This document shows, piece by piece, positions 1 through 64,000 of a DNA stretch of 64,000 nt. Source of the DNA: Planctomycetota bacterium (GTDB taxonomy: Bacteria > Planctomycetota > UBA8108 > SXIK01); contig CBDCXR010000004.1 of the NCBI GenBank assembly GCA_965223845.1, positions 4,640,001-4,704,000 of the forward strand, read 5' to 3'. Made by a program: the position numbers and the translations under genes. The notes below the pieces were generated by a model. That model was not told where the DNA came from. It was given only the letters and a program-made list of their open reading frames with translations, and made no database searches. Numbering within the stretch: the first letter of the stretch is position 1; each line of letters opens with the position of its first letter.

Positions 1-419
1 TCGCGAAGCTCGCTCGTGTGAGCGAGCAACTCGACCTGCCCGATCTCGACGAGGTATTCTCCGGGACGCACCTTGAAGCGATACGCGGATGCACCGACAC
101 GTGCCGACGCGTAGAGATCGACCGGTTCGTCGCCCCAGACCCCCACGGCAGGAACGAACCACGGCCGCAAGGAGTCGCCGCCGGTGCAACCGTACGTCGC
201 GCCCTCGCGGTAGCGACGATCAGGAAGGACGCGCGTGCCGCCGAGTCGTATTCCTTCGCCGCCGCAGTTGACGATAAACGGGGCTCGAAGCCACGCATCC
301 CGCGCGGGAGCTTCCGCTCCCATTCCGTAGGAATCGAGCTGCGCCCCCGTCCCAATCGCGACGATCAAAACGCGCAGCCCGATGCGCGTCGCGCTCGTCC
401 TCGTCAATTCTTTCGCCAT
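1..419 (-). CDS. Secreted malectin-like domain protein (5' part only; runs off left edge)
   Basis: Not in the ORF track. Manual translation from ATG at 419 gives MAKELTRTSATRIGLRVLIVAIG...FIVNCGGEG...PDRRY...DLYASARVGASAYRFKVRPGEYLVEIGQVEL, open to the edge. INCGG / LY.S.R / Y.F.V..G.Y.V is the malectin pattern. Confidence 0.7.
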   Translation of the reverse strand, partial: MAKELTRTSATRIGLRVLIVAIGTGAQLDSYGMGAEAPARDAWLRAPFIVNCGGEGIRLGGTRVLPDRRYREGATYGCTGGDSLRPWFVPAVGVWGDEPVDLYASARVGASAYRFKVRPGEYLVEIGQVELLAHTSELR

Positions 420-573
420 CGCTCATCTCGTTCTTCGTCGACCGCTCCATTGTCGTCGTCGACAGCGTTCGGCGCGAGGCCTCGATCGAGGTCGATCGCG
501 CCGCTGGCGTGGAAGCCCGTCGGAACTCGCGGTTAGAATGTTCGTCTGGGGCGGCAGGCGACGGAGGAAAGAC

Positions 574-1761
574 ATGAAGATCCGCGAAGTCCGCGTCATC
601 GTCACTTCACCCGGGCGAAACTACGTCGTCGTCAAGGTTCTCACGGACGAAGGCGTCTACGGCGTGGGAGAAGGAACGCTCAACGGGAGCGAGCTCGCGG
701 TCGCGGAGTCTCTCCGTCATTCCTCGGAGCTCCTCATCGGACTCGACCCCCACCGCATCGAGGACATCTGGCACCTTCTCTACCATCACGCCTACTGGCG
801 CCGCGGGCCGATTCAGATGGCAGCGATCAGCGCGATCGATATGGCGCTCTGGGACATCAAAGGGAAGGTGGCGAAGCTCCCCGTCTACCAGCTCCTCGGC
901 GGCAAGGCCCGCGAGGGATGCATGGTGTACGGCCACGCGGGTGGATCGTCGCACGAAGCGATCGTCGAGTCGGTACGCGGCTATCAGCAGCGCGGGTTCA
1001 AGGTGATTCGCGTTCAGCACGGCGCGTACGGCGGTCCAGGACTTCTCCGCCGAATTCCCGCTCACCGCCCCGGGATTCCGAGCACGGCGGTGTTCGAACC
1101 GACACCTTATCTTCTCGACACGCCGCGCATGTTCGAGCACTTGCGAAAGCAGCTCGGTGACGAGGTCGAGCTCTGCCACGACGTCCACGAGCAGCTCACA
1201 CCGCAGCAGGCGGCCCATCTCGCCCGACAGCTTCAGGACTTTCGACTCTTCTTTCTCGAAGATCCCGTCCGCCCCGATCACAAGGAGAGCTTCAAGCTCG
1301 TCCGCGAAGCGTCGACGACGCCGCTCGCGATGGGCGAACTCTTCGTCTCGCGATGGGACTGTATCCCGCTCTTCGTGAATCAGTGGATCGATTACATCCG
1401 GATCAAGCCGCAGCACGTCGGCGGAATCACGGAAGCCAAAAAGATTTTCGCTCTCGCTGAGCCGTACCAGGTGAAAAGCGCGTCCCACGGCGCGCGCGAC
1501 ATCGGCCCGATCGGCCAGGCGGCATCCGTCCACGTGGGGCTCACGATCCCGAACTTCGGGGTGCAGGAGTGGACCGACTTTTCGAAGACGGAGCACGATG
1601 TCTTTCCCGGCCGGGCGTTCTTCCACGACGGCTACGCACACGTCCAGGAGACACCGGGTCTCGGAGTCGACGTCGATGAACGCGCCGCCGCGAAATACCC
1701 GTACCAGCGCGCTTACATGCCTCTCGTCCGGCGTGAGGACGGGACGATGCACGTCTACTGA
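574..1761 (+). CDS. manD: Enolase-superfamily acid-sugar dehydratase, mannonate dehydratase (ManD/RspA) subgroup
   Basis: GGAGG RBS before ATG 574. MKI..V.VIVTSPGRNY, YWRRGP, SAIDMALWDIKGK, HDVHE, FFLED, MGE and a C-terminal REDGT. Confidence 0.85.
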   Translation: MKIREVRVIVTSPGRNYVVVKVLTDEGVYGVGEGTLNGSELAVAESLRHSSELLIGLDPHRIEDIWHLLYHHAYWRRGPIQMAAISAIDMALWDIKGKVAKLPVYQLLGGKAREGCMVYGHAGGSSHEAIVESVRGYQQRGFKVIRVQHGAYGGPGLLRRIPAHRPGIPSTAVFEPTPYLLDTPRMFEHLRKQLGDEVELCHDVHEQLTPQQAAHLARQLQDFRLFFLEDPVRPDHKESFKLVREASTTPLAMGELFVSRWDCIPLFVNQWIDYIRIKPQHVGGITEAKKIFALAEPYQVKSASHGARDIGPIGQAASVHVGLTIPNFGVQEWTDFSKTEHDVFPGRAFFHDGYAHVQETPGLGVDVDERAAAKYPYQRAYMPLVRREDGTMHVY

Positions 1762-2019
1762 CCCGCGCGAGCGTTTCGCGCTCGCGCGAATCTCGGAGTG
1801 GAGCGCGGCGACGACGCGACATCTGGCCCGGATGACGAGAGTGCCGCGAGCGACCATTCGCGAAGATCCGGACGTCGAGCTCGCGGCGCTGCACGCACGT
1901 CGGTTACGATCTGGATGCTCGAGGAGCTCCGAGGAAGGGCTTGCTCGGCGAAGCCAGCGGGCTCCTTACGGTCCGCGCATCTCGAAGGAAGTGCACGCCG
2001 CGTGCCTGAGCCAGTTCGG

Positions 2020-2697
2020 ATGCGGAGTCAGAGACAAACCACAGCGATCTTACTCGGCACGCTCTCGGTCGCCGTACTCATCGCGTTGATCGCGATGGTT
2101 TTCTTCAGACCACGAGCCGCCCGAGCTTACCCGCCAGCACCCACCGCGCGTGTCGTCACGTTTCCGACCGATGCGATCTCGTTGGGAGGTGGGGTTCTTG
2201 TGAGCTTTGGGACACTGCACACACGGCCGTGGAAGGAGGGGCCCATCCGCACACCGGGGCGGTGGGAGAACATCGGCGAGGCGCGGGGCGAAGTCTCGAT
2301 TCCCGCGAACAAGATGCTCATGCTAAGCCTCGATTCGAACAACGATACAACACTCACTGCGCTCACTCGCCTTGACCCGTTTGACCTACAGGTCCTTTCG
2401 GCGCCCAGCCAGAACCGAATGACCCATGCCGCGATACCGAGCATCAGCCACTTGAAAGGTCTCAGAATACTGCACCTCGGTGGAGCACGAATCACGGATG
2501 ACAGTCTTCGTCACCTATCGCGTCTCTCATTCTTGGAACACCTCGACCTCCAGAGCTGCCCCATCTCCGACGAAGCGATCCCGCACTTAAGCAAACTGCG
2601 CTCGTTGCGCTCGCTGTCGCTCGCGCGTACACAAACCACGAATCGAGGAGTCTCGCGACTCCAATGGGCGCTTCGCGAATGCCAGATCAGTCACTGA
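2020..2697 (+). CDS. Membrane-anchored leucine-rich repeat protein
   Basis: N-terminal hydrophobic helix, then LRRs (LKGLRILHLGGARITDDSL, LSFLEHLDLQSCPISDEAI, LRSLRSLSLARTQTTNRGV). Start uncertain (ATG 2020 chosen). Confidence 0.75.
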   Translation: MRSQRQTTAILLGTLSVAVLIALIAMVFFRPRAARAYPPAPTARVVTFPTDAISLGGGVLVSFGTLHTRPWKEGPIRTPGRWENIGEARGEVSIPANKMLMLSLDSNNDTTLTALTRLDPFDLQVLSAPSQNRMTHAAIPSISHLKGLRILHLGGARITDDSLRHLSRLSFLEHLDLQSCPISDEAIPHLSKLRSLRSLSLARTQTTNRGVSRLQWALRECQISH

Positions 2698-2854
2698 GCT
2701 CGTAGCGTAGCTCCGGCGGTGTTCGACTGACTCCGCGCTCGTTTCAGTTGGCGTCCTTTGTAGCAACCTCACCTCGCCCGCAAGATCCCAAACGCCCTTG
2801 CGGTGCCGCGAACTGCCCGTTCTCGGTCACGTTCAAATTTCCTGGAGAATCAAC

Positions 2855-4258
<1,404 letters not shown>

Positions 4259-4277
4259 GCTCCGAGCGGCCAAAGCG

Positions 4278-7200
4278 ATGCGACGGCGACGAGCTCGCGA
4301 CCGAGCAGTGCACCCGACGCGGAACGCCGCGCGGCCGCGCGGCGTCGCCGATCTGCGGTTCGCCGCGGCACTCTGCGCGATGGGGTTTGCCCCGGGCGTC
4401 GCAGCCGATCCGCCGCGGGACTTCACCCGTCTCGTCGCCCACTGGGCGGAGTACGCCGACCCGGAGTACCTCCGATTCATTGGCGATGCGAAGCCCGAGA
4501 TCGCCCAGATCGGGTTCTACGGTGCCCATTTCTGGAGTCTCGCGCACACGGCGCACGGCGGCGGCTACCCCGCGCACTTTCCGGTGCGCGGGCACCGGGA
4601 GTGCGCGGATTGGTTCGAACGACGGAACGTCGAGATCCATCGCCTGGGAACGAAGATCGTCGGTCACCTAAACGTCAAGTTTCTCGTCGGCGATCCCGAC
4701 AGCGACGACGGGCCGCGCGGATTCTTCCGCTTCTACCGCGACTGGGATGAATCTCTCCTCGGACCGAAGCCCACGGCAGACCCGATGTCGCTTCTCGAAG
4801 TGGGTCGCAACGGCAAGCCTCGAGCGAGCGAGTCCTATCGGATCGGCGGGATGCGAGAATACTGGGCGTGCCTCAGCAATCCCGACTGGCGCGCCGTGCT
4901 CAAGGCGTGGGTTCGATTCGGCATCGCGCGCGGCGTCGACGGTTTCATCGTCAATTACTTCTACCGCCACGACTGTCACTGCGAGCACTGCGTCCGCGGA
5001 TTTCGCAAATACCTGCGGGAGCGATTCAGCCCCGCAGAGCTCGCCGGAAGGCTCGGCATCGACAGTCTCGCCGAGCACGTCTTCGATGAAATCGGCGCTT
5101 GGCACGATCCGTCGCGGTCGACTCTGCTTCGCCGCGAGGCTCTACGATTCTCGCAGCTCACGAACAAGCGGGCGTTCGACGAAGTCCTCATCGAGTTCGG
5201 ACGCGAGCTGAAACCGGATCTCATCGTCGCGCAGTGGAACCACCTCGGTGACTTCTCGCAATTGAGCGGCGACGAGCGCTGTCTTCTCCCCCGCGACGCG
5301 TGGGCTCGAGGCGAAGACTACCTCTGGTACAGCACTGGCGGCGCCGCAAACTCGACGAAGCTCGCCGAAGGAAACTTGGGCGAGGCGACGCTCCAGGCGC
5401 GCTACATCCGCGGCGCGTCGGGCGGGAAACCGTTCACGCTCGGGAAGTACGAACACGTTCGGGTCCGCACCGCGATCGCCGAGCTCGCCGCGAACGGGGG
5501 AGCGCCGATGGGCTTCTACACGAGATTTCGCGAAGCGGACGCTCGACGCGAGATCGTCCGCTACTATCGCTTTCTCCATCGCTACGACGCGCTCTATTCC
5601 GGGGATCGATCGTACGCGCCCGTTCTCCTCCGCTTCCCGCGCCGTGCCGTTCACTCCGGTGACTTGAAACCGCTCGAGCGCTTCAAGACGATCGGCCGGC
5701 GACTACTCGATGAGCACGTCCTCTTCGATGTCACTCCGGACGATTCGCCGGCGGCGAGTGCGTCGGAGTACCTCGCCGTCGTCGATCCCACCGACCCGGT
5801 CGCGAGAGCCGACACGGTGATGGATTCGCTCCCCGACTCGCTCAGCCGATTCGAGGCACCGGCGACCGTCCGCGTGTCGGCGTCGCGACCCGCACGGCAG
5901 GGAGAACTCACGATTCACTTTGTGAACTACAACCGCGTCGAACCGTCCGATGGGAGCGGCGCCGGCGGTGGAATCCGCGATGAAAGGCCGATCGCGACGC
6001 CTAGGATCCCCGCGAGCATTCGCGTGCCGCGCGGCTGCGTCGCTCGGCGCGTCGAGTTCCTGACGCCCGAAACCGACGCGCCGACGGAACTGCGGTTCCG
6101 CGCGGGCGCGGACGCGCGCGTGGACGTCGTCGTTCCGTCCTTCCTCGTCTACGGTGTTCTCCGGATTCATCTCGAAGCTACCGACGAGTCGAGCGCGAGA
6201 CTCCGTCCCCGAGTGGCGGGCGTCGTCACCGAGTATCGACACAATTCGCACGCCGACGTGATTCTCAGCCGCCTTCTCCTTACCGATACGCTCGACGGCA
6301 AAGGGAACCCGTCTGCGCTCGAGCTCGCGTCCCTCTATACCGATCAACGTCCGAGCGGCGACACGAGCCGTCTCCTCGCCGCGTCGCACGGGTTTCGCGT
6401 GAGCGAGACCGTGGCGGACGCCCTCACCCTCGGAACCGGCGAGCTCGCCGTCGACGCCGTTCTTCTCATCGCCGAGCACGGCAACTACCCGCGATCGGAA
6501 ACCGGCAACATCGTCTATCCGAAGCGCCGCCTCTGGGAGCAGATCCTCGAGGTGTTCCGCGCGAGCGGACGCGCCGTCCCCGTTTTCATCGACAAGCACA
6601 TCGCCGACAACTGGAAGGATGCGAAGTTTATTTACGACACGGCACGCGAACTCGACGTCCCTCTCATGGCGGGTTCGTCGCTCCCCGTGACTTGGCGACG
6701 ACCCGCGGTCGATGTTCCCCGCGGGTCGAAGCTGCGCGAGATCGTAGCGATCACCTATCACACGACGGATGCCTACGGCTTTCACGCTCTCGAGTTCGTC
6801 CAAGCGCTCGCCGAACAGCGAGACGGTGGCGAGACGGGGATTCGGGCGGTCGAATCGCTCGCGGGAGACGCGGTTTGGAATGCGCTCGACGAAAGGGCGA
6901 TCGATCTCGAGCTCTTCGGCGCCGCGTGGACGCGACTCTCGGCACCACGGGTCCCACGCGAGCGCCTCCGCGACGCCGTGCCCGAACCGCGGCTCTTTCG
7001 CCTCGAGCACACCGACGGACTCCGCGTCCACCTCCTCGAGTTGAACGGCGCGGCCGGCGAGTGGTCCGCGGCCTGGCGCTACGCCGACGGATCGAAGGCG
7101 TCGTCGCTCTTTTGGACGCAAGAGGGCCGTCCGGGAATGCACTTCACGTACCTTCTGAACGGGATCGAATCGATGGTCGAGACCGGAACGCCCGCTTGGA

Positions 7201-7370
7201 ACGCCGAGCGAACTCTCCTCACGAGCGGGACTCTCGACGCCCTGCTGAGCTCCCTTCACAATGGCCAACGTCGCATCGAAACACCCCACTTGGAGCTTCG
7301 CTACCAGCCGGTCTGGCGCTGGAGCGAACCCCCGTATCCTCCCTTCATGAGGCCTTGGTCCGAGCAGTGA
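4278..7370 (+). CDS. Fusion protein: putative glycoside-hydrolase-like TIM barrel (CxCxxC) plus C-terminal Rossmann/oxidoreductase-like domain
   Basis: 1030 aa with a signal-like N-terminus. GVDGFIVNY...DCHCEHCVRGF recalls the GH42-type Cys cluster. The C-terminal ~390 aa begin RPRVAGVVTEYRHNSHADVI...AVDAVLLIAEHGNYP...PVFIDKH...PLMAGSS. Confidence 0.6.
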   Translation: MRRRRARDRAVHPTRNAARPRGVADLRFAAALCAMGFAPGVAADPPRDFTRLVAHWAEYADPEYLRFIGDAKPEIAQIGFYGAHFWSLAHTAHGGGYPAHFPVRGHRECADWFERRNVEIHRLGTKIVGHLNVKFLVGDPDSDDGPRGFFRFYRDWDESLLGPKPTADPMSLLEVGRNGKPRASESYRIGGMREYWACLSNPDWRAVLKAWVRFGIARGVDGFIVNYFYRHDCHCEHCVRGFRKYLRERFSPAELAGRLGIDSLAEHVFDEIGAWHDPSRSTLLRREALRFSQLTNKRAFDEVLIEFGRELKPDLIVAQWNHLGDFSQLSGDERCLLPRDAWARGEDYLWYSTGGAANSTKLAEGNLGEATLQARYIRGASGGKPFTLGKYEHVRVRTAIAELAANGGAPMGFYTRFREADARREIVRYYRFLHRYDALYSGDRSYAPVLLRFPRRAVHSGDLKPLERFKTIGRRLLDEHVLFDVTPDDSPAASASEYLAVVDPTDPVARADTVMDSLPDSLSRFEAPATVRVSASRPARQGELTIHFVNYNRVEPSDGSGAGGGIRDERPIATPRIPASIRVPRGCVARRVEFLTPETDAPTELRFRAGADARVDVVVPSFLVYGVLRIHLEATDESSARLRPRVAGVVTEYRHNSHADVILSRLLLTDTLDGKGNPSALELASLYTDQRPSGDTSRLLAASHGFRVSETVADALTLGTGELAVDAVLLIAEHGNYPRSETGNIVYPKRRLWEQILEVFRASGRAVPVFIDKHIADNWKDAKFIYDTARELDVPLMAGSSLPVTWRRPAVDVPRGSKLREIVAITYHTTDAYGFHALEFVQALAEQRDGGETGIRAVESLAGDAVWNALDERAIDLELFGAAWTRLSAPRVPRERLRDAVPEPRLFRLEHTDGLRVHLLELNGAAGEWSAAWRYADGSKASSLFWTQEGRPGMHFTYLLNGIESMVETGTPAWNAERTLLTSGTLDALLSSLHNGQRRIETPHLELRYQPVWRWSEPPYPPFMRPWSEQ

Positions 7371-10147
7371 TCTGGACTCGAAAGCCGCAAGAGTTCGGCG
7401 GCACAACGAGCCGTTGCACGGCGACTAGACCGACCGTCGCGCTGCGCTCGATCAGCGCGCTCGCGGTTTTCGTCGCGATGGCGCTCAGCGCGGCAGCCGA
7501 GGAGCCGGCGCCGGCGCAGGAATCGAGTCCCTCGACGCCCAGACCGCGCTGGACGACGTCCCGCGTTCGCGGCACGCCGGAACCGCCCCTCGCTTACACG
7601 GTCGAAAAGACGTTCCAGCGCGTCGCGTGGAAAGCGCCGATCTACATCATCGCGGAACCGGGAACGCAGGACCTTCTCGTCGTCCAGCAGGGCGGCGAGC
7701 GCGACCGTCCGTCGCGGATCCTTCGCGTCCGCGACACCGGGGAAGCGGACCGAGCCGAACTCTTTCTCGAGGTCCCCGGACGACTCGTCTACAGCGTGAC
7801 GTTCGATCCGAGGTACCGAGAGAACGGCGTGGTCTACGTGTTCTCGAACGGTCCGACGGGCGCAGGGGAACGCTTCAATCGCATCTCGCGGTACCTCGTC
7901 CGCGGGGATGAAGAACGAGCGTGCGATTCGGATTCCGAGAGATCCATCATCGAATGGCCCTCGGCGGGACACGACGGCGGCGACATGGTGTTCGGTCACG
8001 ACGGAATGCTCTACATCTCGTCGGGTGACGGCACGGGCGACTCGGACTCCGACGTCACCGGGCAGGACCTCTCGAATCTCCTGGCCGCCGTTCTTCGCAT
8101 CGACGTCCGATCAGCGGCCGAAGAGGGCGACGAGTCGAACGCTCCCGCGTACACGATCCCGTCCGACAATCCCTTCGTCGAGCATCCCGGAGCGCGCGGC
8201 GAAATCTGGGCCTACGGCCTCCGTAATCCGTGGCGGATGAGCATCGACCGGAAGACCGGACGGATCTGGGTCGGCACGAACGGACAGGACCTCTGGGAAA
8301 CGGCGCACTTGCTCGGACGCGGCGAGAACTACGGGTGGAGCGTCTACGAAGGAAACCATCCCTTCTACCTCCACCGCGAGCTCGGCCCGACGCCGTTCGT
8401 CCCGCCCACCCTCGAGCATCATCACCACGAGGCGCGCTCGCTCACGGGCGGGGTTGTCTATTACGGCGCCAAGATTCCAGATCTCGAGGGCGTCTATGTC
8501 TACGGCGACTACGCGACCGGGAAGATCTGGGGCGCGCGTCACGACGGTGCCCGGGTCACGTGGAAAGCCGAGCTCGCGGATACCTCGCTTCAAATTGCCG
8601 GTTTCGGCCTAGGTCATTCGGGCGATCTCTACGTCGTCGACCATGGCGGGGGCATCTACAAGCTCGTCCCTCGGCCTCCTCAAGGAGAGGATCGTTCTCC
8701 GTTTCCCCGTCGTCTGAGCGAAACCGGGATCTACGAATCGGTCGCCGAGCACCGCGTCGCGCCCGGCATCATTCGCTACTCCGTGAACGCTCCCGGCTGG
8801 AACGACGGCGCAGACGTCGATCGTTTCGTTGCGCTCCCGGGCGATGCGCGTGCGTCGTTCGCCGGCTCGCGCGGCTGGAACTTTCCGAACGGTGCCGTGC
8901 TCGTGCAGACCCTCTCTCTCGCCGGACGGAGAGTCGAAACACGCCTTCTCCACCGCGAGAGGAACGAGTGGCGCGGCTACTCGTTCCGCTGGCTGAACGA
9001 TGGGAGCGATGCCGAGCTCGTTCCCAAGAACGGCCTGACCACCGAGCTCGCTCACACAGCCGGAGCATCCGACGAGTCTTCACCCGGTGGGCGTACGTGG
9101 CGATTTCCCTCGCGAACGGAGTGCCTGTCGTGCCATTCGCGCGCGGCGAACTTCGTCCTCGGCCTTCGCACCGCGCAGGTCAACCGCAGCCAAGACTTCG
9201 GACACGGACCGGAGAATCAACTCCGGGCGTTCGTTCGCCTCGAGGCACTCGCGGGCGCTCCGGCCTCCGCTCCCGACGGACTGAGTCAGCTCGTCGATCC
9301 GTACGACGAGACAGCCGGTCTCGAACTCCGAGTTCGCTCGTACCTCGACGCGAACTGCGCGGGCTGTCACGTCGAAGCAGGCGGGGGGAACGCGAAGCTC
9401 TCGCTAGCCCACTCGACAGCGCTCGCCGGCACAAACTTGATTTCGCACCGCCCGCAGCACCATGCATTTGAGATTGCGAACGCGATGATCGTCGCGCCCG
9501 GGAACCCCGAGCGCTCGGTCCTCCTCCAGCGCTTGAGTCGGCGCGGGAGCGGTCAGATGCCGCCGCTCGCCAGTCTGCGAGTCGACGAACGCGCGGTCAC
9601 GCTCGTCCGCGCTTGGATCGAGAGTCTCCCGGTGCCGGAGAGGCGAATCGTTCGAGACTGGACCCTGAAGGATTTCTCCGGCCGCGTCGGGGAGGTTACG
9701 GCAAATCGTTCCTTCGCGGCGGGGCAGGCCGCGTTCGAGTCGACTGGGTGTACGCAGTGCCATCGGTTCCGCCGGAAAGGTGGCGGTGTCGGACCCGATC
9801 TGACGAACCTCGGGAGCCGCATGACGCCCGAGAAGCTGCTCGAAGCGCTGATCGAGCCTTCGAAAACCATTGCCCCGGGTTACGCAACGACGATCGTGCA
9901 GACGAGCGACGGCGAGGTCTACACCGGGCGCATCGACAGCGAAGACGAGGACGGAATCGTCCTTCGCACGGTGGCATCGTTCGCCGAGCCGACGAGAATC
10001 GAGAAGAGCGAGATCGTCGATCGGAGTGCGTCAACGGAGTCGATCATGCCGGCCGGAGCGCTCGACACGCTCGAGGCGCACGAGGTCCTCGATCTGCTCG
10101 CGTTCCTGCTCGCCGGCGGCTCGCGCGAGCACCCGGCGTTCGAGTAA
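7367..10147 (+). CDS. PQQ/GSDH-type beta-propeller dehydrogenase fused to cytochrome c domains (3 CxxCH)
   Basis: GTG start overlaps the upstream stop (GTGA); signal peptide. HDGG..FG.DG.LY.S.GDG, EIWAYGLRNPWR, GENYGW. Hemes CLSCH, CAGCH, CTQCH. C-terminal GPDLT...IEPS..I...S.MP planctomycete heme-binding domain. Confidence 0.85.
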   Translation: MIWTRKPQEFGGTTSRCTATRPTVALRSISALAVFVAMALSAAAEEPAPAQESSPSTPRPRWTTSRVRGTPEPPLAYTVEKTFQRVAWKAPIYIIAEPGTQDLLVVQQGGERDRPSRILRVRDTGEADRAELFLEVPGRLVYSVTFDPRYRENGVVYVFSNGPTGAGERFNRISRYLVRGDEERACDSDSERSIIEWPSAGHDGGDMVFGHDGMLYISSGDGTGDSDSDVTGQDLSNLLAAVLRIDVRSAAEEGDESNAPAYTIPSDNPFVEHPGARGEIWAYGLRNPWRMSIDRKTGRIWVGTNGQDLWETAHLLGRGENYGWSVYEGNHPFYLHRELGPTPFVPPTLEHHHHEARSLTGGVVYYGAKIPDLEGVYVYGDYATGKIWGARHDGARVTWKAELADTSLQIAGFGLGHSGDLYVVDHGGGIYKLVPRPPQGEDRSPFPRRLSETGIYESVAEHRVAPGIIRYSVNAPGWNDGADVDRFVALPGDARASFAGSRGWNFPNGAVLVQTLSLAGRRVETRLLHRERNEWRGYSFRWLNDGSDAELVPKNGLTTELAHTAGASDESSPGGRTWRFPSRTECLSCHSRAANFVLGLRTAQVNRSQDFGHGPENQLRAFVRLEALAGAPASAPDGLSQLVDPYDETAGLELRVRSYLDANCAGCHVEAGGGNAKLSLAHSTALAGTNLISHRPQHHAFEIANAMIVAPGNPERSVLLQRLSRRGSGQMPPLASLRVDERAVTLVRAWIESLPVPERRIVRDWTLKDFSGRVGEVTANRSFAAGQAAFESTGCTQCHRFRRKGGGVGPDLTNLGSRMTPEKLLEALIEPSKTIAPGYATTIVQTSDGEVYTGRIDSEDEDGIVLRTVASFAEPTRIEKSEIVDRSASTESIMPAGALDTLEAHEVLDLLAFLLAGGSREHPAFE

Positions 10148-10420
10148 AAGCTTACGAGTCGAGCGTGAGTGGCGGCTCCCTCGCCGCGCAGAGTCGGGCC
10201 CAGGAAATGCGCCGCGCCGAAGTAAGAAGCCCCGATCTCGCCGCGTCAGAGAAGAGCCAGGGGAAGTCGATGGAGGCCGATCGCCAGTCGTCCGGACATT
10301 CTCGGCGCGAGGCTCGCAGGGGGCGAAGCCTCTCGACAAATTGCGGAACTCCACGCGCGGCTGCCGCGTTCGTCGGAGGAAGGTCGAACTCAAGGTGTTC
10401 TCTGCCCATCGGAGCGACAG

Positions 10421-11218
10421 ATGACGGAAACCGACACCACCGCCAAAGCGCAGGCGGCCTCTCGCCCGTGGACGAAGCTCGTCGTGCTCGGCCTCTTCGT
10501 CGGCGCCGCCGGTGCCGCGTATTACTTCTTTGGTGACGCGCTCACCCTCGAGAGCCTTGCCGAGAAGGAAGCGGCCGTTCGCGATTACCAGAAGGACTCG
10601 GCTCTCGTCGTGTACGGAGCAGCGTTTCTCATCTACGTCGCCGTCACCGGGCTCTCGATTCCCGGCGCCGCTCCCCTCACTCTCGTCTTCGGATGGTTCT
10701 TCGGCTTTTGGCGCTCGCTCGTCCTCGTCAGCTTCGCGTCGACGACCGGCGCGACGATCGCGTTTCTTCTCAGCCGCTATCTCCTTCGCGATTCGATCCA
10801 GAATCGTTTCGGCGAACGCCTCGCGGCCTTCAATCGCGCACTCGATCGTGAGGGCGCGTTCTACCTCTTCACTCTCCGCTTGATTCCCGCGGTCCCCTTC
10901 TTTGTTATCAACGTCGTGATGGGACTCACTCGAATTCGTGCGCTGACGTTTTGGTGGGTGAGCCAGGTCGGTATGCTCGCGGGAACAGCCGTCTTCGTCT
11001 ACGCAGGCTCGAGCGTGCCGGATTCGGCGACCTTGGCCGAACAAGGCGTCGGTGGAATCCTCACCACCAATGTCATCCTCGCGTTCGTCGTCCTCGGGTT
11101 GTTTCCGCTCGTCGTCAAGAAAGTCTTCGAGCGCTTCCGCCCCGCTCCGAACGACGATGCCTCGAGTCCGATTCCGCCTTCGAGACCGAACCCGGACGCG
11201 GCGTCCGTCGATCCATAA
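10421..11218 (+). CDS. TVP38/TMEM64 (DedA/VTT-family) membrane protein
   Basis: LSIPGAAPLTL..G..FG, GATIAFLLSRY, LRLIPAVPFFVIN. Confidence 0.9.
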   Translation: MTETDTTAKAQAASRPWTKLVVLGLFVGAAGAAYYFFGDALTLESLAEKEAAVRDYQKDSALVVYGAAFLIYVAVTGLSIPGAAPLTLVFGWFFGFWRSLVLVSFASTTGATIAFLLSRYLLRDSIQNRFGERLAAFNRALDREGAFYLFTLRLIPAVPFFVINVVMGLTRIRALTFWWVSQVGMLAGTAVFVYAGSSVPDSATLAEQGVGGILTTNVILAFVVLGLFPLVVKKVFERFRPAPNDDASSPIPPSRPNPDAASVDP

Positions 11219-11252
11219 GAGATTCCCCTCGGGCAGAGAGAAAGGTCGACTC

Positions 11253-12800
11253 ATGTCAGAGACCGCGACGAAGAACCGAGCCACGGAGGAGTGGATTCAG
11301 CTCCAGCCGCGCGACGAGCACAACCTCGAGCTCGAGCGGAATGTCCGCCCGCCCGATTGGGTGAATCCGAAGCCCGAGGGCCGGTACAACCTCGTCGTCA
11401 TCGGCGGCGGCACTGCCGGCCTCGTGTCCGCGGCCGGCGCAGCCGGACTCGGCGCTAAGGTCGCGCTGATCGAGCGCGAGCTGCTGGGTGGCGATTGTCT
11501 GAACGTCGGCTGCGTGCCCTCGAAGGGCGTCATCAGTGCCGCGCGCGTAGCCGCGACCGTGCGGGACGCGGGCGAGTTCGGCATCCGCGTACCCGAGGGA
11601 GTCGAGGTCGATTTCGGCGCGGCGATGGAGCGAATGCGGCGTCTCCGCGCGCGCATCAGCCCCAACGATTCGGCGGCGCGCTTTCGCGACCTCGGAGTCG
11701 ACGTGTTCGTCGGCTCCGGGCGCTTTGTCGACTCGGAGACGATCGACGTCGACGGAACTCAGCTCAAGTTCAAGCGCGCTGTGATCGCCACCGGCGCCCG
11801 CGCGGCAGCACCCCCGATCCCCGGGCTCGACACGGTCGAGCGACCGCTCACGAACGAGTCGGTGTTCTCGCTGACCGAGCGGCCGAACCGGCTCGGAGTC
11901 ATCGGAGCGGGACCGATCGGCTCGGAGCTCGCCCAGTCGTTCGCCCGGTTCGGCTCCGAGGTCTACCTCGTCGAGTCGGCGCACGGGATTCTAACGCGCG
12001 AAGATCCGGACGCAGCCGAGTTCGTGGAGCGACAGATGCTCCGCGACGGGGTCCGTCTCCTCTGCTGCGGACGCGACACGAAAGTCGTCGGAGGCGACCC
12101 GATCCGGCTCACTCTCGAATCTCACGACAAAGCCTACGACCAGCCGATCGACGAACTCCTCGTCGCGGTCGGCCGCGCGCCAAACGTCGAGAGCCTCAAT
12201 CTCGAGGCGGTCGGAGTCGAGTACGACAAGAAGGGTGTCAAGGTCGACGACCGACTTCGGACGACGAACCCGCGCATCTTCGCCGCGGGCGACGTCTGCT
12301 CGCGCTACCAGTTCACGCACGCCGCCGACTTCATGGCCCGGATCGTCATTCAGAACGCACTCTTCATGGGACGATCGAGAGCGAGCGCGCTTACGATTCC
12401 GTGGTGCACCTACACGACTCCCGAAATCGCGCGCGTCGGCCTCAACGAGAAAGATGCCGCCGATCAGGGGATCGCGATCGACACCTACACTCAGGAGCTC
12501 GCGGACGTCGACCGTGCGATTCTCGAAGGCGAGGAGGACGGATTCGTCCGCATCGTCACGAAAAAGGGCGCGGATCGAATTCTCGGTGCGACCATCGTCG
12601 CCCGGAACGCCGGCGACATGATCGGAGAGGTGACCCTCGCCATGACGCACGGGCTCGGCCTCAAGAAAATCGCCAGCGCGATCCATCCGTACCCCACGCA
12701 AGCGGAGGCGATTCGAAAGGTCGGTGACGCGTACAATCGGACGCGACTCACGCCGGGTGTGAAGCGTCTCTTCGAAAAGTGGCTGATCTGGACTCGCTAG
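11253..12800 (+). CDS. Class I pyridine nucleotide-disulfide oxidoreductase (MerA/Lpd-like, without MerA C-terminal Cys pair)
   Basis: VIGGGTAG, GGDCLNVGCVPSK, IATG, IGAGPIG, FAAGD, HPYPT. Confidence 0.85.
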   Translation: MSETATKNRATEEWIQLQPRDEHNLELERNVRPPDWVNPKPEGRYNLVVIGGGTAGLVSAAGAAGLGAKVALIERELLGGDCLNVGCVPSKGVISAARVAATVRDAGEFGIRVPEGVEVDFGAAMERMRRLRARISPNDSAARFRDLGVDVFVGSGRFVDSETIDVDGTQLKFKRAVIATGARAAAPPIPGLDTVERPLTNESVFSLTERPNRLGVIGAGPIGSELAQSFARFGSEVYLVESAHGILTREDPDAAEFVERQMLRDGVRLLCCGRDTKVVGGDPIRLTLESHDKAYDQPIDELLVAVGRAPNVESLNLEAVGVEYDKKGVKVDDRLRTTNPRIFAAGDVCSRYQFTHAADFMARIVIQNALFMGRSRASALTIPWCTYTTPEIARVGLNEKDAADQGIAIDTYTQELADVDRAILEGEEDGFVRIVTKKGADRILGATIVARNAGDMIGEVTLAMTHGLGLKKIASAIHPYPTQAEAIRKVGDAYNRTRLTPGVKRLFEKWLIWTR

Positions 12801-12852
12801 TCGATACAGCCCTCCGTCTTCTCTCACCGTAGAAAAACGCAGGAACGATACG

Positions 12853-14208
12853 ATGGAACTCGACGCTCGAACCGAGATCGATTGCTTCATGCAGGGACTC
12901 GTGAAGCGAAACCCGGGAGAAGAAGAGTTTCACCAGGCCGTGCGCGAGGTCACGGAAACGCTCATGCCGTACATTCTCGAGCATCCGCGCTACCGCGACG
13001 CGCGCATCCTCGAGCGGATGACGGAGCCGGATCGAGTCGTGATCTTTCGCGTGTCTTGGGAAGACGACGCCGGCAACGTCCGCGTCAACCGAGCCTGGCG
13101 CGTGCAGTTCAACAATTCGATCGGCCCGTACAAGGGCGGGATGCGGTTCCATCCGAGCGTGAACCTGAGCATCCTCAAATTCCTCGGCTTCGAGCAGACG
13201 TTTAAGAACAGCCTGACGGGTCTCCCGATGGGTGGCGCCAAGGGTGGTGCGAACTTCAATCCCAAAGGGAAGAGCGATCGCGAGGTGATGCGTTTTTGTC
13301 AGTCCCTCATCACCGAGCTCCATCGCCACGTCGGCGAAGACACCGACGTTCCGGCGGGAGACATCGGAGTCGGCGGCCGCGAAATCAGCTACATGTTCGG
13401 CCAGTACAAGCGGCTCGTGAACCGCTTCACGGGAATCCTCACCGGCAAGGGACTCGCGTTCGGCGGGAGCCTCATCCGCACCGAGGCGACGGGATATGGC
13501 TGCGTCTACTTCTGCGAGAACATGCTCCAGCACGTCAATGATTCGATCGCCGGCAAGACGTGCGTCGTGTCCGGATCCGGGAACGTCGCCATATACACCG
13601 TCGAGAAAGCGGCGGAGCTCGGCGCCAAGGTCGTCACGATCTCCGATTCCTCCGGATTCGTCCACGACCCCGACGGCTTCGACGCGGAGAAGATCGCGTA
13701 CATCAAGGATCTCAAGGAAGCGCGGCGCGGACGAGTCGGAGAGTACGCGGAACGGTTTCCGCGGGCCTCGTTCCACGCCGGCGAGCGCCCCTGGGGCGTG
13801 CCGTGTGACGTCGCCTTCCCGTGCGCGACGCAGAACGAGCTCAACTCGGACGAAGCGAAGACTCTCCTCGAGAACGGAGTGAAGGTCGTCTGCGAAGGCG
13901 CGAACATGCCGTCGGAGCTCGTCGCCGTACACATCTTCCGCGATGCGAAAATCCTGTTCGGTCCGGCGAAGGCAGCGAACGCCGGAGGAGTCGCGGTTTC
14001 AGGCCTCGAGCAGAGCCAGAACGCGCTCCGGCTGTCGTGGAGCCGCGACGAGGTCGACGAGCGGTTGAAGACGATCATGCGAGATATCCATCGGAACTGC
14101 GTCCGGCACGGGAGCGAGCCGGACGGATCCGTCGACTACGTAAAGGGCGCGAATCTCGCCGGCTTCATCAAGGTCGCCGACGCGATGCTCGCGTACGGAA
14201 TCGTGTGA
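12853..14208 (+). CDS. gdhA: NADP-specific glutamate dehydrogenase
   Basis: GPYKGGMRFHPSVN, KNSLTGLPMGGAKGG, DVPAGDIGVG, GSGNVA, CATQNE, EGANMP, KAANAGGV. Confidence 0.95.
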   Translation: MELDARTEIDCFMQGLVKRNPGEEEFHQAVREVTETLMPYILEHPRYRDARILERMTEPDRVVIFRVSWEDDAGNVRVNRAWRVQFNNSIGPYKGGMRFHPSVNLSILKFLGFEQTFKNSLTGLPMGGAKGGANFNPKGKSDREVMRFCQSLITELHRHVGEDTDVPAGDIGVGGREISYMFGQYKRLVNRFTGILTGKGLAFGGSLIRTEATGYGCVYFCENMLQHVNDSIAGKTCVVSGSGNVAIYTVEKAAELGAKVVTISDSSGFVHDPDGFDAEKIAYIKDLKEARRGRVGEYAERFPRASFHAGERPWGVPCDVAFPCATQNELNSDEAKTLLENGVKVVCEGANMPSELVAVHIFRDAKILFGPAKAANAGGVAVSGLEQSQNALRLSWSRDEVDERLKTIMRDIHRNCVRHGSEPDGSVDYVKGANLAGFIKVADAMLAYGIV

Positions 14209-14210
14209 GC

Positions 14211-15146
14211 TCACTCGCTCTTCGGAAAGAGCTGGGACGACGTGTGGAGGAGCAGCGTCGCGTGGAGATCGTCCGGCCTTCGCTTGTCGAGCAGATTGAC
14301 GAGCCGATTCGCCATTCCCTCGCGCACCGAGGTTCGCGCGTACTCGACCGCAGACGCGCCGCAGCGCTCCGCCAGTCGCTCGAGAATGAAGAGCCCGGGG
14401 AGCAGCACCTCACGCCGGGAAGGATCGAGCTCCTCGGGTGCGCCGTGCCGTGCGACCCGATCGATCCAATCGCGGAGCTGCGAGACCGCGATCGAGTCGG
14501 AGCCCGAGATGCGCGCGAGCGCCTTGGCCGTACCGCCGGTGGCGAGCACTCGGGTGGGAGGTGAGATCGGGAGCTCCGCGAGAGCGGCGTCGCAGTACTC
14601 GCGATTCCGCCGCGCGAACTCCTCCGGGGAACGACGATACCGAGCGAACCGACAGTGATTTCGGATCGCGCCGAGCCTCACGCTGCCGCAATCGCGCAGC
14701 CGCCCCGCGTCGATGCGCGCCCACTCGGTCGTGGCGCCGCCGAGGTCCCCTAAGAGAACAGTCTCGCTCGCCGGCGCCGTGAACGTGCGTGCCATGAGCT
14801 TCGCCTCGTCGCGCCCGCCGATGACTCGCACGCGCACGCCCGTCTCGCTTTGGACCCGCTCCGCCAAATCGCGCATCTCGGGAAGCTCGCGGAAGACGCC
14901 GGTGGCAAGACAGAGGCACTTTTCGAGCGGCAATCCCTCGGAGTGCGAAGACGCGGTGCGGATTGCCGACAGGACCTCGTTCACCATTTCGACGCGGAGC
15001 GCGGGCTCGGTGAAGAACTCGTGCGCGACGCGCCAGGGGACTTTCGTCGTCTCGATCGAGTGCGTGCCGTCGAGCTCCTTCGAGACTCGATAGAACTTGA
15101 GCGAGTTCGACCCGAGCTCGAATAGACCGTACTGCCGCCGACTCAC
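14211..15146 (-). CDS. Short Ppx/GppA-family phosphatase (ASKHA fold), 311 aa
   Basis: GGAGGGAG RBS before GTG 15146. ELGSNS, ATG..R, GRDEA, DLGGATTE, TGGT, VREG. Confidence 0.75.
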   Translation of the reverse strand: MSRRQYGLFELGSNSLKFYRVSKELDGTHSIETTKVPWRVAHEFFTEPALRVEMVNEVLSAIRTASSHSEGLPLEKCLCLATGVFRELPEMRDLAERVQSETGVRVRVIGGRDEAKLMARTFTAPASETVLLGDLGGATTEWARIDAGRLRDCGSVRLGAIRNHCRFARYRRSPEEFARRNREYCDAALAELPISPPTRVLATGGTAKALARISGSDSIAVSQLRDWIDRVARHGAPEELDPSRREVLLPGLFILERLAERCGASAVEYARTSVREGMANRLVNLLDKRRPDDLHATLLLHTSSQLFPKSE

Positions 15147-15688
15147 GGGCGTGCTCCCTCCGTCTCGGCTGCGAGCCGCGCGACGCCGGCGAGGAATCTC
15201 GCGCCCGCGGGAGTCCCCCACCGCAGGCTCGCGCGAAGAATTCCGCAGGGGCAGGGACCGCCTTAGCCGGCGACTCCTCTCCATCCGCCCGTCGGCCGGC
15301 GCCGAGCGTGGTCTGCACCCACGCACCCAGTTCCTCCGGGCCCGAAATCGCGCGTCTCCTCGAGCCCCCGCGCGATCGCACCCAGGATTCGGCGGCATCG
15401 TACCTCGATTTCCCGGGGGAACCGCTGAGATTCTCCGCCGCCGGGCCGGGTCCGGCGAGCCCACCGGAGGGACGCCGACCGAGAAGGTTTCTCGAATGAG
15501 CTCAAGCCCCCCCGTCAATCGACCGATAAATGGGGCGAGAAAATTACTTGAACTACTGGTTAGTCTGGAGGGTTCCGTCTAAGATCCTGTCGATCCTCCA
15601 AACCGGCCGCGCGGCCGGGATCCGGCTCTGGGCCTTTCTAGATCTCGGGGCTTCAGCGATTCTTCTGTTTTTTTCGGAGCACCGAGCG

Positions 15689-15979
15689 ATGGCTCAGAAG
15701 CTTTACGTCGGCAATCTTCCCTTTAGCGCCACCGAGGATGAGGTCCGCGACCTCTTCGCTCAATACGGCGAAGTTCTCTCGGTGACACTCATCACCGATC
15801 GGGAGACCGGCCGACCGCGCGGGTTCGGATTCGTCGAGATCGACGACAACGGCGCGAGCAACGCCATCGCGAGCCTCAACGGCACGGACTTCGGCGGTCG
15901 CGACCTGCGAGTCAACGAGGCGCGCGAGCGCAGCCCCAGAGGAGGGGGCGACGGCGGAGGTGGTAGACGTTCGTGGTGA
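15689..15979 (+). CDS. RRM-domain RNA-binding protein with Gly-rich tail
   Basis: RNP2 LYVGNL, RNP1 RGFGFVE, C-terminal RGGGDGGGGRRSW. Confidence 0.95.
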   Translation: MAQKLYVGNLPFSATEDEVRDLFAQYGEVLSVTLITDRETGRPRGFGFVEIDDNGASNAIASLNGTDFGGRDLRVNEARERSPRGGGDGGGGRRSW

Positions 15980-16566
15980 TCTGAAGGATCGCCACTCAGG
16001 TCACGGAGGAGCAGCGCCTTCCCGGGCGCGGTGGCGGAGTGGTCCGGAGTCTCGCGTCGAGCGAGGGCTTCGAACCAAACGCTCGATGCCGGTCCGGGAG
16101 GCGGAGCTCGCCGCGGCGAGGTGACGGGGTAAGTCGGGGGAAAAGGAGAGAGCCGGAAAGGTGATCCGCAAGCGCACGCGGATCGAGTCCCGCTTCGCGG
16201 GGGGAGCGTTCTCTTCCGAGGGCGGCGCGTCGAACGGGACTCCGCCCCGGTCCATGGACGTCGAGCGGGACACGGTCGCGACATCGGACTCACGCAGCGC
16301 GCGATTCGCGACCGTCTGTGACCGACCGTCCCACCAGTGCCGCGCTCGCGGGAGAATCGACGAACCGCAAACGCCGACTCGAAGGTCGGCCGCGGAAAAC
16401 CGTCGAGACCACTAGCGAGACTCTACCCAAAACAACTCACGAGCCCGCACGAAACCGGCCGGCGCGACCCGTCGGACGATTCGTGGAGGCAGCACCGCCG
16501 AGAGACCGACGACGCGCGATTCTCGATTCAGAATTTTGACCACGATGAGAACTCAGGACGACCGCA

Positions 16567-17580
16567 ATGCGTGACGGCAGACTGCTGACTAGAGAGACGA
16601 AGCGATTCGCTTCGGAGAAGCGCGGGCGAAGCTGGTGGTACGTGATCTCGACGACTTGCGTCCTCGCCGCGCTGGTGACGGTCGCGTTCCTCGACCTCCC
16701 GTGGATCGTTAGGATCGGGGCCTGCCTCCTCGCCGGTCTCGTCCACGTCCGACTCTTCGTGATCTATCACGACTATCTCCACGGCGCGATCCTCGAGCGA
16801 TCGATCATCGCGAAGCTGTTCTTTCATATCTACGGGCTCTTCGTACTCGCGCCCCCGAGCATCTGGAAGGACACGCACGACCACCACCACCGCAACAACG
16901 CCCGTCGAATGGGCAGCGACAGCGTCGGAACATTTCCGATCATGACGACGCAGAGCTATCGACAAGCCGGTTTCGGCGCGCGGTTCATCTACGCTCTCAC
17001 TCGCCACCCGGTGACGATCGCCCTCGGCTACTTCACGGTGTTCCTCTACGGCTTCTGCATCCAACCGCTCCTCACCAATCCGAAGAAACATTACGACGCC
17101 GCCGTGTCGATCCTCCTTCACTTCGGGATCGCCGCGCTTCTCGCGCTCTGGAGTCCGGCGGCGATGCTCGTTGCCTTCATCCTCCCGATCGCTCTCGCCG
17201 CGGGGCTCGGTTCTTATCTCTTCTACGCGCAGCACAACTACCCGAGCGCGAAGATCCGTCCGGGAAAGGACTGGGATTACGTTTTCGCGGCGCTCCGCTC
17301 GTCGAGCTTTCTCGACACGAACCCGCTGATGCACTGGTTCACGGCGAACATCGGCTACCACCACGTTCACCACCTGAACGCTCGCATCCCGTTTTACCGT
17401 CTCCCCGAAGCGATGGCGGAGATCGAAGAGCTCCGCTCCCCCGGTACGACCACGCTGCGCCCGGGCGACATCATCCGCTGCCTGCGGCTCAAGCTCTGGG
17501 ATCCGGATCGCGACCGGTTCGTCTCTTTCGCTGAGAGTCGCCGCGCCGCGAAGCCGAAGCGAACGCCGGTCGAAGTCTGA
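16567..17580 (+). CDS. Membrane fatty acid desaturase
   Basis: Three His boxes (HDYLH, HDHHH, HHVHH) plus QHNY and transmembrane segments. Confidence 0.9.
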   Translation: MRDGRLLTRETKRFASEKRGRSWWYVISTTCVLAALVTVAFLDLPWIVRIGACLLAGLVHVRLFVIYHDYLHGAILERSIIAKLFFHIYGLFVLAPPSIWKDTHDHHHRNNARRMGSDSVGTFPIMTTQSYRQAGFGARFIYALTRHPVTIALGYFTVFLYGFCIQPLLTNPKKHYDAAVSILLHFGIAALLALWSPAAMLVAFILPIALAAGLGSYLFYAQHNYPSAKIRPGKDWDYVFAALRSSSFLDTNPLMHWFTANIGYHHVHHLNARIPFYRLPEAMAEIEELRSPGTTTLRPGDIIRCLRLKLWDPDRDRFVSFAESRRAAKPKRTPVEV

Positions 17581-17738
17581 CGCGCAGACGAGCAGAGACC
17601 GGGATCCTCGCGCCGAGCGCGCTGCTCATCCTGGCGCGCCTATCGCGTCGATGGCAGCATGGAGCCTCTCCGTGACGACCGCGCGGCGGCCCGTCGTGGC
17701 CTCCACTCCCTACTCGACGCGAACGAGGATTCCCTGCG

Positions 17739-19280
17739 ATGCGAGTGTTTCGAGCGGGCCTCCTCGCCCTCCTGGTCGCGGTGCTCAGCGGGTCTGCGCT
17801 CTCCGCCGAAAGCCGTCCGCCAACCAACATCGTCTGGATCATCGTCGAGGACATGTCGGCGAACTTCGGCTGCTACGGCGAGAAGACGATCGCGACACCG
17901 AACGTTGATCGCCTCGCGCGCGAGGGGATCCGATTTACGAACGCGGTTGTCACGGCGCCCGTCTGCTCGGCCGCGCGTTCTGCGCTCATCACCGGCATGT
18001 ATCAGTCGTCCATCGGAGCTCACCACCACCGCAGCGGCCGCGGCGTGGAGAAGATCCGACTCCCCGATCACGTGAGGACGGTGCCGCGTCTCTTCAAGAA
18101 CGCCGGGTATCTCGTCCTCAATCTCTCGATCCAAGAGTTCGCCGGCCCGTCCCCGAACGAAAGCCGTGCCGCTGCACGGACGCGGGGTCAGGGGAAGAAC
18201 GGCACGCGCGTGAGAATCGCGAAGACCGACTACAACTTCGAGTGGGACGCGGACGATTTCGATCACACGCACTGGTCCTCGCGCCCGGAGGGGCAGCCGT
18301 TCTTTGCGCAGGTCCAGCTCCGCGGGGGAAAGCTCCGCGGCGGCGGCGACGGCAAGCGCTGGCCGAAAACCGTCGAGAAGACACTCGGGAGCACGACACC
18401 GGCAAGCGCGGTGCGCCTACCCCCGTATCTGCCCGCGGATCCCGTCATCGTCGAGGACTGGCGGCAGTATCTCGACGCCGTGCGCTTCACGGACCATGAG
18501 GTCGGGCGCATCGTCGAGCGGCTGCGGGAGAGTGGCGAGCTCGAGCGGACCTACATCTTCTTCATCACCGATCACGGCATCAGTCACGTCCGCAACAAGC
18601 AGTTCTGCTACGACGGAGGCGTCCACATCCCCTTCGTGGTTCGGGGACCCGGCCTCGAGCCCGGCACGACGCGCGAGGACCCGGTCGAGCACATCGACCT
18701 CGCCGCGACCTCGCTCGGTCTCGCGGGCGTAGCGATCCCCGGGTGGATGCAGGCGCGGAACGTGCTCGCGAAGAACTATCGGCCGCGGACGTTCGCATTC
18801 TCGGCTCGCGATCGCTGCGACGAAACCGTCGACCGGATCCGCTCGGTGCGGAGCGGACGCTACAAGTACATTCGCAACTTCTACCCGAAGCGACCGTATC
18901 TTCAGCCGAATCGCTACAAGGACAACAAGCCGATCCTGAAGGCGATGCGACGTCTTCACGCGGCCGGCGAGCTGAATGCCGAGCGAGCGCGCATCATGGC
19001 GGAGTCGCGACCGCCAGAGGAGCTCTACGACCTTCGGGACGATCCGCACGAAGGGAAGAATCTAGCCGCGTCGGTGGAGCACCGACCACAGCTCGAGAGG
19101 ATGCGAGCGGCGCTCGATGACTGGATCCGAGCGACGAAGGACCGCGCTGAGAGCCCCGAGCCCGCTGCGATGTACGACAGCGATATGGCGAAGTACCTCA
19201 AAGAGAAGCGCGGGGAGCAAGGGGAGATCTTGCGGCGCAACATCGCGACGATGAAGGCTTGGGCGCGTGCGGGTCGCTAG
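17739..19280 (+). CDS. Secreted S1 sulfatase
   Basis: Signal peptide, NIVWIIVED, CSAARSALITG, DHG, EELYDL..DPHE..NLA. Confidence 0.9.
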   Translation: MRVFRAGLLALLVAVLSGSALSAESRPPTNIVWIIVEDMSANFGCYGEKTIATPNVDRLAREGIRFTNAVVTAPVCSAARSALITGMYQSSIGAHHHRSGRGVEKIRLPDHVRTVPRLFKNAGYLVLNLSIQEFAGPSPNESRAAARTRGQGKNGTRVRIAKTDYNFEWDADDFDHTHWSSRPEGQPFFAQVQLRGGKLRGGGDGKRWPKTVEKTLGSTTPASAVRLPPYLPADPVIVEDWRQYLDAVRFTDHEVGRIVERLRESGELERTYIFFITDHGISHVRNKQFCYDGGVHIPFVVRGPGLEPGTTREDPVEHIDLAATSLGLAGVAIPGWMQARNVLAKNYRPRTFAFSARDRCDETVDRIRSVRSGRYKYIRNFYPKRPYLQPNRYKDNKPILKAMRRLHAAGELNAERARIMAESRPPEELYDLRDDPHEGKNLAASVEHRPQLERMRAALDDWIRATKDRAESPEPAAMYDSDMAKYLKEKRGEQGEILRRNIATMKAWARAGR

Positions 19281-19372
19281 GGGCGAGCGGCGGATGCGTC
19301 CCTTCGCGACCTTCGTGTGAAACTCTTTTCAGAGATCGGGGTGTCTTCGGGCCGTCAGGCGCCACCGAGCAC

Positions 19373-22180
19373 TCAGTCCGATCCTGAAGTCGCCGGCGCG
19401 CCGAAGAACGTCGCCGCGTTCCCGCGAAGCCCCCCGTCGGCGTCGATCCACGAGTCGAGGACGATTCCCGTCGATGGATCCGTCAGGCGGCGGATCAGAG
19501 TCTGACCGAGCGGTCCGCAGACGTCGGGATCCGTCGCGCCGTCCCGGAGGTTCGGACCCGCGCCCGGTTCGAGAAATGCGTGATTGTTTGAACCGTTCGA
19601 GACGCCGTTTTCGTTCACGATGCGATCGAGGTTGAATCGGACGCTCGCCGGGTCGAACACCTTCGATGCAGGTGCGACGTCGTCGCAGCCGTACCGATTG
19701 ACATCGTTGTCGAGCGGGTTGACGGCGCAGCCGTTCGCGTCGAACAGATAGAGTCCGGTGCCGAGCCCCGCGACCATGTGCACCCAGAAGGGCGAATCCA
19801 TTTGATTGCCGGGATTGCGTCCGATGTGCTCCTGGAGAAGAGCGAAGTCGAGCGCGCCGAAATCGTTCGCCTGAATCGCCGTGCGAAACGTGTCGTACTC
19901 GGTCCCGTACTGAGTGATCGCGTTCTCGGTCAGATGGCAGCTCACGCAGTAGCGCGGCCCTTCGTTGTCGTCGGTCACCCGACCGCGGATCGAGTGCGGC
20001 ATCATCGCGTTATGGCTTAGCGATGGATACGGGTTCGACGGATCGTTCCCGGAGCCGTTGCGGTCATTGAACGCGAAGACATCCGAGCGGACGTCGTTCT
20101 GATCGCGGTAGCGGAAGAACGTCTCCGTGTTCGGGCTGATCGGGCTGATCTTGTTGTGAGCGTCCACGCCGAGCTGAAATGGGACCGGGGTCTGGTAAAC
20201 GAACTCGGCGAAGCGCTCGCGGAAGACGATGCGATCCCCCGTGATGTTGCTGAAGTTATTCCCCGTGTTGTACTCGCCCTCGAGGTGACAGCCGATGCAG
20301 CCGTTCGTCCAGGAAGCGTGGCAGGAGACGCAGCTCATATTGTCGCCGTGGCTGAAGCCCGACGTCACGCCGCCGGTTTGCTGCGGACCGATTCCCGTCG
20401 ACGGATCACCGTCGGCCCGCCCCATCGCGTACGACGCGCGTTCGTTGTAGATCGGCTGTCCGTCGAGCGGGTTCGTCCGCCCATTGTCGACGACGACATC
20501 GCGCGTCTGCGGGACGTAGTGGCGCCGTCCGGTCAAGCGGCTCACGAGGAAGTAGTGCCCGGCCCCGTCTCGCGTCACATGACGGAGCGGCTGACCGTCG
20601 GAGTCCGTCGCCATGACGGCGAGCCGGCCGTCGTACGTCGTTCCGGTCGTCGTCTGGGCGTAGGCCTCTGCCGTCCCGTGGCAGCTCTCGCAGCGGATGG
20701 CGACCGCCTGCTCCTGCCGACTCAGAATCTGGAGATCGTTCGGATCGCCGACTCGACCGCCGTGGAGATCGTGACTGCCATGGCAGTCGATGCAGCCGAG
20801 ACCGGCCTCGTAGTGGACGTCCGGCGGCGTGTCGTCGCGAAGGTCGCCGTCGTAGTCTTCCATGAGGAGGTACTGAGCGCCGTTTCGCCCGTTGAAGGTT
20901 CGATTGCCGACGACCGGGTCGAAGAGACGCGTGTCATTGAAGCTGAACTGAAAGCGCACGGGGTTCGCGGGGTATTGCACTCGCCGGGCGACGTCCCGGT
21001 TCTGATCGAGACGGATTCCCCAGTACTGCATCACCGTTCGATTCGATCCCTGATGGCAGCCCGCACAGGTGTAGTCGTCGATTCCCTCGACGACCTCACC
21101 GCTCGGGAGAGTCTGCGCGATGCTCGCGATCATGTGACGACGCACGTGCGCTCGCTCCGGCGGATCGATGTCGTCGGGATCGAGGGGCTCGAACTTATTG
21201 ATCCGCGGGTCCGTACTCCGGCTGCGCCCGTCGAGCGAGTAGCGCATATGGCACGCGGTACAACCCGACGAGCGGAAATCGCCGTAGCGGTTGTTCGCCC
21301 CCGCGCTCCCGAGATGACAATCGCCGCAGGTGAACGCCACCTGCTCGTGGTAGAGATTCGCTAGCGGCGATCCCGTCCGGAGCCGTCCGTCGGGCTCGAA
21401 GCTGAGCGGGAGGTCCGTCGACGCGTAGACTCCCGAATTGTTGAAAATATCGTCGGCGTTCGTTCCGCCGAATCGACTGAACACCGGAAACTCCATGAGC
21501 TCCGCGACCGGCCCCACACGGTTCGGATCGAATGCGAACGCCGCATCCAGATTCGCGCGGAACCCGAGATCCGCGGCCGTGTTCTCGTAGAGACCGACGT
21601 TTCCCGGGACCTGATTCGGGACGCCCGCCGCGTACATCGCACCCGACAGAACGCCGGCTTCCGTCGCGAGAAGACTCTTCTCTACGCAGTCGACGTGCGG
21701 CTTGTGGCACTGACCGCAGCTGCGTCCGTCCGTGACGACGCGGAGATCGCCGGGATTGACGAATTGGAGGTAGTCGAGCGCCGAGTACGTCGTCCCGCCG
21801 ACGTCGTAGTCCGCGAACTTGTCGATTCCGGTGAGCGTGAGTCGGTTGAAGTACGCATGGCGATTGAAGCGCTGATTCTCTCGGTCCCCGATTTCCGGTG
21901 GCGGCGGAACGTGGGCGCCGAGCTCCGTCTGCGCGGTGCCGTCACCGCCGTGACACTCGGTGCACTTCAGCGTGGCCGCGCCGGGGAACGGATGCGGATT
22001 CTCGAGTCCCGGACCCGAGTAGTCGTCGTGCAGCCCGCCGTTGTGACAACGCATGCACGACTCGGCGGTAGCCGCCTGCGGCGTTACTCGCTCGTCCTCG
22101 TCACCGGAATTGTCCGAGCAGCCGCACAGAGTGAAGCCGACCAGCGTGGCGCTCAGCGCTAGTGTCGCGAGTCGTTCCAT
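19373..22180 (-). CDS. Undecaheme c-type cytochrome lipoprotein (935 aa)
   Basis: MERLATLALSATLVGFTLCG|C lipobox-like signal. Eleven CxxCH counted: CMRCH, CTECH, CGQCH, CGDCH, CTACH, CAGCH, CIDCH, CESCH, CVSCH, CIGCH, CVSCH. Confidence 0.9.
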   Translation of the reverse strand: MERLATLALSATLVGFTLCGCSDNSGDEDERVTPQAATAESCMRCHNGGLHDDYSGPGLENPHPFPGAATLKCTECHGGDGTAQTELGAHVPPPPEIGDRENQRFNRHAYFNRLTLTGIDKFADYDVGGTTYSALDYLQFVNPGDLRVVTDGRSCGQCHKPHVDCVEKSLLATEAGVLSGAMYAAGVPNQVPGNVGLYENTAADLGFRANLDAAFAFDPNRVGPVAELMEFPVFSRFGGTNADDIFNNSGVYASTDLPLSFEPDGRLRTGSPLANLYHEQVAFTCGDCHLGSAGANNRYGDFRSSGCTACHMRYSLDGRSRSTDPRINKFEPLDPDDIDPPERAHVRRHMIASIAQTLPSGEVVEGIDDYTCAGCHQGSNRTVMQYWGIRLDQNRDVARRVQYPANPVRFQFSFNDTRLFDPVVGNRTFNGRNGAQYLLMEDYDGDLRDDTPPDVHYEAGLGCIDCHGSHDLHGGRVGDPNDLQILSRQEQAVAIRCESCHGTAEAYAQTTTGTTYDGRLAVMATDSDGQPLRHVTRDGAGHYFLVSRLTGRRHYVPQTRDVVVDNGRTNPLDGQPIYNERASYAMGRADGDPSTGIGPQQTGGVTSGFSHGDNMSCVSCHASWTNGCIGCHLEGEYNTGNNFSNITGDRIVFRERFAEFVYQTPVPFQLGVDAHNKISPISPNTETFFRYRDQNDVRSDVFAFNDRNGSGNDPSNPYPSLSHNAMMPHSIRGRVTDDNEGPRYCVSCHLTENAITQYGTEYDTFRTAIQANDFGALDFALLQEHIGRNPGNQMDSPFWVHMVAGLGTGLYLFDANGCAVNPLDNDVNRYGCDDVAPASKVFDPASVRFNLDRIVNENGVSNGSNNHAFLEPGAGPNLRDGATDPDVCGPLGQTLIRRLTDPSTGIVLDSWIDADGGLRGNAATFFGAPATSGSD

Positions 22181-22325
22181 CGCATTCCACCGTTCAAGCC
22201 CAGTCGGGCCCGTAAACTCTGCGCCCGCTATCGCAGTCGCCGGCTCACGAACCGCCCCGATGCAAAAAGTTCCCGCGGGGGGGAATCGCAATCGGTACGC
22301 CAAGACGCGATGGGATTCGGCCCCT

Positions 22326-22360
22326 CGGGACATCCGCTCGAGAATCTCGAGGATGTCCCG
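22326..22360. repeat. Strong intergenic inverted repeat (hairpin)
   Basis: CGGGACATCC-GC-TCGAG-AAT-CTCGA-GGATGTCCCG: 10-bp and 5-bp perfect arms, with no U-tract on either strand. Confidence 0.7.
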
Positions 22361-22472
22361 GAAGGAGAGTAGGATGCGAATCGGCGGAGCGCTCATCGGC
22401 GCGGACGGAAAGCCGCGCTTAGGGCGGCGATCGACCAGGACGATTTACCTGACCGGGGCGATTTCGGGGCAG

Positions 22473-24161
22473 CTACCAGCGGAACGTGAGCGCGACGTCC
22501 GCGAAGATCCGGCTCGCTTCGCTCGTATCCGAATACGCGACTCCGGCGGCGAGAAGCCAGGCGCGGGAGAGACGCCAGTGGAAGCGGAGCGAAGCGTCGA
22601 CGACGTGCTGCTCGGCGCGGACTCGACCGAAGAAGTTCGCCCCGCGGGTGGTGAACTCGGTGTAGCGGTAGCCGACGGCGGGCTCGACGATGAATCGATG
22701 CTCAGCGAAGGGAAGATAAAACGAGACGCGGCCGCCGAAGCCCTCGTGCCGCATTCCGTGAAGATTAAAGGCCGATAGCGTCAGACTTCCCGCGGGGAGA
22801 CCCGGCAGTCCGACGCGCGTGAGCGAGACGTTGCCGCGCCAAACGTTGTCCGCGCTCGAATCGAGGAACGCGATCTCTTCGGAGAGGCGCAGGCTACCCG
22901 GAAGCTGATGCGAAGCTCCGATCCAGTAGCGCCAGAAGCCCGAGTCGATCCACTCGTTCTCGTCGAGGTTGCCGATGTCGAGCGCGTCGCGTTCGCCCTC
23001 GGTATCGGGGAGCTCGTGCTTGTCCACGCCGCCGCGGAGTGTGAGCGCGGGACCAAAATCGCGAGTGAGGAGAACGTTGAGTCGTGTCAATCGAACCGGT
23101 CCGCGGTCCGCCTCGGCTGCACCGACGTCGACGTCCACCTCCGACGAAGCGTACGCCGTGAACTCGTCGCGATCGAGCCGCTGATCGACGAGGAGCGCGA
23201 GTCGGTCGGGGCTCCAGCGGTAGAGGGAGCCGAGAAGTCCGGCCGTCATCGAATAGTACTTCGCCCCCGGATCCCCGGACTCGTATGTGAGGTACGGGAC
23301 GACGACGAGCTCGTCCGCGCGGAAGTCGAGATCGTTTCTTCCCGGACGGAAGCCGACCACCGACCCGAAGCGCGTCGCATCGCCGGTGACCTGCTCCGCT
23401 TGAATGCCATCGATGAATCCGACGCCGGGCAGCTCGCGAGGGACGAATCGTCCGAACCGGAGCCAACGCTCGTCGATCCGGCGGTGGAAGGAGAGGCGAT
23501 AGAGCTCGAAGCGAAGTCCCTCGTAGCGGCTGCCGTCGTAGCCGGATCCGTCGCGAAACGCGACATCTCCCGACCATTCGAGCGTCCAGGGCGTGCCTTC
23601 GACGTACTCGAGGGAACCGCTCGAACGCGCACGGGTCGCGTAGAAGTCGTGCTCGTCGGACGCCATCTGATACGCCTGCCGGAGCGTGAGCGAACCTTGA
23701 AAGAGATTTCGCTTCTCACTCGTCCCGGTCGAGTAGAGCTGGAGACGACCCATCAAGGGAACGAAGGAATCGTCCCGATCGCCCTTGAGCGTTTTCGATC
23801 GCTCCCGCTCGCCCTCTTCCGCGACCGCCAGGGCGTCGGCGTGGAGAATCAGATCATCTCCCGCTGCGAGCTTGTTCTGCCGGCGGTCCTCGACGATCTC
23901 GAGAAACACCGACGACTTCGACGTGAGACCGATCCGCACGGTCGCGACGCGATTCCCTTCGAACTCGAGCCAGCCTTCCCCGCCTTCGACGAGTTTCGTT
24001 CCGGAGCCGATCTCCACGTAGACGCCATCGGTCGTCTCGTAGAGATAGCGGCACGGGATCGCTGATTCGTCTCCGAACGCTCGAGACGCGGTGACACACA
24101 GCACGACGACGAGCGCCGCGCGAAGCGTGTGGTTCAGTGCTCTCGAGGACGCGGAAACCAT
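22473..24161 (-). CDS. Putative outer-membrane beta-barrel (porin) of the cytochrome cluster
   Basis: Signal peptide. Many alternating amphipathic aromatic/Gly-rich strands. C-terminal beta-signal-like ADVALTFRW. Lies between multiheme genes. Confidence 0.75.
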   Translation of the reverse strand: MVSASSRALNHTLRAALVVVLCVTASRAFGDESAIPCRYLYETTDGVYVEIGSGTKLVEGGEGWLEFEGNRVATVRIGLTSKSSVFLEIVEDRRQNKLAAGDDLILHADALAVAEEGERERSKTLKGDRDDSFVPLMGRLQLYSTGTSEKRNLFQGSLTLRQAYQMASDEHDFYATRARSSGSLEYVEGTPWTLEWSGDVAFRDGSGYDGSRYEGLRFELYRLSFHRRIDERWLRFGRFVPRELPGVGFIDGIQAEQVTGDATRFGSVVGFRPGRNDLDFRADELVVVPYLTYESGDPGAKYYSMTAGLLGSLYRWSPDRLALLVDQRLDRDEFTAYASSEVDVDVGAAEADRGPVRLTRLNVLLTRDFGPALTLRGGVDKHELPDTEGERDALDIGNLDENEWIDSGFWRYWIGASHQLPGSLRLSEEIAFLDSSADNVWRGNVSLTRVGLPGLPAGSLTLSAFNLHGMRHEGFGGRVSFYLPFAEHRFIVEPAVGYRYTEFTTRGANFFGRVRAEQHVVDASLRFHWRLSRAWLLAAGVAYSDTSEASRIFADVALTFRW

Positions 24162-24198
24162 CGGGATTCGGTCGGACGCGGGCGAAAGTGCCCCTTCC

Positions 24199-25086
24199 TC
24201 ACCTCCAAGCGACCGTGTTGTGACAGTCGAGGCAGTTCGTCGAAAAGCCATTCGCGACGTGATTCGGCGCGTTCACGTAATCGTTCTGGTGACAGGCGAA
24301 GCAGTTTGGATCGAGCGGTGTGAACTGCCCGCTCGCGTGACACTGCGTGCAGTCGAGACCGGCGTGCCCATCGACGAGCGGGAAGGCACTGTGGTCGAAA
24401 CCGCGCGCAGTCCAGGCGAGCGGGGTGTGACATCTCTGGCAGTCGTAGTGCCAGCCGTTGATTACGTGCGGCGGCGACGCGCGCGCGGCGTCTCGCTGAT
24501 GGCAGAATTCACACTCGGGCTGAGTGCCCCGATACTCTCCGAGCGTCGCTCGCTCGTGGCAGGTCTCGCAGGGGGTGATCGCGTGCGCTCCGACCAATGG
24601 AAACCGCGTGCGCGCGTGATCCGCGATCAGCCCGCCGGGACGCCAATGCTCCTCGCCGTGACACTCCGTGCACGCGTTGCCGAGATTGCCGCGGTGCGGA
24701 TCGACGTGACACCCTCCGCATCCCCGCGCAACGTAGGCCTGAACGGGTCCCAGATCGTTGTGGCAAAGAAGACAGTTCGTTTCTGCGTGGGCACCTCGAA
24801 GCGGATGACCGGTCTCCTTCTCGTGATCGAAGGTGAAATCGTCGCGAATCTCGTGCCAGGAGTCCGCGACGTGACAGGTCGAGCATTCCATCGAGAAGTT
24901 GTCGTGCGGCACCACGGGCCCCCACGACTGTTTCCAACTGTTCGGGGGCACGAAGGTCTCGCAGCACACGACTCCGAGAAACGCTGCAAGGGTCGCGAAC
25001 CACACGAGTAGCCGCCCCGCCCGAAGGAGGCGGACGCGATGCGCGCGCGGCTCGATGGAATCGAATCTATTCGGAGCTGAATTCAT
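24199..25086 (-). CDS. Decaheme c-type cytochrome with FDH..F.L.G.H repeats
   Basis: N-terminal hydrophobic segment ending VVCC. Ten CxxCH: CSTCH, CLLCH, CGGCH, CTECH, CETCH, CEFCH, CQRCH, CTQCH, CFACH, CLDCH. Confidence 0.9.
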   Translation of the reverse strand: MNSAPNRFDSIEPRAHRVRLLRAGRLLVWFATLAAFLGVVCCETFVPPNSWKQSWGPVVPHDNFSMECSTCHVADSWHEIRDDFTFDHEKETGHPLRGAHAETNCLLCHNDLGPVQAYVARGCGGCHVDPHRGNLGNACTECHGEEHWRPGGLIADHARTRFPLVGAHAITPCETCHERATLGEYRGTQPECEFCHQRDAARASPPHVINGWHYDCQRCHTPLAWTARGFDHSAFPLVDGHAGLDCTQCHASGQFTPLDPNCFACHQNDYVNAPNHVANGFSTNCLDCHNTVAWR

Positions 25087-26782
25087 GGCAGCTCTGACAC
25101 TCCGTTCCCAGCGGCTTGTAGTGAACGACCTCTTCGCCTTCGACCTCGACGCGGCGGTGACACTTCGAGCACTTCACCTTTTCGTGCGCTCCGTCGAGCT
25201 TGAACTGCGATTGCGTGTTGTGATCGAACGTCGTGATCGTCCAGAGCTCGAAGGATCGATGGCACGACGAACAGCTCTCGTAGTCGCGGAACTGGCCACG
25301 GTGTACGTCGCGGTGGCAGCCGCCGCAGTCCCGCGGCGTCCCCTCGTAGCGACGCACGACGCCTTCGACCCCGGGGCTTTCGATCTGCACGTGGCAGTCG
25401 TTGCAAAGCGCCTTCGCGTGGCCACCCTCTAAGGCGTAGTTCGACGCCTTTGCGTGGTCGTACGGCCGGATCTCGAAGCTGACCGCGTCCTTTCGGTGGC
25501 AGGAGTCACAGTCGCCGGTTTCGATCTCGCGGCTGAACTGCGGTCCGTGAGGAGTCGCATGGCACCCCTTGCAGCTCTTGCTCGTCCCGACGAAGCGTCG
25601 CGTCTTCTCGTCGGCGGGAATCGTGTGACACGCCGAACACGCGGTCGCTCGATGCGCCCCGGAAAGGGCAAACGCCGAGGAATGGTCGTCGACTCCGAAC
25701 GCGGCGGGAAGGAATCCCGACGGACTGTGACAACCGACGCAATTCGCCCCCTTCTCGCCGAACTGCCCGAGGTGCTCGTCGCGGTGGCAGGCCGCACAAT
25801 TGAGCTGGTTTCGAGCGTAGCCGGGAACGGCCGGATCGTGATAGCGCTCCTCGAGCGTCAACTCGTGTGGATGGCATCCGGCGCAGGCGACACCGTCGTG
25901 CGGTACGCCGAGCTTGAATCCGGTCTGTGCGTGAAGCGCGTCCGAGACGTGGAGCATCGCGCCCCGCCAGTGACTCTCCGAAAGCTGGTGGCAATCGCGA
26001 CAATTGCCCACGAACGTGTGGTGAGGCGATCGATGGCAGCTTTCGCAGTCTCGGCCCCGCACCCGGTCGAAGGGAAACGGATGCGGACGACGCCGATCGT
26101 CAGCTTCCGGCAGTACGTGACACTCGGCGCACTCGAGGCGCTCATGCCCTCCCTCGAGCGGAAACTTCGCGCCGTGATCGAACCCGACCGTGGGACGGAA
26201 CCACTCCTGCCCGTGACACGAGCTGCAGTCTCCGCTGATGCCGTCGGTGTGCACATCTTCGTGGCAGGCGGTGCACTCCTGCGTGAGACCGAGAAAGGAC
26301 TCCGCTCGCTTGTGATGACCGAACTCTCCACCGAGAGAGAACTCGCTGTCGCGTTTTTCCGTATGGCACTCCGAGCAATCGAGCTGCTCGTGCTTGCCGG
26401 CGAGCTTGAACTCCGTGTGAGGATGGCGGTAGGCCGCTTTCACATATGGCCCCCACGACGCCTCGCTGACGAGGTCGAACGACGCGCCGTTGTGCTCCGA
26501 GTGGCACGATCGACACGCCACCTCATCGTCGAGGAGAAAATGGTGGATCCCGCTGCCGCCCCAGATCTGAGCGGCGATCTCCTGGTGGCAATCGAGGCAT
26601 CCTTCCGCGAGGCCGCCTTCGCTGTGGCAGTGAACGCACCCCTCGGCGGTCGTGAGCTTTCTCACCTTCGCGTGGGCAGACGAAAGTCCGCCGGGCATCG
26701 GTGCATACTTCGCGAGCATCGCCACGAGGACGAGAATGATCACGGTGCCGACGGCGATCGGTGTCTTGGGATTGAGAAGCAT
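25067..26782 (-). CDS. 20-heme c-type cytochrome with N-terminal membrane anchor/signal
   Basis: Twenty CxxCH counted in 571 aa. Six H-x(3-5)-F/Y-x-L-x-G-x-H-like repeats. Start overlaps the upstream stop (TGATG). Confidence 0.92.
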   Translation of the reverse strand: MLLNPKTPIAVGTVIILVLVAMLAKYAPMPGGLSSAHAKVRKLTTAEGCVHCHSEGGLAEGCLDCHQEIAAQIWGGSGIHHFLLDDEVACRSCHSEHNGASFDLVSEASWGPYVKAAYRHPHTEFKLAGKHEQLDCSECHTEKRDSEFSLGGEFGHHKRAESFLGLTQECTACHEDVHTDGISGDCSSCHGQEWFRPTVGFDHGAKFPLEGGHERLECAECHVLPEADDRRRPHPFPFDRVRGRDCESCHRSPHHTFVGNCRDCHQLSESHWRGAMLHVSDALHAQTGFKLGVPHDGVACAGCHPHELTLEERYHDPAVPGYARNQLNCAACHRDEHLGQFGEKGANCVGCHSPSGFLPAAFGVDDHSSAFALSGAHRATACSACHTIPADEKTRRFVGTSKSCKGCHATPHGPQFSREIETGDCDSCHRKDAVSFEIRPYDHAKASNYALEGGHAKALCNDCHVQIESPGVEGVVRRYEGTPRDCGGCHRDVHRGQFRDYESCSSCHRSFELWTITTFDHNTQSQFKLDGAHEKVKCSKCHRRVEVEGEEVVHYKPLGTECQSCHEFSSE

Positions 26783-28083
26783 CAGCGTCGTCCGAAGAGG
26801 TCACCGAATCCGAGTGCGATCGCGACGTGAAACACGATTCCGAACAAGAGAACGATCGCTAGCCACCGGTGGAAGAATCGCCATGCTCCGATGAGACCGC
26901 GCAGCTCGCGGCAGCGGACGAGCCAACGCCTCTCGCCCCAAAGCCGCACCGCGAGGGCGAGCGCGCGCTGCGCCTCCGAGTCCTGGCAGCGCTTGGCGGC
27001 ACGTTTCAGACGCGCGAGATCGCGCTGCCCTTCGGGATCTCCGCGCACGAGATTGACGATCGTGGCGATGGAAGCGAGCGGCCCTCGCCGTGAACCCTCG
27101 TCGTCGAGGGCGATGATCTTCGGATCGAAGCCGAGCTGGATCAGCTTCCGCCGGTAGACGGCGAGGCGGAGACGGATCGTCTCGAACTCGTTCTCCCGCC
27201 CTTCGAGGTAGCGCGGAACGTGCTTGTAGACAAAGCGGCCGGCCACGCCGCTCACGACGACGATGGCCATCGCCGTGAACGCGAGCATGCCGAGAACGCT
27301 GTGCGGGATAAACGCGGAGTGAAACGCGATGAGAATCGGACCGATGACGCCGGCGAGCATGTGGAACTCGAGCCATGCGCGAGTCGCGCTCGGGCGAACG
27401 CGCGCCGTCGATCGCTTGCGCACGAAGTAGTACATCGAGGCCGCCATGAGCGCCGTTCCGGCGAATCCAAGTGAGAGTCCGAGGACTCCCGATGGACGGA
27501 GCAGTGCGTGGAGATAGTGAAGCGGCCGCAGAGACGGAGTGAGGACGTAGTAACGCCAACCGATCACGGCGAGCACGACGGCGAGCGAGACGACGAAGGC
27601 GCCGGCCGCTCGACACGCCCACGTGAACCGCACACTGCGAGCTTCGTCGTCCGGGTGCGGCGCGAGTTCCTCGTCGATCTCGTGGTCGATCTCGCCTTCA
27701 ACGCGAGCGAGGAATCGGTCAAAGTCCGGATCTTCGAGCTCGTCCGCGCGACGAAGATACTCTTCGAAGACCGGGTCGAAGACCTCGCCCTCGCGGCCGA
27801 GGATCGTCCGCTTCGGATCGTCACTGCGAACGAAGAAGTCCTGCGCTTCGCGCTGAACCGCGGCGTCGTCGACCGCTTCTTCGCGCGCGGGAGTATCTGC
27901 AGAGTCGGCGGGAAAACGGGGCGCCGGATCCGCCGCCGGCGCGCTCTCGGCGCTGACCTCCGGCGGATCGGGAGACAGATCGACGTCGTCGGGAACGATG
28001 ACGACCGGTACGCGCTCGAGAATGAACACCTTGCGCCGAGTCGGCGCCGAGTCGCGCTCTAAGGTCTGCCCGTCGTCATTCAT
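26782..28083 (-). CDS. Inner-membrane di-heme cytochrome b / ferric-reductase-like protein with acidic N-terminal extension
   Basis: About 5 TM helices. Two H-x13-H pairs (FHMLAGVIGPILIAFH; FHRWLAIVLLFGIVFH). ATGA overlap with the upstream gene. Confidence 0.75.
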   Translation of the reverse strand: MNDDGQTLERDSAPTRRKVFILERVPVVIVPDDVDLSPDPPEVSAESAPAADPAPRFPADSADTPAREEAVDDAAVQREAQDFFVRSDDPKRTILGREGEVFDPVFEEYLRRADELEDPDFDRFLARVEGEIDHEIDEELAPHPDDEARSVRFTWACRAAGAFVVSLAVVLAVIGWRYYVLTPSLRPLHYLHALLRPSGVLGLSLGFAGTALMAASMYYFVRKRSTARVRPSATRAWLEFHMLAGVIGPILIAFHSAFIPHSVLGMLAFTAMAIVVVSGVAGRFVYKHVPRYLEGRENEFETIRLRLAVYRRKLIQLGFDPKIIALDDEGSRRGPLASIATIVNLVRGDPEGQRDLARLKRAAKRCQDSEAQRALALAVRLWGERRWLVRCRELRGLIGAWRFFHRWLAIVLLFGIVFHVAIALGFGDLFGRR

Positions 28084-29441
28084 GATCGCGTCCGGACGAA
28101 ATACTCCGCGGCGGCCGCTTCCTCGCCGCCGAAGGAGACGCCGATCTCTCGAAGGAGCGGATAGGGAGGCTCTCCCCCGGCGAACACGAACACGTAGTCG
28201 TTCGGGAGGAGAGTCGACTTCGTCGCACCGTTCTCGTCGATTGCGAGCGTCACGGAGTCGTCGTCGATGCGCTCGACGTTCGAGCGAAACAAGATCTTGA
28301 GTCGACCCTCGTCAGCGAAGCGCGCGACGCGCTCGGCGTTCCGCGCCTTCAGCCGAAAGAACGCGTCTCGACGATAGGACAGGGTGACGTCATTCTCTCC
28401 GTGGTCGGCGAGCGCCGTCGCCGCTTCGATTGCGCTGTCACCTCCGCCCACGACGAGGACGCGTTCTCGTTCGTACGTCGCAGCGTCGATGAGCTGATAG
28501 AGAACCTTCGCGCTCTCCTCTCCCGGCACTCCGAGACGTCTAGGAGTTCCGCGCCGACCGAGTGCGAGAAGCACGGTGCGCGCGGCGATCGTTCCCGTCG
28601 ACGTCTCAGCGAGAAGAGAGTCTCCGCTCCGCTCGACGCCGCGGAGCTTCACGCCCGAACGGACGCGCAGGCCGAAGCGGGCGACGATCTTTTCCCAGAA
28701 CTCGATCAGCTCTTCCTTGAGAAACTCTTCGCGAGCGACTCTCCCGTAGAGCGGTAGCTGCACCGGGCCGGTCAGGGTGAGCTTTCGCCGCGGGTACTTT
28801 CGAACCGTTCCGCCGATGTCGTCCTGATCGATCGTGATGTAGCTGAGCCCGCGCTCGATGGCTCGGAGGCTCGCGGCGAACCCCGCTGGACCTGCACCGA
28901 CGATGAGAACGTCGACGGCGTCGCTCTCGGGTTCGGGTGCCGACGCGAGGCGCTCGGCGATTGCGTCGATCGCCCGCGCGCCCTGCTCGACGGCGATGCG
29001 GATGAGCGCCATCCCGCCGAGCTCACCGGCGATGTAGACGCCGGGGACGGTCGTCTCGAACTGCTCGCTGAGAACCGGAAGATCGGTTCGGCCGCTCGTA
29101 TCGCCGAGCCCGATCGTCACCGCCGCGACGGGACAAGCGTCGGCGCAGCGCCCGTGCCCGATGCAGCGCGCGCCGTGGATCACCTTGGCGACGCCGTCGA
29201 CGAGACCGAGGACGTTTTCCTCGGGGCAGGCTTCGATGCAGCTCCCGCAGCCGATGCACGCGTACGGATCGATCTGCGGGTGCTGCGCGATGGGAACGCT
29301 CGAGCCTCCCGCGTGTGCCGCGCTCAGATGCTCTGCCGCCTGGTTCCGGTGATGCTCGTCGATCTGCCTCTGCCACACGGCGAGAAGCGCGAGCACCACG
29401 AGGAGGACAGCGAGAACGCCGAGAAGGGTGATGTAATCCAA
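28080..29441 (-). CDS. Membrane-anchored ferredoxin-fused FAD/NAD(P)H oxidoreductase (TrxR/YpdA/FNR fold, permuted)
   Basis: TTG start with GGAG RBS; N-terminal TM helix. CIGCGSCIEACP and CIGHGRCADACP; TVPGVYIAGE; VGAGPAG; VGGGDSA; SYRR. Confidence 0.85.
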   Translation of the reverse strand: MDYITLLGVLAVLLVVLALLAVWQRQIDEHHRNQAAEHLSAAHAGGSSVPIAQHPQIDPYACIGCGSCIEACPEENVLGLVDGVAKVIHGARCIGHGRCADACPVAAVTIGLGDTSGRTDLPVLSEQFETTVPGVYIAGELGGMALIRIAVEQGARAIDAIAERLASAPEPESDAVDVLIVGAGPAGFAASLRAIERGLSYITIDQDDIGGTVRKYPRRKLTLTGPVQLPLYGRVAREEFLKEELIEFWEKIVARFGLRVRSGVKLRGVERSGDSLLAETSTGTIAARTVLLALGRRGTPRRLGVPGEESAKVLYQLIDAATYERERVLVVGGGDSAIEAATALADHGENDVTLSYRRDAFFRLKARNAERVARFADEGRLKILFRSNVERIDDDSVTLAIDENGATKSTLLPNDYVFVFAGGEPPYPLLREIGVSFGGEEAAAAEYFVRTRS

Positions 29442-29995
29442 AACGTACTCCGCAGCGTCTCAAACTGCCCATCCCGTCCTCTCGAGAAGGACAGCGAAGC
29501 CGGTCGAGATCGGAGGCGTAGATCTGAAGTGAAACGAGTCGAACGTAACCGCCGTGCGGCGGTTGCTCGGTCCCATAATCGGCGAGTGGATCGCCCTTAG
29601 ACCGAACGTGCGGGAAGCGGATCCTTGATCAGACTTCGGCAGCTCTCGCGCGCTTCTTCGCGTCGAATTCACCCCCGGCCGAGACCGGGGCCGAGAACGT
29701 GCGGCTGCGGCTCGAGTGCGCGGTCGGAAGTGCGGTCTCGTCTCGCATCTCTCGCCGATGGCGCGACCTACGCGATGGTTCCCGTCTCGGCGGCCACCGG
29801 TGATACCGGCCCTTCGTTCCGGTCGTTGTTCGCCGTCTGCGACGAGGCCGCGTCCCGGTCGATTCGCCGGTTTCGTCTTTCGAGCCTCCGCGCTACGCTG
29901 TCCCTTCGTGGCCGGCGACGAAACGCCCGCGTTGCGGCGATCGCTCGGTCCGGGCGCCGCCTAGCCGAGGCTCAGAGAGAGCGTGAGGTCGATCG

Positions 29996-31504
29996 ATGTG
30001 GATCCCGAAGTGGGAGCGTGACCGAGAGAACGGAGTCGACTCGCCCGTGCCGACTCAGGTCGTTTCGAACGAAGAGTTCATCCCGCGGCCACAAACGCGC
30101 GAGCAGAAGCAAGTGGAGCGACTGATCGGCGAACTCGCTGACGAGAAAGCGAAGCGTCTCGGACTCGACCGCCGCTCGTTTCTGCGCACCTCGATGGGGA
30201 TGGCGACGGCTTTTCTCGCAAGCAATATGGTCTACGGCCCCCACTGGGAGGTCAGCGCCGAGGAAACTCTCGAGCCCGCGGCGAACGACGAGCGCTGGCC
30301 GAAGGGAGAGTACTTCATCTTCGACGTACAGACCCACTTCACGAACGGACGCGCGATCGGATTCCGCAACATGGAGTTCATGCGCAACATGGGATTCGAT
30401 CTGAAGGACGACGCCGAGGCCTACGGCTTCCCGAACTTCGTGAAAGAGCTGTTCTTCGACAGCGAGACGAGCATGATCGTCATTTCCGGTGTCCCGGGGA
30501 AGGAAGAGCAGCGCGGAGTGGACGGCACGATTCTCGAAGGAAAGGACCGCGGCGGCGGTCTCCTTCCGAGCTGGCTCATGTCGATGCGAAAGGGCGAGAT
30601 CAACGGTCTCGCCGACTCACAACGCGCGCTTTGCCAGGGCAACTGCGCCCCCAATCACTATTGGGATCGGACGAAGAACGCGCCGGATCACACCGCGCTC
30701 TTCGAACAGATGGAGCGCGAGGTCAAGGACTACGGCATCGATTCGTGGAAGTGGTACTGCCACACGGACCCGGGACGATCCGGGGGCGGATTCAAGCTCG
30801 ACGACGAGACGATGACCTATCCCTTCTATGAAAAATCGAAGGCGCTCGGTCTCAAGATCTTCAGCGTGCACAAGGGATTCGCGTCGCAGTCGCGCCGTCT
30901 CGGTCATCTCGCGCATCCGCGCGACATCGAAAAGGCGGCGCTCGACCACCCGGATTTGACGTTCATCGTGTACCACTCGGCACTCAAGCACGGACCGATG
31001 GAGCCACAGTTTCGGCGTGACGGCTTCTACGATCCGACGACGGGTGATTTCGAATGGCACGCCGACTTGATGGCGATCAAGAAACGCAATCCGAAGCTGT
31101 CGAACGTCTACTGCGAGATCGGCTCGTCATTCGGAATGCTCGCGATAGCCCATCCCGAGATGTGCATGCACCTCATGGGCGCCAACATAAAGCACTACGG
31201 CGTCGACCACGTCATCTGGGGGACGGACTGCCTCTGGTGGGGATCACCGCAATGGGTGATCGACGCATTCAAGCGGTTTCAGATCTCCGACGAGTTGTGC
31301 GCTAAATTCGGATACAAGAAGCTCACGAAGGAAGACAAGGCCAAGATCTTCGGCCTCAACGCGGCGCGGGTGTACGGTGTCGACGTCGACGCGGCGCGGA
31401 AGGGAATCTCCCGCGACGGGCTCGACAAGCTGAAGACGGCTTACCTCGACCGCGGCGGCCACCGCGAGAACGCAGCCTACGGTTGGGTACGTGCGCATGG
31501 CTGA
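29996..31504 (+). CDS. Amidohydrolase-superfamily (Amidohydro_2-like) protein
   Basis: [29 protein letters not shown]. Internal RRSFL motif near residue 60. Confidence 0.85.
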
Positions 31505-32447
31505 ACCGGTGGCTCCTCGCTTCGTTCTGCTCGTCACCGTCGCGCTCGCGGGTGGCTGCCACTCCCAAGCGGGCGGCAGTCTCAATCGGCCGGTCGACGG
31601 TCGCGCGGGCTTCGACTGGGGGTCGGATCACGTCGGACTCCCGCTTCCGGTGATGACGAGCGGAGATGAGTGCCTCTTTTGCCACCGGGAGAGGGTCGGA
31701 GCGACTTGGACGGACGACCCGCACGCACGGAGCCTCCGCGAGCTGACCGAAGACGATTCGGAGTACCGCGCCCTTCGCGAGTCGCCGCCGCGAGCCGCCG
31801 AGGCGGAATTCGTCCTCGGGTCGGGGGAGCGGACGCGTCTCCTCCGCTCGATTGGCTACGGCCGCCTCGCGCTCCTCGAAGACGATGACTGGAACGCGGA
31901 GACCTTCGCGGCGAGTTGCTCCGGCTGCCACGCGACCGGAGCCGACGCGGAGACGGGGACGTTCGTCGCGGTCTCCCTCGAGTGTTCGGTCTGTCACGGC
32001 AACGTGACGGCCGACCACACCGCGTCGCCCGAATCCGTCCATCTCTCGCCTCGGCGGGAGGACGATCCGCGTGTGGCCGCGGCGATCTGCGCTCAGTGTC
32101 ACGCCCGAGGCGGACGCTCACGCTCTACGGGCAAGCCGTATCCGACTCATTTCGTGGCGGGTGACAATCTCTTTCGCGACTTCGAGATCGATCTCTCGGC
32201 CGACGAGCTCCGGGCCGTGTCACTCGTCGACCGTCACGTTCGAGAGAATATCCGGGCGGTCCTGAGTGGCGCATCCTCGGTCACGTGTGTGAGCTGTCAC
32301 GACGTCCACAAGCCATCGACCCGGCGACACCGCCGTCTCCCCCGCACGCAATTCTGTACGATGTGCCATCGGGACGGGGAGGACGCGGCTCGAGCCCTCA
32401 CCGACTGGAGCTCGACCTGTCAAATCCCACCGGAAGGGAGTCACTGA
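31497..32447 (+). CDS. Hexaheme c-type cytochrome lipoprotein
   Basis: Lipobox-like LAGG|C. CLFCH, CSGCH, CSVCH, CAQCH, CVSCH, CTMCH. Overlaps the upstream stop by 8 nt. Confidence 0.85.
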
Positions 32448-32746
32448 TGTCTTCTTCACAACGAGAGCCGGATGCGGCGGGCGCGCCGGTAGAGATCGAT
32501 TACGAGAGCTACCCGCAGTCGATGGCGATGGACGAGACGGATGTGAGCCTCCGTGCGTACCTTTCGCGACTGAGCGACGAGCACCTCCGCCGGTACGACC
32601 CGGCGTGGACGGACGCCGAAGTGATGGCGTGGGACGGGAACTTTCGCAACGACGGAACTCTCATGCTCGTTTGCTGCGAGCGAGACGTCGATATGGACGA
32701 GTTCCGGCGTGTTCTCGCCGAGCACATCGCGGTCCGTTCGCTCTGA
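32447..32746 (+). CDS. Small acidic hypothetical protein with Cys-Cys motif (99 aa)
   Basis: TGATG coupling to the hexaheme gene, GGGAG RBS, and a natural-looking sequence (WDGNFRNDGTLMLVCCERDV). Confidence 0.75.
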   Translation: MSSSQREPDAAGAPVEIDYESYPQSMAMDETDVSLRAYLSRLSDEHLRRYDPAWTDAEVMAWDGNFRNDGTLMLVCCERDVDMDEFRRVLAEHIAVRSL

Positions 32747-32809
32747 ATTCCCACGCTCCCCGCGATCGCCGACCGGCTGAAGCGGCGCGCGGCGGGGCTC
32801 GACGTTCGC

Positions 32810-33823
32810 ATGCCTCAACCGTCTTACCTCGACGCCGCACGGATCCTCGCGTGGATGCTCGCCCCCGTGGCGGCGGGTTATCTCTGGTGGTCGACTAGCC
32901 TCCGGTCGCGAAACGGTGGAGAGGAGCGCGCCGGGTGGATCTCGCGTCACCTCGGGCGAATCGCCCTCGTCGGCTCCGCGGCTCCACTCATGTTACTCGT
33001 CGTTTGGGTCGCGCACGTAGCCGGGCCGAGCGCCGGGCTCCTCCCCTTCGTCGGACTCTCCGTTCACATCGCCGGAAGTGCGGCGGGCTGGGCGATCGCG
33101 CGCTTCGGGGACGCTTCGGGGCGAACACGCGGCGCCTACTTGCTCGGCGGCGGCTGCAGCAACGTGCTCACCTTCGGGAGCATCACGGTCCTGCTCCTTT
33201 TGCGGACGCCCGATGACCCACACGCCGAAACGGCCATCGCGTGTATGGCGATCTACCGGCTCCTCGAGGCGCCCTATTACTTCCTGCTCGCCTGGCCGAC
33301 GGCCGCCGCGATCTCCGCGAGTGATTCCGCCGGCGCCGGCGAACCATTGCGCTGGGGAACACTCGCTCGCCGCGCTCTTTTCGGTCCGAACGCTGCTCCT
33401 GCGATCGGCATCATCGCGGGCGGCGCCCTCAATCTGCTCGACGTTCCGCGCCCCGGCGTGCTCGACGGGGTCTCGGACGTTCTCGTTCGGGTGAACGTCG
33501 TCCTTCTCGGTCTCTCCGTCGGACTGAGCCTCCGAAGCGCGGCCCCGCTCCGTCACCTCGGGGCTTGCATGCACATCTCTGCGGTCAAGTTTCTCGTCAT
33601 GCCCGCCGTGGGATTCGGGCTGGCGTGGTGCGCGGGGTTCGATCCGGCGACACTGCGCGTCGTAGCGATTTGCTCGGCGATGCCCGTTGCGTTCATGGCC
33701 GTTGTCGGCGCCACGCTCTACGAGCTGGACGAAGAGCTCGTGGGATCGTTTTGGCTGTTCACGACGGTGGCGATGATCGCCGTTATTCCCATACTGGCCC
33801 TCGCGCTTCCGCTCGTCGAGTGA
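32810..33823 (+). CDS. AEC-family (auxin efflux carrier-like) membrane transporter
   Basis: About 10 TM helices; LSVGLSL, VKFLVMP, SAMPVAF. Confidence 0.75.
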   Translation: MPQPSYLDAARILAWMLAPVAAGYLWWSTSLRSRNGGEERAGWISRHLGRIALVGSAAPLMLLVVWVAHVAGPSAGLLPFVGLSVHIAGSAAGWAIARFGDASGRTRGAYLLGGGCSNVLTFGSITVLLLLRTPDDPHAETAIACMAIYRLLEAPYYFLLAWPTAAAISASDSAGAGEPLRWGTLARRALFGPNAAPAIGIIAGGALNLLDVPRPGVLDGVSDVLVRVNVVLLGLSVGLSLRSAAPLRHLGACMHISAVKFLVMPAVGFGLAWCAGFDPATLRVVAICSAMPVAFMAVVGATLYELDEELVGSFWLFTTVAMIAVIPILALALPLVE

Positions 33824-33868
33824 GACGCGAAGGCACGCATTCGACGGTATCGATCGACACTCGACAAA

Positions 33869-34114
33869 ATGCCACAGAACGAACCGATTCGAGTGGAATG
33901 CTACGCCGCGCGCAAGGGGGACGAGCGGCCCTACCGCATCCATTGGGGCGACCGGACCATAGCGGTCGACGGAATCCTCGAGCGCGCGGTCGAGAGCGGC
34001 GTCGATCCACGAACACCGCTCGTCGAGAAGTTTCTCGTCGTCGGGGACGATGAACGCCTCTACACGCTGCGGCACGACTGCAGCGACGATCGCTGGTGGA
34101 TCGAGGTCCGGTGA
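33869..34114 (+). CDS. Small conserved hypothetical protein
   Basis: RVECYA..KGDERP....GDR...V..IL.R...F.V.GDD..LY.LRHD resembles a widespread ~80-aa hypothetical family I recall. Confidence 0.65.
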   Translation: MPQNEPIRVECYAARKGDERPYRIHWGDRTIAVDGILERAVESGVDPRTPLVEKFLVVGDDERLYTLRHDCSDDRWWIEVR

Positions 34115-34294
34115 TTTCCCCGCCGTGAATCTCGACACGACCGCGCCCGAAGGTAGGATGCGGGTTCGATGGCTTACGTGTACGGTGACCATGACCTCGC
34201 CACTTGCCGTTTGAAGAGGAGCGTGTCGGGAACGGAATCCGTTCGCGACCGCCGAAGTCAAATCGCGAGCTCAAGAATGAAAGGGGGGCGTGCG

Positions 34295-35314
34295 ATGCGC
34301 ACCACTCGACGACAATTCCATCGCCGCGCTCTCGGTGCAGCCGCGTCCCTCGGTGTCGGCGGATCGTTGAGCGCCGCGCTCAGTGGTTGCGAACTGTTTG
34401 AAGGCGGCGGAGGAGAACCCTTGCCGATCGTCGACACCCACCAGCACCTCTGGGACCTCACGAAGTTTCAGCCGCCCTGGCTCGATGCGGCGCCGGAAGT
34501 TCTACGCCGGAGTTACGTGACGCGCGACTATATCGCCGCGACCCGCGAGCTCAACGTCGTAAAAGCCGTGTACATGGAAGTCGACGTTTCTCCCGCGCAG
34601 CAAGTCGACGAAGCGGAGCACATCATCGCTCTCTCAAGAAGTGCCGATCACCCGACGGTGGCGGCCGTGATCTCCGGGCGCCCCGCGGCAGCGGATGAAT
34701 TTCGACGATACATGCAGCGCTTCGCGGACAGCCCGTACATCAAAGGAGTCCGGCAGGTACTACAAGTTCCCGACGCGCCGCGCGGACTCTGCCTGGAGGA
34801 TGCGTACGTCGAGAGCGTCCGGCTCCTCGGCACGCTCGGGAAGAGCTTCGACCTCTGCATGCGTCCACGGGAACTCGCCGACGGCGTGGAGCTCGCGCGG
34901 CGCTGTCCGGAGACTCAGTTCATTCTCGATCACTGTGGGAACGGGGACCCGAAGGCCTTCCTTCCATCGAACACCGCAACCGAGGAGCCGTGGCACGACG
35001 CCGACGAGTGGCGACGCGACATCGAAGCGTTCGCCGCGCTCGAGAACGTGGTGTGCAAGATCTCCGGGATCGTCGCGCGCGCTCCCGAAGGCTGGGGCCC
35101 CGAGCACTTGGCACCCATCGTCGACGTCTGCCTCGACGCGTTCGGACCGGATCGCGTCGTCTTCGGGAGCGATTGGCCGGTGTGCAACATCACCGCTTCT
35201 CTCGGCCGCTGGGTGGAAGCACTCCACGCGGTGATCGCCCGGCGCTCGGTCGACGATCGGCGAAAGCTCCTCCACGACAACGCGGTTCGGCTCTACGGGC
35301 TAACGGGCGCCTAG
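34295..35314 (+). CDS. Tat-exported amidohydrolase, sugar-lactonase (L-fuconolactonase-like)
   Basis: TRRQF Tat motif and LSG|C lipobox. DTHQHLWD, KGVR, LDHCG, CKISG, FGSDWPV. Confidence 0.85.
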   Translation: MRTTRRQFHRRALGAAASLGVGGSLSAALSGCELFEGGGGEPLPIVDTHQHLWDLTKFQPPWLDAAPEVLRRSYVTRDYIAATRELNVVKAVYMEVDVSPAQQVDEAEHIIALSRSADHPTVAAVISGRPAAADEFRRYMQRFADSPYIKGVRQVLQVPDAPRGLCLEDAYVESVRLLGTLGKSFDLCMRPRELADGVELARRCPETQFILDHCGNGDPKAFLPSNTATEEPWHDADEWRRDIEAFAALENVVCKISGIVARAPEGWGPEHLAPIVDVCLDAFGPDRVVFGSDWPVCNITASLGRWVEALHAVIARRSVDDRRKLLHDNAVRLYGLTGA

Positions 35315-35598
35315 AATCGTCTGTGCGAAGACCAGCTCGCAGCTCTCACTGCTTTTCGCTCTGCCGGCTCGGGACCGGTGCGTTCGTCGGCGGCCGATAC
35401 CGAACTCGCGGTGCAGCGTGCGCCCATCTTACAATCCGTGCGTCCGATGGATCCCGAGAGTCGGCGAGTCTCACGAAGCACCACTCCTTGCCGTGCGTGC
35501 AGCTTGCGAGAGGATCGAAGATCATGGAGGCGCTCGGAGAGATTCGGACGCAGCGTCTGGCCCATTCCTTCGGAGCCACCAAACCGAGGTAGAGCCCG

Positions 35599-35823
35599 AT
35601 GACATTGGGATTCTCGTTCCCTGGTTCCACGGAGATCCTGCTCATCCTGCTCGTGCTTCTCATCGGCACGGGTTTCTGGATTTGGATGCTCGTCGACTGC
35701 GCGACGAACGAGTCCCTCGAAGGGAACGAGAAGATCGTTTGGATCCTCATCATCATCTTCACCAACTGGTTGGGGGCGCTCCTTTACTTTCTCATCTGTC
35801 GTCCCCGAACACGGGATGCTTAG
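35599..35823 (+). CDS. PLDc_N-like small two-TM membrane protein
   Basis: FWIWMLVDC...KIVWILIIIF..WLGALLYF. Confidence 0.8.
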   Translation: MTLGFSFPGSTEILLILLVLLIGTGFWIWMLVDCATNESLEGNEKIVWILIIIFTNWLGALLYFLICRPRTRDA

Positions 35824-35892
35824 GAGCCGATCCAAGTTTCGTTTAGCCAAGCTGACCACAAACTCCGGTCGTACTCGAACGAGGAGCAAGCG

Positions 35893-37719
35893 ATGACGAA
35901 GCTCATGCGGAAAGTCGCTCCGATCCCGCCGTCGTTCATTCCGATGGTCCTGCTCATCGCCGCGAGTGAACTGTCCGCGCTCGAACCGCCGGTCTATTCC
36001 CATGAAACCCACGTCGCAGCCGAGCCCTTCCGTCTCACTCTCACAACCGAGGAGGCCGGCGCGGAAATCCACTACACGACGAACGGCTCCGCTCCGACGC
36101 CGTCGTCTCTTCGCTATCGAACTGCACTCCGCATCACTCAGACAACGGCGGTGCGGGCCATCGTGGTGCGTGACGGTGAGCAGAGCCCCGAGGTCGCGCA
36201 CACATTCGTCGTGAGCGATGGCCGCGAAACCGACTTCGAGTCTCCGCTTCCCGTCGTCGTCATCGTAGCCGCGCAGGTTTCCCCCGATCCGGAGACCACG
36301 GTCCCCGTCGAGACGATCGAGCTGCGTGCCCCCGACGGCGAACGGACCAAGCTCACCGAGACTCCCGGACTTCGCCGGCGCGCCCTCCTCGCCCTCGCGT
36401 CCGCGACCGCTCCCGGGCGGAAGGGCGGCTACCGCGTCGAGCACGTCGACGACTCCGGCGAATCGACGTCGGTCGAGTTTCTCGGACTCCCGGCCGGGTC
36501 GAATTGGCGCCTCCATGGGTCAACGGTGTTCGACCGCGCTCAGCTCCGAAGCGCCGTCCTCTTCGACGTCGCGCGCGAGGTCGGACTCATCGCGCCGCGC
36601 ACTCGCCACTGCGAGGTGTACGTCACGCCCTACGGCCAGCTCCTCAAAGCCGCCGACTACGCCGGGCTCTACACCCTCATGGAGATGCCTGCCATCGGCG
36701 AGCACCGCGTTCCGATCACGCGCGTGAGCCGCGACGACATCGCCGAGCCCGAGATCACCGGCGGCTATCTGTTCCGCTTCGATCAGTCGCGCGCCGGTGA
36801 GGACGGGCTTCAGATCGGCGAGCAGACCCTCCTCTTCGGCGATCCGATCGAAGACGAGATCGTCCCGCATCAGCTCGCGTGGGTCCGAGCGCATTTCCGC
36901 GCGTTCGATGCCGCGCTGATGTCCGACTCCTACACCGACCCGGAGACGGGATACCCCTCATACATCGACGTACCGAGCTGGATCGACTACCACCTTCTCA
37001 ACACCTTCGCCAAGAATGTGGTCGCATTTCGGGTCGGGGCGTACTTTCACAAGGATCGGGGACAGAAGATCGTCATGGGCCCCCTCTGGGAGCTCGATCA
37101 ATCCCTCGATTCGACCGACGGCCGCGACGACGATCCGGCGAGCTGGTCGGATGAAGGTGCGACCGATTACTTCGGCGCGCCGTGGTGGTCGCGGCTCTTC
37201 GAGGATCCTGCGTTCGCGGCAGAATACGCGAGGCGCTGGCACGAGCTCCGCGCCGGCTCGCTTTCGACGGCGGCGTTCGCGGCGCGAGTCGATGCGCTCG
37301 CGGACAGCATTCGAGAGGCGCAAGCGCGCGACTCTGCGCGCTGGCAGACGACGCCACCCCCCGAGTGGGAGGAGGATGTCGAGCGAATCAAGGAGTGGAG
37401 TTCCCTTCGAGCTTCGTGGATCGATTCGCAGCTCGATCGTCCAACGGGTTCGATCCTACCCGGCGACCTTCACGCGGATGGGACGGTGAACCTAGCCGAT
37501 GCGATCGGGCTCCTCGGCGTCCTCTTTCAGGGGTTCGACTTTCTTCCTTGTGCCGACGACTCCGGGAACAAGCCGCTTCTCGACGCGAACGGCGATGACG
37601 GTGTGAACATCGCCGACGCGATTTGGGTGCTCACCTATCTCTTCGCGAGCGGCTCGCCGCCGGTTCTCGGCGAGATCTGCGTCGATCTCCCGGGATGCCC
37701 CGACGCTTGCGTGCAGTAG
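35893..37719 (+). CDS. CotH-like protein (degenerate active site) with FN3-associated N-domain and C-terminal dockerin-like domain
   Basis: IHYTTNGSAP; APRTRHCEVY...YAGLY..ME; YIDV.SWIDY; GPLWELD; GDLHADGTVNLAD / DANGDDGVNIAD. Confidence 0.8.
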   Translation: MTKLMRKVAPIPPSFIPMVLLIAASELSALEPPVYSHETHVAAEPFRLTLTTEEAGAEIHYTTNGSAPTPSSLRYRTALRITQTTAVRAIVVRDGEQSPEVAHTFVVSDGRETDFESPLPVVVIVAAQVSPDPETTVPVETIELRAPDGERTKLTETPGLRRRALLALASATAPGRKGGYRVEHVDDSGESTSVEFLGLPAGSNWRLHGSTVFDRAQLRSAVLFDVAREVGLIAPRTRHCEVYVTPYGQLLKAADYAGLYTLMEMPAIGEHRVPITRVSRDDIAEPEITGGYLFRFDQSRAGEDGLQIGEQTLLFGDPIEDEIVPHQLAWVRAHFRAFDAALMSDSYTDPETGYPSYIDVPSWIDYHLLNTFAKNVVAFRVGAYFHKDRGQKIVMGPLWELDQSLDSTDGRDDDPASWSDEGATDYFGAPWWSRLFEDPAFAAEYARRWHELRAGSLSTAAFAARVDALADSIREAQARDSARWQTTPPPEWEEDVERIKEWSSLRASWIDSQLDRPTGSILPGDLHADGTVNLADAIGLLGVLFQGFDFLPCADDSGNKPLLDANGDDGVNIADAIWVLTYLFASGSPPVLGEICVDLPGCPDACVQ

Positions 37720-37770
37720 CCCGAGAGCGATGCCCGTGGTGATCCGTGGCGCGGTGGCTCGACACCGCGA

Positions 37771-39165
37771 TCACTCCGCACGCTTTCGATTCGCCCCCGA
37801 CGCCTTCCGGCCGACCCCTTGGCGCCCCCGCGGCGCCTCGAGCTCGGTCTCGATCCCGCGGTCGCCCTGGCTCTTCATGAACGCCTCGATTCGCGTCTTC
37901 AGGTCGGCGAGTCGCTTCGCCTCCGCGGGATCGGCGGCCAGGTTCTCGAGCTCGTACGGGTCGCGGCGCACATCGTAAAGCTCGAACTCGGGACGGCGCC
38001 GGTAGCCCTCGACGAAACGCCGCGCTCGCGCGTCGGTCTCCGCCTTCTTCGTCCACGAGTCCCAATAGCCGCTCCGGTCGGCGTTGGTCGTGACGATATT
38101 GCGAAACTCGGTTTTGTGATTGAGATTCCAGATCAGCTTGTGCGTTCGCGTTCGGATCGAGCGAATGGGGTAACACTCCGACCCGTTGATGATCCCTCGC
38201 GTCGTGTGAACGCCGTAGACGACATCGCGGTGCTCCTGCGATTCACCGAGCAGGACGGGGAGAAAACTCCGGCCATCGAGATCACGAGCAGGCGTGCCTC
38301 CAGCAGCTGCGATGAGAGTCGGAACGATGTCTACGTACTGCACGAGAGCATGCGATACCGACCCCGGTCGCACTCGTTCCGGCCATCGAACGATGAGACC
38401 GACGCGCAATCCCGTGTCGTAGCACGTCCACTTGGCGCGCGGAAACTGCGCCCCCTGCTCGCTCGTGCAGATGAAGATCGTCCCGCGTTCCTTGCCGCTC
38501 GCCTTGACGATTGCCGCGCACTCGCCGACTTCACGATCAAAGTCCGTGACCTCGGCGTAGTAGCGCGTGAGGCACTCGCGCGTCTCGGGCGTATCGACGA
38601 GCCAAGGGGGAACCTCGAGTGCGCTAGCGTCGTATCGAGACGCGTCACCGGCAGTCCACGGAAGGTGCGGACTATTCGACGCGACCACAAGGCAATACGG
38701 CGGAGCTTCCGTTTTTCCGATGAAGGACGCGAGCGCGTCGCGCTCGACGCGCTCGAAGGGAAACGAAGCCGGCGGCCCGAAGTGGCGTTTCCCGCTGAGG
38801 CCCACGCGGTAGCCGAGATCCCGAAGGTGGTGGACGATGCTTTTCGTCCCCGGCTTCACCCGGCTGTGATTCGGGAAGGCGCCGTTCCGCACCGGAAAGA
38901 GACCGGTGTAAAGCTGCTGGCGGGTCGGCGCACACATCGCGGTCGCCGTGAACGCGTGCGTGAAGCGCATCCCCTCGGTCGCGAGGCGATCGATGTTCGG
39001 CGTGTAGACCTCGGAGTTCCCGTAGCAGCCGGCGTCGGTCCACGTTTGGTCGTCCGCGATCACGATCACGATGTCCGGGGGTCGGGCAGCGGCCGAGGTG
39101 ATCGCCGCAGCGACGCTGACGAAAACGAGAGCGGCGCGCCCGAGTGAAAATCGCAGTCGATGCAT
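37771..39165 (-). CDS. Secreted S1 sulfatase (N-sulfoglucosamine sulfohydrolase-like)
   Basis: Signal peptide, IADD, CAPTR, GKRH, PHLPW, ELYD...DPYE..NLA. Confidence 0.9.
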   Translation of the reverse strand: MHRLRFSLGRAALVFVSVAAAITSAAARPPDIVIVIADDQTWTDAGCYGNSEVYTPNIDRLATEGMRFTHAFTATAMCAPTRQQLYTGLFPVRNGAFPNHSRVKPGTKSIVHHLRDLGYRVGLSGKRHFGPPASFPFERVERDALASFIGKTEAPPYCLVVASNSPHLPWTAGDASRYDASALEVPPWLVDTPETRECLTRYYAEVTDFDREVGECAAIVKASGKERGTIFICTSEQGAQFPRAKWTCYDTGLRVGLIVRWPERVRPGSVSHALVQYVDIVPTLIAAAGGTPARDLDGRSFLPVLLGESQEHRDVVYGVHTTRGIINGSECYPIRSIRTRTHKLIWNLNHKTEFRNIVTTNADRSGYWDSWTKKAETDARARRFVEGYRRRPEFELYDVRRDPYELENLAADPAEAKRLADLKTRIEAFMKSQGDRGIETELEAPRGRQGVGRKASGANRKRAE

Positions 39166-39434
39166 CCCTGATCCTCCGCGGTAGACGGGGTTCATTGTGA
39201 CGCGCGGCTCGCTCGACGTCCATCGGTGTCGAGAACGAGAGCAGGGAGCGGACGGAGTGGAACGGTTGCGCTGGTAACTCCGGGTGGTTCGGGATATGGT
39301 CGGATTGCTCGGGTCACCGATTGCACTAAAGATAGGTATCTGATCTGCCGACGCCGAACACAGCACGCTCTCGATTCGGAACGAACCCGCGTCGACGAGA
39401 GCCGACGACCCTCGCCGAAGGAGCTACTCCGAGA

Positions 39435-40283
39435 ATGCAAGTCGAGCGACGCAGCGACCTGTCGATCGAAGACTTCACCGCCGAATACCTTCAGCCGCGC
39501 CGACCGGTAATCCTCACCGACGCGACCGCCGAGTGGACCGCACACCGCGAGTGGAGCTTCGAATCCCTGCGCGATCGGTGGAAGTCGAAGACGATTCACC
39601 ATCGCGGCCAAGATTGGCAGATGGCGGAGCTCGTCGACCGGATTCTCTCTGCAACCGCGGACAACCCGGTCCACTATCTGAAGAACGTGCACCTCCAAAA
39701 GCAGTTTCCCGAGCTCGTTCAAGACGTTCAGCCTCGCCTCGCCTACGCGGAGCCGAACTGGTTCCGCAGTCCGAGCATGCCTTCTTCGCTCCGGCAGGAG
39801 GACCCGATCCTCGAGCTCTTCGTCGGAGGGCCCGGCACACATATCCGCCTTCACTACGACGAGTACTACATCCACAACTTCATCACGCAGATTTGCGGGC
39901 GGAAAGAGTTTTGGTTCTTCCCGCCGGAGGACGGTGCGTTTCTCTATCCCGATGAGAAGGGCTACCTGTCCCAGATCATGGATCCGAAGGAAACCGACCT
40001 CGAGCAGTTTCCGCTCTACCCGAAGGCGACGCCGATGCGCCTCGTCCTCGAACCGGGAGAAACGCTGCTGGTCCCGGCGGGCTGGTGGCACAAGAGCTGG
40101 CAGCACGAGCCGTCGATTTCGGTCGGTTCGCACTGCGTGAACGCGACGAACTGGCGCTCGTTCGTCGAGGACTACACGGCGCGGAAGAATCGCCCGCGCA
40201 CACTCCGACGCTGGGCTCTTCGTGCACGCCTTTGGTCAGCGGGGCTTTTCGTCCGCGACCGAACTCCGCCCCGCGCGGCTTGA
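39435..40283 (+). CDS. JmjC/cupin-like Fe(II)/2-oxoglutarate oxygenase
   Basis: F...YL..R.PVIL, LFVG..G....HYD, GRK.F..FPP, LEPGE.L.VP.GWWH (HxD...H triad). Confidence 0.85.
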   Translation: MQVERRSDLSIEDFTAEYLQPRRPVILTDATAEWTAHREWSFESLRDRWKSKTIHHRGQDWQMAELVDRILSATADNPVHYLKNVHLQKQFPELVQDVQPRLAYAEPNWFRSPSMPSSLRQEDPILELFVGGPGTHIRLHYDEYYIHNFITQICGRKEFWFFPPEDGAFLYPDEKGYLSQIMDPKETDLEQFPLYPKATPMRLVLEPGETLLVPAGWWHKSWQHEPSISVGSHCVNATNWRSFVEDYTARKNRPRTLRRWALRARLWSAGLFVRDRTPPRAA

Positions 40284-40394
40284 GACTCTCACGCTCTCCC
40301 ATCGATTCCCCTCGGCTGATCGCGGTCACACGCGGTATGCTGGAGCAACCATTCATTTGCTCGTAAGTGCGGCGTCGATTGCTCGAGGGAGGGT

Positions 40395-43300
40395 GTGTCG
40401 GTGGCATCATGTCGCTTGCGGCGAGTAGTGCTCGTCGCGACGGTCTGTGTGATTGCGGGGTTCGTCTCATCACCGCAGGCCGCCGAGTTTCGCCGCGGTG
40501 ACGCGAACTCGGATGGCTCGGTCAACGTCTCGGACGCGCTCTTCTCGCTTCTCTACCTCTTCTCCGACGGAGAGAGGTCGACCTGCGCGGACGCCGCCGA
40601 CGCGAACGATGATGGGCGATTGAACATCGCCGATCCCGTGTTCACACTCTTCTCGCTCTTCGTCGGCGATCGCGTCCTCCCGCCACCGTCGCCCGATTGC
40701 GGCGACGATCCGACCGACGACGCTCTCGACTGCACCGCTCAGCCGCCGTGTGATCGCCCGAGCGGCGGACGCGGGGCGCTCACCGAGTTCATGGCCGTCA
40801 ATACGCGCACGCTGCGCGACGGCCGCTCGGAGTTCAGCGACTGGTTCGAGATCACGAATGTCGGTGACGGCCCGCTCGATCTCGCGGGTCACTTTGTCAC
40901 GGACGATCGTGACTTGCTCGACAAGTGGATGATTCCCGCGGGTCCCGGCGTCGTCCTCGATCCGAACGAAGCGATCGTCATCTTCGCGTCCGGCCAAGAC
41001 TCCGACGACTTCGTCGATTCTCGCGGCTTTATCCATACGAATTTCGAGCTCGGACGCCGCGGCGAATTTCTCGCTCTCGTCGCTCCGGACGGAAGCACGA
41101 TCGTCTCGTCTATCGGCCCGGGGGTCCCCGAGCAGACCGCAGACGTGTCGTACGGACGTCTCGGCGACACGGAGATCTTCCGCGAGCTGATCGGGGAAGA
41201 CAGCCCGGCACGGGCCCTCGCCCCGGCAGCGCTGATCGCAGCGAACTGGGTGGACATCGACTTCGACGATTCCGAGTGGACGCTCGGCGAGATCGGATTC
41301 GGGTACGAAACGGAGGAACGCGGAGTCTTCTCCGGAAAGTTCGAGGCGGACGTCGAACCGCTCCTTCACGAGAAGGGCAGCTCACTCATTCTCCGCGCGA
41401 GCTTCGATCTCGAAGCGGACACCGCGATCGAAGAGCTCACGCTGTGGGTCCGTTACAGTGGCGGATTCATCGCTTATCTGAACGGAAGCGAGATCGCTCG
41501 CGAGAACGCCCCCGCCGAGCCGAGTCACGACGCGACCGCACCCGCGCCGCGGCCCGACGGTCTCGCGGTCACGAGCTACGCGCCGTTTGACGTCTCAGCC
41601 CACGTGGACCGACTCGTCCCCGGTCGAAATCTGCTCGCCGTCCACGCGTTCGCCGAGAGCTCTTCCGATGCTCGCTTTCTCGTCGTGCCCGTTCTCGAAG
41701 CCCGGGTTCGCGGCGCGTTCGCGGTCTACCTCCGAGAGCCGACTCCGGGTGAGCCGAACGCGACCGGCTACCTCGGCCGGGTCCGCGACACTACGTTCAG
41801 CATCGATCGGGGATTCTTCTCCGAGCCGGCAGAGCTCGCGATCACATCGGGGACACCCGGAGCGACGGTTCGATTCACCACCGACGGCGGCGCGCCGACC
41901 GAGAGCAGCGGCGAGCTCCACAGCGCTCCGCTCGCCATCGAGAAAACGATGGTCGTTCGCGCGATCGCCGCGCGCGACGGTTTCCTCCCGACCGACGTGG
42001 ACACTCAATCGTATCTTTTTCTCGAGGGCCCGGGCGGAGTTCTCTCGCAGGCGCAAACCCAGCCTGGGTATCCGACGGCCTGGGCGGGAATTCCTGCCGA
42101 CTACGAGATGGATCCCGAAATCGTGGAGCATCCCGATTACGCGGCGACCATCGCGGGCGACCTCCAGTCGATCCCCACTCTCTCCCTCGTACTCCGTCGG
42201 GCAGACTTCATTTCGCTGTACAACAATCCACAGGGGCGAGGTATCGCCACCGAGCGCCCCGTTTCGATGGAGTACTTCACGGCCGACGGGGCCGAGGAGC
42301 TACAAGAGAACGCCGGCATGAGAATGCACGGCGGAGCCGGCCGACAACCCGAGTTCCCGAAGCACTCCTTCCGGCTCCTCTTTCGAAGGCGCTACGGCGC
42401 ATCGAAGCTGCGCTATTCTCTTTTTCGCGGCGAGCCGTACGGCGGCGGAGCGACGAGCACCTTCGACAAGCTGATTCTCCGCGGGGGGTTCAACAACACA
42501 TTCCCGCACTGGTACGACGAGCAAGCCCTCCGCGCGCAGTACGTCCGCGATCAGTGGGCGCGCGATCTTCAATTCGAGATGGGACACCTCTCCCCGCGCG
42601 GACGATACGTCCACCTCTATATCAACGGGCTCTATTGGGGTCTCTACAACGTCACCGAACGGCCCGACGAAGACTTCGGCGCGACCTACTACGGCGGCGC
42701 GGAGGAAGACTACGACGTCATCAAGAATCGTCAGAGCACCGCGGGGACGCGCGCGGGTTGGAACCGGCTCGTCACACTCGCCTCGAACGCGTCCGATCCC
42801 GCGGCCTACGAAGAGGCGAGTGAGCTCTGCGATTTCGAAAATCTCATCGATTACCTTCTCGAAGGGTTCTACTTCGGGAACACCGACTGGGACCACAACA
42901 ACCAGGTCGCGATGCGCCGCCGCGATCCCCCGAGTCCGTTTCAGTTCCTCTCCTGGGACGCCGAGTTCGCGATCAGCCTCGCCCCGGGAGCGCAGCCAAA
43001 TCAGTGGGCGCCGATCCTCACGATCGATCGATCGCGCATCAACACCGCGAACGGACCGAGCGGAATCTTCCAGGGTCTCCGCCAGAACGAAGAATTTCGC
43101 GTCCTCCTCGCCGATCGCATTCACAGGCACTTCTTCGGAAACGGCGTGCTCACTCCCGAGCGCGTTCGAGAGATTTGGATGCGCCGCGCCAACGAAGTCC
43201 ACCGGCCGATCGTCGGCGAATCGGCGCGGTGGGGCGATTTTCGGCGCGACGTGTTCTCGCGGCGCGATCCCCGAAACGCTTTTCCGCTCTTCACCCGGAA

Positions 43301-44696
43301 CGAACAGGTCGCCGAGCACCAGCGCTGGATTCTCGAAGAGTACTTCCCGACGCGGACGGACCGAGTGATCGGTCAGTTTCGAGCGGCGCGGTATCTTCCG
43401 GACGTCCGCGCTCCGTCGATCAATCCGGCCGAAGGCGTCGTCGACGCCGGGACCGAGGTGAGCATCCGCGGCACGACCGGGCGGACCTACTACACGATCG
43501 ACGGCACGGATCCGCGAGAGAAGGGTGGAGACCTCGCTTCAGAAGCGCTCCTCGCCGGCGACTCCGTTCTGACGCCGATTCTCGTTGAAGGCGCGCCGGC
43601 TCGAGCTTTCGTCCCCGTCGACGACAGCCTCGGATTGGAATGGACGGAGCTCGGCTTCGACGACGGCGACTGGATCGCCGGAAGCTCCGGCGTCGGTTAC
43701 GAGGAGTCATCGGGCTACGAAGATCTCATTCTTCTCGACGTCGGACCGGACATGTTCGAAAAGAACGGCAGTGCGTACATCCGTCTTCGATTCGACGTCG
43801 CATCGGTAGACGACTTTGATCTCCTCACGCTCCGCATGAAGTACGACGATGGCTTCGTCGCCTACCTGAACGGAGTCGAGGTCGCCCGGCGGAACGCGCC
43901 CGACGACCTCGCGTGGAACTCAGAGGCGTCATTCTCGCACGGGGACTCACGGGCGAAGGAATTCGAGAACATCGACATCACCGAGCACCGCGATTCACTG
44001 CGCCTCGGCGAAAACCTCCTCGCCATCCACGGTCTCAATCGACGCACGACAAACAACGACTTCCTGATCGTCCCAGTCGTCGCGACGAGCGACGTCGCCG
44101 AAGCGGTCGTTGCCATCGATGCGACGACCCATGTGAAGGCGCGGATCCTGCTGAGCGAAGAGTGGAGCCCGCTCGCGGAGGCGGTCTACGTCGTCGACGC
44201 GGGGATCCGCGTCACCGAGGTGATGTATCACCCGGCCAACCCCGACGGCGCCGAGGAGGCGGCCGGATTCGATGACGACGACGAATTCGAGTTCCTCGAG
44301 ATTGCGAACCTGAGCGCGCTCGACCGGAATCTCGATGGATTCGAGATCGCTAGCGGGATCCGGTTTGCGTTCTCCGACGCCGCGCTCGCTCCGGGCGAGC
44401 GCGCGGTGATCGTTCGGGACCGGGCCGGATTCGAAGCCCGGTACGGTGTCGATTCCGTTCGGATTCTCGGCGAGTACGATGGAGGGCTCTCGAACGACCG
44501 CGACGAGATCCAACTGCTCGACGACGCGGGCCGGGTGCTCCTCAGCTTCACGTACAACGACGAGTGGCATCCCACGACGGACGGGGACGGACACTCTCTC
44601 GTTCTCGTCAACCCGGATGCACGCGGCGATCCCGATTCGGCCGAGGATTGGCGTCCCAGCCGAGACCGCTTCGGTTCGCCCGGAGCGAGCGAGTAG
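40395..44696 (+). CDS. Large secreted CotH kinase-family protein with dockerin-like, lamin-tail and jelly-roll domains
   Basis: FRRGDANSDGSVNVSDA; TEFMA.N...SDWFEI.N and VTEVMYHP...EFLEI.N (LTD); HLYINGLYWGLY...ER; GNTDW..NN; WDAE. Start position uncertain. Confidence 0.85.
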   Translation: MSVASCRLRRVVLVATVCVIAGFVSSPQAAEFRRGDANSDGSVNVSDALFSLLYLFSDGERSTCADAADANDDGRLNIADPVFTLFSLFVGDRVLPPPSPDCGDDPTDDALDCTAQPPCDRPSGGRGALTEFMAVNTRTLRDGRSEFSDWFEITNVGDGPLDLAGHFVTDDRDLLDKWMIPAGPGVVLDPNEAIVIFASGQDSDDFVDSRGFIHTNFELGRRGEFLALVAPDGSTIVSSIGPGVPEQTADVSYGRLGDTEIFRELIGEDSPARALAPAALIAANWVDIDFDDSEWTLGEIGFGYETEERGVFSGKFEADVEPLLHEKGSSLILRASFDLEADTAIEELTLWVRYSGGFIAYLNGSEIARENAPAEPSHDATAPAPRPDGLAVTSYAPFDVSAHVDRLVPGRNLLAVHAFAESSSDARFLVVPVLEARVRGAFAVYLREPTPGEPNATGYLGRVRDTTFSIDRGFFSEPAELAITSGTPGATVRFTTDGGAPTESSGELHSAPLAIEKTMVVRAIAARDGFLPTDVDTQSYLFLEGPGGVLSQAQTQPGYPTAWAGIPADYEMDPEIVEHPDYAATIAGDLQSIPTLSLVLRRADFISLYNNPQGRGIATERPVSMEYFTADGAEELQENAGMRMHGGAGRQPEFPKHSFRLLFRRRYGASKLRYSLFRGEPYGGGATSTFDKLILRGGFNNTFPHWYDEQALRAQYVRDQWARDLQFEMGHLSPRGRYVHLYINGLYWGLYNVTERPDEDFGATYYGGAEEDYDVIKNRQSTAGTRAGWNRLVTLASNASDPAAYEEASELCDFENLIDYLLEGFYFGNTDWDHNNQVAMRRRDPPSPFQFLSWDAEFAISLAPGAQPNQWAPILTIDRSRINTANGPSGIFQGLRQNEEFRVLLADRIHRHFFGNGVLTPERVREIWMRRANEVHRPIVGESARWGDFRRDVFSRRDPRNAFPLFTRNEQVAEHQRWILEEYFPTRTDRVIGQFRAARYLPDVRAPSINPAEGVVDAGTEVSIRGTTGRTYYTIDGTDPREKGGDLASEALLAGDSVLTPILVEGAPARAFVPVDDSLGLEWTELGFDDGDWIAGSSGVGYEESSGYEDLILLDVGPDMFEKNGSAYIRLRFDVASVDDFDLLTLRMKYDDGFVAYLNGVEVARRNAPDDLAWNSEASFSHGDSRAKEFENIDITEHRDSLRLGENLLAIHGLNRRTTNNDFLIVPVVATSDVAEAVVAIDATTHVKARILLSEEWSPLAEAVYVVDAGIRVTEVMYHPANPDGAEEAAGFDDDDEFEFLEIANLSALDRNLDGFEIASGIRFAFSDAALAPGERAVIVRDRAGFEARYGVDSVRILGEYDGGLSNDRDEIQLLDDAGRVLLSFTYNDEWHPTTDGDGHSLVLVNPDARGDPDSAEDWRPSRDRFGSPGASE

Positions 44697-44743
44697 AAAG
44701 CGCCTCCCGAAGGCTCAGAGCCCGTTCGGCTGCGCGTCCGGAG

Positions 44744-46117
44744 CTACTCGAGTCGGCCTCGGATCTCGGCCGTTCGCGCTCGCATCAGCTCTTCGTCCCC
44801 CCGGCTCTCGACGTTGAGACGGAGGACCGGCTCCGTGTTCGACGCACGAACATTGAAGCGCCAATCGGCGAACTCGAGGCTGAGCCCATCCGATTTGTCG
44901 ACGTTCAGGGCGCCGGAGTACTCCTCTTCCAGCTCGGCGAAGATCTCTTTCACGCGTTCCTGGCCGGGAACGCGCACGTTGATCTCTCCGCTCGCGGGAA
45001 AGAGACGCATACGCTCTTCGACGAGCTCGGAAAGTGTCGCGCCGCGCTCGCTGAGGAGCTGGCCGAGCAGGAGCCAGGGGATCATGCCGCTGTCGCAGTA
45101 GGCGAACTCGCGGAAGTAGTGATGCGCGCTCATCTCGCCGCCGTAGAGGGCATCCTCGGAACGCATCCTCTCCTTGATGAACGCGTGCCCGCACTTCGTC
45201 TGAATCGGCACGCCGCCGTGCGCAGTCACGGTATCGATCGTGTTCCACGTCAATCGAGGATCGTGGAGGATCTTTTCGGTCTTCGATGACCGCCCGAGCA
45301 AGTGCTCGGCGAGGAGGCCGACGATGTAGTAGCCCTCGATGAACGTCCCCTTCTCGTCAAAGAAGAAACAGCGATCGAAATCGCCGTCCCAAGCGACGCC
45401 GAGATCGGCGTTCGACTCGGCGATCGCGGCGACGGTCGACGCACGGTTCTCTTCGAGCATCGGGTTGGGAACGCCGTTCGGGAAGGTTCCGTCCGGTTCA
45501 TGATGGAGCCGAACGAACTCGAACGGTAGATGCGGAGCGAGGAGGTCGACAAACCGCCCCGAGCCGCCGTTTCCCGAATTCACGACGAGCTTGAGTGGAC
45601 GCATCCGACCCGGATCGACGTAGGAGAGGAGATGCTCGACGTATTCCTTCGACACGTCGAGACTCGACCGTTCGCCCTTGGGGCTCTTTCCTCCACCATC
45701 GTGCGCTTCGGCGAGCTGCCGGATGTCCTCGAGTCCGGTGTCGCCGCTGATTGGCTTCGCTTGGGCGCGAACGAACTTGAGCCCGTTGTAGTCCTTCGGA
45801 TTGTGCGACGCGGTCACCATGATGCCGCCGTCGAGCTCATGCGCGAACGTGGCGTAGTAGACCATCTCGGTGCCGCAGAGCCCGATGTCGACGACGTCGA
45901 CACCCGAATCGAGTAGGCCGCCGGCGACCGCATCGAGAATGCTCTCGCTCGAGAGTCGAATATCACGCCCGACCGCGACTCGCTTCGGGCCAACGAAGGA
46001 CGCGTACGCCGCGCCGATTCGGTAGGCGATCTCCTCGTTGAGCTCGTCCGGAATCCGGCCGCGAACGTCGTAAGCCTTGAAACACGTGAGGGTTCGATCG
46101 CGCGCCATCGTGGTCAT
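44744..46117 (-). CDS. manB: Phosphomannomutase/phosphoglucomutase
   Basis: FKAYDVRG, TASHNP, DGDFDR, GEMSAH, RASNTEP. AAGGAG RBS. Confidence 0.92.
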   Translation of the reverse strand: MTTMARDRTLTCFKAYDVRGRIPDELNEEIAYRIGAAYASFVGPKRVAVGRDIRLSSESILDAVAGGLLDSGVDVVDIGLCGTEMVYYATFAHELDGGIMVTASHNPKDYNGLKFVRAQAKPISGDTGLEDIRQLAEAHDGGGKSPKGERSSLDVSKEYVEHLLSYVDPGRMRPLKLVVNSGNGGSGRFVDLLAPHLPFEFVRLHHEPDGTFPNGVPNPMLEENRASTVAAIAESNADLGVAWDGDFDRCFFFDEKGTFIEGYYIVGLLAEHLLGRSSKTEKILHDPRLTWNTIDTVTAHGGVPIQTKCGHAFIKERMRSEDALYGGEMSAHHYFREFAYCDSGMIPWLLLGQLLSERGATLSELVEERMRLFPASGEINVRVPGQERVKEIFAELEEEYSGALNVDKSDGLSLEFADWRFNVRASNTEPVLRLNVESRGDEELMRARTAEIRGRLE

Positions 46118-46671
46118 TCTGACTCCTTGACCGCTGTCTCCATGAACGTGGCACCGCAGGCCTGGATAGACGCTCCCCACCGGATTCGCCCGAGTTCAGG
46201 CCGCGCGCCGGAACGAGTGACGGTCGGCCTCGTTCCGTTAGTATCGAACAATTCCAGCTAGCTCTTCACCTCGAGTTGCCCCGCGCCTCAGCCGCGCGAC
46301 CGGCCTCGTCCTCGACAGTTTCCCGTCGGGCGAGGAATTCGCGGCCCCGGACCCGATCCCCGGGGACGAAGCGAATCGACGGTCGATCCACTGGTGAGGA
46401 CGAGGACTTCCGATGCCGACCCCGCGTGCAGTCGGCGGTAGCCTCCGGCTCGCGGCTCGTCCTCGGCGATTCCTGAACGCTCGCTCTTCGCGGATGGCTG
46501 GCCGAACTCGAGGCCAATGGAATGTACGGATCTTCGAGGCGCGCGGCCAGTCCTTAACGGAGGCGTAGTGCGGGATTGACTCCACCACCGGAGTGGACGA
46601 GCGGAGAATCCGATCCCGTGATCCGAGCGCAGCGATACCCCTCGACGCCGGAAGTGGCGCCGATCGACCGG

Positions 46672-47616
46672 CTAGGCGGGCGCCGTCTCGAACGCGGAGA
46701 TCGCCTCGATCAACTCCTCGCGGACGCGATCGGCGTTCGCGTGGGAGACCTGGCACGTTCCCGCCGCCTCGTGCCCGCCACCGCCGTACTTGAGCGCGAG
46801 CGCGCCGACGTCGACCTCCGAGCTCCGGTCGAAAATGGACTTTCCGATCGTAAACACGGTGTTCTGCTTCTCGCGGCCCCAGAGGACGTGCATCGAGATG
46901 TTGCACTCCGGGAAGAGCGAGTAGACGAGGAAGCGATTGCCGACGTAGATCGTCTCCTCAGAGCGGAGATCGATCTCGACGAGACTGCCGTGTACGGTCG
47001 CGCAGCGCCGGAGCTGCTCTTCAAATGGCTCCCGGTGGGAACGGTAGAGCGCGACGCGCTCATTCACGTCCGGCAGCGCTAGGATCTCGTCGATCGTGTG
47101 ATCTTTACAGTACTCGATGAGATCCATCATGAGCTGGTAGTTCGACACGCTGAACTCGTGAAAGCGTCCGAGCCCGGTGCGCGCGTCCATCGTAAACGAG
47201 AGAAGAGCCCATCCTTGAGGATCGAGGACCTCCTCGCGAGTGAATCGAGCCGAATCCGCTTTGTCGACCGCTTCGAGCATTTCGCTGCTGATCTGCGGGA
47301 ACTTCTCGGCTCCGCCGTAGTAGTTGTAAAGAACGCGAGCCGTCGAGTCCGCGTCGGCCTCGAGAACGTGGTTCTCTCGCTGCGACTCGGCGAGGCGGAG
47401 CTCCTCGCTCGAATGGTGGTCGAAGCAGAGGTGGCAGCCGGCGACGTAAGGCAGGTTGGCGAGGATGTCGTCCGCCTGAATGTCGATCTTTCCGTCCTGA
47501 ACATCCTTCGGGTGGACGAAACGAACCTCGTCGATGAGATCGAGGTCTTTGAGTAGCGTCGCGCAGACCAGGCCATCGAAGTCGCTGCGGGTGAGAAGAC
47601 GGAAACTCTCTGACAT
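46672..47616 (-). CDS. DHH-family phosphoesterase (often annotated exopolyphosphatase/nanoRNase-like)
   Basis: TRSDFDG, FDHH, GGGH..AG. GGAGG RBS. Confidence 0.85.
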   Translation of the reverse strand: MSESFRLLTRSDFDGLVCATLLKDLDLIDEVRFVHPKDVQDGKIDIQADDILANLPYVAGCHLCFDHHSSEELRLAESQRENHVLEADADSTARVLYNYYGGAEKFPQISSEMLEAVDKADSARFTREEVLDPQGWALLSFTMDARTGLGRFHEFSVSNYQLMMDLIEYCKDHTIDEILALPDVNERVALYRSHREPFEEQLRRCATVHGSLVEIDLRSEETIYVGNRFLVYSLFPECNISMHVLWGREKQNTVFTIGKSIFDRSSEVDVGALALKYGGGGHEAAGTCQVSHANADRVREELIEAISAFETAPA

Positions 47617-47878
47617 CCGTGCCTCCGGGGGACGCGCCCGTAAGGGGATCGAGCGTTGCGGTTTGGGGTCGATCGGGAACTCGTCGTCTTCTATCGGCAG
47701 AACTCTGCGCGAACCCTCCCTCAAGGGCGCCGATGAGCCGGTAACTCGGCGCAGCATCGCCCCCGAACGAGGCGTGAGTGATTCGGGAAATCTTCTTGAA
47801 CCGACCGGCGATTCGCGCGAGAGATGGCCGGTTTCCGCCGGGAAAAGTCGCTTTTCGTTCCCCGAGAAACCAGTTTCC

Positions 47879-48730
47879 ATGAACGAGCTGAATTTCAAGC
47901 AGGAGCTCACCGGAGCGTTCGGCCAGCCGATCGCGGAGAATCCCACCCAGGCGATGATCGAGGCCGCCTACCGCCACCACGACCTCCCGTGGCGCTACCT
48001 CACGATCGAGGTCGCGCCGGAAGGGCTCGCCGACGCCGTACGCGGCGCTCGCGCGATGGGCTTCGCCGGGTTCAACTGTACGATTCCCCACAAGGTGTCC
48101 GTGATCGAGCACCTCGACGGCCTCGGCGAGTCGGCCGAGCTGATGGGCGCCGTCAACTGCGTCGTCCGGCGCGGTGACCGATGGATCGGCGAGAACACCG
48201 ACGGAAAGGGATTCGTCGCGTCGCTCCGCGAGCTGACGGATCCGGCCGGAAAAGACGTCACGATCTTGGGTGCGGGGGGAGCCGCTCGCGCGATCAGCGT
48301 CGAGGTGGCGCTCGCCGGAGCGAGGCGCGTCCGCATCGTCAACCGCTCGAAGAATCGGGGCGAAGAGCTCACGCGCCTCCTCGCCGAACGCCTCCCCGTC
48401 GAGGCGGACTTCGCGCGGCTCGACGATCGACACGCGATCGCGGCGGAGACCGATGTGTTCATCAACGCGACGTCGATCGGACTCTACCCCGACGTGGACG
48501 CGCGGTTGCCGATCGATTTCGACACCCTTCGTCCCGGCATGGTGGTCGCGGACGTCATCCCGAATCCCCCGCGCACCCATCTCGTTCGCGAGGCGGAAGC
48601 GCGTGGCTGCGAGGTGATCGACGGCCTCGGGATGCTCGTCAATCAAGGCGTCCTCGGCATCCAGTACTGGACGGGGATCGACCCCGATCCCGCGGTGATG
48701 CGAGCCGCACTCGAGGAGATCTTCGGGTAG
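47879..48730 (+). CDS. aroE: Shikimate dehydrogenase family
   Basis: NCTIPHK, GAVN, NTDG, GAGGAA, NRS, NATSIG, DGLGML..QG. Confidence 0.9.
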   Translation: MNELNFKQELTGAFGQPIAENPTQAMIEAAYRHHDLPWRYLTIEVAPEGLADAVRGARAMGFAGFNCTIPHKVSVIEHLDGLGESAELMGAVNCVVRRGDRWIGENTDGKGFVASLRELTDPAGKDVTILGAGGAARAISVEVALAGARRVRIVNRSKNRGEELTRLLAERLPVEADFARLDDRHAIAAETDVFINATSIGLYPDVDARLPIDFDTLRPGMVVADVIPNPPRTHLVREAEARGCEVIDGLGMLVNQGVLGIQYWTGIDPDPAVMRAALEEIFG

Positions 48731-48843
48731 AGCGCGGCCCCCCACGAAACGGTCGCGTGTTTCCTGATCGCGATCGCTTCGGCGGGAGCGATACGATCGT
48801 TCCCGTTCACGAGACACGTCACTCAATCGCGAGACACCGACGA

Positions 48844-49419
48844 ATGAAACAGCAGTGGAAGAAGATCCTCGGCGGGCTGATCGGGATCGTGCTCGCTGCC
48901 CTCGGCTACCAGCAGATAAGCGGCGATGGCGAGGCGGGTCGCCACGGGGGCACGCCGCCCCCCGCGGTATCGAGCCCGGCTCCCGATCTTCCCGCGCGCA
49001 CGGGACCGGCCGCTGTCTCCGAGAAGGACTCGCCCGCTCCCGCTACGAGCTCGGGTGCGTCGTCGTCGAACGCTCCGTCGGAGTCCGCGACGACACCGCC
49101 GGCCGACCCACTGCCGACCGTCGACTCGTCCGGTCCGAAGTCCGTCCTCGTCCGAACGAGCGAAGGTGAGTTCGACATCGGCCCGACGCTCTACCGCATC
49201 GAGAAGAAGATCCCTCACCCACACCGGAACGACGGCTCGGTCTTTCAGAATCGGGAGCGCCGATTGCCGATCCATCCTCGCGGCTACTACCGCGAGTACG
49301 TCCACCCCACTCCAGGAGTTCGAGGGCCGGGCGCGCGCCGCGTCGTGATCGGAAAGAACGGCGAGGTCTATTTCACGGTCGATCACTACGAGTCGTTCGT
49401 GCGAGTGGAGGTCCCATGA
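48844..49419 (+). CDS. Membrane-anchored/secreted guanyl-specific ribonuclease (RNase Sa/barnase family)
   Basis: TM/signal segment, Pro/Ser/Ala/Thr linker, then DGSVFQNRE..LP...YYREY...GARRVV...VYFT.DHY.SF. Confidence 0.88.
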   Translation: MKQQWKKILGGLIGIVLAALGYQQISGDGEAGRHGGTPPPAVSSPAPDLPARTGPAAVSEKDSPAPATSSGASSSNAPSESATTPPADPLPTVDSSGPKSVLVRTSEGEFDIGPTLYRIEKKIPHPHRNDGSVFQNRERRLPIHPRGYYREYVHPTPGVRGPGARRVVIGKNGEVYFTVDHYESFVRVEVP

Positions 49420-49826
49420 GCTCGCCGTTCTCCCAGACGTTTCGCTTCTACTCGCCGACCGATCCGAGCGACGGCGATCTCCTCGCTCGGAACGCCGATC
49501 GCATCGCGCTCGTTTCGGCGGACGCTCAGACGAAAGAAGATCTCCTCTCCGCGCTCGCCGAGGAACTCGAGTTTCCGTCTCACTTTGGACGCAATTGGGA
49601 TGCGCTCAACGATTGCCTGCGCGATCTGAGCTGGCTGTCTGATCGACGCGTGGTGATCGTTCACGAAGCTCTCCCGCTCGCCGATTCACCGCGGGAAGCG
49701 GCTATGTACCTTCAGCTTCTCGAGGACGCCTGCTCGAGCTGGACGGAGGACGAGCAGCATCTCCTCTCGGCGTACTTCCCGAACTCCGACGCCGAGCGTG
49801 TCCGGACGCTCTTGGAACGCGATTGA
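49416..49826 (+). CDS. Barstar-family ribonuclease inhibitor
   Basis: L.FP.HFG.NWDAL.DCL.DL.W. ATGA overlap with the RNase gene. Confidence 0.88.
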   Translation: MSSPFSQTFRFYSPTDPSDGDLLARNADRIALVSADAQTKEDLLSALAEELEFPSHFGRNWDALNDCLRDLSWLSDRRVVIVHEALPLADSPREAAMYLQLLEDACSSWTEDEQHLLSAYFPNSDAERVRTLLERD

Positions 49827-49869
49827 TCACCACTGAGCTCGCGCCGGCGGTCTCTACCGGATCGGTGAG

Positions 49870-50634
49870 ATGACGAACGACGCTCACGAGGCGCACGATG
49901 CCCCGATCGCCGGCTCTATCCTCGAGTGGGATAGCGCGCATTTCGGCCTGCGCGTCGGCCGAATCGCCGGCGAGACATTCTCGCCGCGGCACGCGGGCGC
50001 GTTTCGCCGCTGGTGCGACGAAGAGCACCTCGATTGTGTCTACCTTCTCGTGCCGCCCGAGCGGCGGGCCGCCCGAAGTGCCGCGCGAGAGCTCGGATTC
50101 CGCCGCGTCGACACTCGCGTCACCCTCGTGCTCGACTTCGCGTCGACGGCGCGCGATCGGCGCTGCGAACCGCAGGGGATCCGGCGGGCGACGGCTGAAG
50201 ACGAAGAAGCACTCCGCAACCTAGCGCGCTCGGCACACCGGGAGACCCGCTTTCGCCGGGACGGTCGCTTCGATCCCGCGCGATGCGATGACCTCTACGC
50301 CGAGTGGATCTCGAGCTCCCTCCGGAACGAAGCGACTCGAGTTTTCCTCGCCGTCGACGAGAATGCGTCGGTCATCGGATACGTGACGTGCGAAGCTGGA
50401 GCGAGTGCGGCGGAAGGCGCCATCGGCCTTCTTGCGGTGACTGCGTCGAGCCGTCGCCGCGGCGTCGGCACCGGCCTTCTCGAGTGCGCGCTCGTTCACG
50501 CGACAGCCATCGGGCTCGCGCGACTCGTGGTCGTGACTCAGGGCGACAACGCACCCGCACTCCGCCTCTACGAGCGCCTCGGATTTCGAGAGACTCTCGT
50601 CGAGGAGTGGTACCACTGGTGGCGCGACCGCTGA
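49870..50634 (+). CDS. GNAT acetyltransferase (WecD/RffC-like)
   Basis: LEWDSAHFG, TRF..D.RF, LY..W, IGLLAV....RRRGVG, TQ..N..A..LY...GF. Confidence 0.8.
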   Translation: MTNDAHEAHDAPIAGSILEWDSAHFGLRVGRIAGETFSPRHAGAFRRWCDEEHLDCVYLLVPPERRAARSAARELGFRRVDTRVTLVLDFASTARDRRCEPQGIRRATAEDEEALRNLARSAHRETRFRRDGRFDPARCDDLYAEWISSSLRNEATRVFLAVDENASVIGYVTCEAGASAAEGAIGLLAVTASSRRRGVGTGLLECALVHATAIGLARLVVVTQGDNAPALRLYERLGFRETLVEEWYHWWRDR

Positions 50635-50727
50635 TCCTCGTCGTTTGGCGCAGAGGAGCCGGCGGCGCTCCCCGGTCCGTCTCATACCTCTGTTCGTTCG
50701 ACCCCTTGAACGTCTTTCTCAAACCGA

Positions 50728-51993
50728 ATGACCGATCGCCGCATCGAGTTCCTGCTTCAATTCACGCGTCTCCTTCACGCGTCGGGAACGCCGTCCCACA
50801 ACCTCGAGGAGGCGATGAGCGCTTGCGCCGAATCTCTCGACATCGAGGCGCAATTCTTCTCGACTCCGACGGCGATCTTCGCGACCTTCGGCCCTCGCGC
50901 CGAGCAGCGGACGAGTCTACTCCGCGTCGAGCCGCACGGAGTCGATCTCGATCGATTGACGCGGGCGGAGGAGTTGTTTCGCGACGTCGCCGAACGGAAA
51001 TGCATTTCCGTCGACGAGGGGCTCCGGCGCATCGCCGCGATCGAGGGCCGCCCCACACACCGAGCCGAGTTTTGGACTACGCTCGCGTTTGCGATGAGCG
51101 GCGCCGGAGCGGCGCGCTTTCTCGGAGGGGGCTACGCCGAGATCGGCGCCGCGGGTGGAATCGGGATCGCCATCGGTCTCCTCGACGTCTGCGCACGCCG
51201 AATCGATGGCCTCCGGCGGCTGTTCGAGCCCGTCGCAGCGTTTGCGGCGACGCTCATCGCCTACTTGTTCGGCTGGTTCGCCTTCACGCACGCCAGCGAG
51301 CTCACGATCCTCGCCACGCTCCTTCCCCTCGTCCCGGGACTCACCGTCACGGTCGCGCTCAGCGAGCTCGCGCACGGCCAGCTCGCCTCCGGAACCGCCC
51401 GCCTCATGGGCGCCGTCGTCAGCTTCCTCACGATCGGATTCGGCGTCGCGCTCGGGCGCGGCGTCACGGTCCTCCTCCCCGAGATCCACCCGACCGAGTC
51501 CGCGCCGCTCGACGACTCACTTTCGATCGCCGTCGCTCTCGTCGCGGCTTCGATGGCGTTCGCCATTCTCTTCCGTGCGCCGCGGCGCGATCTTCCGTGG
51601 ATCATCGCGGGCGGGTTTCTGGGCATCGCTGGCCTCCGCGCGGGTGCGTTCCTCATCGGTCCGGAAATCGGTGCTTCCGTCGGGGCGCTCACTCTCGGCT
51701 TCGGAGCGAACCTCTACTCGAGAGTGCTCCGGCGCCCGAACTCCGTCGTGCTCGTGCCCGGCCTGATCTTGCTCGTACCCGGGAGTCTCGGATTCCGTAC
51801 TTTCGCGGCGCTCATGGAGCACGACGTGATCTCCGGCGTCGACCTCGCGTTCTCGATGGCGCTCGTCGCCGTATCGCTCGTCGCGGGGCTTCTCGTCGCG
51901 AACGTCGCGCTGCCGACACGGCGATTTCGAGTGCGCGCGCCGTCTCCGCCGGTCGATCGCCGGCACCGCGAGCGCGGGGAGCGCCCCGAGTGA
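50728..51993 (+). CDS. Threonine/serine exporter family (ThrE) membrane protein
   Basis: LH.SG.P...LE, LVPG...T.A..EL, LLVPG..G; about 10 TM helices. Confidence 0.85.
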   Translation: MTDRRIEFLLQFTRLLHASGTPSHNLEEAMSACAESLDIEAQFFSTPTAIFATFGPRAEQRTSLLRVEPHGVDLDRLTRAEELFRDVAERKCISVDEGLRRIAAIEGRPTHRAEFWTTLAFAMSGAGAARFLGGGYAEIGAAGGIGIAIGLLDVCARRIDGLRRLFEPVAAFAATLIAYLFGWFAFTHASELTILATLLPLVPGLTVTVALSELAHGQLASGTARLMGAVVSFLTIGFGVALGRGVTVLLPEIHPTESAPLDDSLSIAVALVAASMAFAILFRAPRRDLPWIIAGGFLGIAGLRAGAFLIGPEIGASVGALTLGFGANLYSRVLRRPNSVVLVPGLILLVPGSLGFRTFAALMEHDVISGVDLAFSMALVAVSLVAGLLVANVALPTRRFRVRAPSPPVDRRHRERGERPE

Positions 51994-52275
51994 TTCAAGC
52001 CGTGGCCAGCCGAGCCGAAAAGAGTACTGAAGTACGTCCAAAGTGAGGGATCGGACGACGCATCCGTGCGTCGATCCGAAACCGTCCGGTAATCTCCCTG
52101 CGATTTCGCCTTCGCACCTGCGCCCCGACTGCGTGCTGTCACGCCCGTACGCGAGGTGGGACGCCGATTCCGAAGGGAACTTTCTCTGCCGGGTGCCGAG
52201 GCAGTACGATCGGGAACGCGCCGGGTTCCGAGCGCACACGCAATCGGTGTCTTTCGAGCGAGGTGTGGAGTCCGC

Positions 52276-52899
52276 ATGAGTCGTGGTTTTCTCCGCCGCA
52301 TGACCGAGCGGATCCTGCAGATCAACGACACACCCGAGTCCATCGCGCTAGGGGCTGCGGTGGGGATGTTCATCGCGTGGACGCCCACCGTGGGAATCCA
52401 GATGATCATCATGATCATCGTGGGCACGGTGATCCGCGCGAATCGACTCGCCGGCGTGGCGATGGTCTACATCTCCAACCCGTTCACCCTCGTTCCCATC
52501 TACTGGGTCGACTACCTCGTCGGCTGCTTCGTTCTCGGGATGGAACACATCACGTGGGCCCAGTTCGAGGCGACGTGCGCTCAGTTCATGACGAATTACG
52601 AATCTCTCGGCCTTTGGACGGCGGTCGTGACCTTCGTGAAGGAGTACCAACAAATCGCCGTCGCGATGGCGGTCGGCGGAGTGATCATCGGCATCGTGTG
52701 GGCGATCCCCACCTATCCGATCACGCTCCGAGCCGTGCGCCTCCACCAGAAGCGTCGGGATCGCCGGCAGGCCCTCTTCGCCGAGCGCGAAGCCAGACGT
52801 CGCCGGCGTGCCGAGCGGCGCCTCCAGGCCCGGGCCGTGTCGAACGAAGGCGAATCCGCCGCGGCTCCACTTTCGACTCGGTCGTCCGAACGAACGTAG
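52276..52899 (+). CDS. DUF2062-family membrane protein
   Basis: DTPESIALG.AVG.F...P, ISNP.T..PIY...Y.VG. Confidence 0.85.
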   Translation: MSRGFLRRMTERILQINDTPESIALGAAVGMFIAWTPTVGIQMIIMIIVGTVIRANRLAGVAMVYISNPFTLVPIYWVDYLVGCFVLGMEHITWAQFEATCAQFMTNYESLGLWTAVVTFVKEYQQIAVAMAVGGVIIGIVWAIPTYPITLRAVRLHQKRRDRRQALFAEREARRRRRAERRLQARAVSNEGESAAAPLSTRSSERT

Positions 52900-53059
52900 C
52901 CTGGAATCCGTTACGCCCCAGCGAGGGCGAAAGCGCGAGGTCCAAAACGATTTCGATTTTCGCGCGCTCGCGGTACTCTTCGCGTAGGAAGAGGCTTCAC
53001 TCGAGTGAGCCCTAAGCTATTCCACGGAACTCCGCGTTTTCACCCTTCGCCCCTATCGC

Positions 53060-53866
53060 ATGCGCATACCGAAACACTTCTCTGTCCTCGTCGGCGCTCA
53101 TGCGCTGCTCGTCGCCTACGCGCTGATCAAGTACGGAGTCACCGCCGGGCTCGCCGCGGCCGGATTCTCGGCGATCAATCTCGCTGCGCTCTGCGCGCCG
53201 ATCGCCGCGCACTTTGCGCTCGGGTCCGTGGGGTTGATCCTTACGCTTTGGATGGTCGGGAACTACGTCCCTGGCGCCGTGGAGAAGATCGGAGCGAGCT
53301 ATCTCATCTTCTTTTTCCACTTCCCGTCGGCGCTCAGCTGCCTCACTCTGTTTGTGATCTCGGGCGCAGCGAGCGGAGTCTACGTATTCCACCGCGACGC
53401 GATGTGGGATCACCTGGGCAAATCGCTCGTCCAAGTCGGCGTGCTCGCGTGCACAGTCACGCTCGTCACCGGCAGCATATGGGCGAAGGCCGCGTGGGGA
53501 ATCTGGTGGGACATGACGGATCCCCGCCTCATGACCGTCGCGCTCATGTGGCTCACCTACCTCGCCTACCTCGCACTCCGCGAATCGATCGAGGACCCCG
53601 ACCGCGCGGCGCGCTTCGGCGCAGTGTTCGGGGTGCTCGCGTGGATCAACGTCCCGATCGTCCACTTCGCCATCCAGTGGCTCGGATCGTCGCACCACCC
53701 GTTTCAGGTCGATCTATCGGCGCCGGAGATGGTCGCGACGCGGTGGGTTGGAGTCGGGTCGTTCTTCGTCCTCTACGAGGCGATGGTGCGACTCCGCTAC
53801 CGCGTCTCGACCACGTACGACCGACTCGGAGAGATGGATCAGCGACTCGTCGATCTCGGCGTTTGA
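53060..53866 (+). CDS. ccmC: Cytochrome c maturation heme-handling protein CcmC
   Basis: HFPSA, TLVTGSIWAKAAWGIWW..DPRL (WWD domain), NVPIVH...W...HHP. Confidence 0.85.
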   Translation: MRIPKHFSVLVGAHALLVAYALIKYGVTAGLAAAGFSAINLAALCAPIAAHFALGSVGLILTLWMVGNYVPGAVEKIGASYLIFFFHFPSALSCLTLFVISGAASGVYVFHRDAMWDHLGKSLVQVGVLACTVTLVTGSIWAKAAWGIWWDMTDPRLMTVALMWLTYLAYLALRESIEDPDRAARFGAVFGVLAWINVPIVHFAIQWLGSSHHPFQVDLSAPEMVATRWVGVGSFFVLYEAMVRLRYRVSTTYDRLGEMDQRLVDLGV

Positions 53867-53888
53867 CGCGTACCGAGGTTCTTCCGGA

Positions 53889-55784
53889 CTACTGCGGCCC
53901 CCGCTCCGGGAGCGCGTGCACCCGGACGACGGCGACGAGCGCCCGGACGGCACCGTCGTTCTCGCTCGGGAACACGTTGAGAAGGATCGGCTGCCCGAGC
54001 GGCACGGTCACCGTGTGCTCCCACCGATCGGTGTCCTCCTCCGGCAGCTCGATCGCGAGCCACTTTCCGGTCGCGACGACTTCGGGTCCGTCGCTCGAGC
54101 GATCGATCCGAACACGCTGATCGAGTCGAACGCGCGCGGAACGCTCGATGCGCGGCGCGCGAGCGAATTCGCCCATCACGTGAAGCTGCGCCCACACCGT
54201 ACCGGGAACGAGGCTCGCGGTCGCGTTCAGAAGGAGCCCTTCCCCCACACGCGAAACGACGGGATCGGAAGCTACGACGATGCGCTGCGGCATGCCGCCC
54301 GAGACCCACTCGAGATCCGAGACGTAGGCACGCGATTGCACGGCGCCGGCGGACATGGACTGCCCTTCGATGCCGGCGAGTCTCGCGGTGACGCCTTCGG
54401 ATCGCATCCGCGCGGACCACTCTTCCGCGTCGAGGAGTACTCCGCGACCGACTTCCGCGGCGGGTACGTCTCCTTGCCAGAGCTCGATCGTAATCGGCCG
54501 CGTCCTCCGTCCGCCGAGCTGCTCGAGCCACTGAACCGTACGCTCCGCTTCCTCGCTTTTCCCCAGGAGCAACGCGCGTCCCACGACCGCCAACTCGACC
54601 CCGCTTTGCTGAGCTCCGGAAAGGACGCGAGAGAGTACGTCGAAATCGACGAGCGGCTCTCCCTCCACGTCGCCGTAGGCCGGCCGATAGTCCAGCTTCG
54701 CCTGGAGTCGAAGCGCGCGATAGGGAGCGGTCAGCGCCGCGAGGTCGACGATCCTGGGGACAGCAGCGTCTTCTTCCGTGTTTCCGGGTGCCGATTCGTC
54801 CGAAACGATGCGTCCGGCACGGAGAAGCACGACGGCGCTCAGTGCCCCCGAGTCGACCGGAATCTCGATTTCGCCGAGAACGACGACTCCTCCGGCTCGG
54901 ACGATCGACATCGTCGAGATGGAACGGCGTCTGTCGGCGGGCAGATCGAGGGCGCCGATGGTGAGATCGACTCGCCGCGATGCTTCGTCATCGAATTCGC
55001 GCGCGAGGATGGTCGCGTCGATCCGGAACCAATCGCCCATCGGCGCGGGATAGAGGGCGAGCTCGCAGCCGATCCCCTCGCGAGCCGACGACACGATCGG
55101 ATTGACGACGGGAATGACGCCCGTTTGGTTCACTTCGTGATCGTTCAGGATCACCCTCGACGCCGCGGGACGGAGAACGCTTCGCGCGCCTACCGGCACG
55201 ACTGCGCTCACCGAGCGAGCATCGGCACCGGCAGCGGCGACGGCACGATCGAAGGTGCCCGCGTCGTGCCAGAGTCCGGCGCGTGCGGCAGCGTCGGGTA
55301 CTGCCGCGACGAACGCCTGCCGCGGAACGATCGCGACGTCCACGCGGCAGCGACGAAACACGTGATGTTCCCAGCGCCGGAGGAGAGCGTCGATCCGGGC
55401 GAGGACGTCCGGCGTCTGAACGATCAGCATTCGATCACCTTCGGAGCGAAGGACGTTGCGCCGGTTCGACCAGGAATCCTCCGCGATCAACTCGCGAATC
55501 GCGCCCTCGAACCGTTCGAAGAACTCCACCGATTCTTCCCGGTCTTCGTCGTCGAATCCGAACGTGATCGGACGGTTGTCCTCTCCCGTCCACTCCGGCT
55601 CGATGCTCGTCCCGCGGAGAGAGGGCGGCGGAAGATGGAGGTCGCTGGTGTCGGTCCGCGGCCACAGCGAATCGAGCGAATAGACGCGGATGCTGCGCTC
55701 GACTTGCTGCGCGGGGGCCGGCGGCGACCAAACGCCGACTGCGACGAGAGCAGTGAGGGCAATGCTGAGGTGGCGGCGATTCAT
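53889..55784 (-). CDS. Secretin-like (N3 plus beta-domain, internally duplicated) exported protein
   Basis: Signal peptide; RVYSL..L; I..DSW...LIVQTP.V...I..LL; VNPIV....G. Paralogue of the upstream gene, with ATGA overlap. Confidence 0.55.
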   Translation of the reverse strand: MNRRHLSIALTALVAVGVWSPPAPAQQVERSIRVYSLDSLWPRTDTSDLHLPPPSLRGTSIEPEWTGEDNRPITFGFDDEDREESVEFFERFEGAIRELIAEDSWSNRRNVLRSEGDRMLIVQTPDVLARIDALLRRWEHHVFRRCRVDVAIVPRQAFVAAVPDAAARAGLWHDAGTFDRAVAAAGADARSVSAVVPVGARSVLRPAASRVILNDHEVNQTGVIPVVNPIVSSAREGIGCELALYPAPMGDWFRIDATILAREFDDEASRRVDLTIGALDLPADRRRSISTMSIVRAGGVVVLGEIEIPVDSGALSAVVLLRAGRIVSDESAPGNTEEDAAVPRIVDLAALTAPYRALRLQAKLDYRPAYGDVEGEPLVDFDVLSRVLSGAQQSGVELAVVGRALLLGKSEEAERTVQWLEQLGGRRTRPITIELWQGDVPAAEVGRGVLLDAEEWSARMRSEGVTARLAGIEGQSMSAGAVQSRAYVSDLEWVSGGMPQRIVVASDPVVSRVGEGLLLNATASLVPGTVWAQLHVMGEFARAPRIERSARVRLDQRVRIDRSSDGPEVVATGKWLAIELPEEDTDRWEHTVTVPLGQPILLNVFPSENDGAVRALVAVVRVHALPERGPQ

Positions 55785-57850
55785 CGTTCACCTCCTTCGG
55801 CGGTGACCGCGGTCTCGGCGGTGACTCGAGCGAGCACGACGCTCGATCGTTCCGCGGATCCAGAAGTGTCACCGGTCTGAATCTTCACGATCGCGTAGCG
55901 ATTCGGACGGAGCGCGAGACGAGCTCGACACGCGACCCAAGACTGACTCGGCTGCTGGAGAGTAAACGGAAGCGTGACGTAGCCGCCCCCCGGCGAAGTG
56001 AATGCTGACGTCGAAGCGTCCTTGTCGTCACCCTCGGGCGGAGGAGGCGCCGCCGGCGGCGTAACGGCTTTCGAATCGTCGACGATCTCCGCGCTCACAC
56101 GCACGTCGGCGGACCGTTCGAATCGCGTCGTCACCAGCTCCCAATCGAGCTCGACCTCGAGACGATCCCCGAGGGTCGGGCGAACCGTCGCTCGCCACTC
56201 GAAGCCATCTCCCGCACTGCCGATGCGTGGATCGGGCACGCTCGCGAGCCGAAATCCTGTCCCGCCCGACGCCAAGGCGAGGTCGAGGACTGCCCCGCGT
56301 GACACGCCGCCTCGCGCGCGCAATGGACTGCCCAGGGCGCCGTGGAGCGCGCCGTAGAACAACTCGTCGAGCGACGCGTCGCCGTCCCGCGCGATCGCCG
56401 CCTCGATGGCTTCACTCGTGACGTACACTTCGTCTTCGACACTTGCTAGAAGAGCGTCCACGGCCGACTTCGCCCCGGTGAGCACGCGGACGGTGATCTG
56501 CGTCGCTCGAAATGCCGCTTCCACCCGCGCGCGGAGCCACTCGGCGACCGCCGCGTGAGTCGAACTCGTCGCCGTCACCGAGAGAAGCGAATCTTCCCAG
56601 GAAATCTCGGTTCGGTCGTCCCGCCAGGCGTCCGTGTCGACGCTATGCCGAATGAGGGCCTCGAGGAGCTTGGGGGTGAAGCGTGGCGGCACTCTCCCGC
56701 CGAAATCGGTCGCTTCGACGGCCTCGACGAGCAGTCCGACGTCATACATCGCGCGGTAGAACTCTTCGGGTGCTCGCGCTCGCGACGCGTCGGTCGGCTT
56801 CCGCAGATCGACGATCCGCACGCGGACGACGACGCTGAAGTCGCGGGTGGTGTCGCCATGAACGGCGCGCAGGATTCCTGCGACGACGGTGCGATCTGGC
56901 GGAACGAACAGAGTCGACCGAAGCGAGCGCTCCTCGAGGACGACGTCTTCGATTTCGGAGAAGAACGTCTCCGTTTTCGTCGCGGGCTCGGCCTCGCGAA
57001 CTCGCGCGGCGCGCAATTGCAGCTGAACGCCGCCGCCGGTTTGAGGAATCACCCGCGGCGTAACCTCGACGCCGAAGCCGAGCGGGACGGTCTCGACGAC
57101 GGGATTGACCACGGGCAGGACTCCCGTCGAATTCAGCTCGTTGTCGTCGATGTAGCGCCGCCGCCGACCCGTAAACCCACTCACCGTCTGCTCGTTGTAG
57201 GCGGTGAGGGACACACGGTGTGCGTCCAGACCGGCGTTTCCGACAAGCGCGTCGAACGAGGCGTCGATCGGCCCGACACCCGCTACGGCAGCGGTGGGAA
57301 CGAGCGCGACATCGACACTCACCATGCGAGCGCGACGAGCGCGGAATCGGTCGAGGAGCGCTTCGATCTCGGCGTGGACCGACGCCCCATTGACGACGAC
57401 GAGGTCGCTCCCTCGAGCGACGATCGAGTTCCTCCGGTTCGCCCACGAATCCTCGGCGACGTTCCGCCGGATCAGATCGACGAGAGACTCCGCGTCGATT
57501 TCGACGCCCACGGCCTCTTCTTCCTCGTCGAACGAGATCGGGACTCCCACGACCTCTTCATCGAGATGAATCGCTCCTCGCTCCTCGAGTCGAAAGGAAC
57601 CCGCGTAACCGATGTCGAAGCTCGGAAACTGCGGGACTTCAGCGACGAGGAACTCGATGTCGTACGCACGCGTCACGCGATCGGTGTCGTTGACTTGCGC
57701 CCGGAGAGATACGAGTGGCACGGCCACGAGTACGACGCCGACAAGACTTCTCGTCGCGCGATTTCGGCGCGAGACGCATCCGCCGATCTTGATCGACGAA
57801 CTCGCATCGGCGAACACTTTCGCCGCGCTGGGGAAGCCAAACGAGACCAT
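55781..57850 (-). CDS. Secretin-like (N3 plus beta-domain, internally duplicated) exported protein
   Basis: AGGAGGT RBS before ATG 57850. TRAYDI..L; LI...V..DSW...LVV.N...VH.EI..LL; LTAYN.Q...Y..D...VNPVV...G..VEV.P. A second copy begins RAMYDV.LL. Confidence 0.55.
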   Translation of the reverse strand: MVSFGFPSAAKVFADASSSIKIGGCVSRRNRATRSLVGVVLVAVPLVSLRAQVNDTDRVTRAYDIEFLVAEVPQFPSFDIGYAGSFRLEERGAIHLDEEVVGVPISFDEEEEAVGVEIDAESLVDLIRRNVAEDSWANRRNSIVARGSDLVVVNGASVHAEIEALLDRFRARRARMVSVDVALVPTAAVAGVGPIDASFDALVGNAGLDAHRVSLTAYNEQTVSGFTGRRRRYIDDNELNSTGVLPVVNPVVETVPLGFGVEVTPRVIPQTGGGVQLQLRAARVREAEPATKTETFFSEIEDVVLEERSLRSTLFVPPDRTVVAGILRAVHGDTTRDFSVVVRVRIVDLRKPTDASRARAPEEFYRAMYDVGLLVEAVEATDFGGRVPPRFTPKLLEALIRHSVDTDAWRDDRTEISWEDSLLSVTATSSTHAAVAEWLRARVEAAFRATQITVRVLTGAKSAVDALLASVEDEVYVTSEAIEAAIARDGDASLDELFYGALHGALGSPLRARGGVSRGAVLDLALASGGTGFRLASVPDPRIGSAGDGFEWRATVRPTLGDRLEVELDWELVTTRFERSADVRVSAEIVDDSKAVTPPAAPPPPEGDDKDASTSAFTSPGGGYVTLPFTLQQPSQSWVACRARLALRPNRYAIVKIQTGDTSGSAERSSVVLARVTAETAVTAEGGER

Positions 57851-58173
57851 GGCGACAGACCTCCTACGTACGGGTGAAAACACCGCAGCAGCCGAACGAA
57901 TTCGTCTCTTCTCGAAGTGGCGTTCGCTCGACGATCGCTCGAGTGAGCGGTCCAAGCGAACTCCTCAGGCAGGTTCACGCTCATCCTATCGAGCGCACGC
58001 ACGTTCGACCATGAGAACAAGTCTACGGCTGGAGAGGCCGCGATCGCCGTCGAGAGAAACTCGCGGCGAGCTGGAGTTTCCCGGACAGTCCATCGCGTGC
58101 ACTTACTTCGCACATAGTGCACCTTGCGTTGACGGTGACCGAACGATGACCGAATGATGCGACAGTAACTAGG

Positions 58174-58944
58174 TCAGTGCGCGGTCCATCCCCCGTCGAC
58201 GAAGAGCGTCGTCCCGGTCACGTAGCTCGACGCGTCGCTCGCGAGAAAGATCGCGGCGCCCTGAATCTCGTGCATCTCGCCCCAGCGCTTGAGGGCCACG
58301 GCGCCGACGATGAACTTCTCGGCGTCCGGAGTCCCCGCGATCGGGAGGTTCATCGGCGTGAGAAACGGCCCCGGACAGATCGCGTTCACGGTGATCTTGT
58401 CTTCGGCCCACTCGAGCGCGAGGACTTTCGTCATCATCGTGACCGCGCCCTTGCTCGACGCGTACGGCGTGCGTCCCGGAACACCGACCGCTCCGAGCGT
58501 GCTCGACATGTTGATCACGCGACCACCACCGGCGCGTTTGAGGTGCGGCGCGACCGCTCGCGCGCAAAGCCACGGCCCGCGGACGTTCGTCGACATGACC
58601 GCATCGAACTCGCTCGGCTCGAGCTCCTCGATCGGCCCGCGGATGTTGATCCCGGCGTTGTTGATGAGGATATCGACGCGGCCGAGCTCGCGGTGGGCCC
58701 GCGCTACGAACTCCTCGACCGACCGCTCGTCGGTGACGTCGCATTCAATTCCGATCGCGCGGCGCCCGAAGCGTTCGACGATCTCGCCGGCGGCCGCTTC
58801 GACTTCCGCGGAGTTTCTACTACAGAGGGCGACGTCCGCGCCGGCGGAAGCGAGCCCCTCCGCCATGCTCAGACCGAGGCCTTTCGACCCTCCGGTGATC
58901 AGTGCGACCTTGCCATCGAGACGAAAGAGATCGATTCCGTTCAT
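58174..58944 (-). CDS. SDR-family oxidoreductase (gluconate 5-dehydrogenase/FabG-like)
   Basis: TGGSKGLG, NNAG, YASSK, VNAICPG, VDGG. GAGGAG RBS. Confidence 0.92.
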   Translation of the reverse strand: MNGIDLFRLDGKVALITGGSKGLGLSMAEGLASAGADVALCSRNSAEVEAAAGEIVERFGRRAIGIECDVTDERSVEEFVARAHRELGRVDILINNAGINIRGPIEELEPSEFDAVMSTNVRGPWLCARAVAPHLKRAGGGRVINMSSTLGAVGVPGRTPYASSKGAVTMMTKVLALEWAEDKITVNAICPGPFLTPMNLPIAGTPDAEKFIVGAVALKRWGEMHEIQGAAIFLASDASSYVTGTTLFVDGGWTAH

Positions 58945-59184
58945 GGTGCACTCCTCGCTTGTCCATCGTCGTCGCAATCCGCGATCGAATCCTATCTCGG
59001 GAGTGGCAGATTCTCCACCGCACCCGCGCGGTCCCGGAGCGGACCCCTGCACCGCCTCGCTCACTCCTCGCCGCCGGTCGACGCCGACCGTGACACGAGA
59101 TCGCCATTCGAAGCCGCTTGGCGTGCCGCGCGTCGACGCACGGCGGACGAATTCTCTTCCGGCCACGAAGCTCGCGCCGTCGTC

Positions 59185-61656
59185 ATGAGTCTCCGCCGCC
59201 GCATCACCGTATCCGTCTTCGCACTCGGCGCCTTCGCTCTCGCTGCGTTCGCTTCGTACCACGCCTACACGAACCGACTGCGGCTGTTCGTGATACCCGC
59301 GCGGTTTCGAGACGTGCGGGAGCTCGGACGCTGGGGCACGAAGAACGAGTTGTTCGGGGATCTCGTGGCCGCGGAAAGGAACGGAGACGCGAAAGCTCGT
59401 GAGAGCGAGCGGCAGCGCTTCTGCGCCGCGGTCACCGAGATCGTCCGGCTCCAAGAGCCCGAGTTTCCGGTTTCGCGGCTGTGCCGAATCGATCGCTTCC
59501 ACTCCATCGAAGGAGACGTCTTCTACCTGGCTTGTTTCCGATTGTCGCGCCCCGTACTCGCGACGCTTCCGATCGGACCCCGTTCCATCGAGCTCAGCGA
59601 GAGCCAAGACTCCCATCGCTTGCTGGACTCGCGGGGGCGACTCGTCGATCCGCGCAAGTTCGTGCACGCGGAATCCCCGCGCTCGAAGTTTCTCTTGCAG
59701 TGCGACTCATCGCTCGGTCACCAGACCCACAACTGGGAAGAGTTGTCGGCACTCTGCATATCGATCTCGCCCGAGGAACAAGTCGTGAGCGGTTTGCCGG
59801 TGCTGGCGACGATCGACCGCACGGGATTCGTCGAGCTCGGCCCCGTCGCGTGGGACGAGTACTCGACGCCCCGCTATTCGCCGCCGAAGAAACCGTCCCC
59901 TCTTACCGGCGCGAAGCGCGAACGCGTAAAGGATCTGCTTGCGTCGCCGTCGACGGGCGGCGTTCTCAGGGCGCTCCAACTTCTTGCGGATTCCGGGTGT
60001 GAGCTCGAAAGCGCGCGAACCTCCCTCGATCACCGCAGCCCACTCGTCCGCGCACGTGCGCTCTCGATCCTCGGACGCGAGCACGCCACTTGGGAGGAGA
60101 TTGAGCGACTGAGCTCCGACTCGGAACCCCGCGTGCGTCTCACTGCCGTCGAGATTCTGGGGGCTAGACCGGGACCGGCAGCGGACCGGGTCGCGCAGAG
60201 CCGGACGACGGATGAGGATCGCGCGATTCGGATCGCCGCGCACAGTCACTTGGCCGCTCGGGGGAGATCGGCTGAGATCGCGCGGGCTTCCCTCCTCTAC
60301 CTTCTGGACAAACGCGTCGAATCGTGGGCAATCCTCGCCGCCGACCTCGAACGATTGAGTTCCCCGGAAATCGTTCGTGCCGCGCTCGATTGGGCGGAAG
60401 ACGAGCTGACGAAGCGGCCGAACCGCCGACCGTACCGCCAGCTCGTCATGTTCGCGCGTTCCGCGTTCTGGCGTCTGAAGCGCGAGCACGTCGCGGGCGA
60501 GACTGGTCGCGTCGTCGCGCTACTCGACGAGGTGGAGCCGTCGGTACGAGAGGGACTCTTGGTGGCACTCGCGGAGATCGGATCGACGGAAGCGGCGATC
60601 GCCACGTCGAGATGGACCGTCGAAGAGGGCGTGTGGGATCGTCGGCTCGGTCACCGATTCTCCCGGAGCGTTCTTCCCGAGTTCTTGCTCGCGCTCGCCT
60701 CGCGACCCCGCGGAGATCACTCCGACGCGCTCGTCCGAAAGCTCGAGAAATGGGCCGATTTCGCGGAGGACTCCGAAACGAGACGAATTCGCGTTGGTAT
60801 CGGAGCCGCGGCCGTGCTCCTCGCCTGGGACGTATCCGGTGCTCGGCAGCGAATGATCGATCTCTTCTCGACGAACTTCGAACTCTTCAGCCCCGTCGAA
60901 ATTTTCCAACTTCTCGCGCAGGATGATCTCGTCTGCGAGGTGCTCGAGAACGCAGCGTCGGGAGACGCTCGACCGGGAAACTTCCGCGCGATCGCGGGTT
61001 TGATCGCGGAGCATCTCGTCCGCGCGAAGGCTGCTCCCGTTTCGGAGTGCGTCCGCTCCTATCTCAACGTTCTCGCGGACGAAGATCCATTCTCTCTCGG
61101 CGCTTACCGCGCGTTGCTTTCGCTGGCGATGGACGGCCGGAAGAGCGCCGAGAAGCGACTCACGCGCATGCTCGTCGAACCTCACCCGGACGCCGTCGGG
61201 ACTCGCGAGAACGCGTTTCCGAGGGAGCTCTTCCATTCGCGGCGTCGCGAGGCCGGACCGATTCTTCTCGGGGTTCTCCGCGATCTCCTCGACGCGAAAC
61301 CGACCCGCGACGAGAACCTAGCCCGACATCGGATCGAGCTCCTCGAAGAGTGTCTGTCGTCTCTGGTCGCGCTCTGGCCCGAGGAGCCGCCCGAAGAAGC
61401 GATCGCGCTCGCTCGTCGGGCGTCACGGCGCACGCCGAACGAGTCCCAGTTGTGGGGCTTCGGCACGCTGACCCTGTGGCAGGTGCCCGATGCGATCGAC
61501 AACCTTCGCTCCGTTCTGCGCCGCGAAGGATTGCCGGAGGAGATGCTCGCCACCTGGATCGACTCGTTCGATCAGGCGGCGGCGTTCGCGTTCGGGGACC
61601 GTGCGCGCCGGCGCGACTACCGAGAACGTCTCGAGTCGCTTGTCGAGGAGAACTGA
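59185..61656 (+). CDS. Membrane-anchored HEAT-repeat protein
   Basis: N-terminal TM helix; LDH.SP.VRA.AL..LG, LSSDSEP.VR..AV..LG, D.D..IR.AA; helical Leu/Ala-rich C-terminus. Confidence 0.65.
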   Translation: MSLRRRITVSVFALGAFALAAFASYHAYTNRLRLFVIPARFRDVRELGRWGTKNELFGDLVAAERNGDAKARESERQRFCAAVTEIVRLQEPEFPVSRLCRIDRFHSIEGDVFYLACFRLSRPVLATLPIGPRSIELSESQDSHRLLDSRGRLVDPRKFVHAESPRSKFLLQCDSSLGHQTHNWEELSALCISISPEEQVVSGLPVLATIDRTGFVELGPVAWDEYSTPRYSPPKKPSPLTGAKRERVKDLLASPSTGGVLRALQLLADSGCELESARTSLDHRSPLVRARALSILGREHATWEEIERLSSDSEPRVRLTAVEILGARPGPAADRVAQSRTTDEDRAIRIAAHSHLAARGRSAEIARASLLYLLDKRVESWAILAADLERLSSPEIVRAALDWAEDELTKRPNRRPYRQLVMFARSAFWRLKREHVAGETGRVVALLDEVEPSVREGLLVALAEIGSTEAAIATSRWTVEEGVWDRRLGHRFSRSVLPEFLLALASRPRGDHSDALVRKLEKWADFAEDSETRRIRVGIGAAAVLLAWDVSGARQRMIDLFSTNFELFSPVEIFQLLAQDDLVCEVLENAASGDARPGNFRAIAGLIAEHLVRAKAAPVSECVRSYLNVLADEDPFSLGAYRALLSLAMDGRKSAEKRLTRMLVEPHPDAVGTRENAFPRELFHSRRREAGPILLGVLRDLLDAKPTRDENLARHRIELLEECLSSLVALWPEEPPEEAIALARRASRRTPNESQLWGFGTLTLWQVPDAIDNLRSVLRREGLPEEMLATWIDSFDQAAAFAFGDRARRRDYRERLESLVEEN

Positions 61657-61816
61657 GGCCTCCTCCACGGCGTCGACGCCAAGGCTAAGGCCGAGGTCGC
61701 GCCGCCTTGCTCGCCGCTCACCCTCGAGTCAGAATGAACGCTCGTCGCGCAGCCGCGTCGCGGCTCGCCCGGTCCAGCCCGGTCCGTTGCAATCACGCAT
61801 TCACAACGCGGAGCGG

Positions 61817-63463
61817 ATGATGTCGCAGTTCGTTCGGAGAACTTCACCACGAATCCGCGGCGCTACCGTGCTCGCCGGAGTTCTCTCCGTTTCCCTGGCG
61901 CCGCTCGCCGCGGCCGACGCGACGAAACTCCGCCCCGGCGAGAAATTCAATATCGACATTCCGAAGACCATCCGGACCGGAGTGCGGCGAGAGAACGCGG
62001 AACGCTGGGTGCCCATCAAGTTCGACGGTGCGGGATCCGAGCCCAAGGGCCTCCCGCTCCAACGCGCGGCGACACGCGTCACCGTGGCCCCCACCGCGGC
62101 CAACCAAGGGACGATCTACGCGGCGAAGATCGGCCAGATCCTCAAGTTGCAGCGCTACGTGAAGGGCCGCAATCGTCGATTCACTTGGGTGGACGTCTAC
62201 AAAAAAGGAAAGCTCGTCACGACGCGGCGAACGCGAACGGTGATGTTCGTCATCGACGTTCTTCCGCTCCCGTCGATCAGCGTCGCAGCGGGAGGAACCG
62301 CGAAGGTTTCGCTTCCCGCTCGCCACCTCGACTGGAAAGTTGCGCGAAGGTCGTTCAGCGCGTTTACGGCGGAGATCTCTCGCGATCGCAACCTCGTCGT
62401 CCGCGGCGTGAAGGCCGGCTCCGCGACGCTCCGCCTAGAAGCGCGAACCGGACGGGAGAAGTTCAGCGTCACGGCGAGGGTTTCCGTGGGCAACCGCTCG
62501 CTCCTTGCGTTCGCGATCGCCGTCGGAGAAACGGCAGTCATCTCACCCGACGACATACCCGCGGTAGCGAAGCTCGAGGGACGGATCCTCCGCCAAGTCG
62601 ACGCGAATCCGCCCCATCTCGTCGGCGTCGTTCCGTGCGGGCGGAGCGAGAATTTGATCGTCACGGGTCGAGCACCCGGCGAGGTGCGAATCGACGCCCG
62701 CTACGACGCGACGACCGGAAAGCGAAAGGATGCAGTACAGCGAAACGTGCTTCTGCAGATCACCGTCGACGACAAATCTCTGAGCAAACGCGAGCGCGTC
62801 AACGCACTCTACTTCGACGGACACTCGAGTCTCGTGTCTTATCCCTTCGTTCCCCTCGACTCGTTCAGCGAGTTCACGATCGAGGCTTGGGTGTACGACT
62901 GGGGATCGACGATCGTCAGCCAAGGTCGCGACGGCGAACCCGAGAACAGCTTTTGGCTCTGGCATGATCGCGGGAAGCGCGCCACCGGCGGATGGGAATC
63001 GGGACGCGGCACCGACATCGGCCATCCCGAGAAGCCCCGCGCTCGCGAAGCCCCACGCTGGAAGCACATCGCACTCACCTACGTACGCCGGACGTCGCGC
63101 CTCTACGTCGACGGGAAGCTGGTGTCGAGCCGCCACAACGTGAAGCCGCCGGGTCCTCTGACGAAAGCACGCTCACTCCACATCGGGTGCAGCGCGAACC
63201 GAAAGGGCCGGATGATTCGCCACGCTTCGGGCTTCCTCAAATGTCTTCGGATCTCGCGCGTCGCGCGCTACCGGCGCTCGTCGTTCGTACCGGAAGCGGA
63301 TTGGACGCCGAGTCCGGACGACGCCGTCTACGTCGACGCGGGAGAGCTCGAGCCGAACGGCAGCATCGCCGATCTCTCCCCCACGGCGAAGCCCGGACGC
63401 GCACAGGGAGTTCGATCGTTCGTCCTTCGTCGCGGGCCGCGCGAAACATCGCCGAAGCGGTGA
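61817..63463 (+). CDS. Secreted basic protein with Ig-like repeats and C-terminal LamG/concanavalin-like domain
   Basis: Signal peptide; LVVRGVKAGSATL and LIVTGRAPGEVRI; ALYFDG, FTIEAWV, WKHIALTY, LYVDG, LRISRVARY. Confidence 0.75.
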   Translation: MMSQFVRRTSPRIRGATVLAGVLSVSLAPLAAADATKLRPGEKFNIDIPKTIRTGVRRENAERWVPIKFDGAGSEPKGLPLQRAATRVTVAPTAANQGTIYAAKIGQILKLQRYVKGRNRRFTWVDVYKKGKLVTTRRTRTVMFVIDVLPLPSISVAAGGTAKVSLPARHLDWKVARRSFSAFTAEISRDRNLVVRGVKAGSATLRLEARTGREKFSVTARVSVGNRSLLAFAIAVGETAVISPDDIPAVAKLEGRILRQVDANPPHLVGVVPCGRSENLIVTGRAPGEVRIDARYDATTGKRKDAVQRNVLLQITVDDKSLSKRERVNALYFDGHSSLVSYPFVPLDSFSEFTIEAWVYDWGSTIVSQGRDGEPENSFWLWHDRGKRATGGWESGRGTDIGHPEKPRAREAPRWKHIALTYVRRTSRLYVDGKLVSSRHNVKPPGPLTKARSLHIGCSANRKGRMIRHASGFLKCLRISRVARYRRSSFVPEADWTPSPDDAVYVDAGELEPNGSIADLSPTAKPGRAQGVRSFVLRRGPRETSPKR

Positions 63464-63764
63464 CCCCGCCGCGCTAACAACTCCCGGATAAGGGGTGAAA
63501 TGGGGCGAAATCCGGTGAATCCCTTACGATGGGGAGTCGTCGAACGTAACGCGGCGCTTTCGAGCCGCTTCGACCGGCGAAGCGTACCTGGCCGTACGTC
63601 AGCATCGGCGGAGCGGGTCAGAACCCGATGAGGGGCGTAGGATTCGCCGAGGGAAAGCGGTTCGAATTGGGAGAGCACCGCTTCGGTGCGTATTTCGTGG
63701 TGCGGCCGCCCGTCGGTTTCGAACGAACGAGCGACGGCGACCATCCAGTCGCGGGAGGTAGGCG

Positions 63765-64000
63765 ATGCGTCCACTGCTTCGAATCAGCGGACTCTGTCTG
63801 ATCGCCGTCTCGATTCGCGCGCACGGCGAATCGGGCGAGGCATTCGGCGCGCTCTCGGTGTACCCCCGAGTCGCGAGGAACGGCGATACGCTTCACGTCG
63901 TCGTCGACGATGGAGACCCGGCGACTCGGCGAGGGGCCGACCGACGCTGGCGACTCGAGTCGGATCTCGACGGCATCATCGCCGAGACGACCGCGCGCGA
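63765..64000 (+). CDS. Secreted protein, 5' part (runs off right edge)
   Basis: Not in the ORF track. GGGAGGT RBS, ATG 63765, MRPLLRISGLCLIAVSIRAHG..., open to the edge. Confidence 0.6.
   Translation, partial: MRPLLRISGLCLIAVSIRAHGESGEAFGALSVYPRVARNGDTLHVVVDDGDPATRRGADRRWRLESDLDGIIAETTAR

Follow-up and report, generated by a model that had tools for sequence, protein, structure and literature searches.

A predicted porin-cytochrome cluster of Planctomycetota with a candidate NAD(P)H-linked flavocytochrome

Introduction

In MtrCAB of Shewanella and in the Pcc and Ext systems of Geobacter, a decaheme-size periplasmic cytochrome, a barrel and an outer lipoprotein cytochrome are encoded side by side, an arrangement found again in the locus described here, which presumably shares their function of electron transfer across the outer membrane. 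Those systems receive their electrons from quinol dehydrogenases (CymA, ImcH, CbcL) and are not known to draw on a flavoprotein. A common logic also unites NOX, FRE, SpNOX and STEAP proteins, in which electrons pass from cytoplasmic NAD(P)H through FAD and two stacked bis-His b hemes to an acceptor on the outside.

The PCC3 and PCC4 porin-cytochrome c clusters are bioinformatic predictions (He et al. 2017, PMC5566968; Gallionellaceae survey, Hoover et al. 2023, PMC10734462). Their inner-membrane protein (IMP) is modelled as tied to the quinone pool, with mostly inward electron flow (Fe(II) oxidation). In PCC4 subgroup II, which includes Planctomycetes, the gene upstream of that for the IMP encodes an Fe-S protein, and Supplementary Table 6 contains, next to similar IMPs, an unnamed 'other redox protein' with a length of 412-805 aa (PMC5566968). 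The terms 'FAD' and 'flavoprotein' do not occur in the accessible text of PMC5566968, and no description of an NAD(P)H link to a PCC3/PCC4-type cluster was found in the accessible literature.

Organization of the locus

The window, that is, the whole 64-kb stretch of DNA analysed, carries on its minus strand (19373-29441) six co-oriented, adjacent genes, g1-g6, identified by ORF calls (Table 1). Overlaps of 4 nt (ATGA, 28080-28083), 1 nt (TGATG at 26782) and 20 nt (25067-25086) join g1/g2, g2/g3 and g3/g4, respectively, and gaps of 37 and 292 nt precede g5 (start 24161) and g6 (start 22180). Longer alternative ORFs begin at 24251 for g5 and 22396 for g6; the 935-aa form of g6 opens with a signal peptide and an LCGC lipobox-like motif, and its homologues align starting at residues 3-18 of this form. 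CxxCH motifs are present in g3 (20), g4 (10) and g6 (11), 41 altogether, and absent from g1, g2 and g5. Since only two other ORFs of at least 80 aa in the rest of the window have two or more such motifs (6 and 3), their density is a local feature and not a product of compositional chance. The ORF calls and motif counts recovered the shared orientation, the overlaps and the 41 motifs given in a preliminary description of this DNA.

Table 1. Coordinates and main evidence for the six genes of the cluster
Gene	Product	Position	Strand	Length and evidence
g1	Membrane-anchored flavo-FeS protein	28080..29441	-	453 aa, TTG start; Pfam, PDB matches, 49 homologues
g2	Putative di-heme b transmembrane protein	26782..28083	-	433 aa; conservation, AF2, Pfam
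g3	20-heme c-type cytochrome	25067..26782	-	571 aa; CxxCH, Cytochrome_C7
g4	10-heme c-type cytochrome	24199..25086	-	295 aa; CxxCH, Cytochrome_C7
g5	Predicted outer-membrane beta-barrel	22473..24161	-	562 aa; AF2, Foldseek
g6	11-heme predicted lipoprotein	19373..22180	-	935 aa; CxxCH, N-terminus, weak ExtM

The flavo-FeS and membrane proteins

The protein g1 begins with a TM helix (residues 1-28), followed by a ferredoxin domain with two cluster motifs (C62xxC65xxC68xxxC72P and C93xxH96xxC99xxxC103P) and a TrxR/YpdA-type domain for FAD and NAD(P)H (Pfam Pyr_redox_3, 1e-39; Fer4_10, 2e-10). The top NCBIfam model was YpdA (148 bits, under the cut-off of 340), and the best solved relatives of the flavoprotein part are YpdA/Bdr (7a7b, 7a76) and TrxR (2zbw), all at about 1e-22, with the TrxR-type ferredoxin-NADP+ reductases (FNRs) 5ygq, 3lzw and 3ab1 matching more weakly. 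Like YpdA/Bdr and these FNRs, g1 is missing the CxxC of TrxR; unlike them, it is membrane-anchored and carries its own fused ferredoxin domain. In the alignment with YpdA, the C-terminal segment of its FAD domain falls at g1 residues 125-168, before the first Rossmann motif, which points to a permuted arrangement. Because no cysteine lies outside the ferredoxin domain, a function as disulfide reductase was rejected. The closest paralogue in the same genome scored 89.5 bits.

Across 49 g1 homologues, C65, C68, C72, C93, C99 and C103 are invariant, as are G182/G184/G187, G332-G334, R357 and R363, so that the FAD and NADPH-type motifs (GxGxxG, GGGDSAxE and the two arginines) show no variation; in the second Fe-S motif, His (H96) replaces the second Cys in 43 of the 49. 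Neither a twin-arginine motif nor a Sec signal was found in g1, the R/K-rich loops of g2 lie on the side of g1 and place its flavoprotein on the positive-inside face, and the fused g1-g2 forms L045 and L046 lack the N-terminal hydrophobic segment. These features speak against a periplasmic position of the flavoprotein domain, in keeping with the cytoplasmic location first proposed.

The N-terminus of g2, about 145 aa long, is acidic, disordered and cytoplasmic; five TM helices follow, of which TM4 bears SGVAG and is separated from TM5 by a helical insert of about 110 aa on the cytoplasmic side. Helices 3 and 5 each carry a W-x3-H-x13-H motif and helix 4 an SGxxG, which together make up the family signature; the two tryptophans, the four histidines and the SGxxG are conserved across 49 sequences, with W237, H241, H255, G279, G282, W401 and H405 invariant and H192 and H419 kept in at least 90%. 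We propose H241/H255 on TM3 and H405/H419 on TM5 as putative heme ligands. The AF2 model has a mean pLDDT of 77.2 (85-95 in the helical core). Among the 49 family members, weak Pfam matches at E ≤ 0.01 were obtained to DUF4405 (38/49), Ferric_reduct (28/49) and Ni_hydr_CYTB (21/49); g2 of the window scored 24.0 bits against DUF4405 (cut-off 26.7), a family for which heme b binding has been demonstrated (PMC11334425). A Foldseek search with g2 gave no match at E ≤ 0.001, and a wide fold search returned hydrogenase-1 cytochrome b (Z 8.2), STEAP4 (8.1), b561 (7.9) and SpNOX (7.3), values in the range that the fold-search tool describes as common among helical bundles. In one database representative (P0154), a protein kinase is joined to a g2-like domain, which shows that the domain can serve in signalling contexts.

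The cytochromes and the barrel

Cytochrome g3 has a TM-like window at residues 1-33 and matches Cytochrome_C7 in five stretches (6.5e-26); no relative was found in the PDB at E ≤ 0.1. Its TM helix or signal anchor may hold it at the inner membrane, from where it would act as a wire across the periplasm. Cytochrome g4, with an N-terminal signal or anchor (Cytochrome_C7, 2.8e-13), is proposed to be inserted in the g5 barrel. In the latter, a signal peptide and a small N-terminal beta domain (34-108) are joined through a disordered linker to a barrel of 22 strands (153-561), predicted by AF2 from 37 sequences with a mean pLDDT of 83.6 and a pTM of 0.75, barrel blocks being mostly above 90. Foldseek gave 298 PDB matches at E ≤ 0.001, and the 47 listed were all outer-membrane barrels (ushers, porins), with TM scores of at most 0.41. 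This confident prediction agrees with the earlier assignment of g5 as a beta-barrel. Sequence membership in the MtrCAB/Pcc families is absent: g5 matched no Pfam or NCBIfam family, including MtrB/PioB, g4 did not match the DmsE/MtrA family model, and g3 reached 37 bits against a DmsE/MtrA-type model with a cut-off of 192.

The N-terminus of g6 is MERLATLALSATLVGFTLCGC, and this predicted lipoprotein is proposed as the terminal cell-surface component. Its match to ExtM is weak (84 bits; cut-off 800), its faintest PDB matches, to nitrite reductases (E values of 0.04-0.4), are not significant, and its sequence showed no CxxCK or similar motif of a catalytic site. Among 8000 scored candidates, 1342 homologues were detected at E ≤ 0.001, the best 120 of which share 62-70% identity and belong mostly to Planctomycetota, including one from Engelhardtia mirabilis; identities for g2 or g5 are far lower (about 30-47%). 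Such conservation would be unusual for a surface cytochrome that contacts minerals and hints at a defined substrate.

Conservation and gene fusion

The cluster was compared across 56 loci that encode a g2 relative, from Planctomycetota, Kiritimatiellales, Verrucomicrobiota and Elusimicrobiota. A g1 orthologue is present in 50 of them (scoring 328-563 bits in loci with the complete gene), in seven of these at the far end of the cluster and still inside it. The six misses comprise two loci without upstream DNA, two with at most 922 bases downstream, L012, which holds only a truncated g2 fragment, and L044, which in fact has a partial g1. In 52 loci the gene immediately downstream of g2 encodes a g3 homologue, and the stop codon of the one often overlaps the start codon of the other; g4 is matched in 52 loci, although a few of these matches are cross-hits on g3, g5 has a homologue in 41, and the order of g3, g4 and g5 is the same in the loci that have them. 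The flavo-FeS gene is hence co-conserved with the cytochromes, as had been anticipated. By comparison, g6 is present in 9 of the 56 loci, and clusters without it have a g4 homologue with 13-33 hemes; in the host's class, g6 lies within 10 kb of g2 in seven of the eight genomes in which both genes were searched and g6 was found.

Six loci contain a single uninterrupted g1-g2 ORF. Among 31 long database representatives that were scanned, taken from the best 150 profile hits, 16 have a complete Fer4+Pyr_redox unit N-terminal to a g2 domain, so that the fusion occurs in at least that many, and one representative, P0091, is an apparent fusion of g1, g2 and a cytochrome c7 domain. Judging by these loci, the design of the cluster is conserved in many uncultured bacteria. 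Their genomes belong to PVC and Elusimicrobiota lineages and are sulfatase-rich and polysaccharide-degrading. The quinone biosynthesis marker MenG/UbiE exceeded the cut-off in 7 of 10 host genomes checked, with an eighth within 2 bits; two Elusimicrobiota hosts gave only generic methyltransferase matches (≤68.6 bits), which incomplete assemblies may explain.

Discussion

On its signature, the g1-g6 cluster is a variant of the predicted PCC3/PCC4 type, because g2 bears the features published for the IMP (five TM helices, an SGxxG in TM4, and a W-x3-H-x13-H motif in both TM3 and TM5; PMC5566968), the two having been compared by signature. The preliminary description had presented g2 as an alternative to the PCC3 inner-membrane protein; that part is abandoned, and g2 is still read as a putative heme b protein. 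Like PCC3, the cluster combines a predicted outer-membrane barrel with a very long periplasmic multiheme cytochrome (20 hemes, against 21-27 in PCC3) and a presumed extracellular one (11 hemes, against 10-35). Two components set it apart from PCC3/PCC4, namely an additional decaheme cytochrome and an FAD/NAD(P)H-2FeS protein that is conserved and in some cases fused. PDB sequence and fold searches found no solved or characterised complex equal to g1-g6, and the claim that no characterised system has this composition holds within these searches.

By analogy, g1+g2 is best read as a NOX-like but non-homologous flavocytochrome. The likeness lies in the His pairs spaced 14 residues apart on TM3 and TM5, the weak Ferric_reduct TM match and the existence of split and fused forms; the structural similarity of g2 to SpNOX and STEAP4 is weak. 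NOX differs in its FNR-type FAD_binding_8/NAD_binding_6 dehydrogenase, compared with a TrxR/YpdA-type two-Rossmann flavoprotein and a two-cluster ferredoxin domain here, in the position of the dehydrogenase (C-terminal versus N-terminal to the membrane domain), in its six rather than five TM helices, and in the acceptor, which for NOX and ferric reductases is O2 or an Fe(III) chelate and here would be a multiheme wire.

On balance, we lean towards a single outward trans-envelope chain, from NAD(P)H through the g1+g2 flavocytochrome to a porin-cytochrome wire, that would act as an electron sink. Cytoplasmic NAD(P)H, probably NADPH, would reduce the FAD of g1, whose two Fe-S clusters would pass electrons to a cytoplasm-side heme b of g2 (His241/His405); after crossing the inner membrane to a periplasm-side heme b (His255/His419), they would move to the inner-membrane-tethered g3, to g4 held in the barrel, and out through g6 to an extracellular or cell-surface acceptor. 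The first half would follow the NADPH oxidase/ferric reductase logic of a cytoplasmic dehydrogenase bolted onto a bis-His di-heme membrane domain. Of the conduit originally proposed, the barrel, the co-conservation, the side of the flavoprotein and the lack of a characterised match agree with the computational checks; flow in either direction is unlikely, and g2 carries the signature of the IMP that it was supposed to replace.

A quinone-coupled, PCC3-type conduit, with g2 acting as quinol:cytochrome c oxidoreductase (or as quinone reductase) and g1 merely feeding or poising the quinone site as an NAD(P)H:quinone module with no direct wire, is unlikely, although several points favour it: He et al. 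suggest a quinone-active cytochrome b as the IMP (PMC5566968), Ni_hydr_CYTB is a quinone-reactive family, hydrogenase-1 cytochrome b is among the structural neighbours of g2, and most hosts carry MenG/UbiE and probably make quinones. Given the marker in 7 of the 10 genomes, quinone independence is not forced by host physiology. However, the tightly linked and repeatedly fused NAD(P)H-FAD-2FeS chain could supply the heme-b domain with electrons independently of quinones, a search for quinone-site motifs identified none, and the two Elusimicrobiota hosts, subject to the completeness of their assemblies, also count against the quinone-coupled reading. It is rather improbable that the cluster is instead a dedicated reductase for a defined soluble substrate (an oxyanion, sulfur or nitrogen species), with g6 as a catalytic terminal enzyme in the periplasm or at the outer membrane and no general conduit to minerals, humics or electrodes, an arrangement in which NAD(P)H input may still hold. 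The 11 hemes of g6 are few for 935 aa, its identity is well above that of the rest of the cluster, and its weak relatives are ExtM-type cytochromes, named from a selenite/tellurite reduction operon (a strong Atlas lead), with the non-significant nitrite reductase matches beside them; yet clusters lacking g6 retain the barrel and a heme-rich g4 homologue, which looks wire-like and not enzyme-like, and g6 has neither the catalytic-site motif nor an ExtM score near the cut-off.

Two further explanations seem very improbable. Electron uptake, with a cathode, a partner cell or extracellular Fe(II) or Mn(II) as the donor and NAD(P)H as the product, would suit PCC3/PCC4, which came to light in Fe(II) oxidisers and were modelled as taking up electrons (PMC5566968), and multiheme conduits can be reversible (PMC10734462); but for such donors the step to NADP+ (about -320 mV) would be strongly uphill and also against the membrane potential, the cluster, as inferred from its Pfam/NCBIfam content, has no energy-coupling subunit, and the hosts are not known lithotrophs. 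Inward flow is thus unlikely. Equally remote is a reading of g1 and g2 as mere neighbours serving another purpose (oxygen or peroxide detoxification, redox sensing) and passing no electrons to the cytochromes. The kinase fusion in P0154 fits such a role, whereas the placement of g3 immediately after g2 and the apparent P0091 fusion speak for a link between the flavocytochrome and the cytochromes.

The cluster type has already been published as a prediction, and the NAD(P)H link appears to be the new element. As an outward chain, the system would move negative charge out of the cell and therefore by itself build no membrane potential; its likely role would be that of an electron sink regenerating NAD(P)+ in polysaccharide-degrading, often fermentative bacteria of the PVC and Elusimicrobiota lineages.

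Organization of the gene cluster

The six-gene cluster at 19373-29441 is a real and conserved trans-envelope multiheme system, a variant of the predicted porin-cytochrome c cluster type PCC3, whose function we infer. Its genes lie where the preliminary description had placed them, all on the minus strand, and the overlaps of 4, 1 and 20 nt and gaps of 37 and 292 nt fit their coordinates. A total of 41 CxxCH motifs is encoded, of which 20 are in g3, 10 in g4 and 11 in g6, with none in g1, g2 and g5, and only two ORFs elsewhere in the 64-kb window carry at least two such motifs. The window belongs to a 7.9-Mb genome in four contigs, and the nearest relatives of the cluster genes are found in Planctomycetota MAGs. 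A search of sequencing runs listed four DNA runs of one study that contain the stretch, possibly from the source sample, and no RNA run. Scans of 19000-30100 returned one promoter-like site (0.8 expected) and seven terminator-like sites (7.5 expected), both at chance level.

Genes of the cluster and other features of the window
Feature	Position	Strand	Length	Description
g1	28080-29441	minus	453 aa	flavo-FeS protein
g2	26782-28083	minus	433 aa	putative di-heme b membrane protein
g3	25067-26782	minus	571 aa	20-heme cytochrome
g4	24199-25086	minus	295 aa	10-heme cytochrome
g5	22473-24161	minus	562 aa, with the start of the preliminary description	predicted beta-barrel
g6	19373-22180	minus	935 aa, with the start of the preliminary description	11-heme predicted lipoprotein
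Amidohydro_2 protein	29996-31504	plus		divergent from g1
Predicted lipoprotein	31491-32447	plus	318 aa	6 CxxCH
ORF	6692-10147	plus	1151 aa	3 CxxCH

A sulfatase gene adjoins the cluster. Upstream of g1 lies a divergent pair (29996-32447) in which the gene for an Amidohydro_2 protein overlaps that for a predicted lipoprotein; the latter may be a further cytochrome tied to the cluster. The remaining ORF with several CxxCH motifs is located elsewhere in the window.

Distribution and co-conservation

A scan for g2 relatives, with one genome per prokaryotic species, yielded 56 loci, which are labelled as Planctomycetota (38), Elusimicrobiota (7), Kiritimatiellales/Pontiella (4), Verrucomicrobiota (2), unclassified (4) and a gammaproteobacterial contig end (1). 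When these loci were searched with the six window proteins by tblastn, matches were obtained for g1 in 50, g3 in 52, g4 in 52 (a few being cross-hits on g3), g5 in 41 and g6 in nine. The co-conservation of the flavo-FeS gene with the cytochromes, on which the preliminary reading depended, is thus borne out in 50 of 56 loci. Where uncut by a contig end, g1 matches score 328-563 bits, compared with 89.5 bits for the highest-scoring paralogue in the window's genome, and they are therefore orthologues rather than generic flavoproteins. Six loci lack a full g1: two are without upstream DNA, two have at most 922 bases downstream, and the other two, L012 (a truncated g2 fragment) and L044 (a partial g1), look degraded. 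In seven loci (L039, L042, L043, L048, L050, L051 and L053) g1 is found at the opposite end of the cluster, showing that its linkage has outlived rearrangement. In the gammaproteobacterial locus L057, located at a contig end, just the final 49 residues of a g2-like protein are present and no cytochromes follow; this locus is uninformative about proteobacterial PCC3.

Among relatives, g2 is patchily distributed, with strong matches in nine of 41 genomes including the window's own. g6 is present in 12 of 59 genomes of the host's class; the g2 profile was also run on eight of these 12, and each of the eight has a strong g2 match, which in seven lies on the same contig at a distance of 4.6 to 7.3 kb, the eighth genome (G016) being fragmented. 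In four genomes (G001, G005, G025 and G037) there are two g2 clusters, g6 being linked to just one of the two, and the g4 homologue of g6-less clusters is enlarged, with 13-33 hemes; two paralogous cluster types therefore coexist.

The flavo-FeS protein g1

g1 starts with a hydrophobic helix (residues 1-28), which is followed by a two-cluster ferredoxin domain and then a flavoprotein part, with Pyr_redox_3/Pyr_redox_2 and Fer4 detected by Pfam. Among curated families YpdA comes closest (148 bits, below its cut-off of 340), and among solved structures YpdA/Bdr and thioredoxin reductases do (approximately 1e-22), with TrxR-type ferredoxin-NADP reductases further down. The motifs of TrxR-type FNR and YpdA-like proteins (FAD GxGxxG, NADPH GGGxxAxE and Arg for the 2'-phosphate) are present, and G182, G184 and G187 of the first, G332-334, S336, A337 and E339 of the second (GGGDSAxE), and R357 and R363 are invariant in 49 g1 orthologues. 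These arginines, which by analogy with E. coli TrxR we take to be NADPH-specific, point to a preference for NADPH over NADH as the donor. Residues 125-168, placed ahead of the first Rossmann motif, correspond in the alignment to the C-terminal FAD-domain segment of YpdA (chain residues 280-324), an order from which the flavoprotein appears to be circularly permuted relative to YpdA/TrxR.

g1 has no cysteine beyond residue 103, and the redox-active CxxC of the TrxR NADPH domain is absent; it is therefore not a disulfide reductase, and the score with TIGR01292 (82 bits against a cut-off of 343) places it outside the family of that model. As for its Fe-S clusters, seven of the eight ligand positions are invariant in the 49 orthologues, whereas the eighth is His in 43, Asp in two, Cys in two, Ile in one and Val in one. 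The second motif (residues 93-103) reads C-x2-H-x2-C-x3-C-P; the cluster at the presumed g1 exit may therefore be a His-ligated [4Fe-4S] or a [3Fe-4S] one.

The putative di-heme b protein g2

For g2, no Pfam or NCBIfam family was above threshold, and 13 word-indexed relatives were found among 8000 scored candidates. A profile built from 49 sequences matched 4450 representative clusters at E<=0.001, 2626 at 1e-10 and 496 at 1e-30. W237, H241, H255, G279, G282, W401 and H405 are invariant in the 49 sequences, and at least 90% of these retain H192 and H419. Five membrane helices are seen in the AF2 model (mean pLDDT 77.2, core 85-95), i.e., 147-174, 200-225, 231-255, 263-288 and a long helix ending at 426, in agreement with hydropathy windows; the modelled N-terminus is acidic and disordered, and approximately 110 residues between TM4 and TM5 form a helical insert. 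The long, acidic, low-confidence extension (residues 1-145) includes a conserved 'P-V/I-V-I-V-P-D-D-V-D' and is absent from homologues of approximately 300 aa.

Weak similarities to known cytochrome b families were also observed. DUF4405 (PF14358) scored 24.0 bits against a cut-off of 26.7 on the window's g2, covering TM5 only, and, when family members were scanned singly at E<=0.01, it matched 38 of 49 (best E 4.7e-8). Ferric_reduct (PF01794) has no match in the window's g2 and matches 28 of 49 members at E<=0.01 (best E 3.2e-5), while Ni_hydr_CYTB has a weak match in 21. Heme b binding has been demonstrated for DUF4405 proteins, according to the accessible part of PMC11334425. Foldseek of the g2 model against the PDB returned nothing at E<=0.001, and a wider search gave only middling Z scores, the best (9.9) being a designed two-heme bundle, with SpNOX (7.3) and STEAP4 (8.1) both inside the noise range. 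A predicted complex of g1 with g2 residues 150-433 scored 0.20 against a mark of 0.32 in a run without controls, which speaks neither for nor against contact between the two.

Fusions of g1 and g2

The strongest argument that g1 and g2 may form one working unit comes from Rosetta-stone fusions. Matches to the two proteins share one frame in eight of 44 compared loci, six of which (L045, L046, L047, L052, L054 and L056) are uninterrupted, with no stop in between, and the translated ORFs of L045, L046 and L054 run from ferredoxin motifs through the flavoprotein to the WRFFHRW helix without a break. Among the best 150 hits of the g2 profile, 31 proteins of at least 480 aa were scanned for fused domains: 16 have complete Fer4 and Pyr_redox domains ahead of the g2 domain, six, which are probably fragments, contain only part of the flavoprotein, eight have no Pfam domain, and one has a protein kinase.

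The kinase case (P0154) has a Ser/Thr protein kinase domain ahead of a g2-like domain, and one of the six partial proteins (P0091, 838 aa) has a cytochrome c7 domain after the partial flavoprotein and the g2 domain. Five of the fused loci (L045, L046, L052, L054 and L056) show no clear g5 match, and L047 shows a weak one of 44 bits; in fused loci a gap of approximately 1.7 kb separates the g3 and g4 homologues, which may hold a divergent barrel gene.

Cytochromes and barrel

g3 and g4 belong to the c7/c3-type multiheme cytochromes, and each begins with an anchor or signal segment. A PDB sequence search with g3 found nothing at E<=0.1, and one with g6 gave non-significant matches only. g5 matches no Pfam or NCBIfam family. 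Its AF2 model (mean pLDDT 83.6, pTM 0.75) begins with a signal helix and a small beta domain (34-108), which a disordered linker connects to 22 strands within 153-561, in keeping with the porin named in the preliminary description. All Foldseek matches listed are outer-membrane barrels with TM-scores of at most 0.41, and g5 would therefore be a barrel without a close solved relative.

ExtM (NF040943) scored 83.7 bits on g6 against a cut-off of 800; g6 is no more than a distant relative of ExtM-type cytochromes. Among 8000 scored candidates, 1342 g6 homologues were found at E<=0.001; the best 120, one of which is from Engelhardtia mirabilis, are 62-70% identical and all unnamed or 'hypothetical', a conservation well above that of g2 or g5 (about 30-47%). 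A g5 homologue (L003:5278-7011) has one in-frame stop and a g6 homologue (G042:C223:5570-8284) one in-frame TGA, which may be sequencing errors, pseudogenes or recoding.

Topology and proposed electron path

Exported Fe-S flavoproteins require a twin-arginine motif, and g1 has none. The TM2-TM3 loop and the TM4-TM5 insert of g2, both rich in R/K, are on the side where the C-terminus of g1 is fused, as expected from a positive-inside topology, and the fused forms of L045 and L046 lack any N-terminal hydrophobic segment. These three features together argue against a periplasmic g1 and for a cytoplasmic flavoprotein, as the preliminary description had assumed. In such an orientation the cytoplasmic face would be close to H241/H405 and the periplasmic face to H255/H419, and the conserved loop Y178-Y179...R186...H192...R196 probably faces the periplasm, where g3 anchors.

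Electrons would then pass from NAD(P)H to FAD and two Fe-S clusters in g1, to the inner and outer hemes b of g2, and onward through the 20 hemes of g3, the 10 hemes of g4 in the g5 barrel and the 11 hemes of g6 to an acceptor. Such an NAD(P)H-fed outward conduit is the reading we favour, as slightly more likely than not. Transfer from the negative to the positive side of the membrane would build no potential, and the system would therefore be an electron sink rather than a coupling site. Flow in either direction had been proposed; inward flow is unlikely, as a run to NADP+ would be uphill twice over. The proposed quinone independence survives in part: it would follow from the architecture, but not from host biology. 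A lack of quinones in the hosts was considered and was not borne out, since most hosts carry the quinone methyltransferase marker (MenG/UbiE), which is above the cut-off in seven of 10 host genomes, reaches 156.4 against 158.35 bits in one, and has weak matches only in two Elusimicrobiota MAGs of unknown completeness.

Comparison with known systems

The accessible part of He et al. 2017 predicts PCC3 and PCC4 clusters with a five-helix inner-membrane protein (IMP), which the authors likened to a ferric-reductase domain and proposed to be a quinone-active cytochrome b, with no significant homology between the IMPs of the two groups (PMC5566968). Compared by description, g2 fits this IMP in all three published motif features: the modelled five TM helices, W-x3-H-x13-H on TM3 and TM5 (W237/H241/H255 and W401/H405/H419), and SGxxG on TM4 (S278-G-V-A-G282). 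The PCC3 set of porin, periplasmic multiheme cytochrome (MHC), extracellular MHC and IMP is matched by g5, g3, g6 (a predicted lipoprotein, putatively extracellular) and g2, respectively, whereas g1 and g4 are outside the PCC3 definition. PCC3 periplasmic cytochromes are described with 21-27 hemes and extracellular ones with 10-35 in the available text of PMC10734462. The preliminary description had also proposed a comparison with MtrAB; the cluster does not belong to the Mtr family: g5 has no MtrB/PioB match, g4 has no match to DmsE/MtrA TIGR03508, and g3 reaches 37.1 bits against a cut-off of 192.2. NOX and ferric reductases differ in using an FNR-type dehydrogenase, whereas g1 combines Pyr_redox and Fer4, and no FAD_binding_8 plus NAD_binding_6 domain of the FNR type was detected by Pfam in g1 or g2; the putative entry module is NOX-like, with a non-homologous dehydrogenase.

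In the accessible text of He et al. 2017, an Fe-S gene precedes that of the IMP in PCC4 subgroup II, which includes Planctomycetes, and an 'other redox protein' without a name accompanies similar IMPs in Supplementary Table 6; the words 'FAD' and 'flavoprotein' do not occur in its main text (PMC5566968). The supplementary tables carry no domain names and do not mention pyridine, FAD or oxidoreductase. PCC clusters, unverified, are reported in Verrucomicrobia, Kiritimatiellaeota and Planctomycetota without this module in the accessible parts of PMC5615132, 10.1101/2020.04.01.018762 and 10.1101/2022.03.26.485925. In a full-text literature search, no paper was found to describe a conduit of this kind fed by an NAD(P)H flavoprotein; the PCC4 domain-architecture figure of He et al., which lay outside that search, may bear on priority. 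Within these searches, the view that this composition has no characterised counterpart stands; the cluster is a variant of a type that is itself a prediction, and the papers searched did not contain its NAD(P)H entry module.

Implications

It is conceivable, at somewhat below even chance, that g1 and g2 constitute a convergent, undescribed class of transmembrane NAD(P)H oxidoreductase, split or fused, assembled from a TrxR-type flavoprotein, two Fe-S clusters and a DUF4405/ferric-reductase-like di-heme b domain, i.e., a NOX built from other parts, which would bypass the quinone pool and connect cytoplasmic NADPH straight to a wire of 41 hemes that spans both membranes. To our knowledge, electron entry into porin-cytochrome conduits is known for a few quinol dehydrogenases only, and, as far as we know, the function of the PCC3/PCC4 IMP has been an open question since 2017. 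A conserved and at times fused NAD(P)H-FAD-FeS partner offers a concrete, testable answer, namely direct pyridine nucleotide-driven extracellular electron transfer (EET), and the natural fusions are ready-made constructs for biochemistry; Engelhardtia mirabilis is a named species with a homologue of the terminal cytochrome. If true, PCC3-type conduits in general would be fed by pyridine nucleotides, and the module would be a compact means of wiring cytoplasmic NADPH to electrodes. It would also change how EET capacity is read from the genomes of abundant, mostly uncultured polysaccharide degraders among Planctomycetota, Kiritimatiellales, Verrucomicrobiota and Elusimicrobiota in sediments, lakes and groundwater. 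A non-respiratory sink for electrons outside the cell would then be available to many fermentative PVC and Elusimicrobiota bacteria, tying fermentation to iron and humic reduction without respiration.
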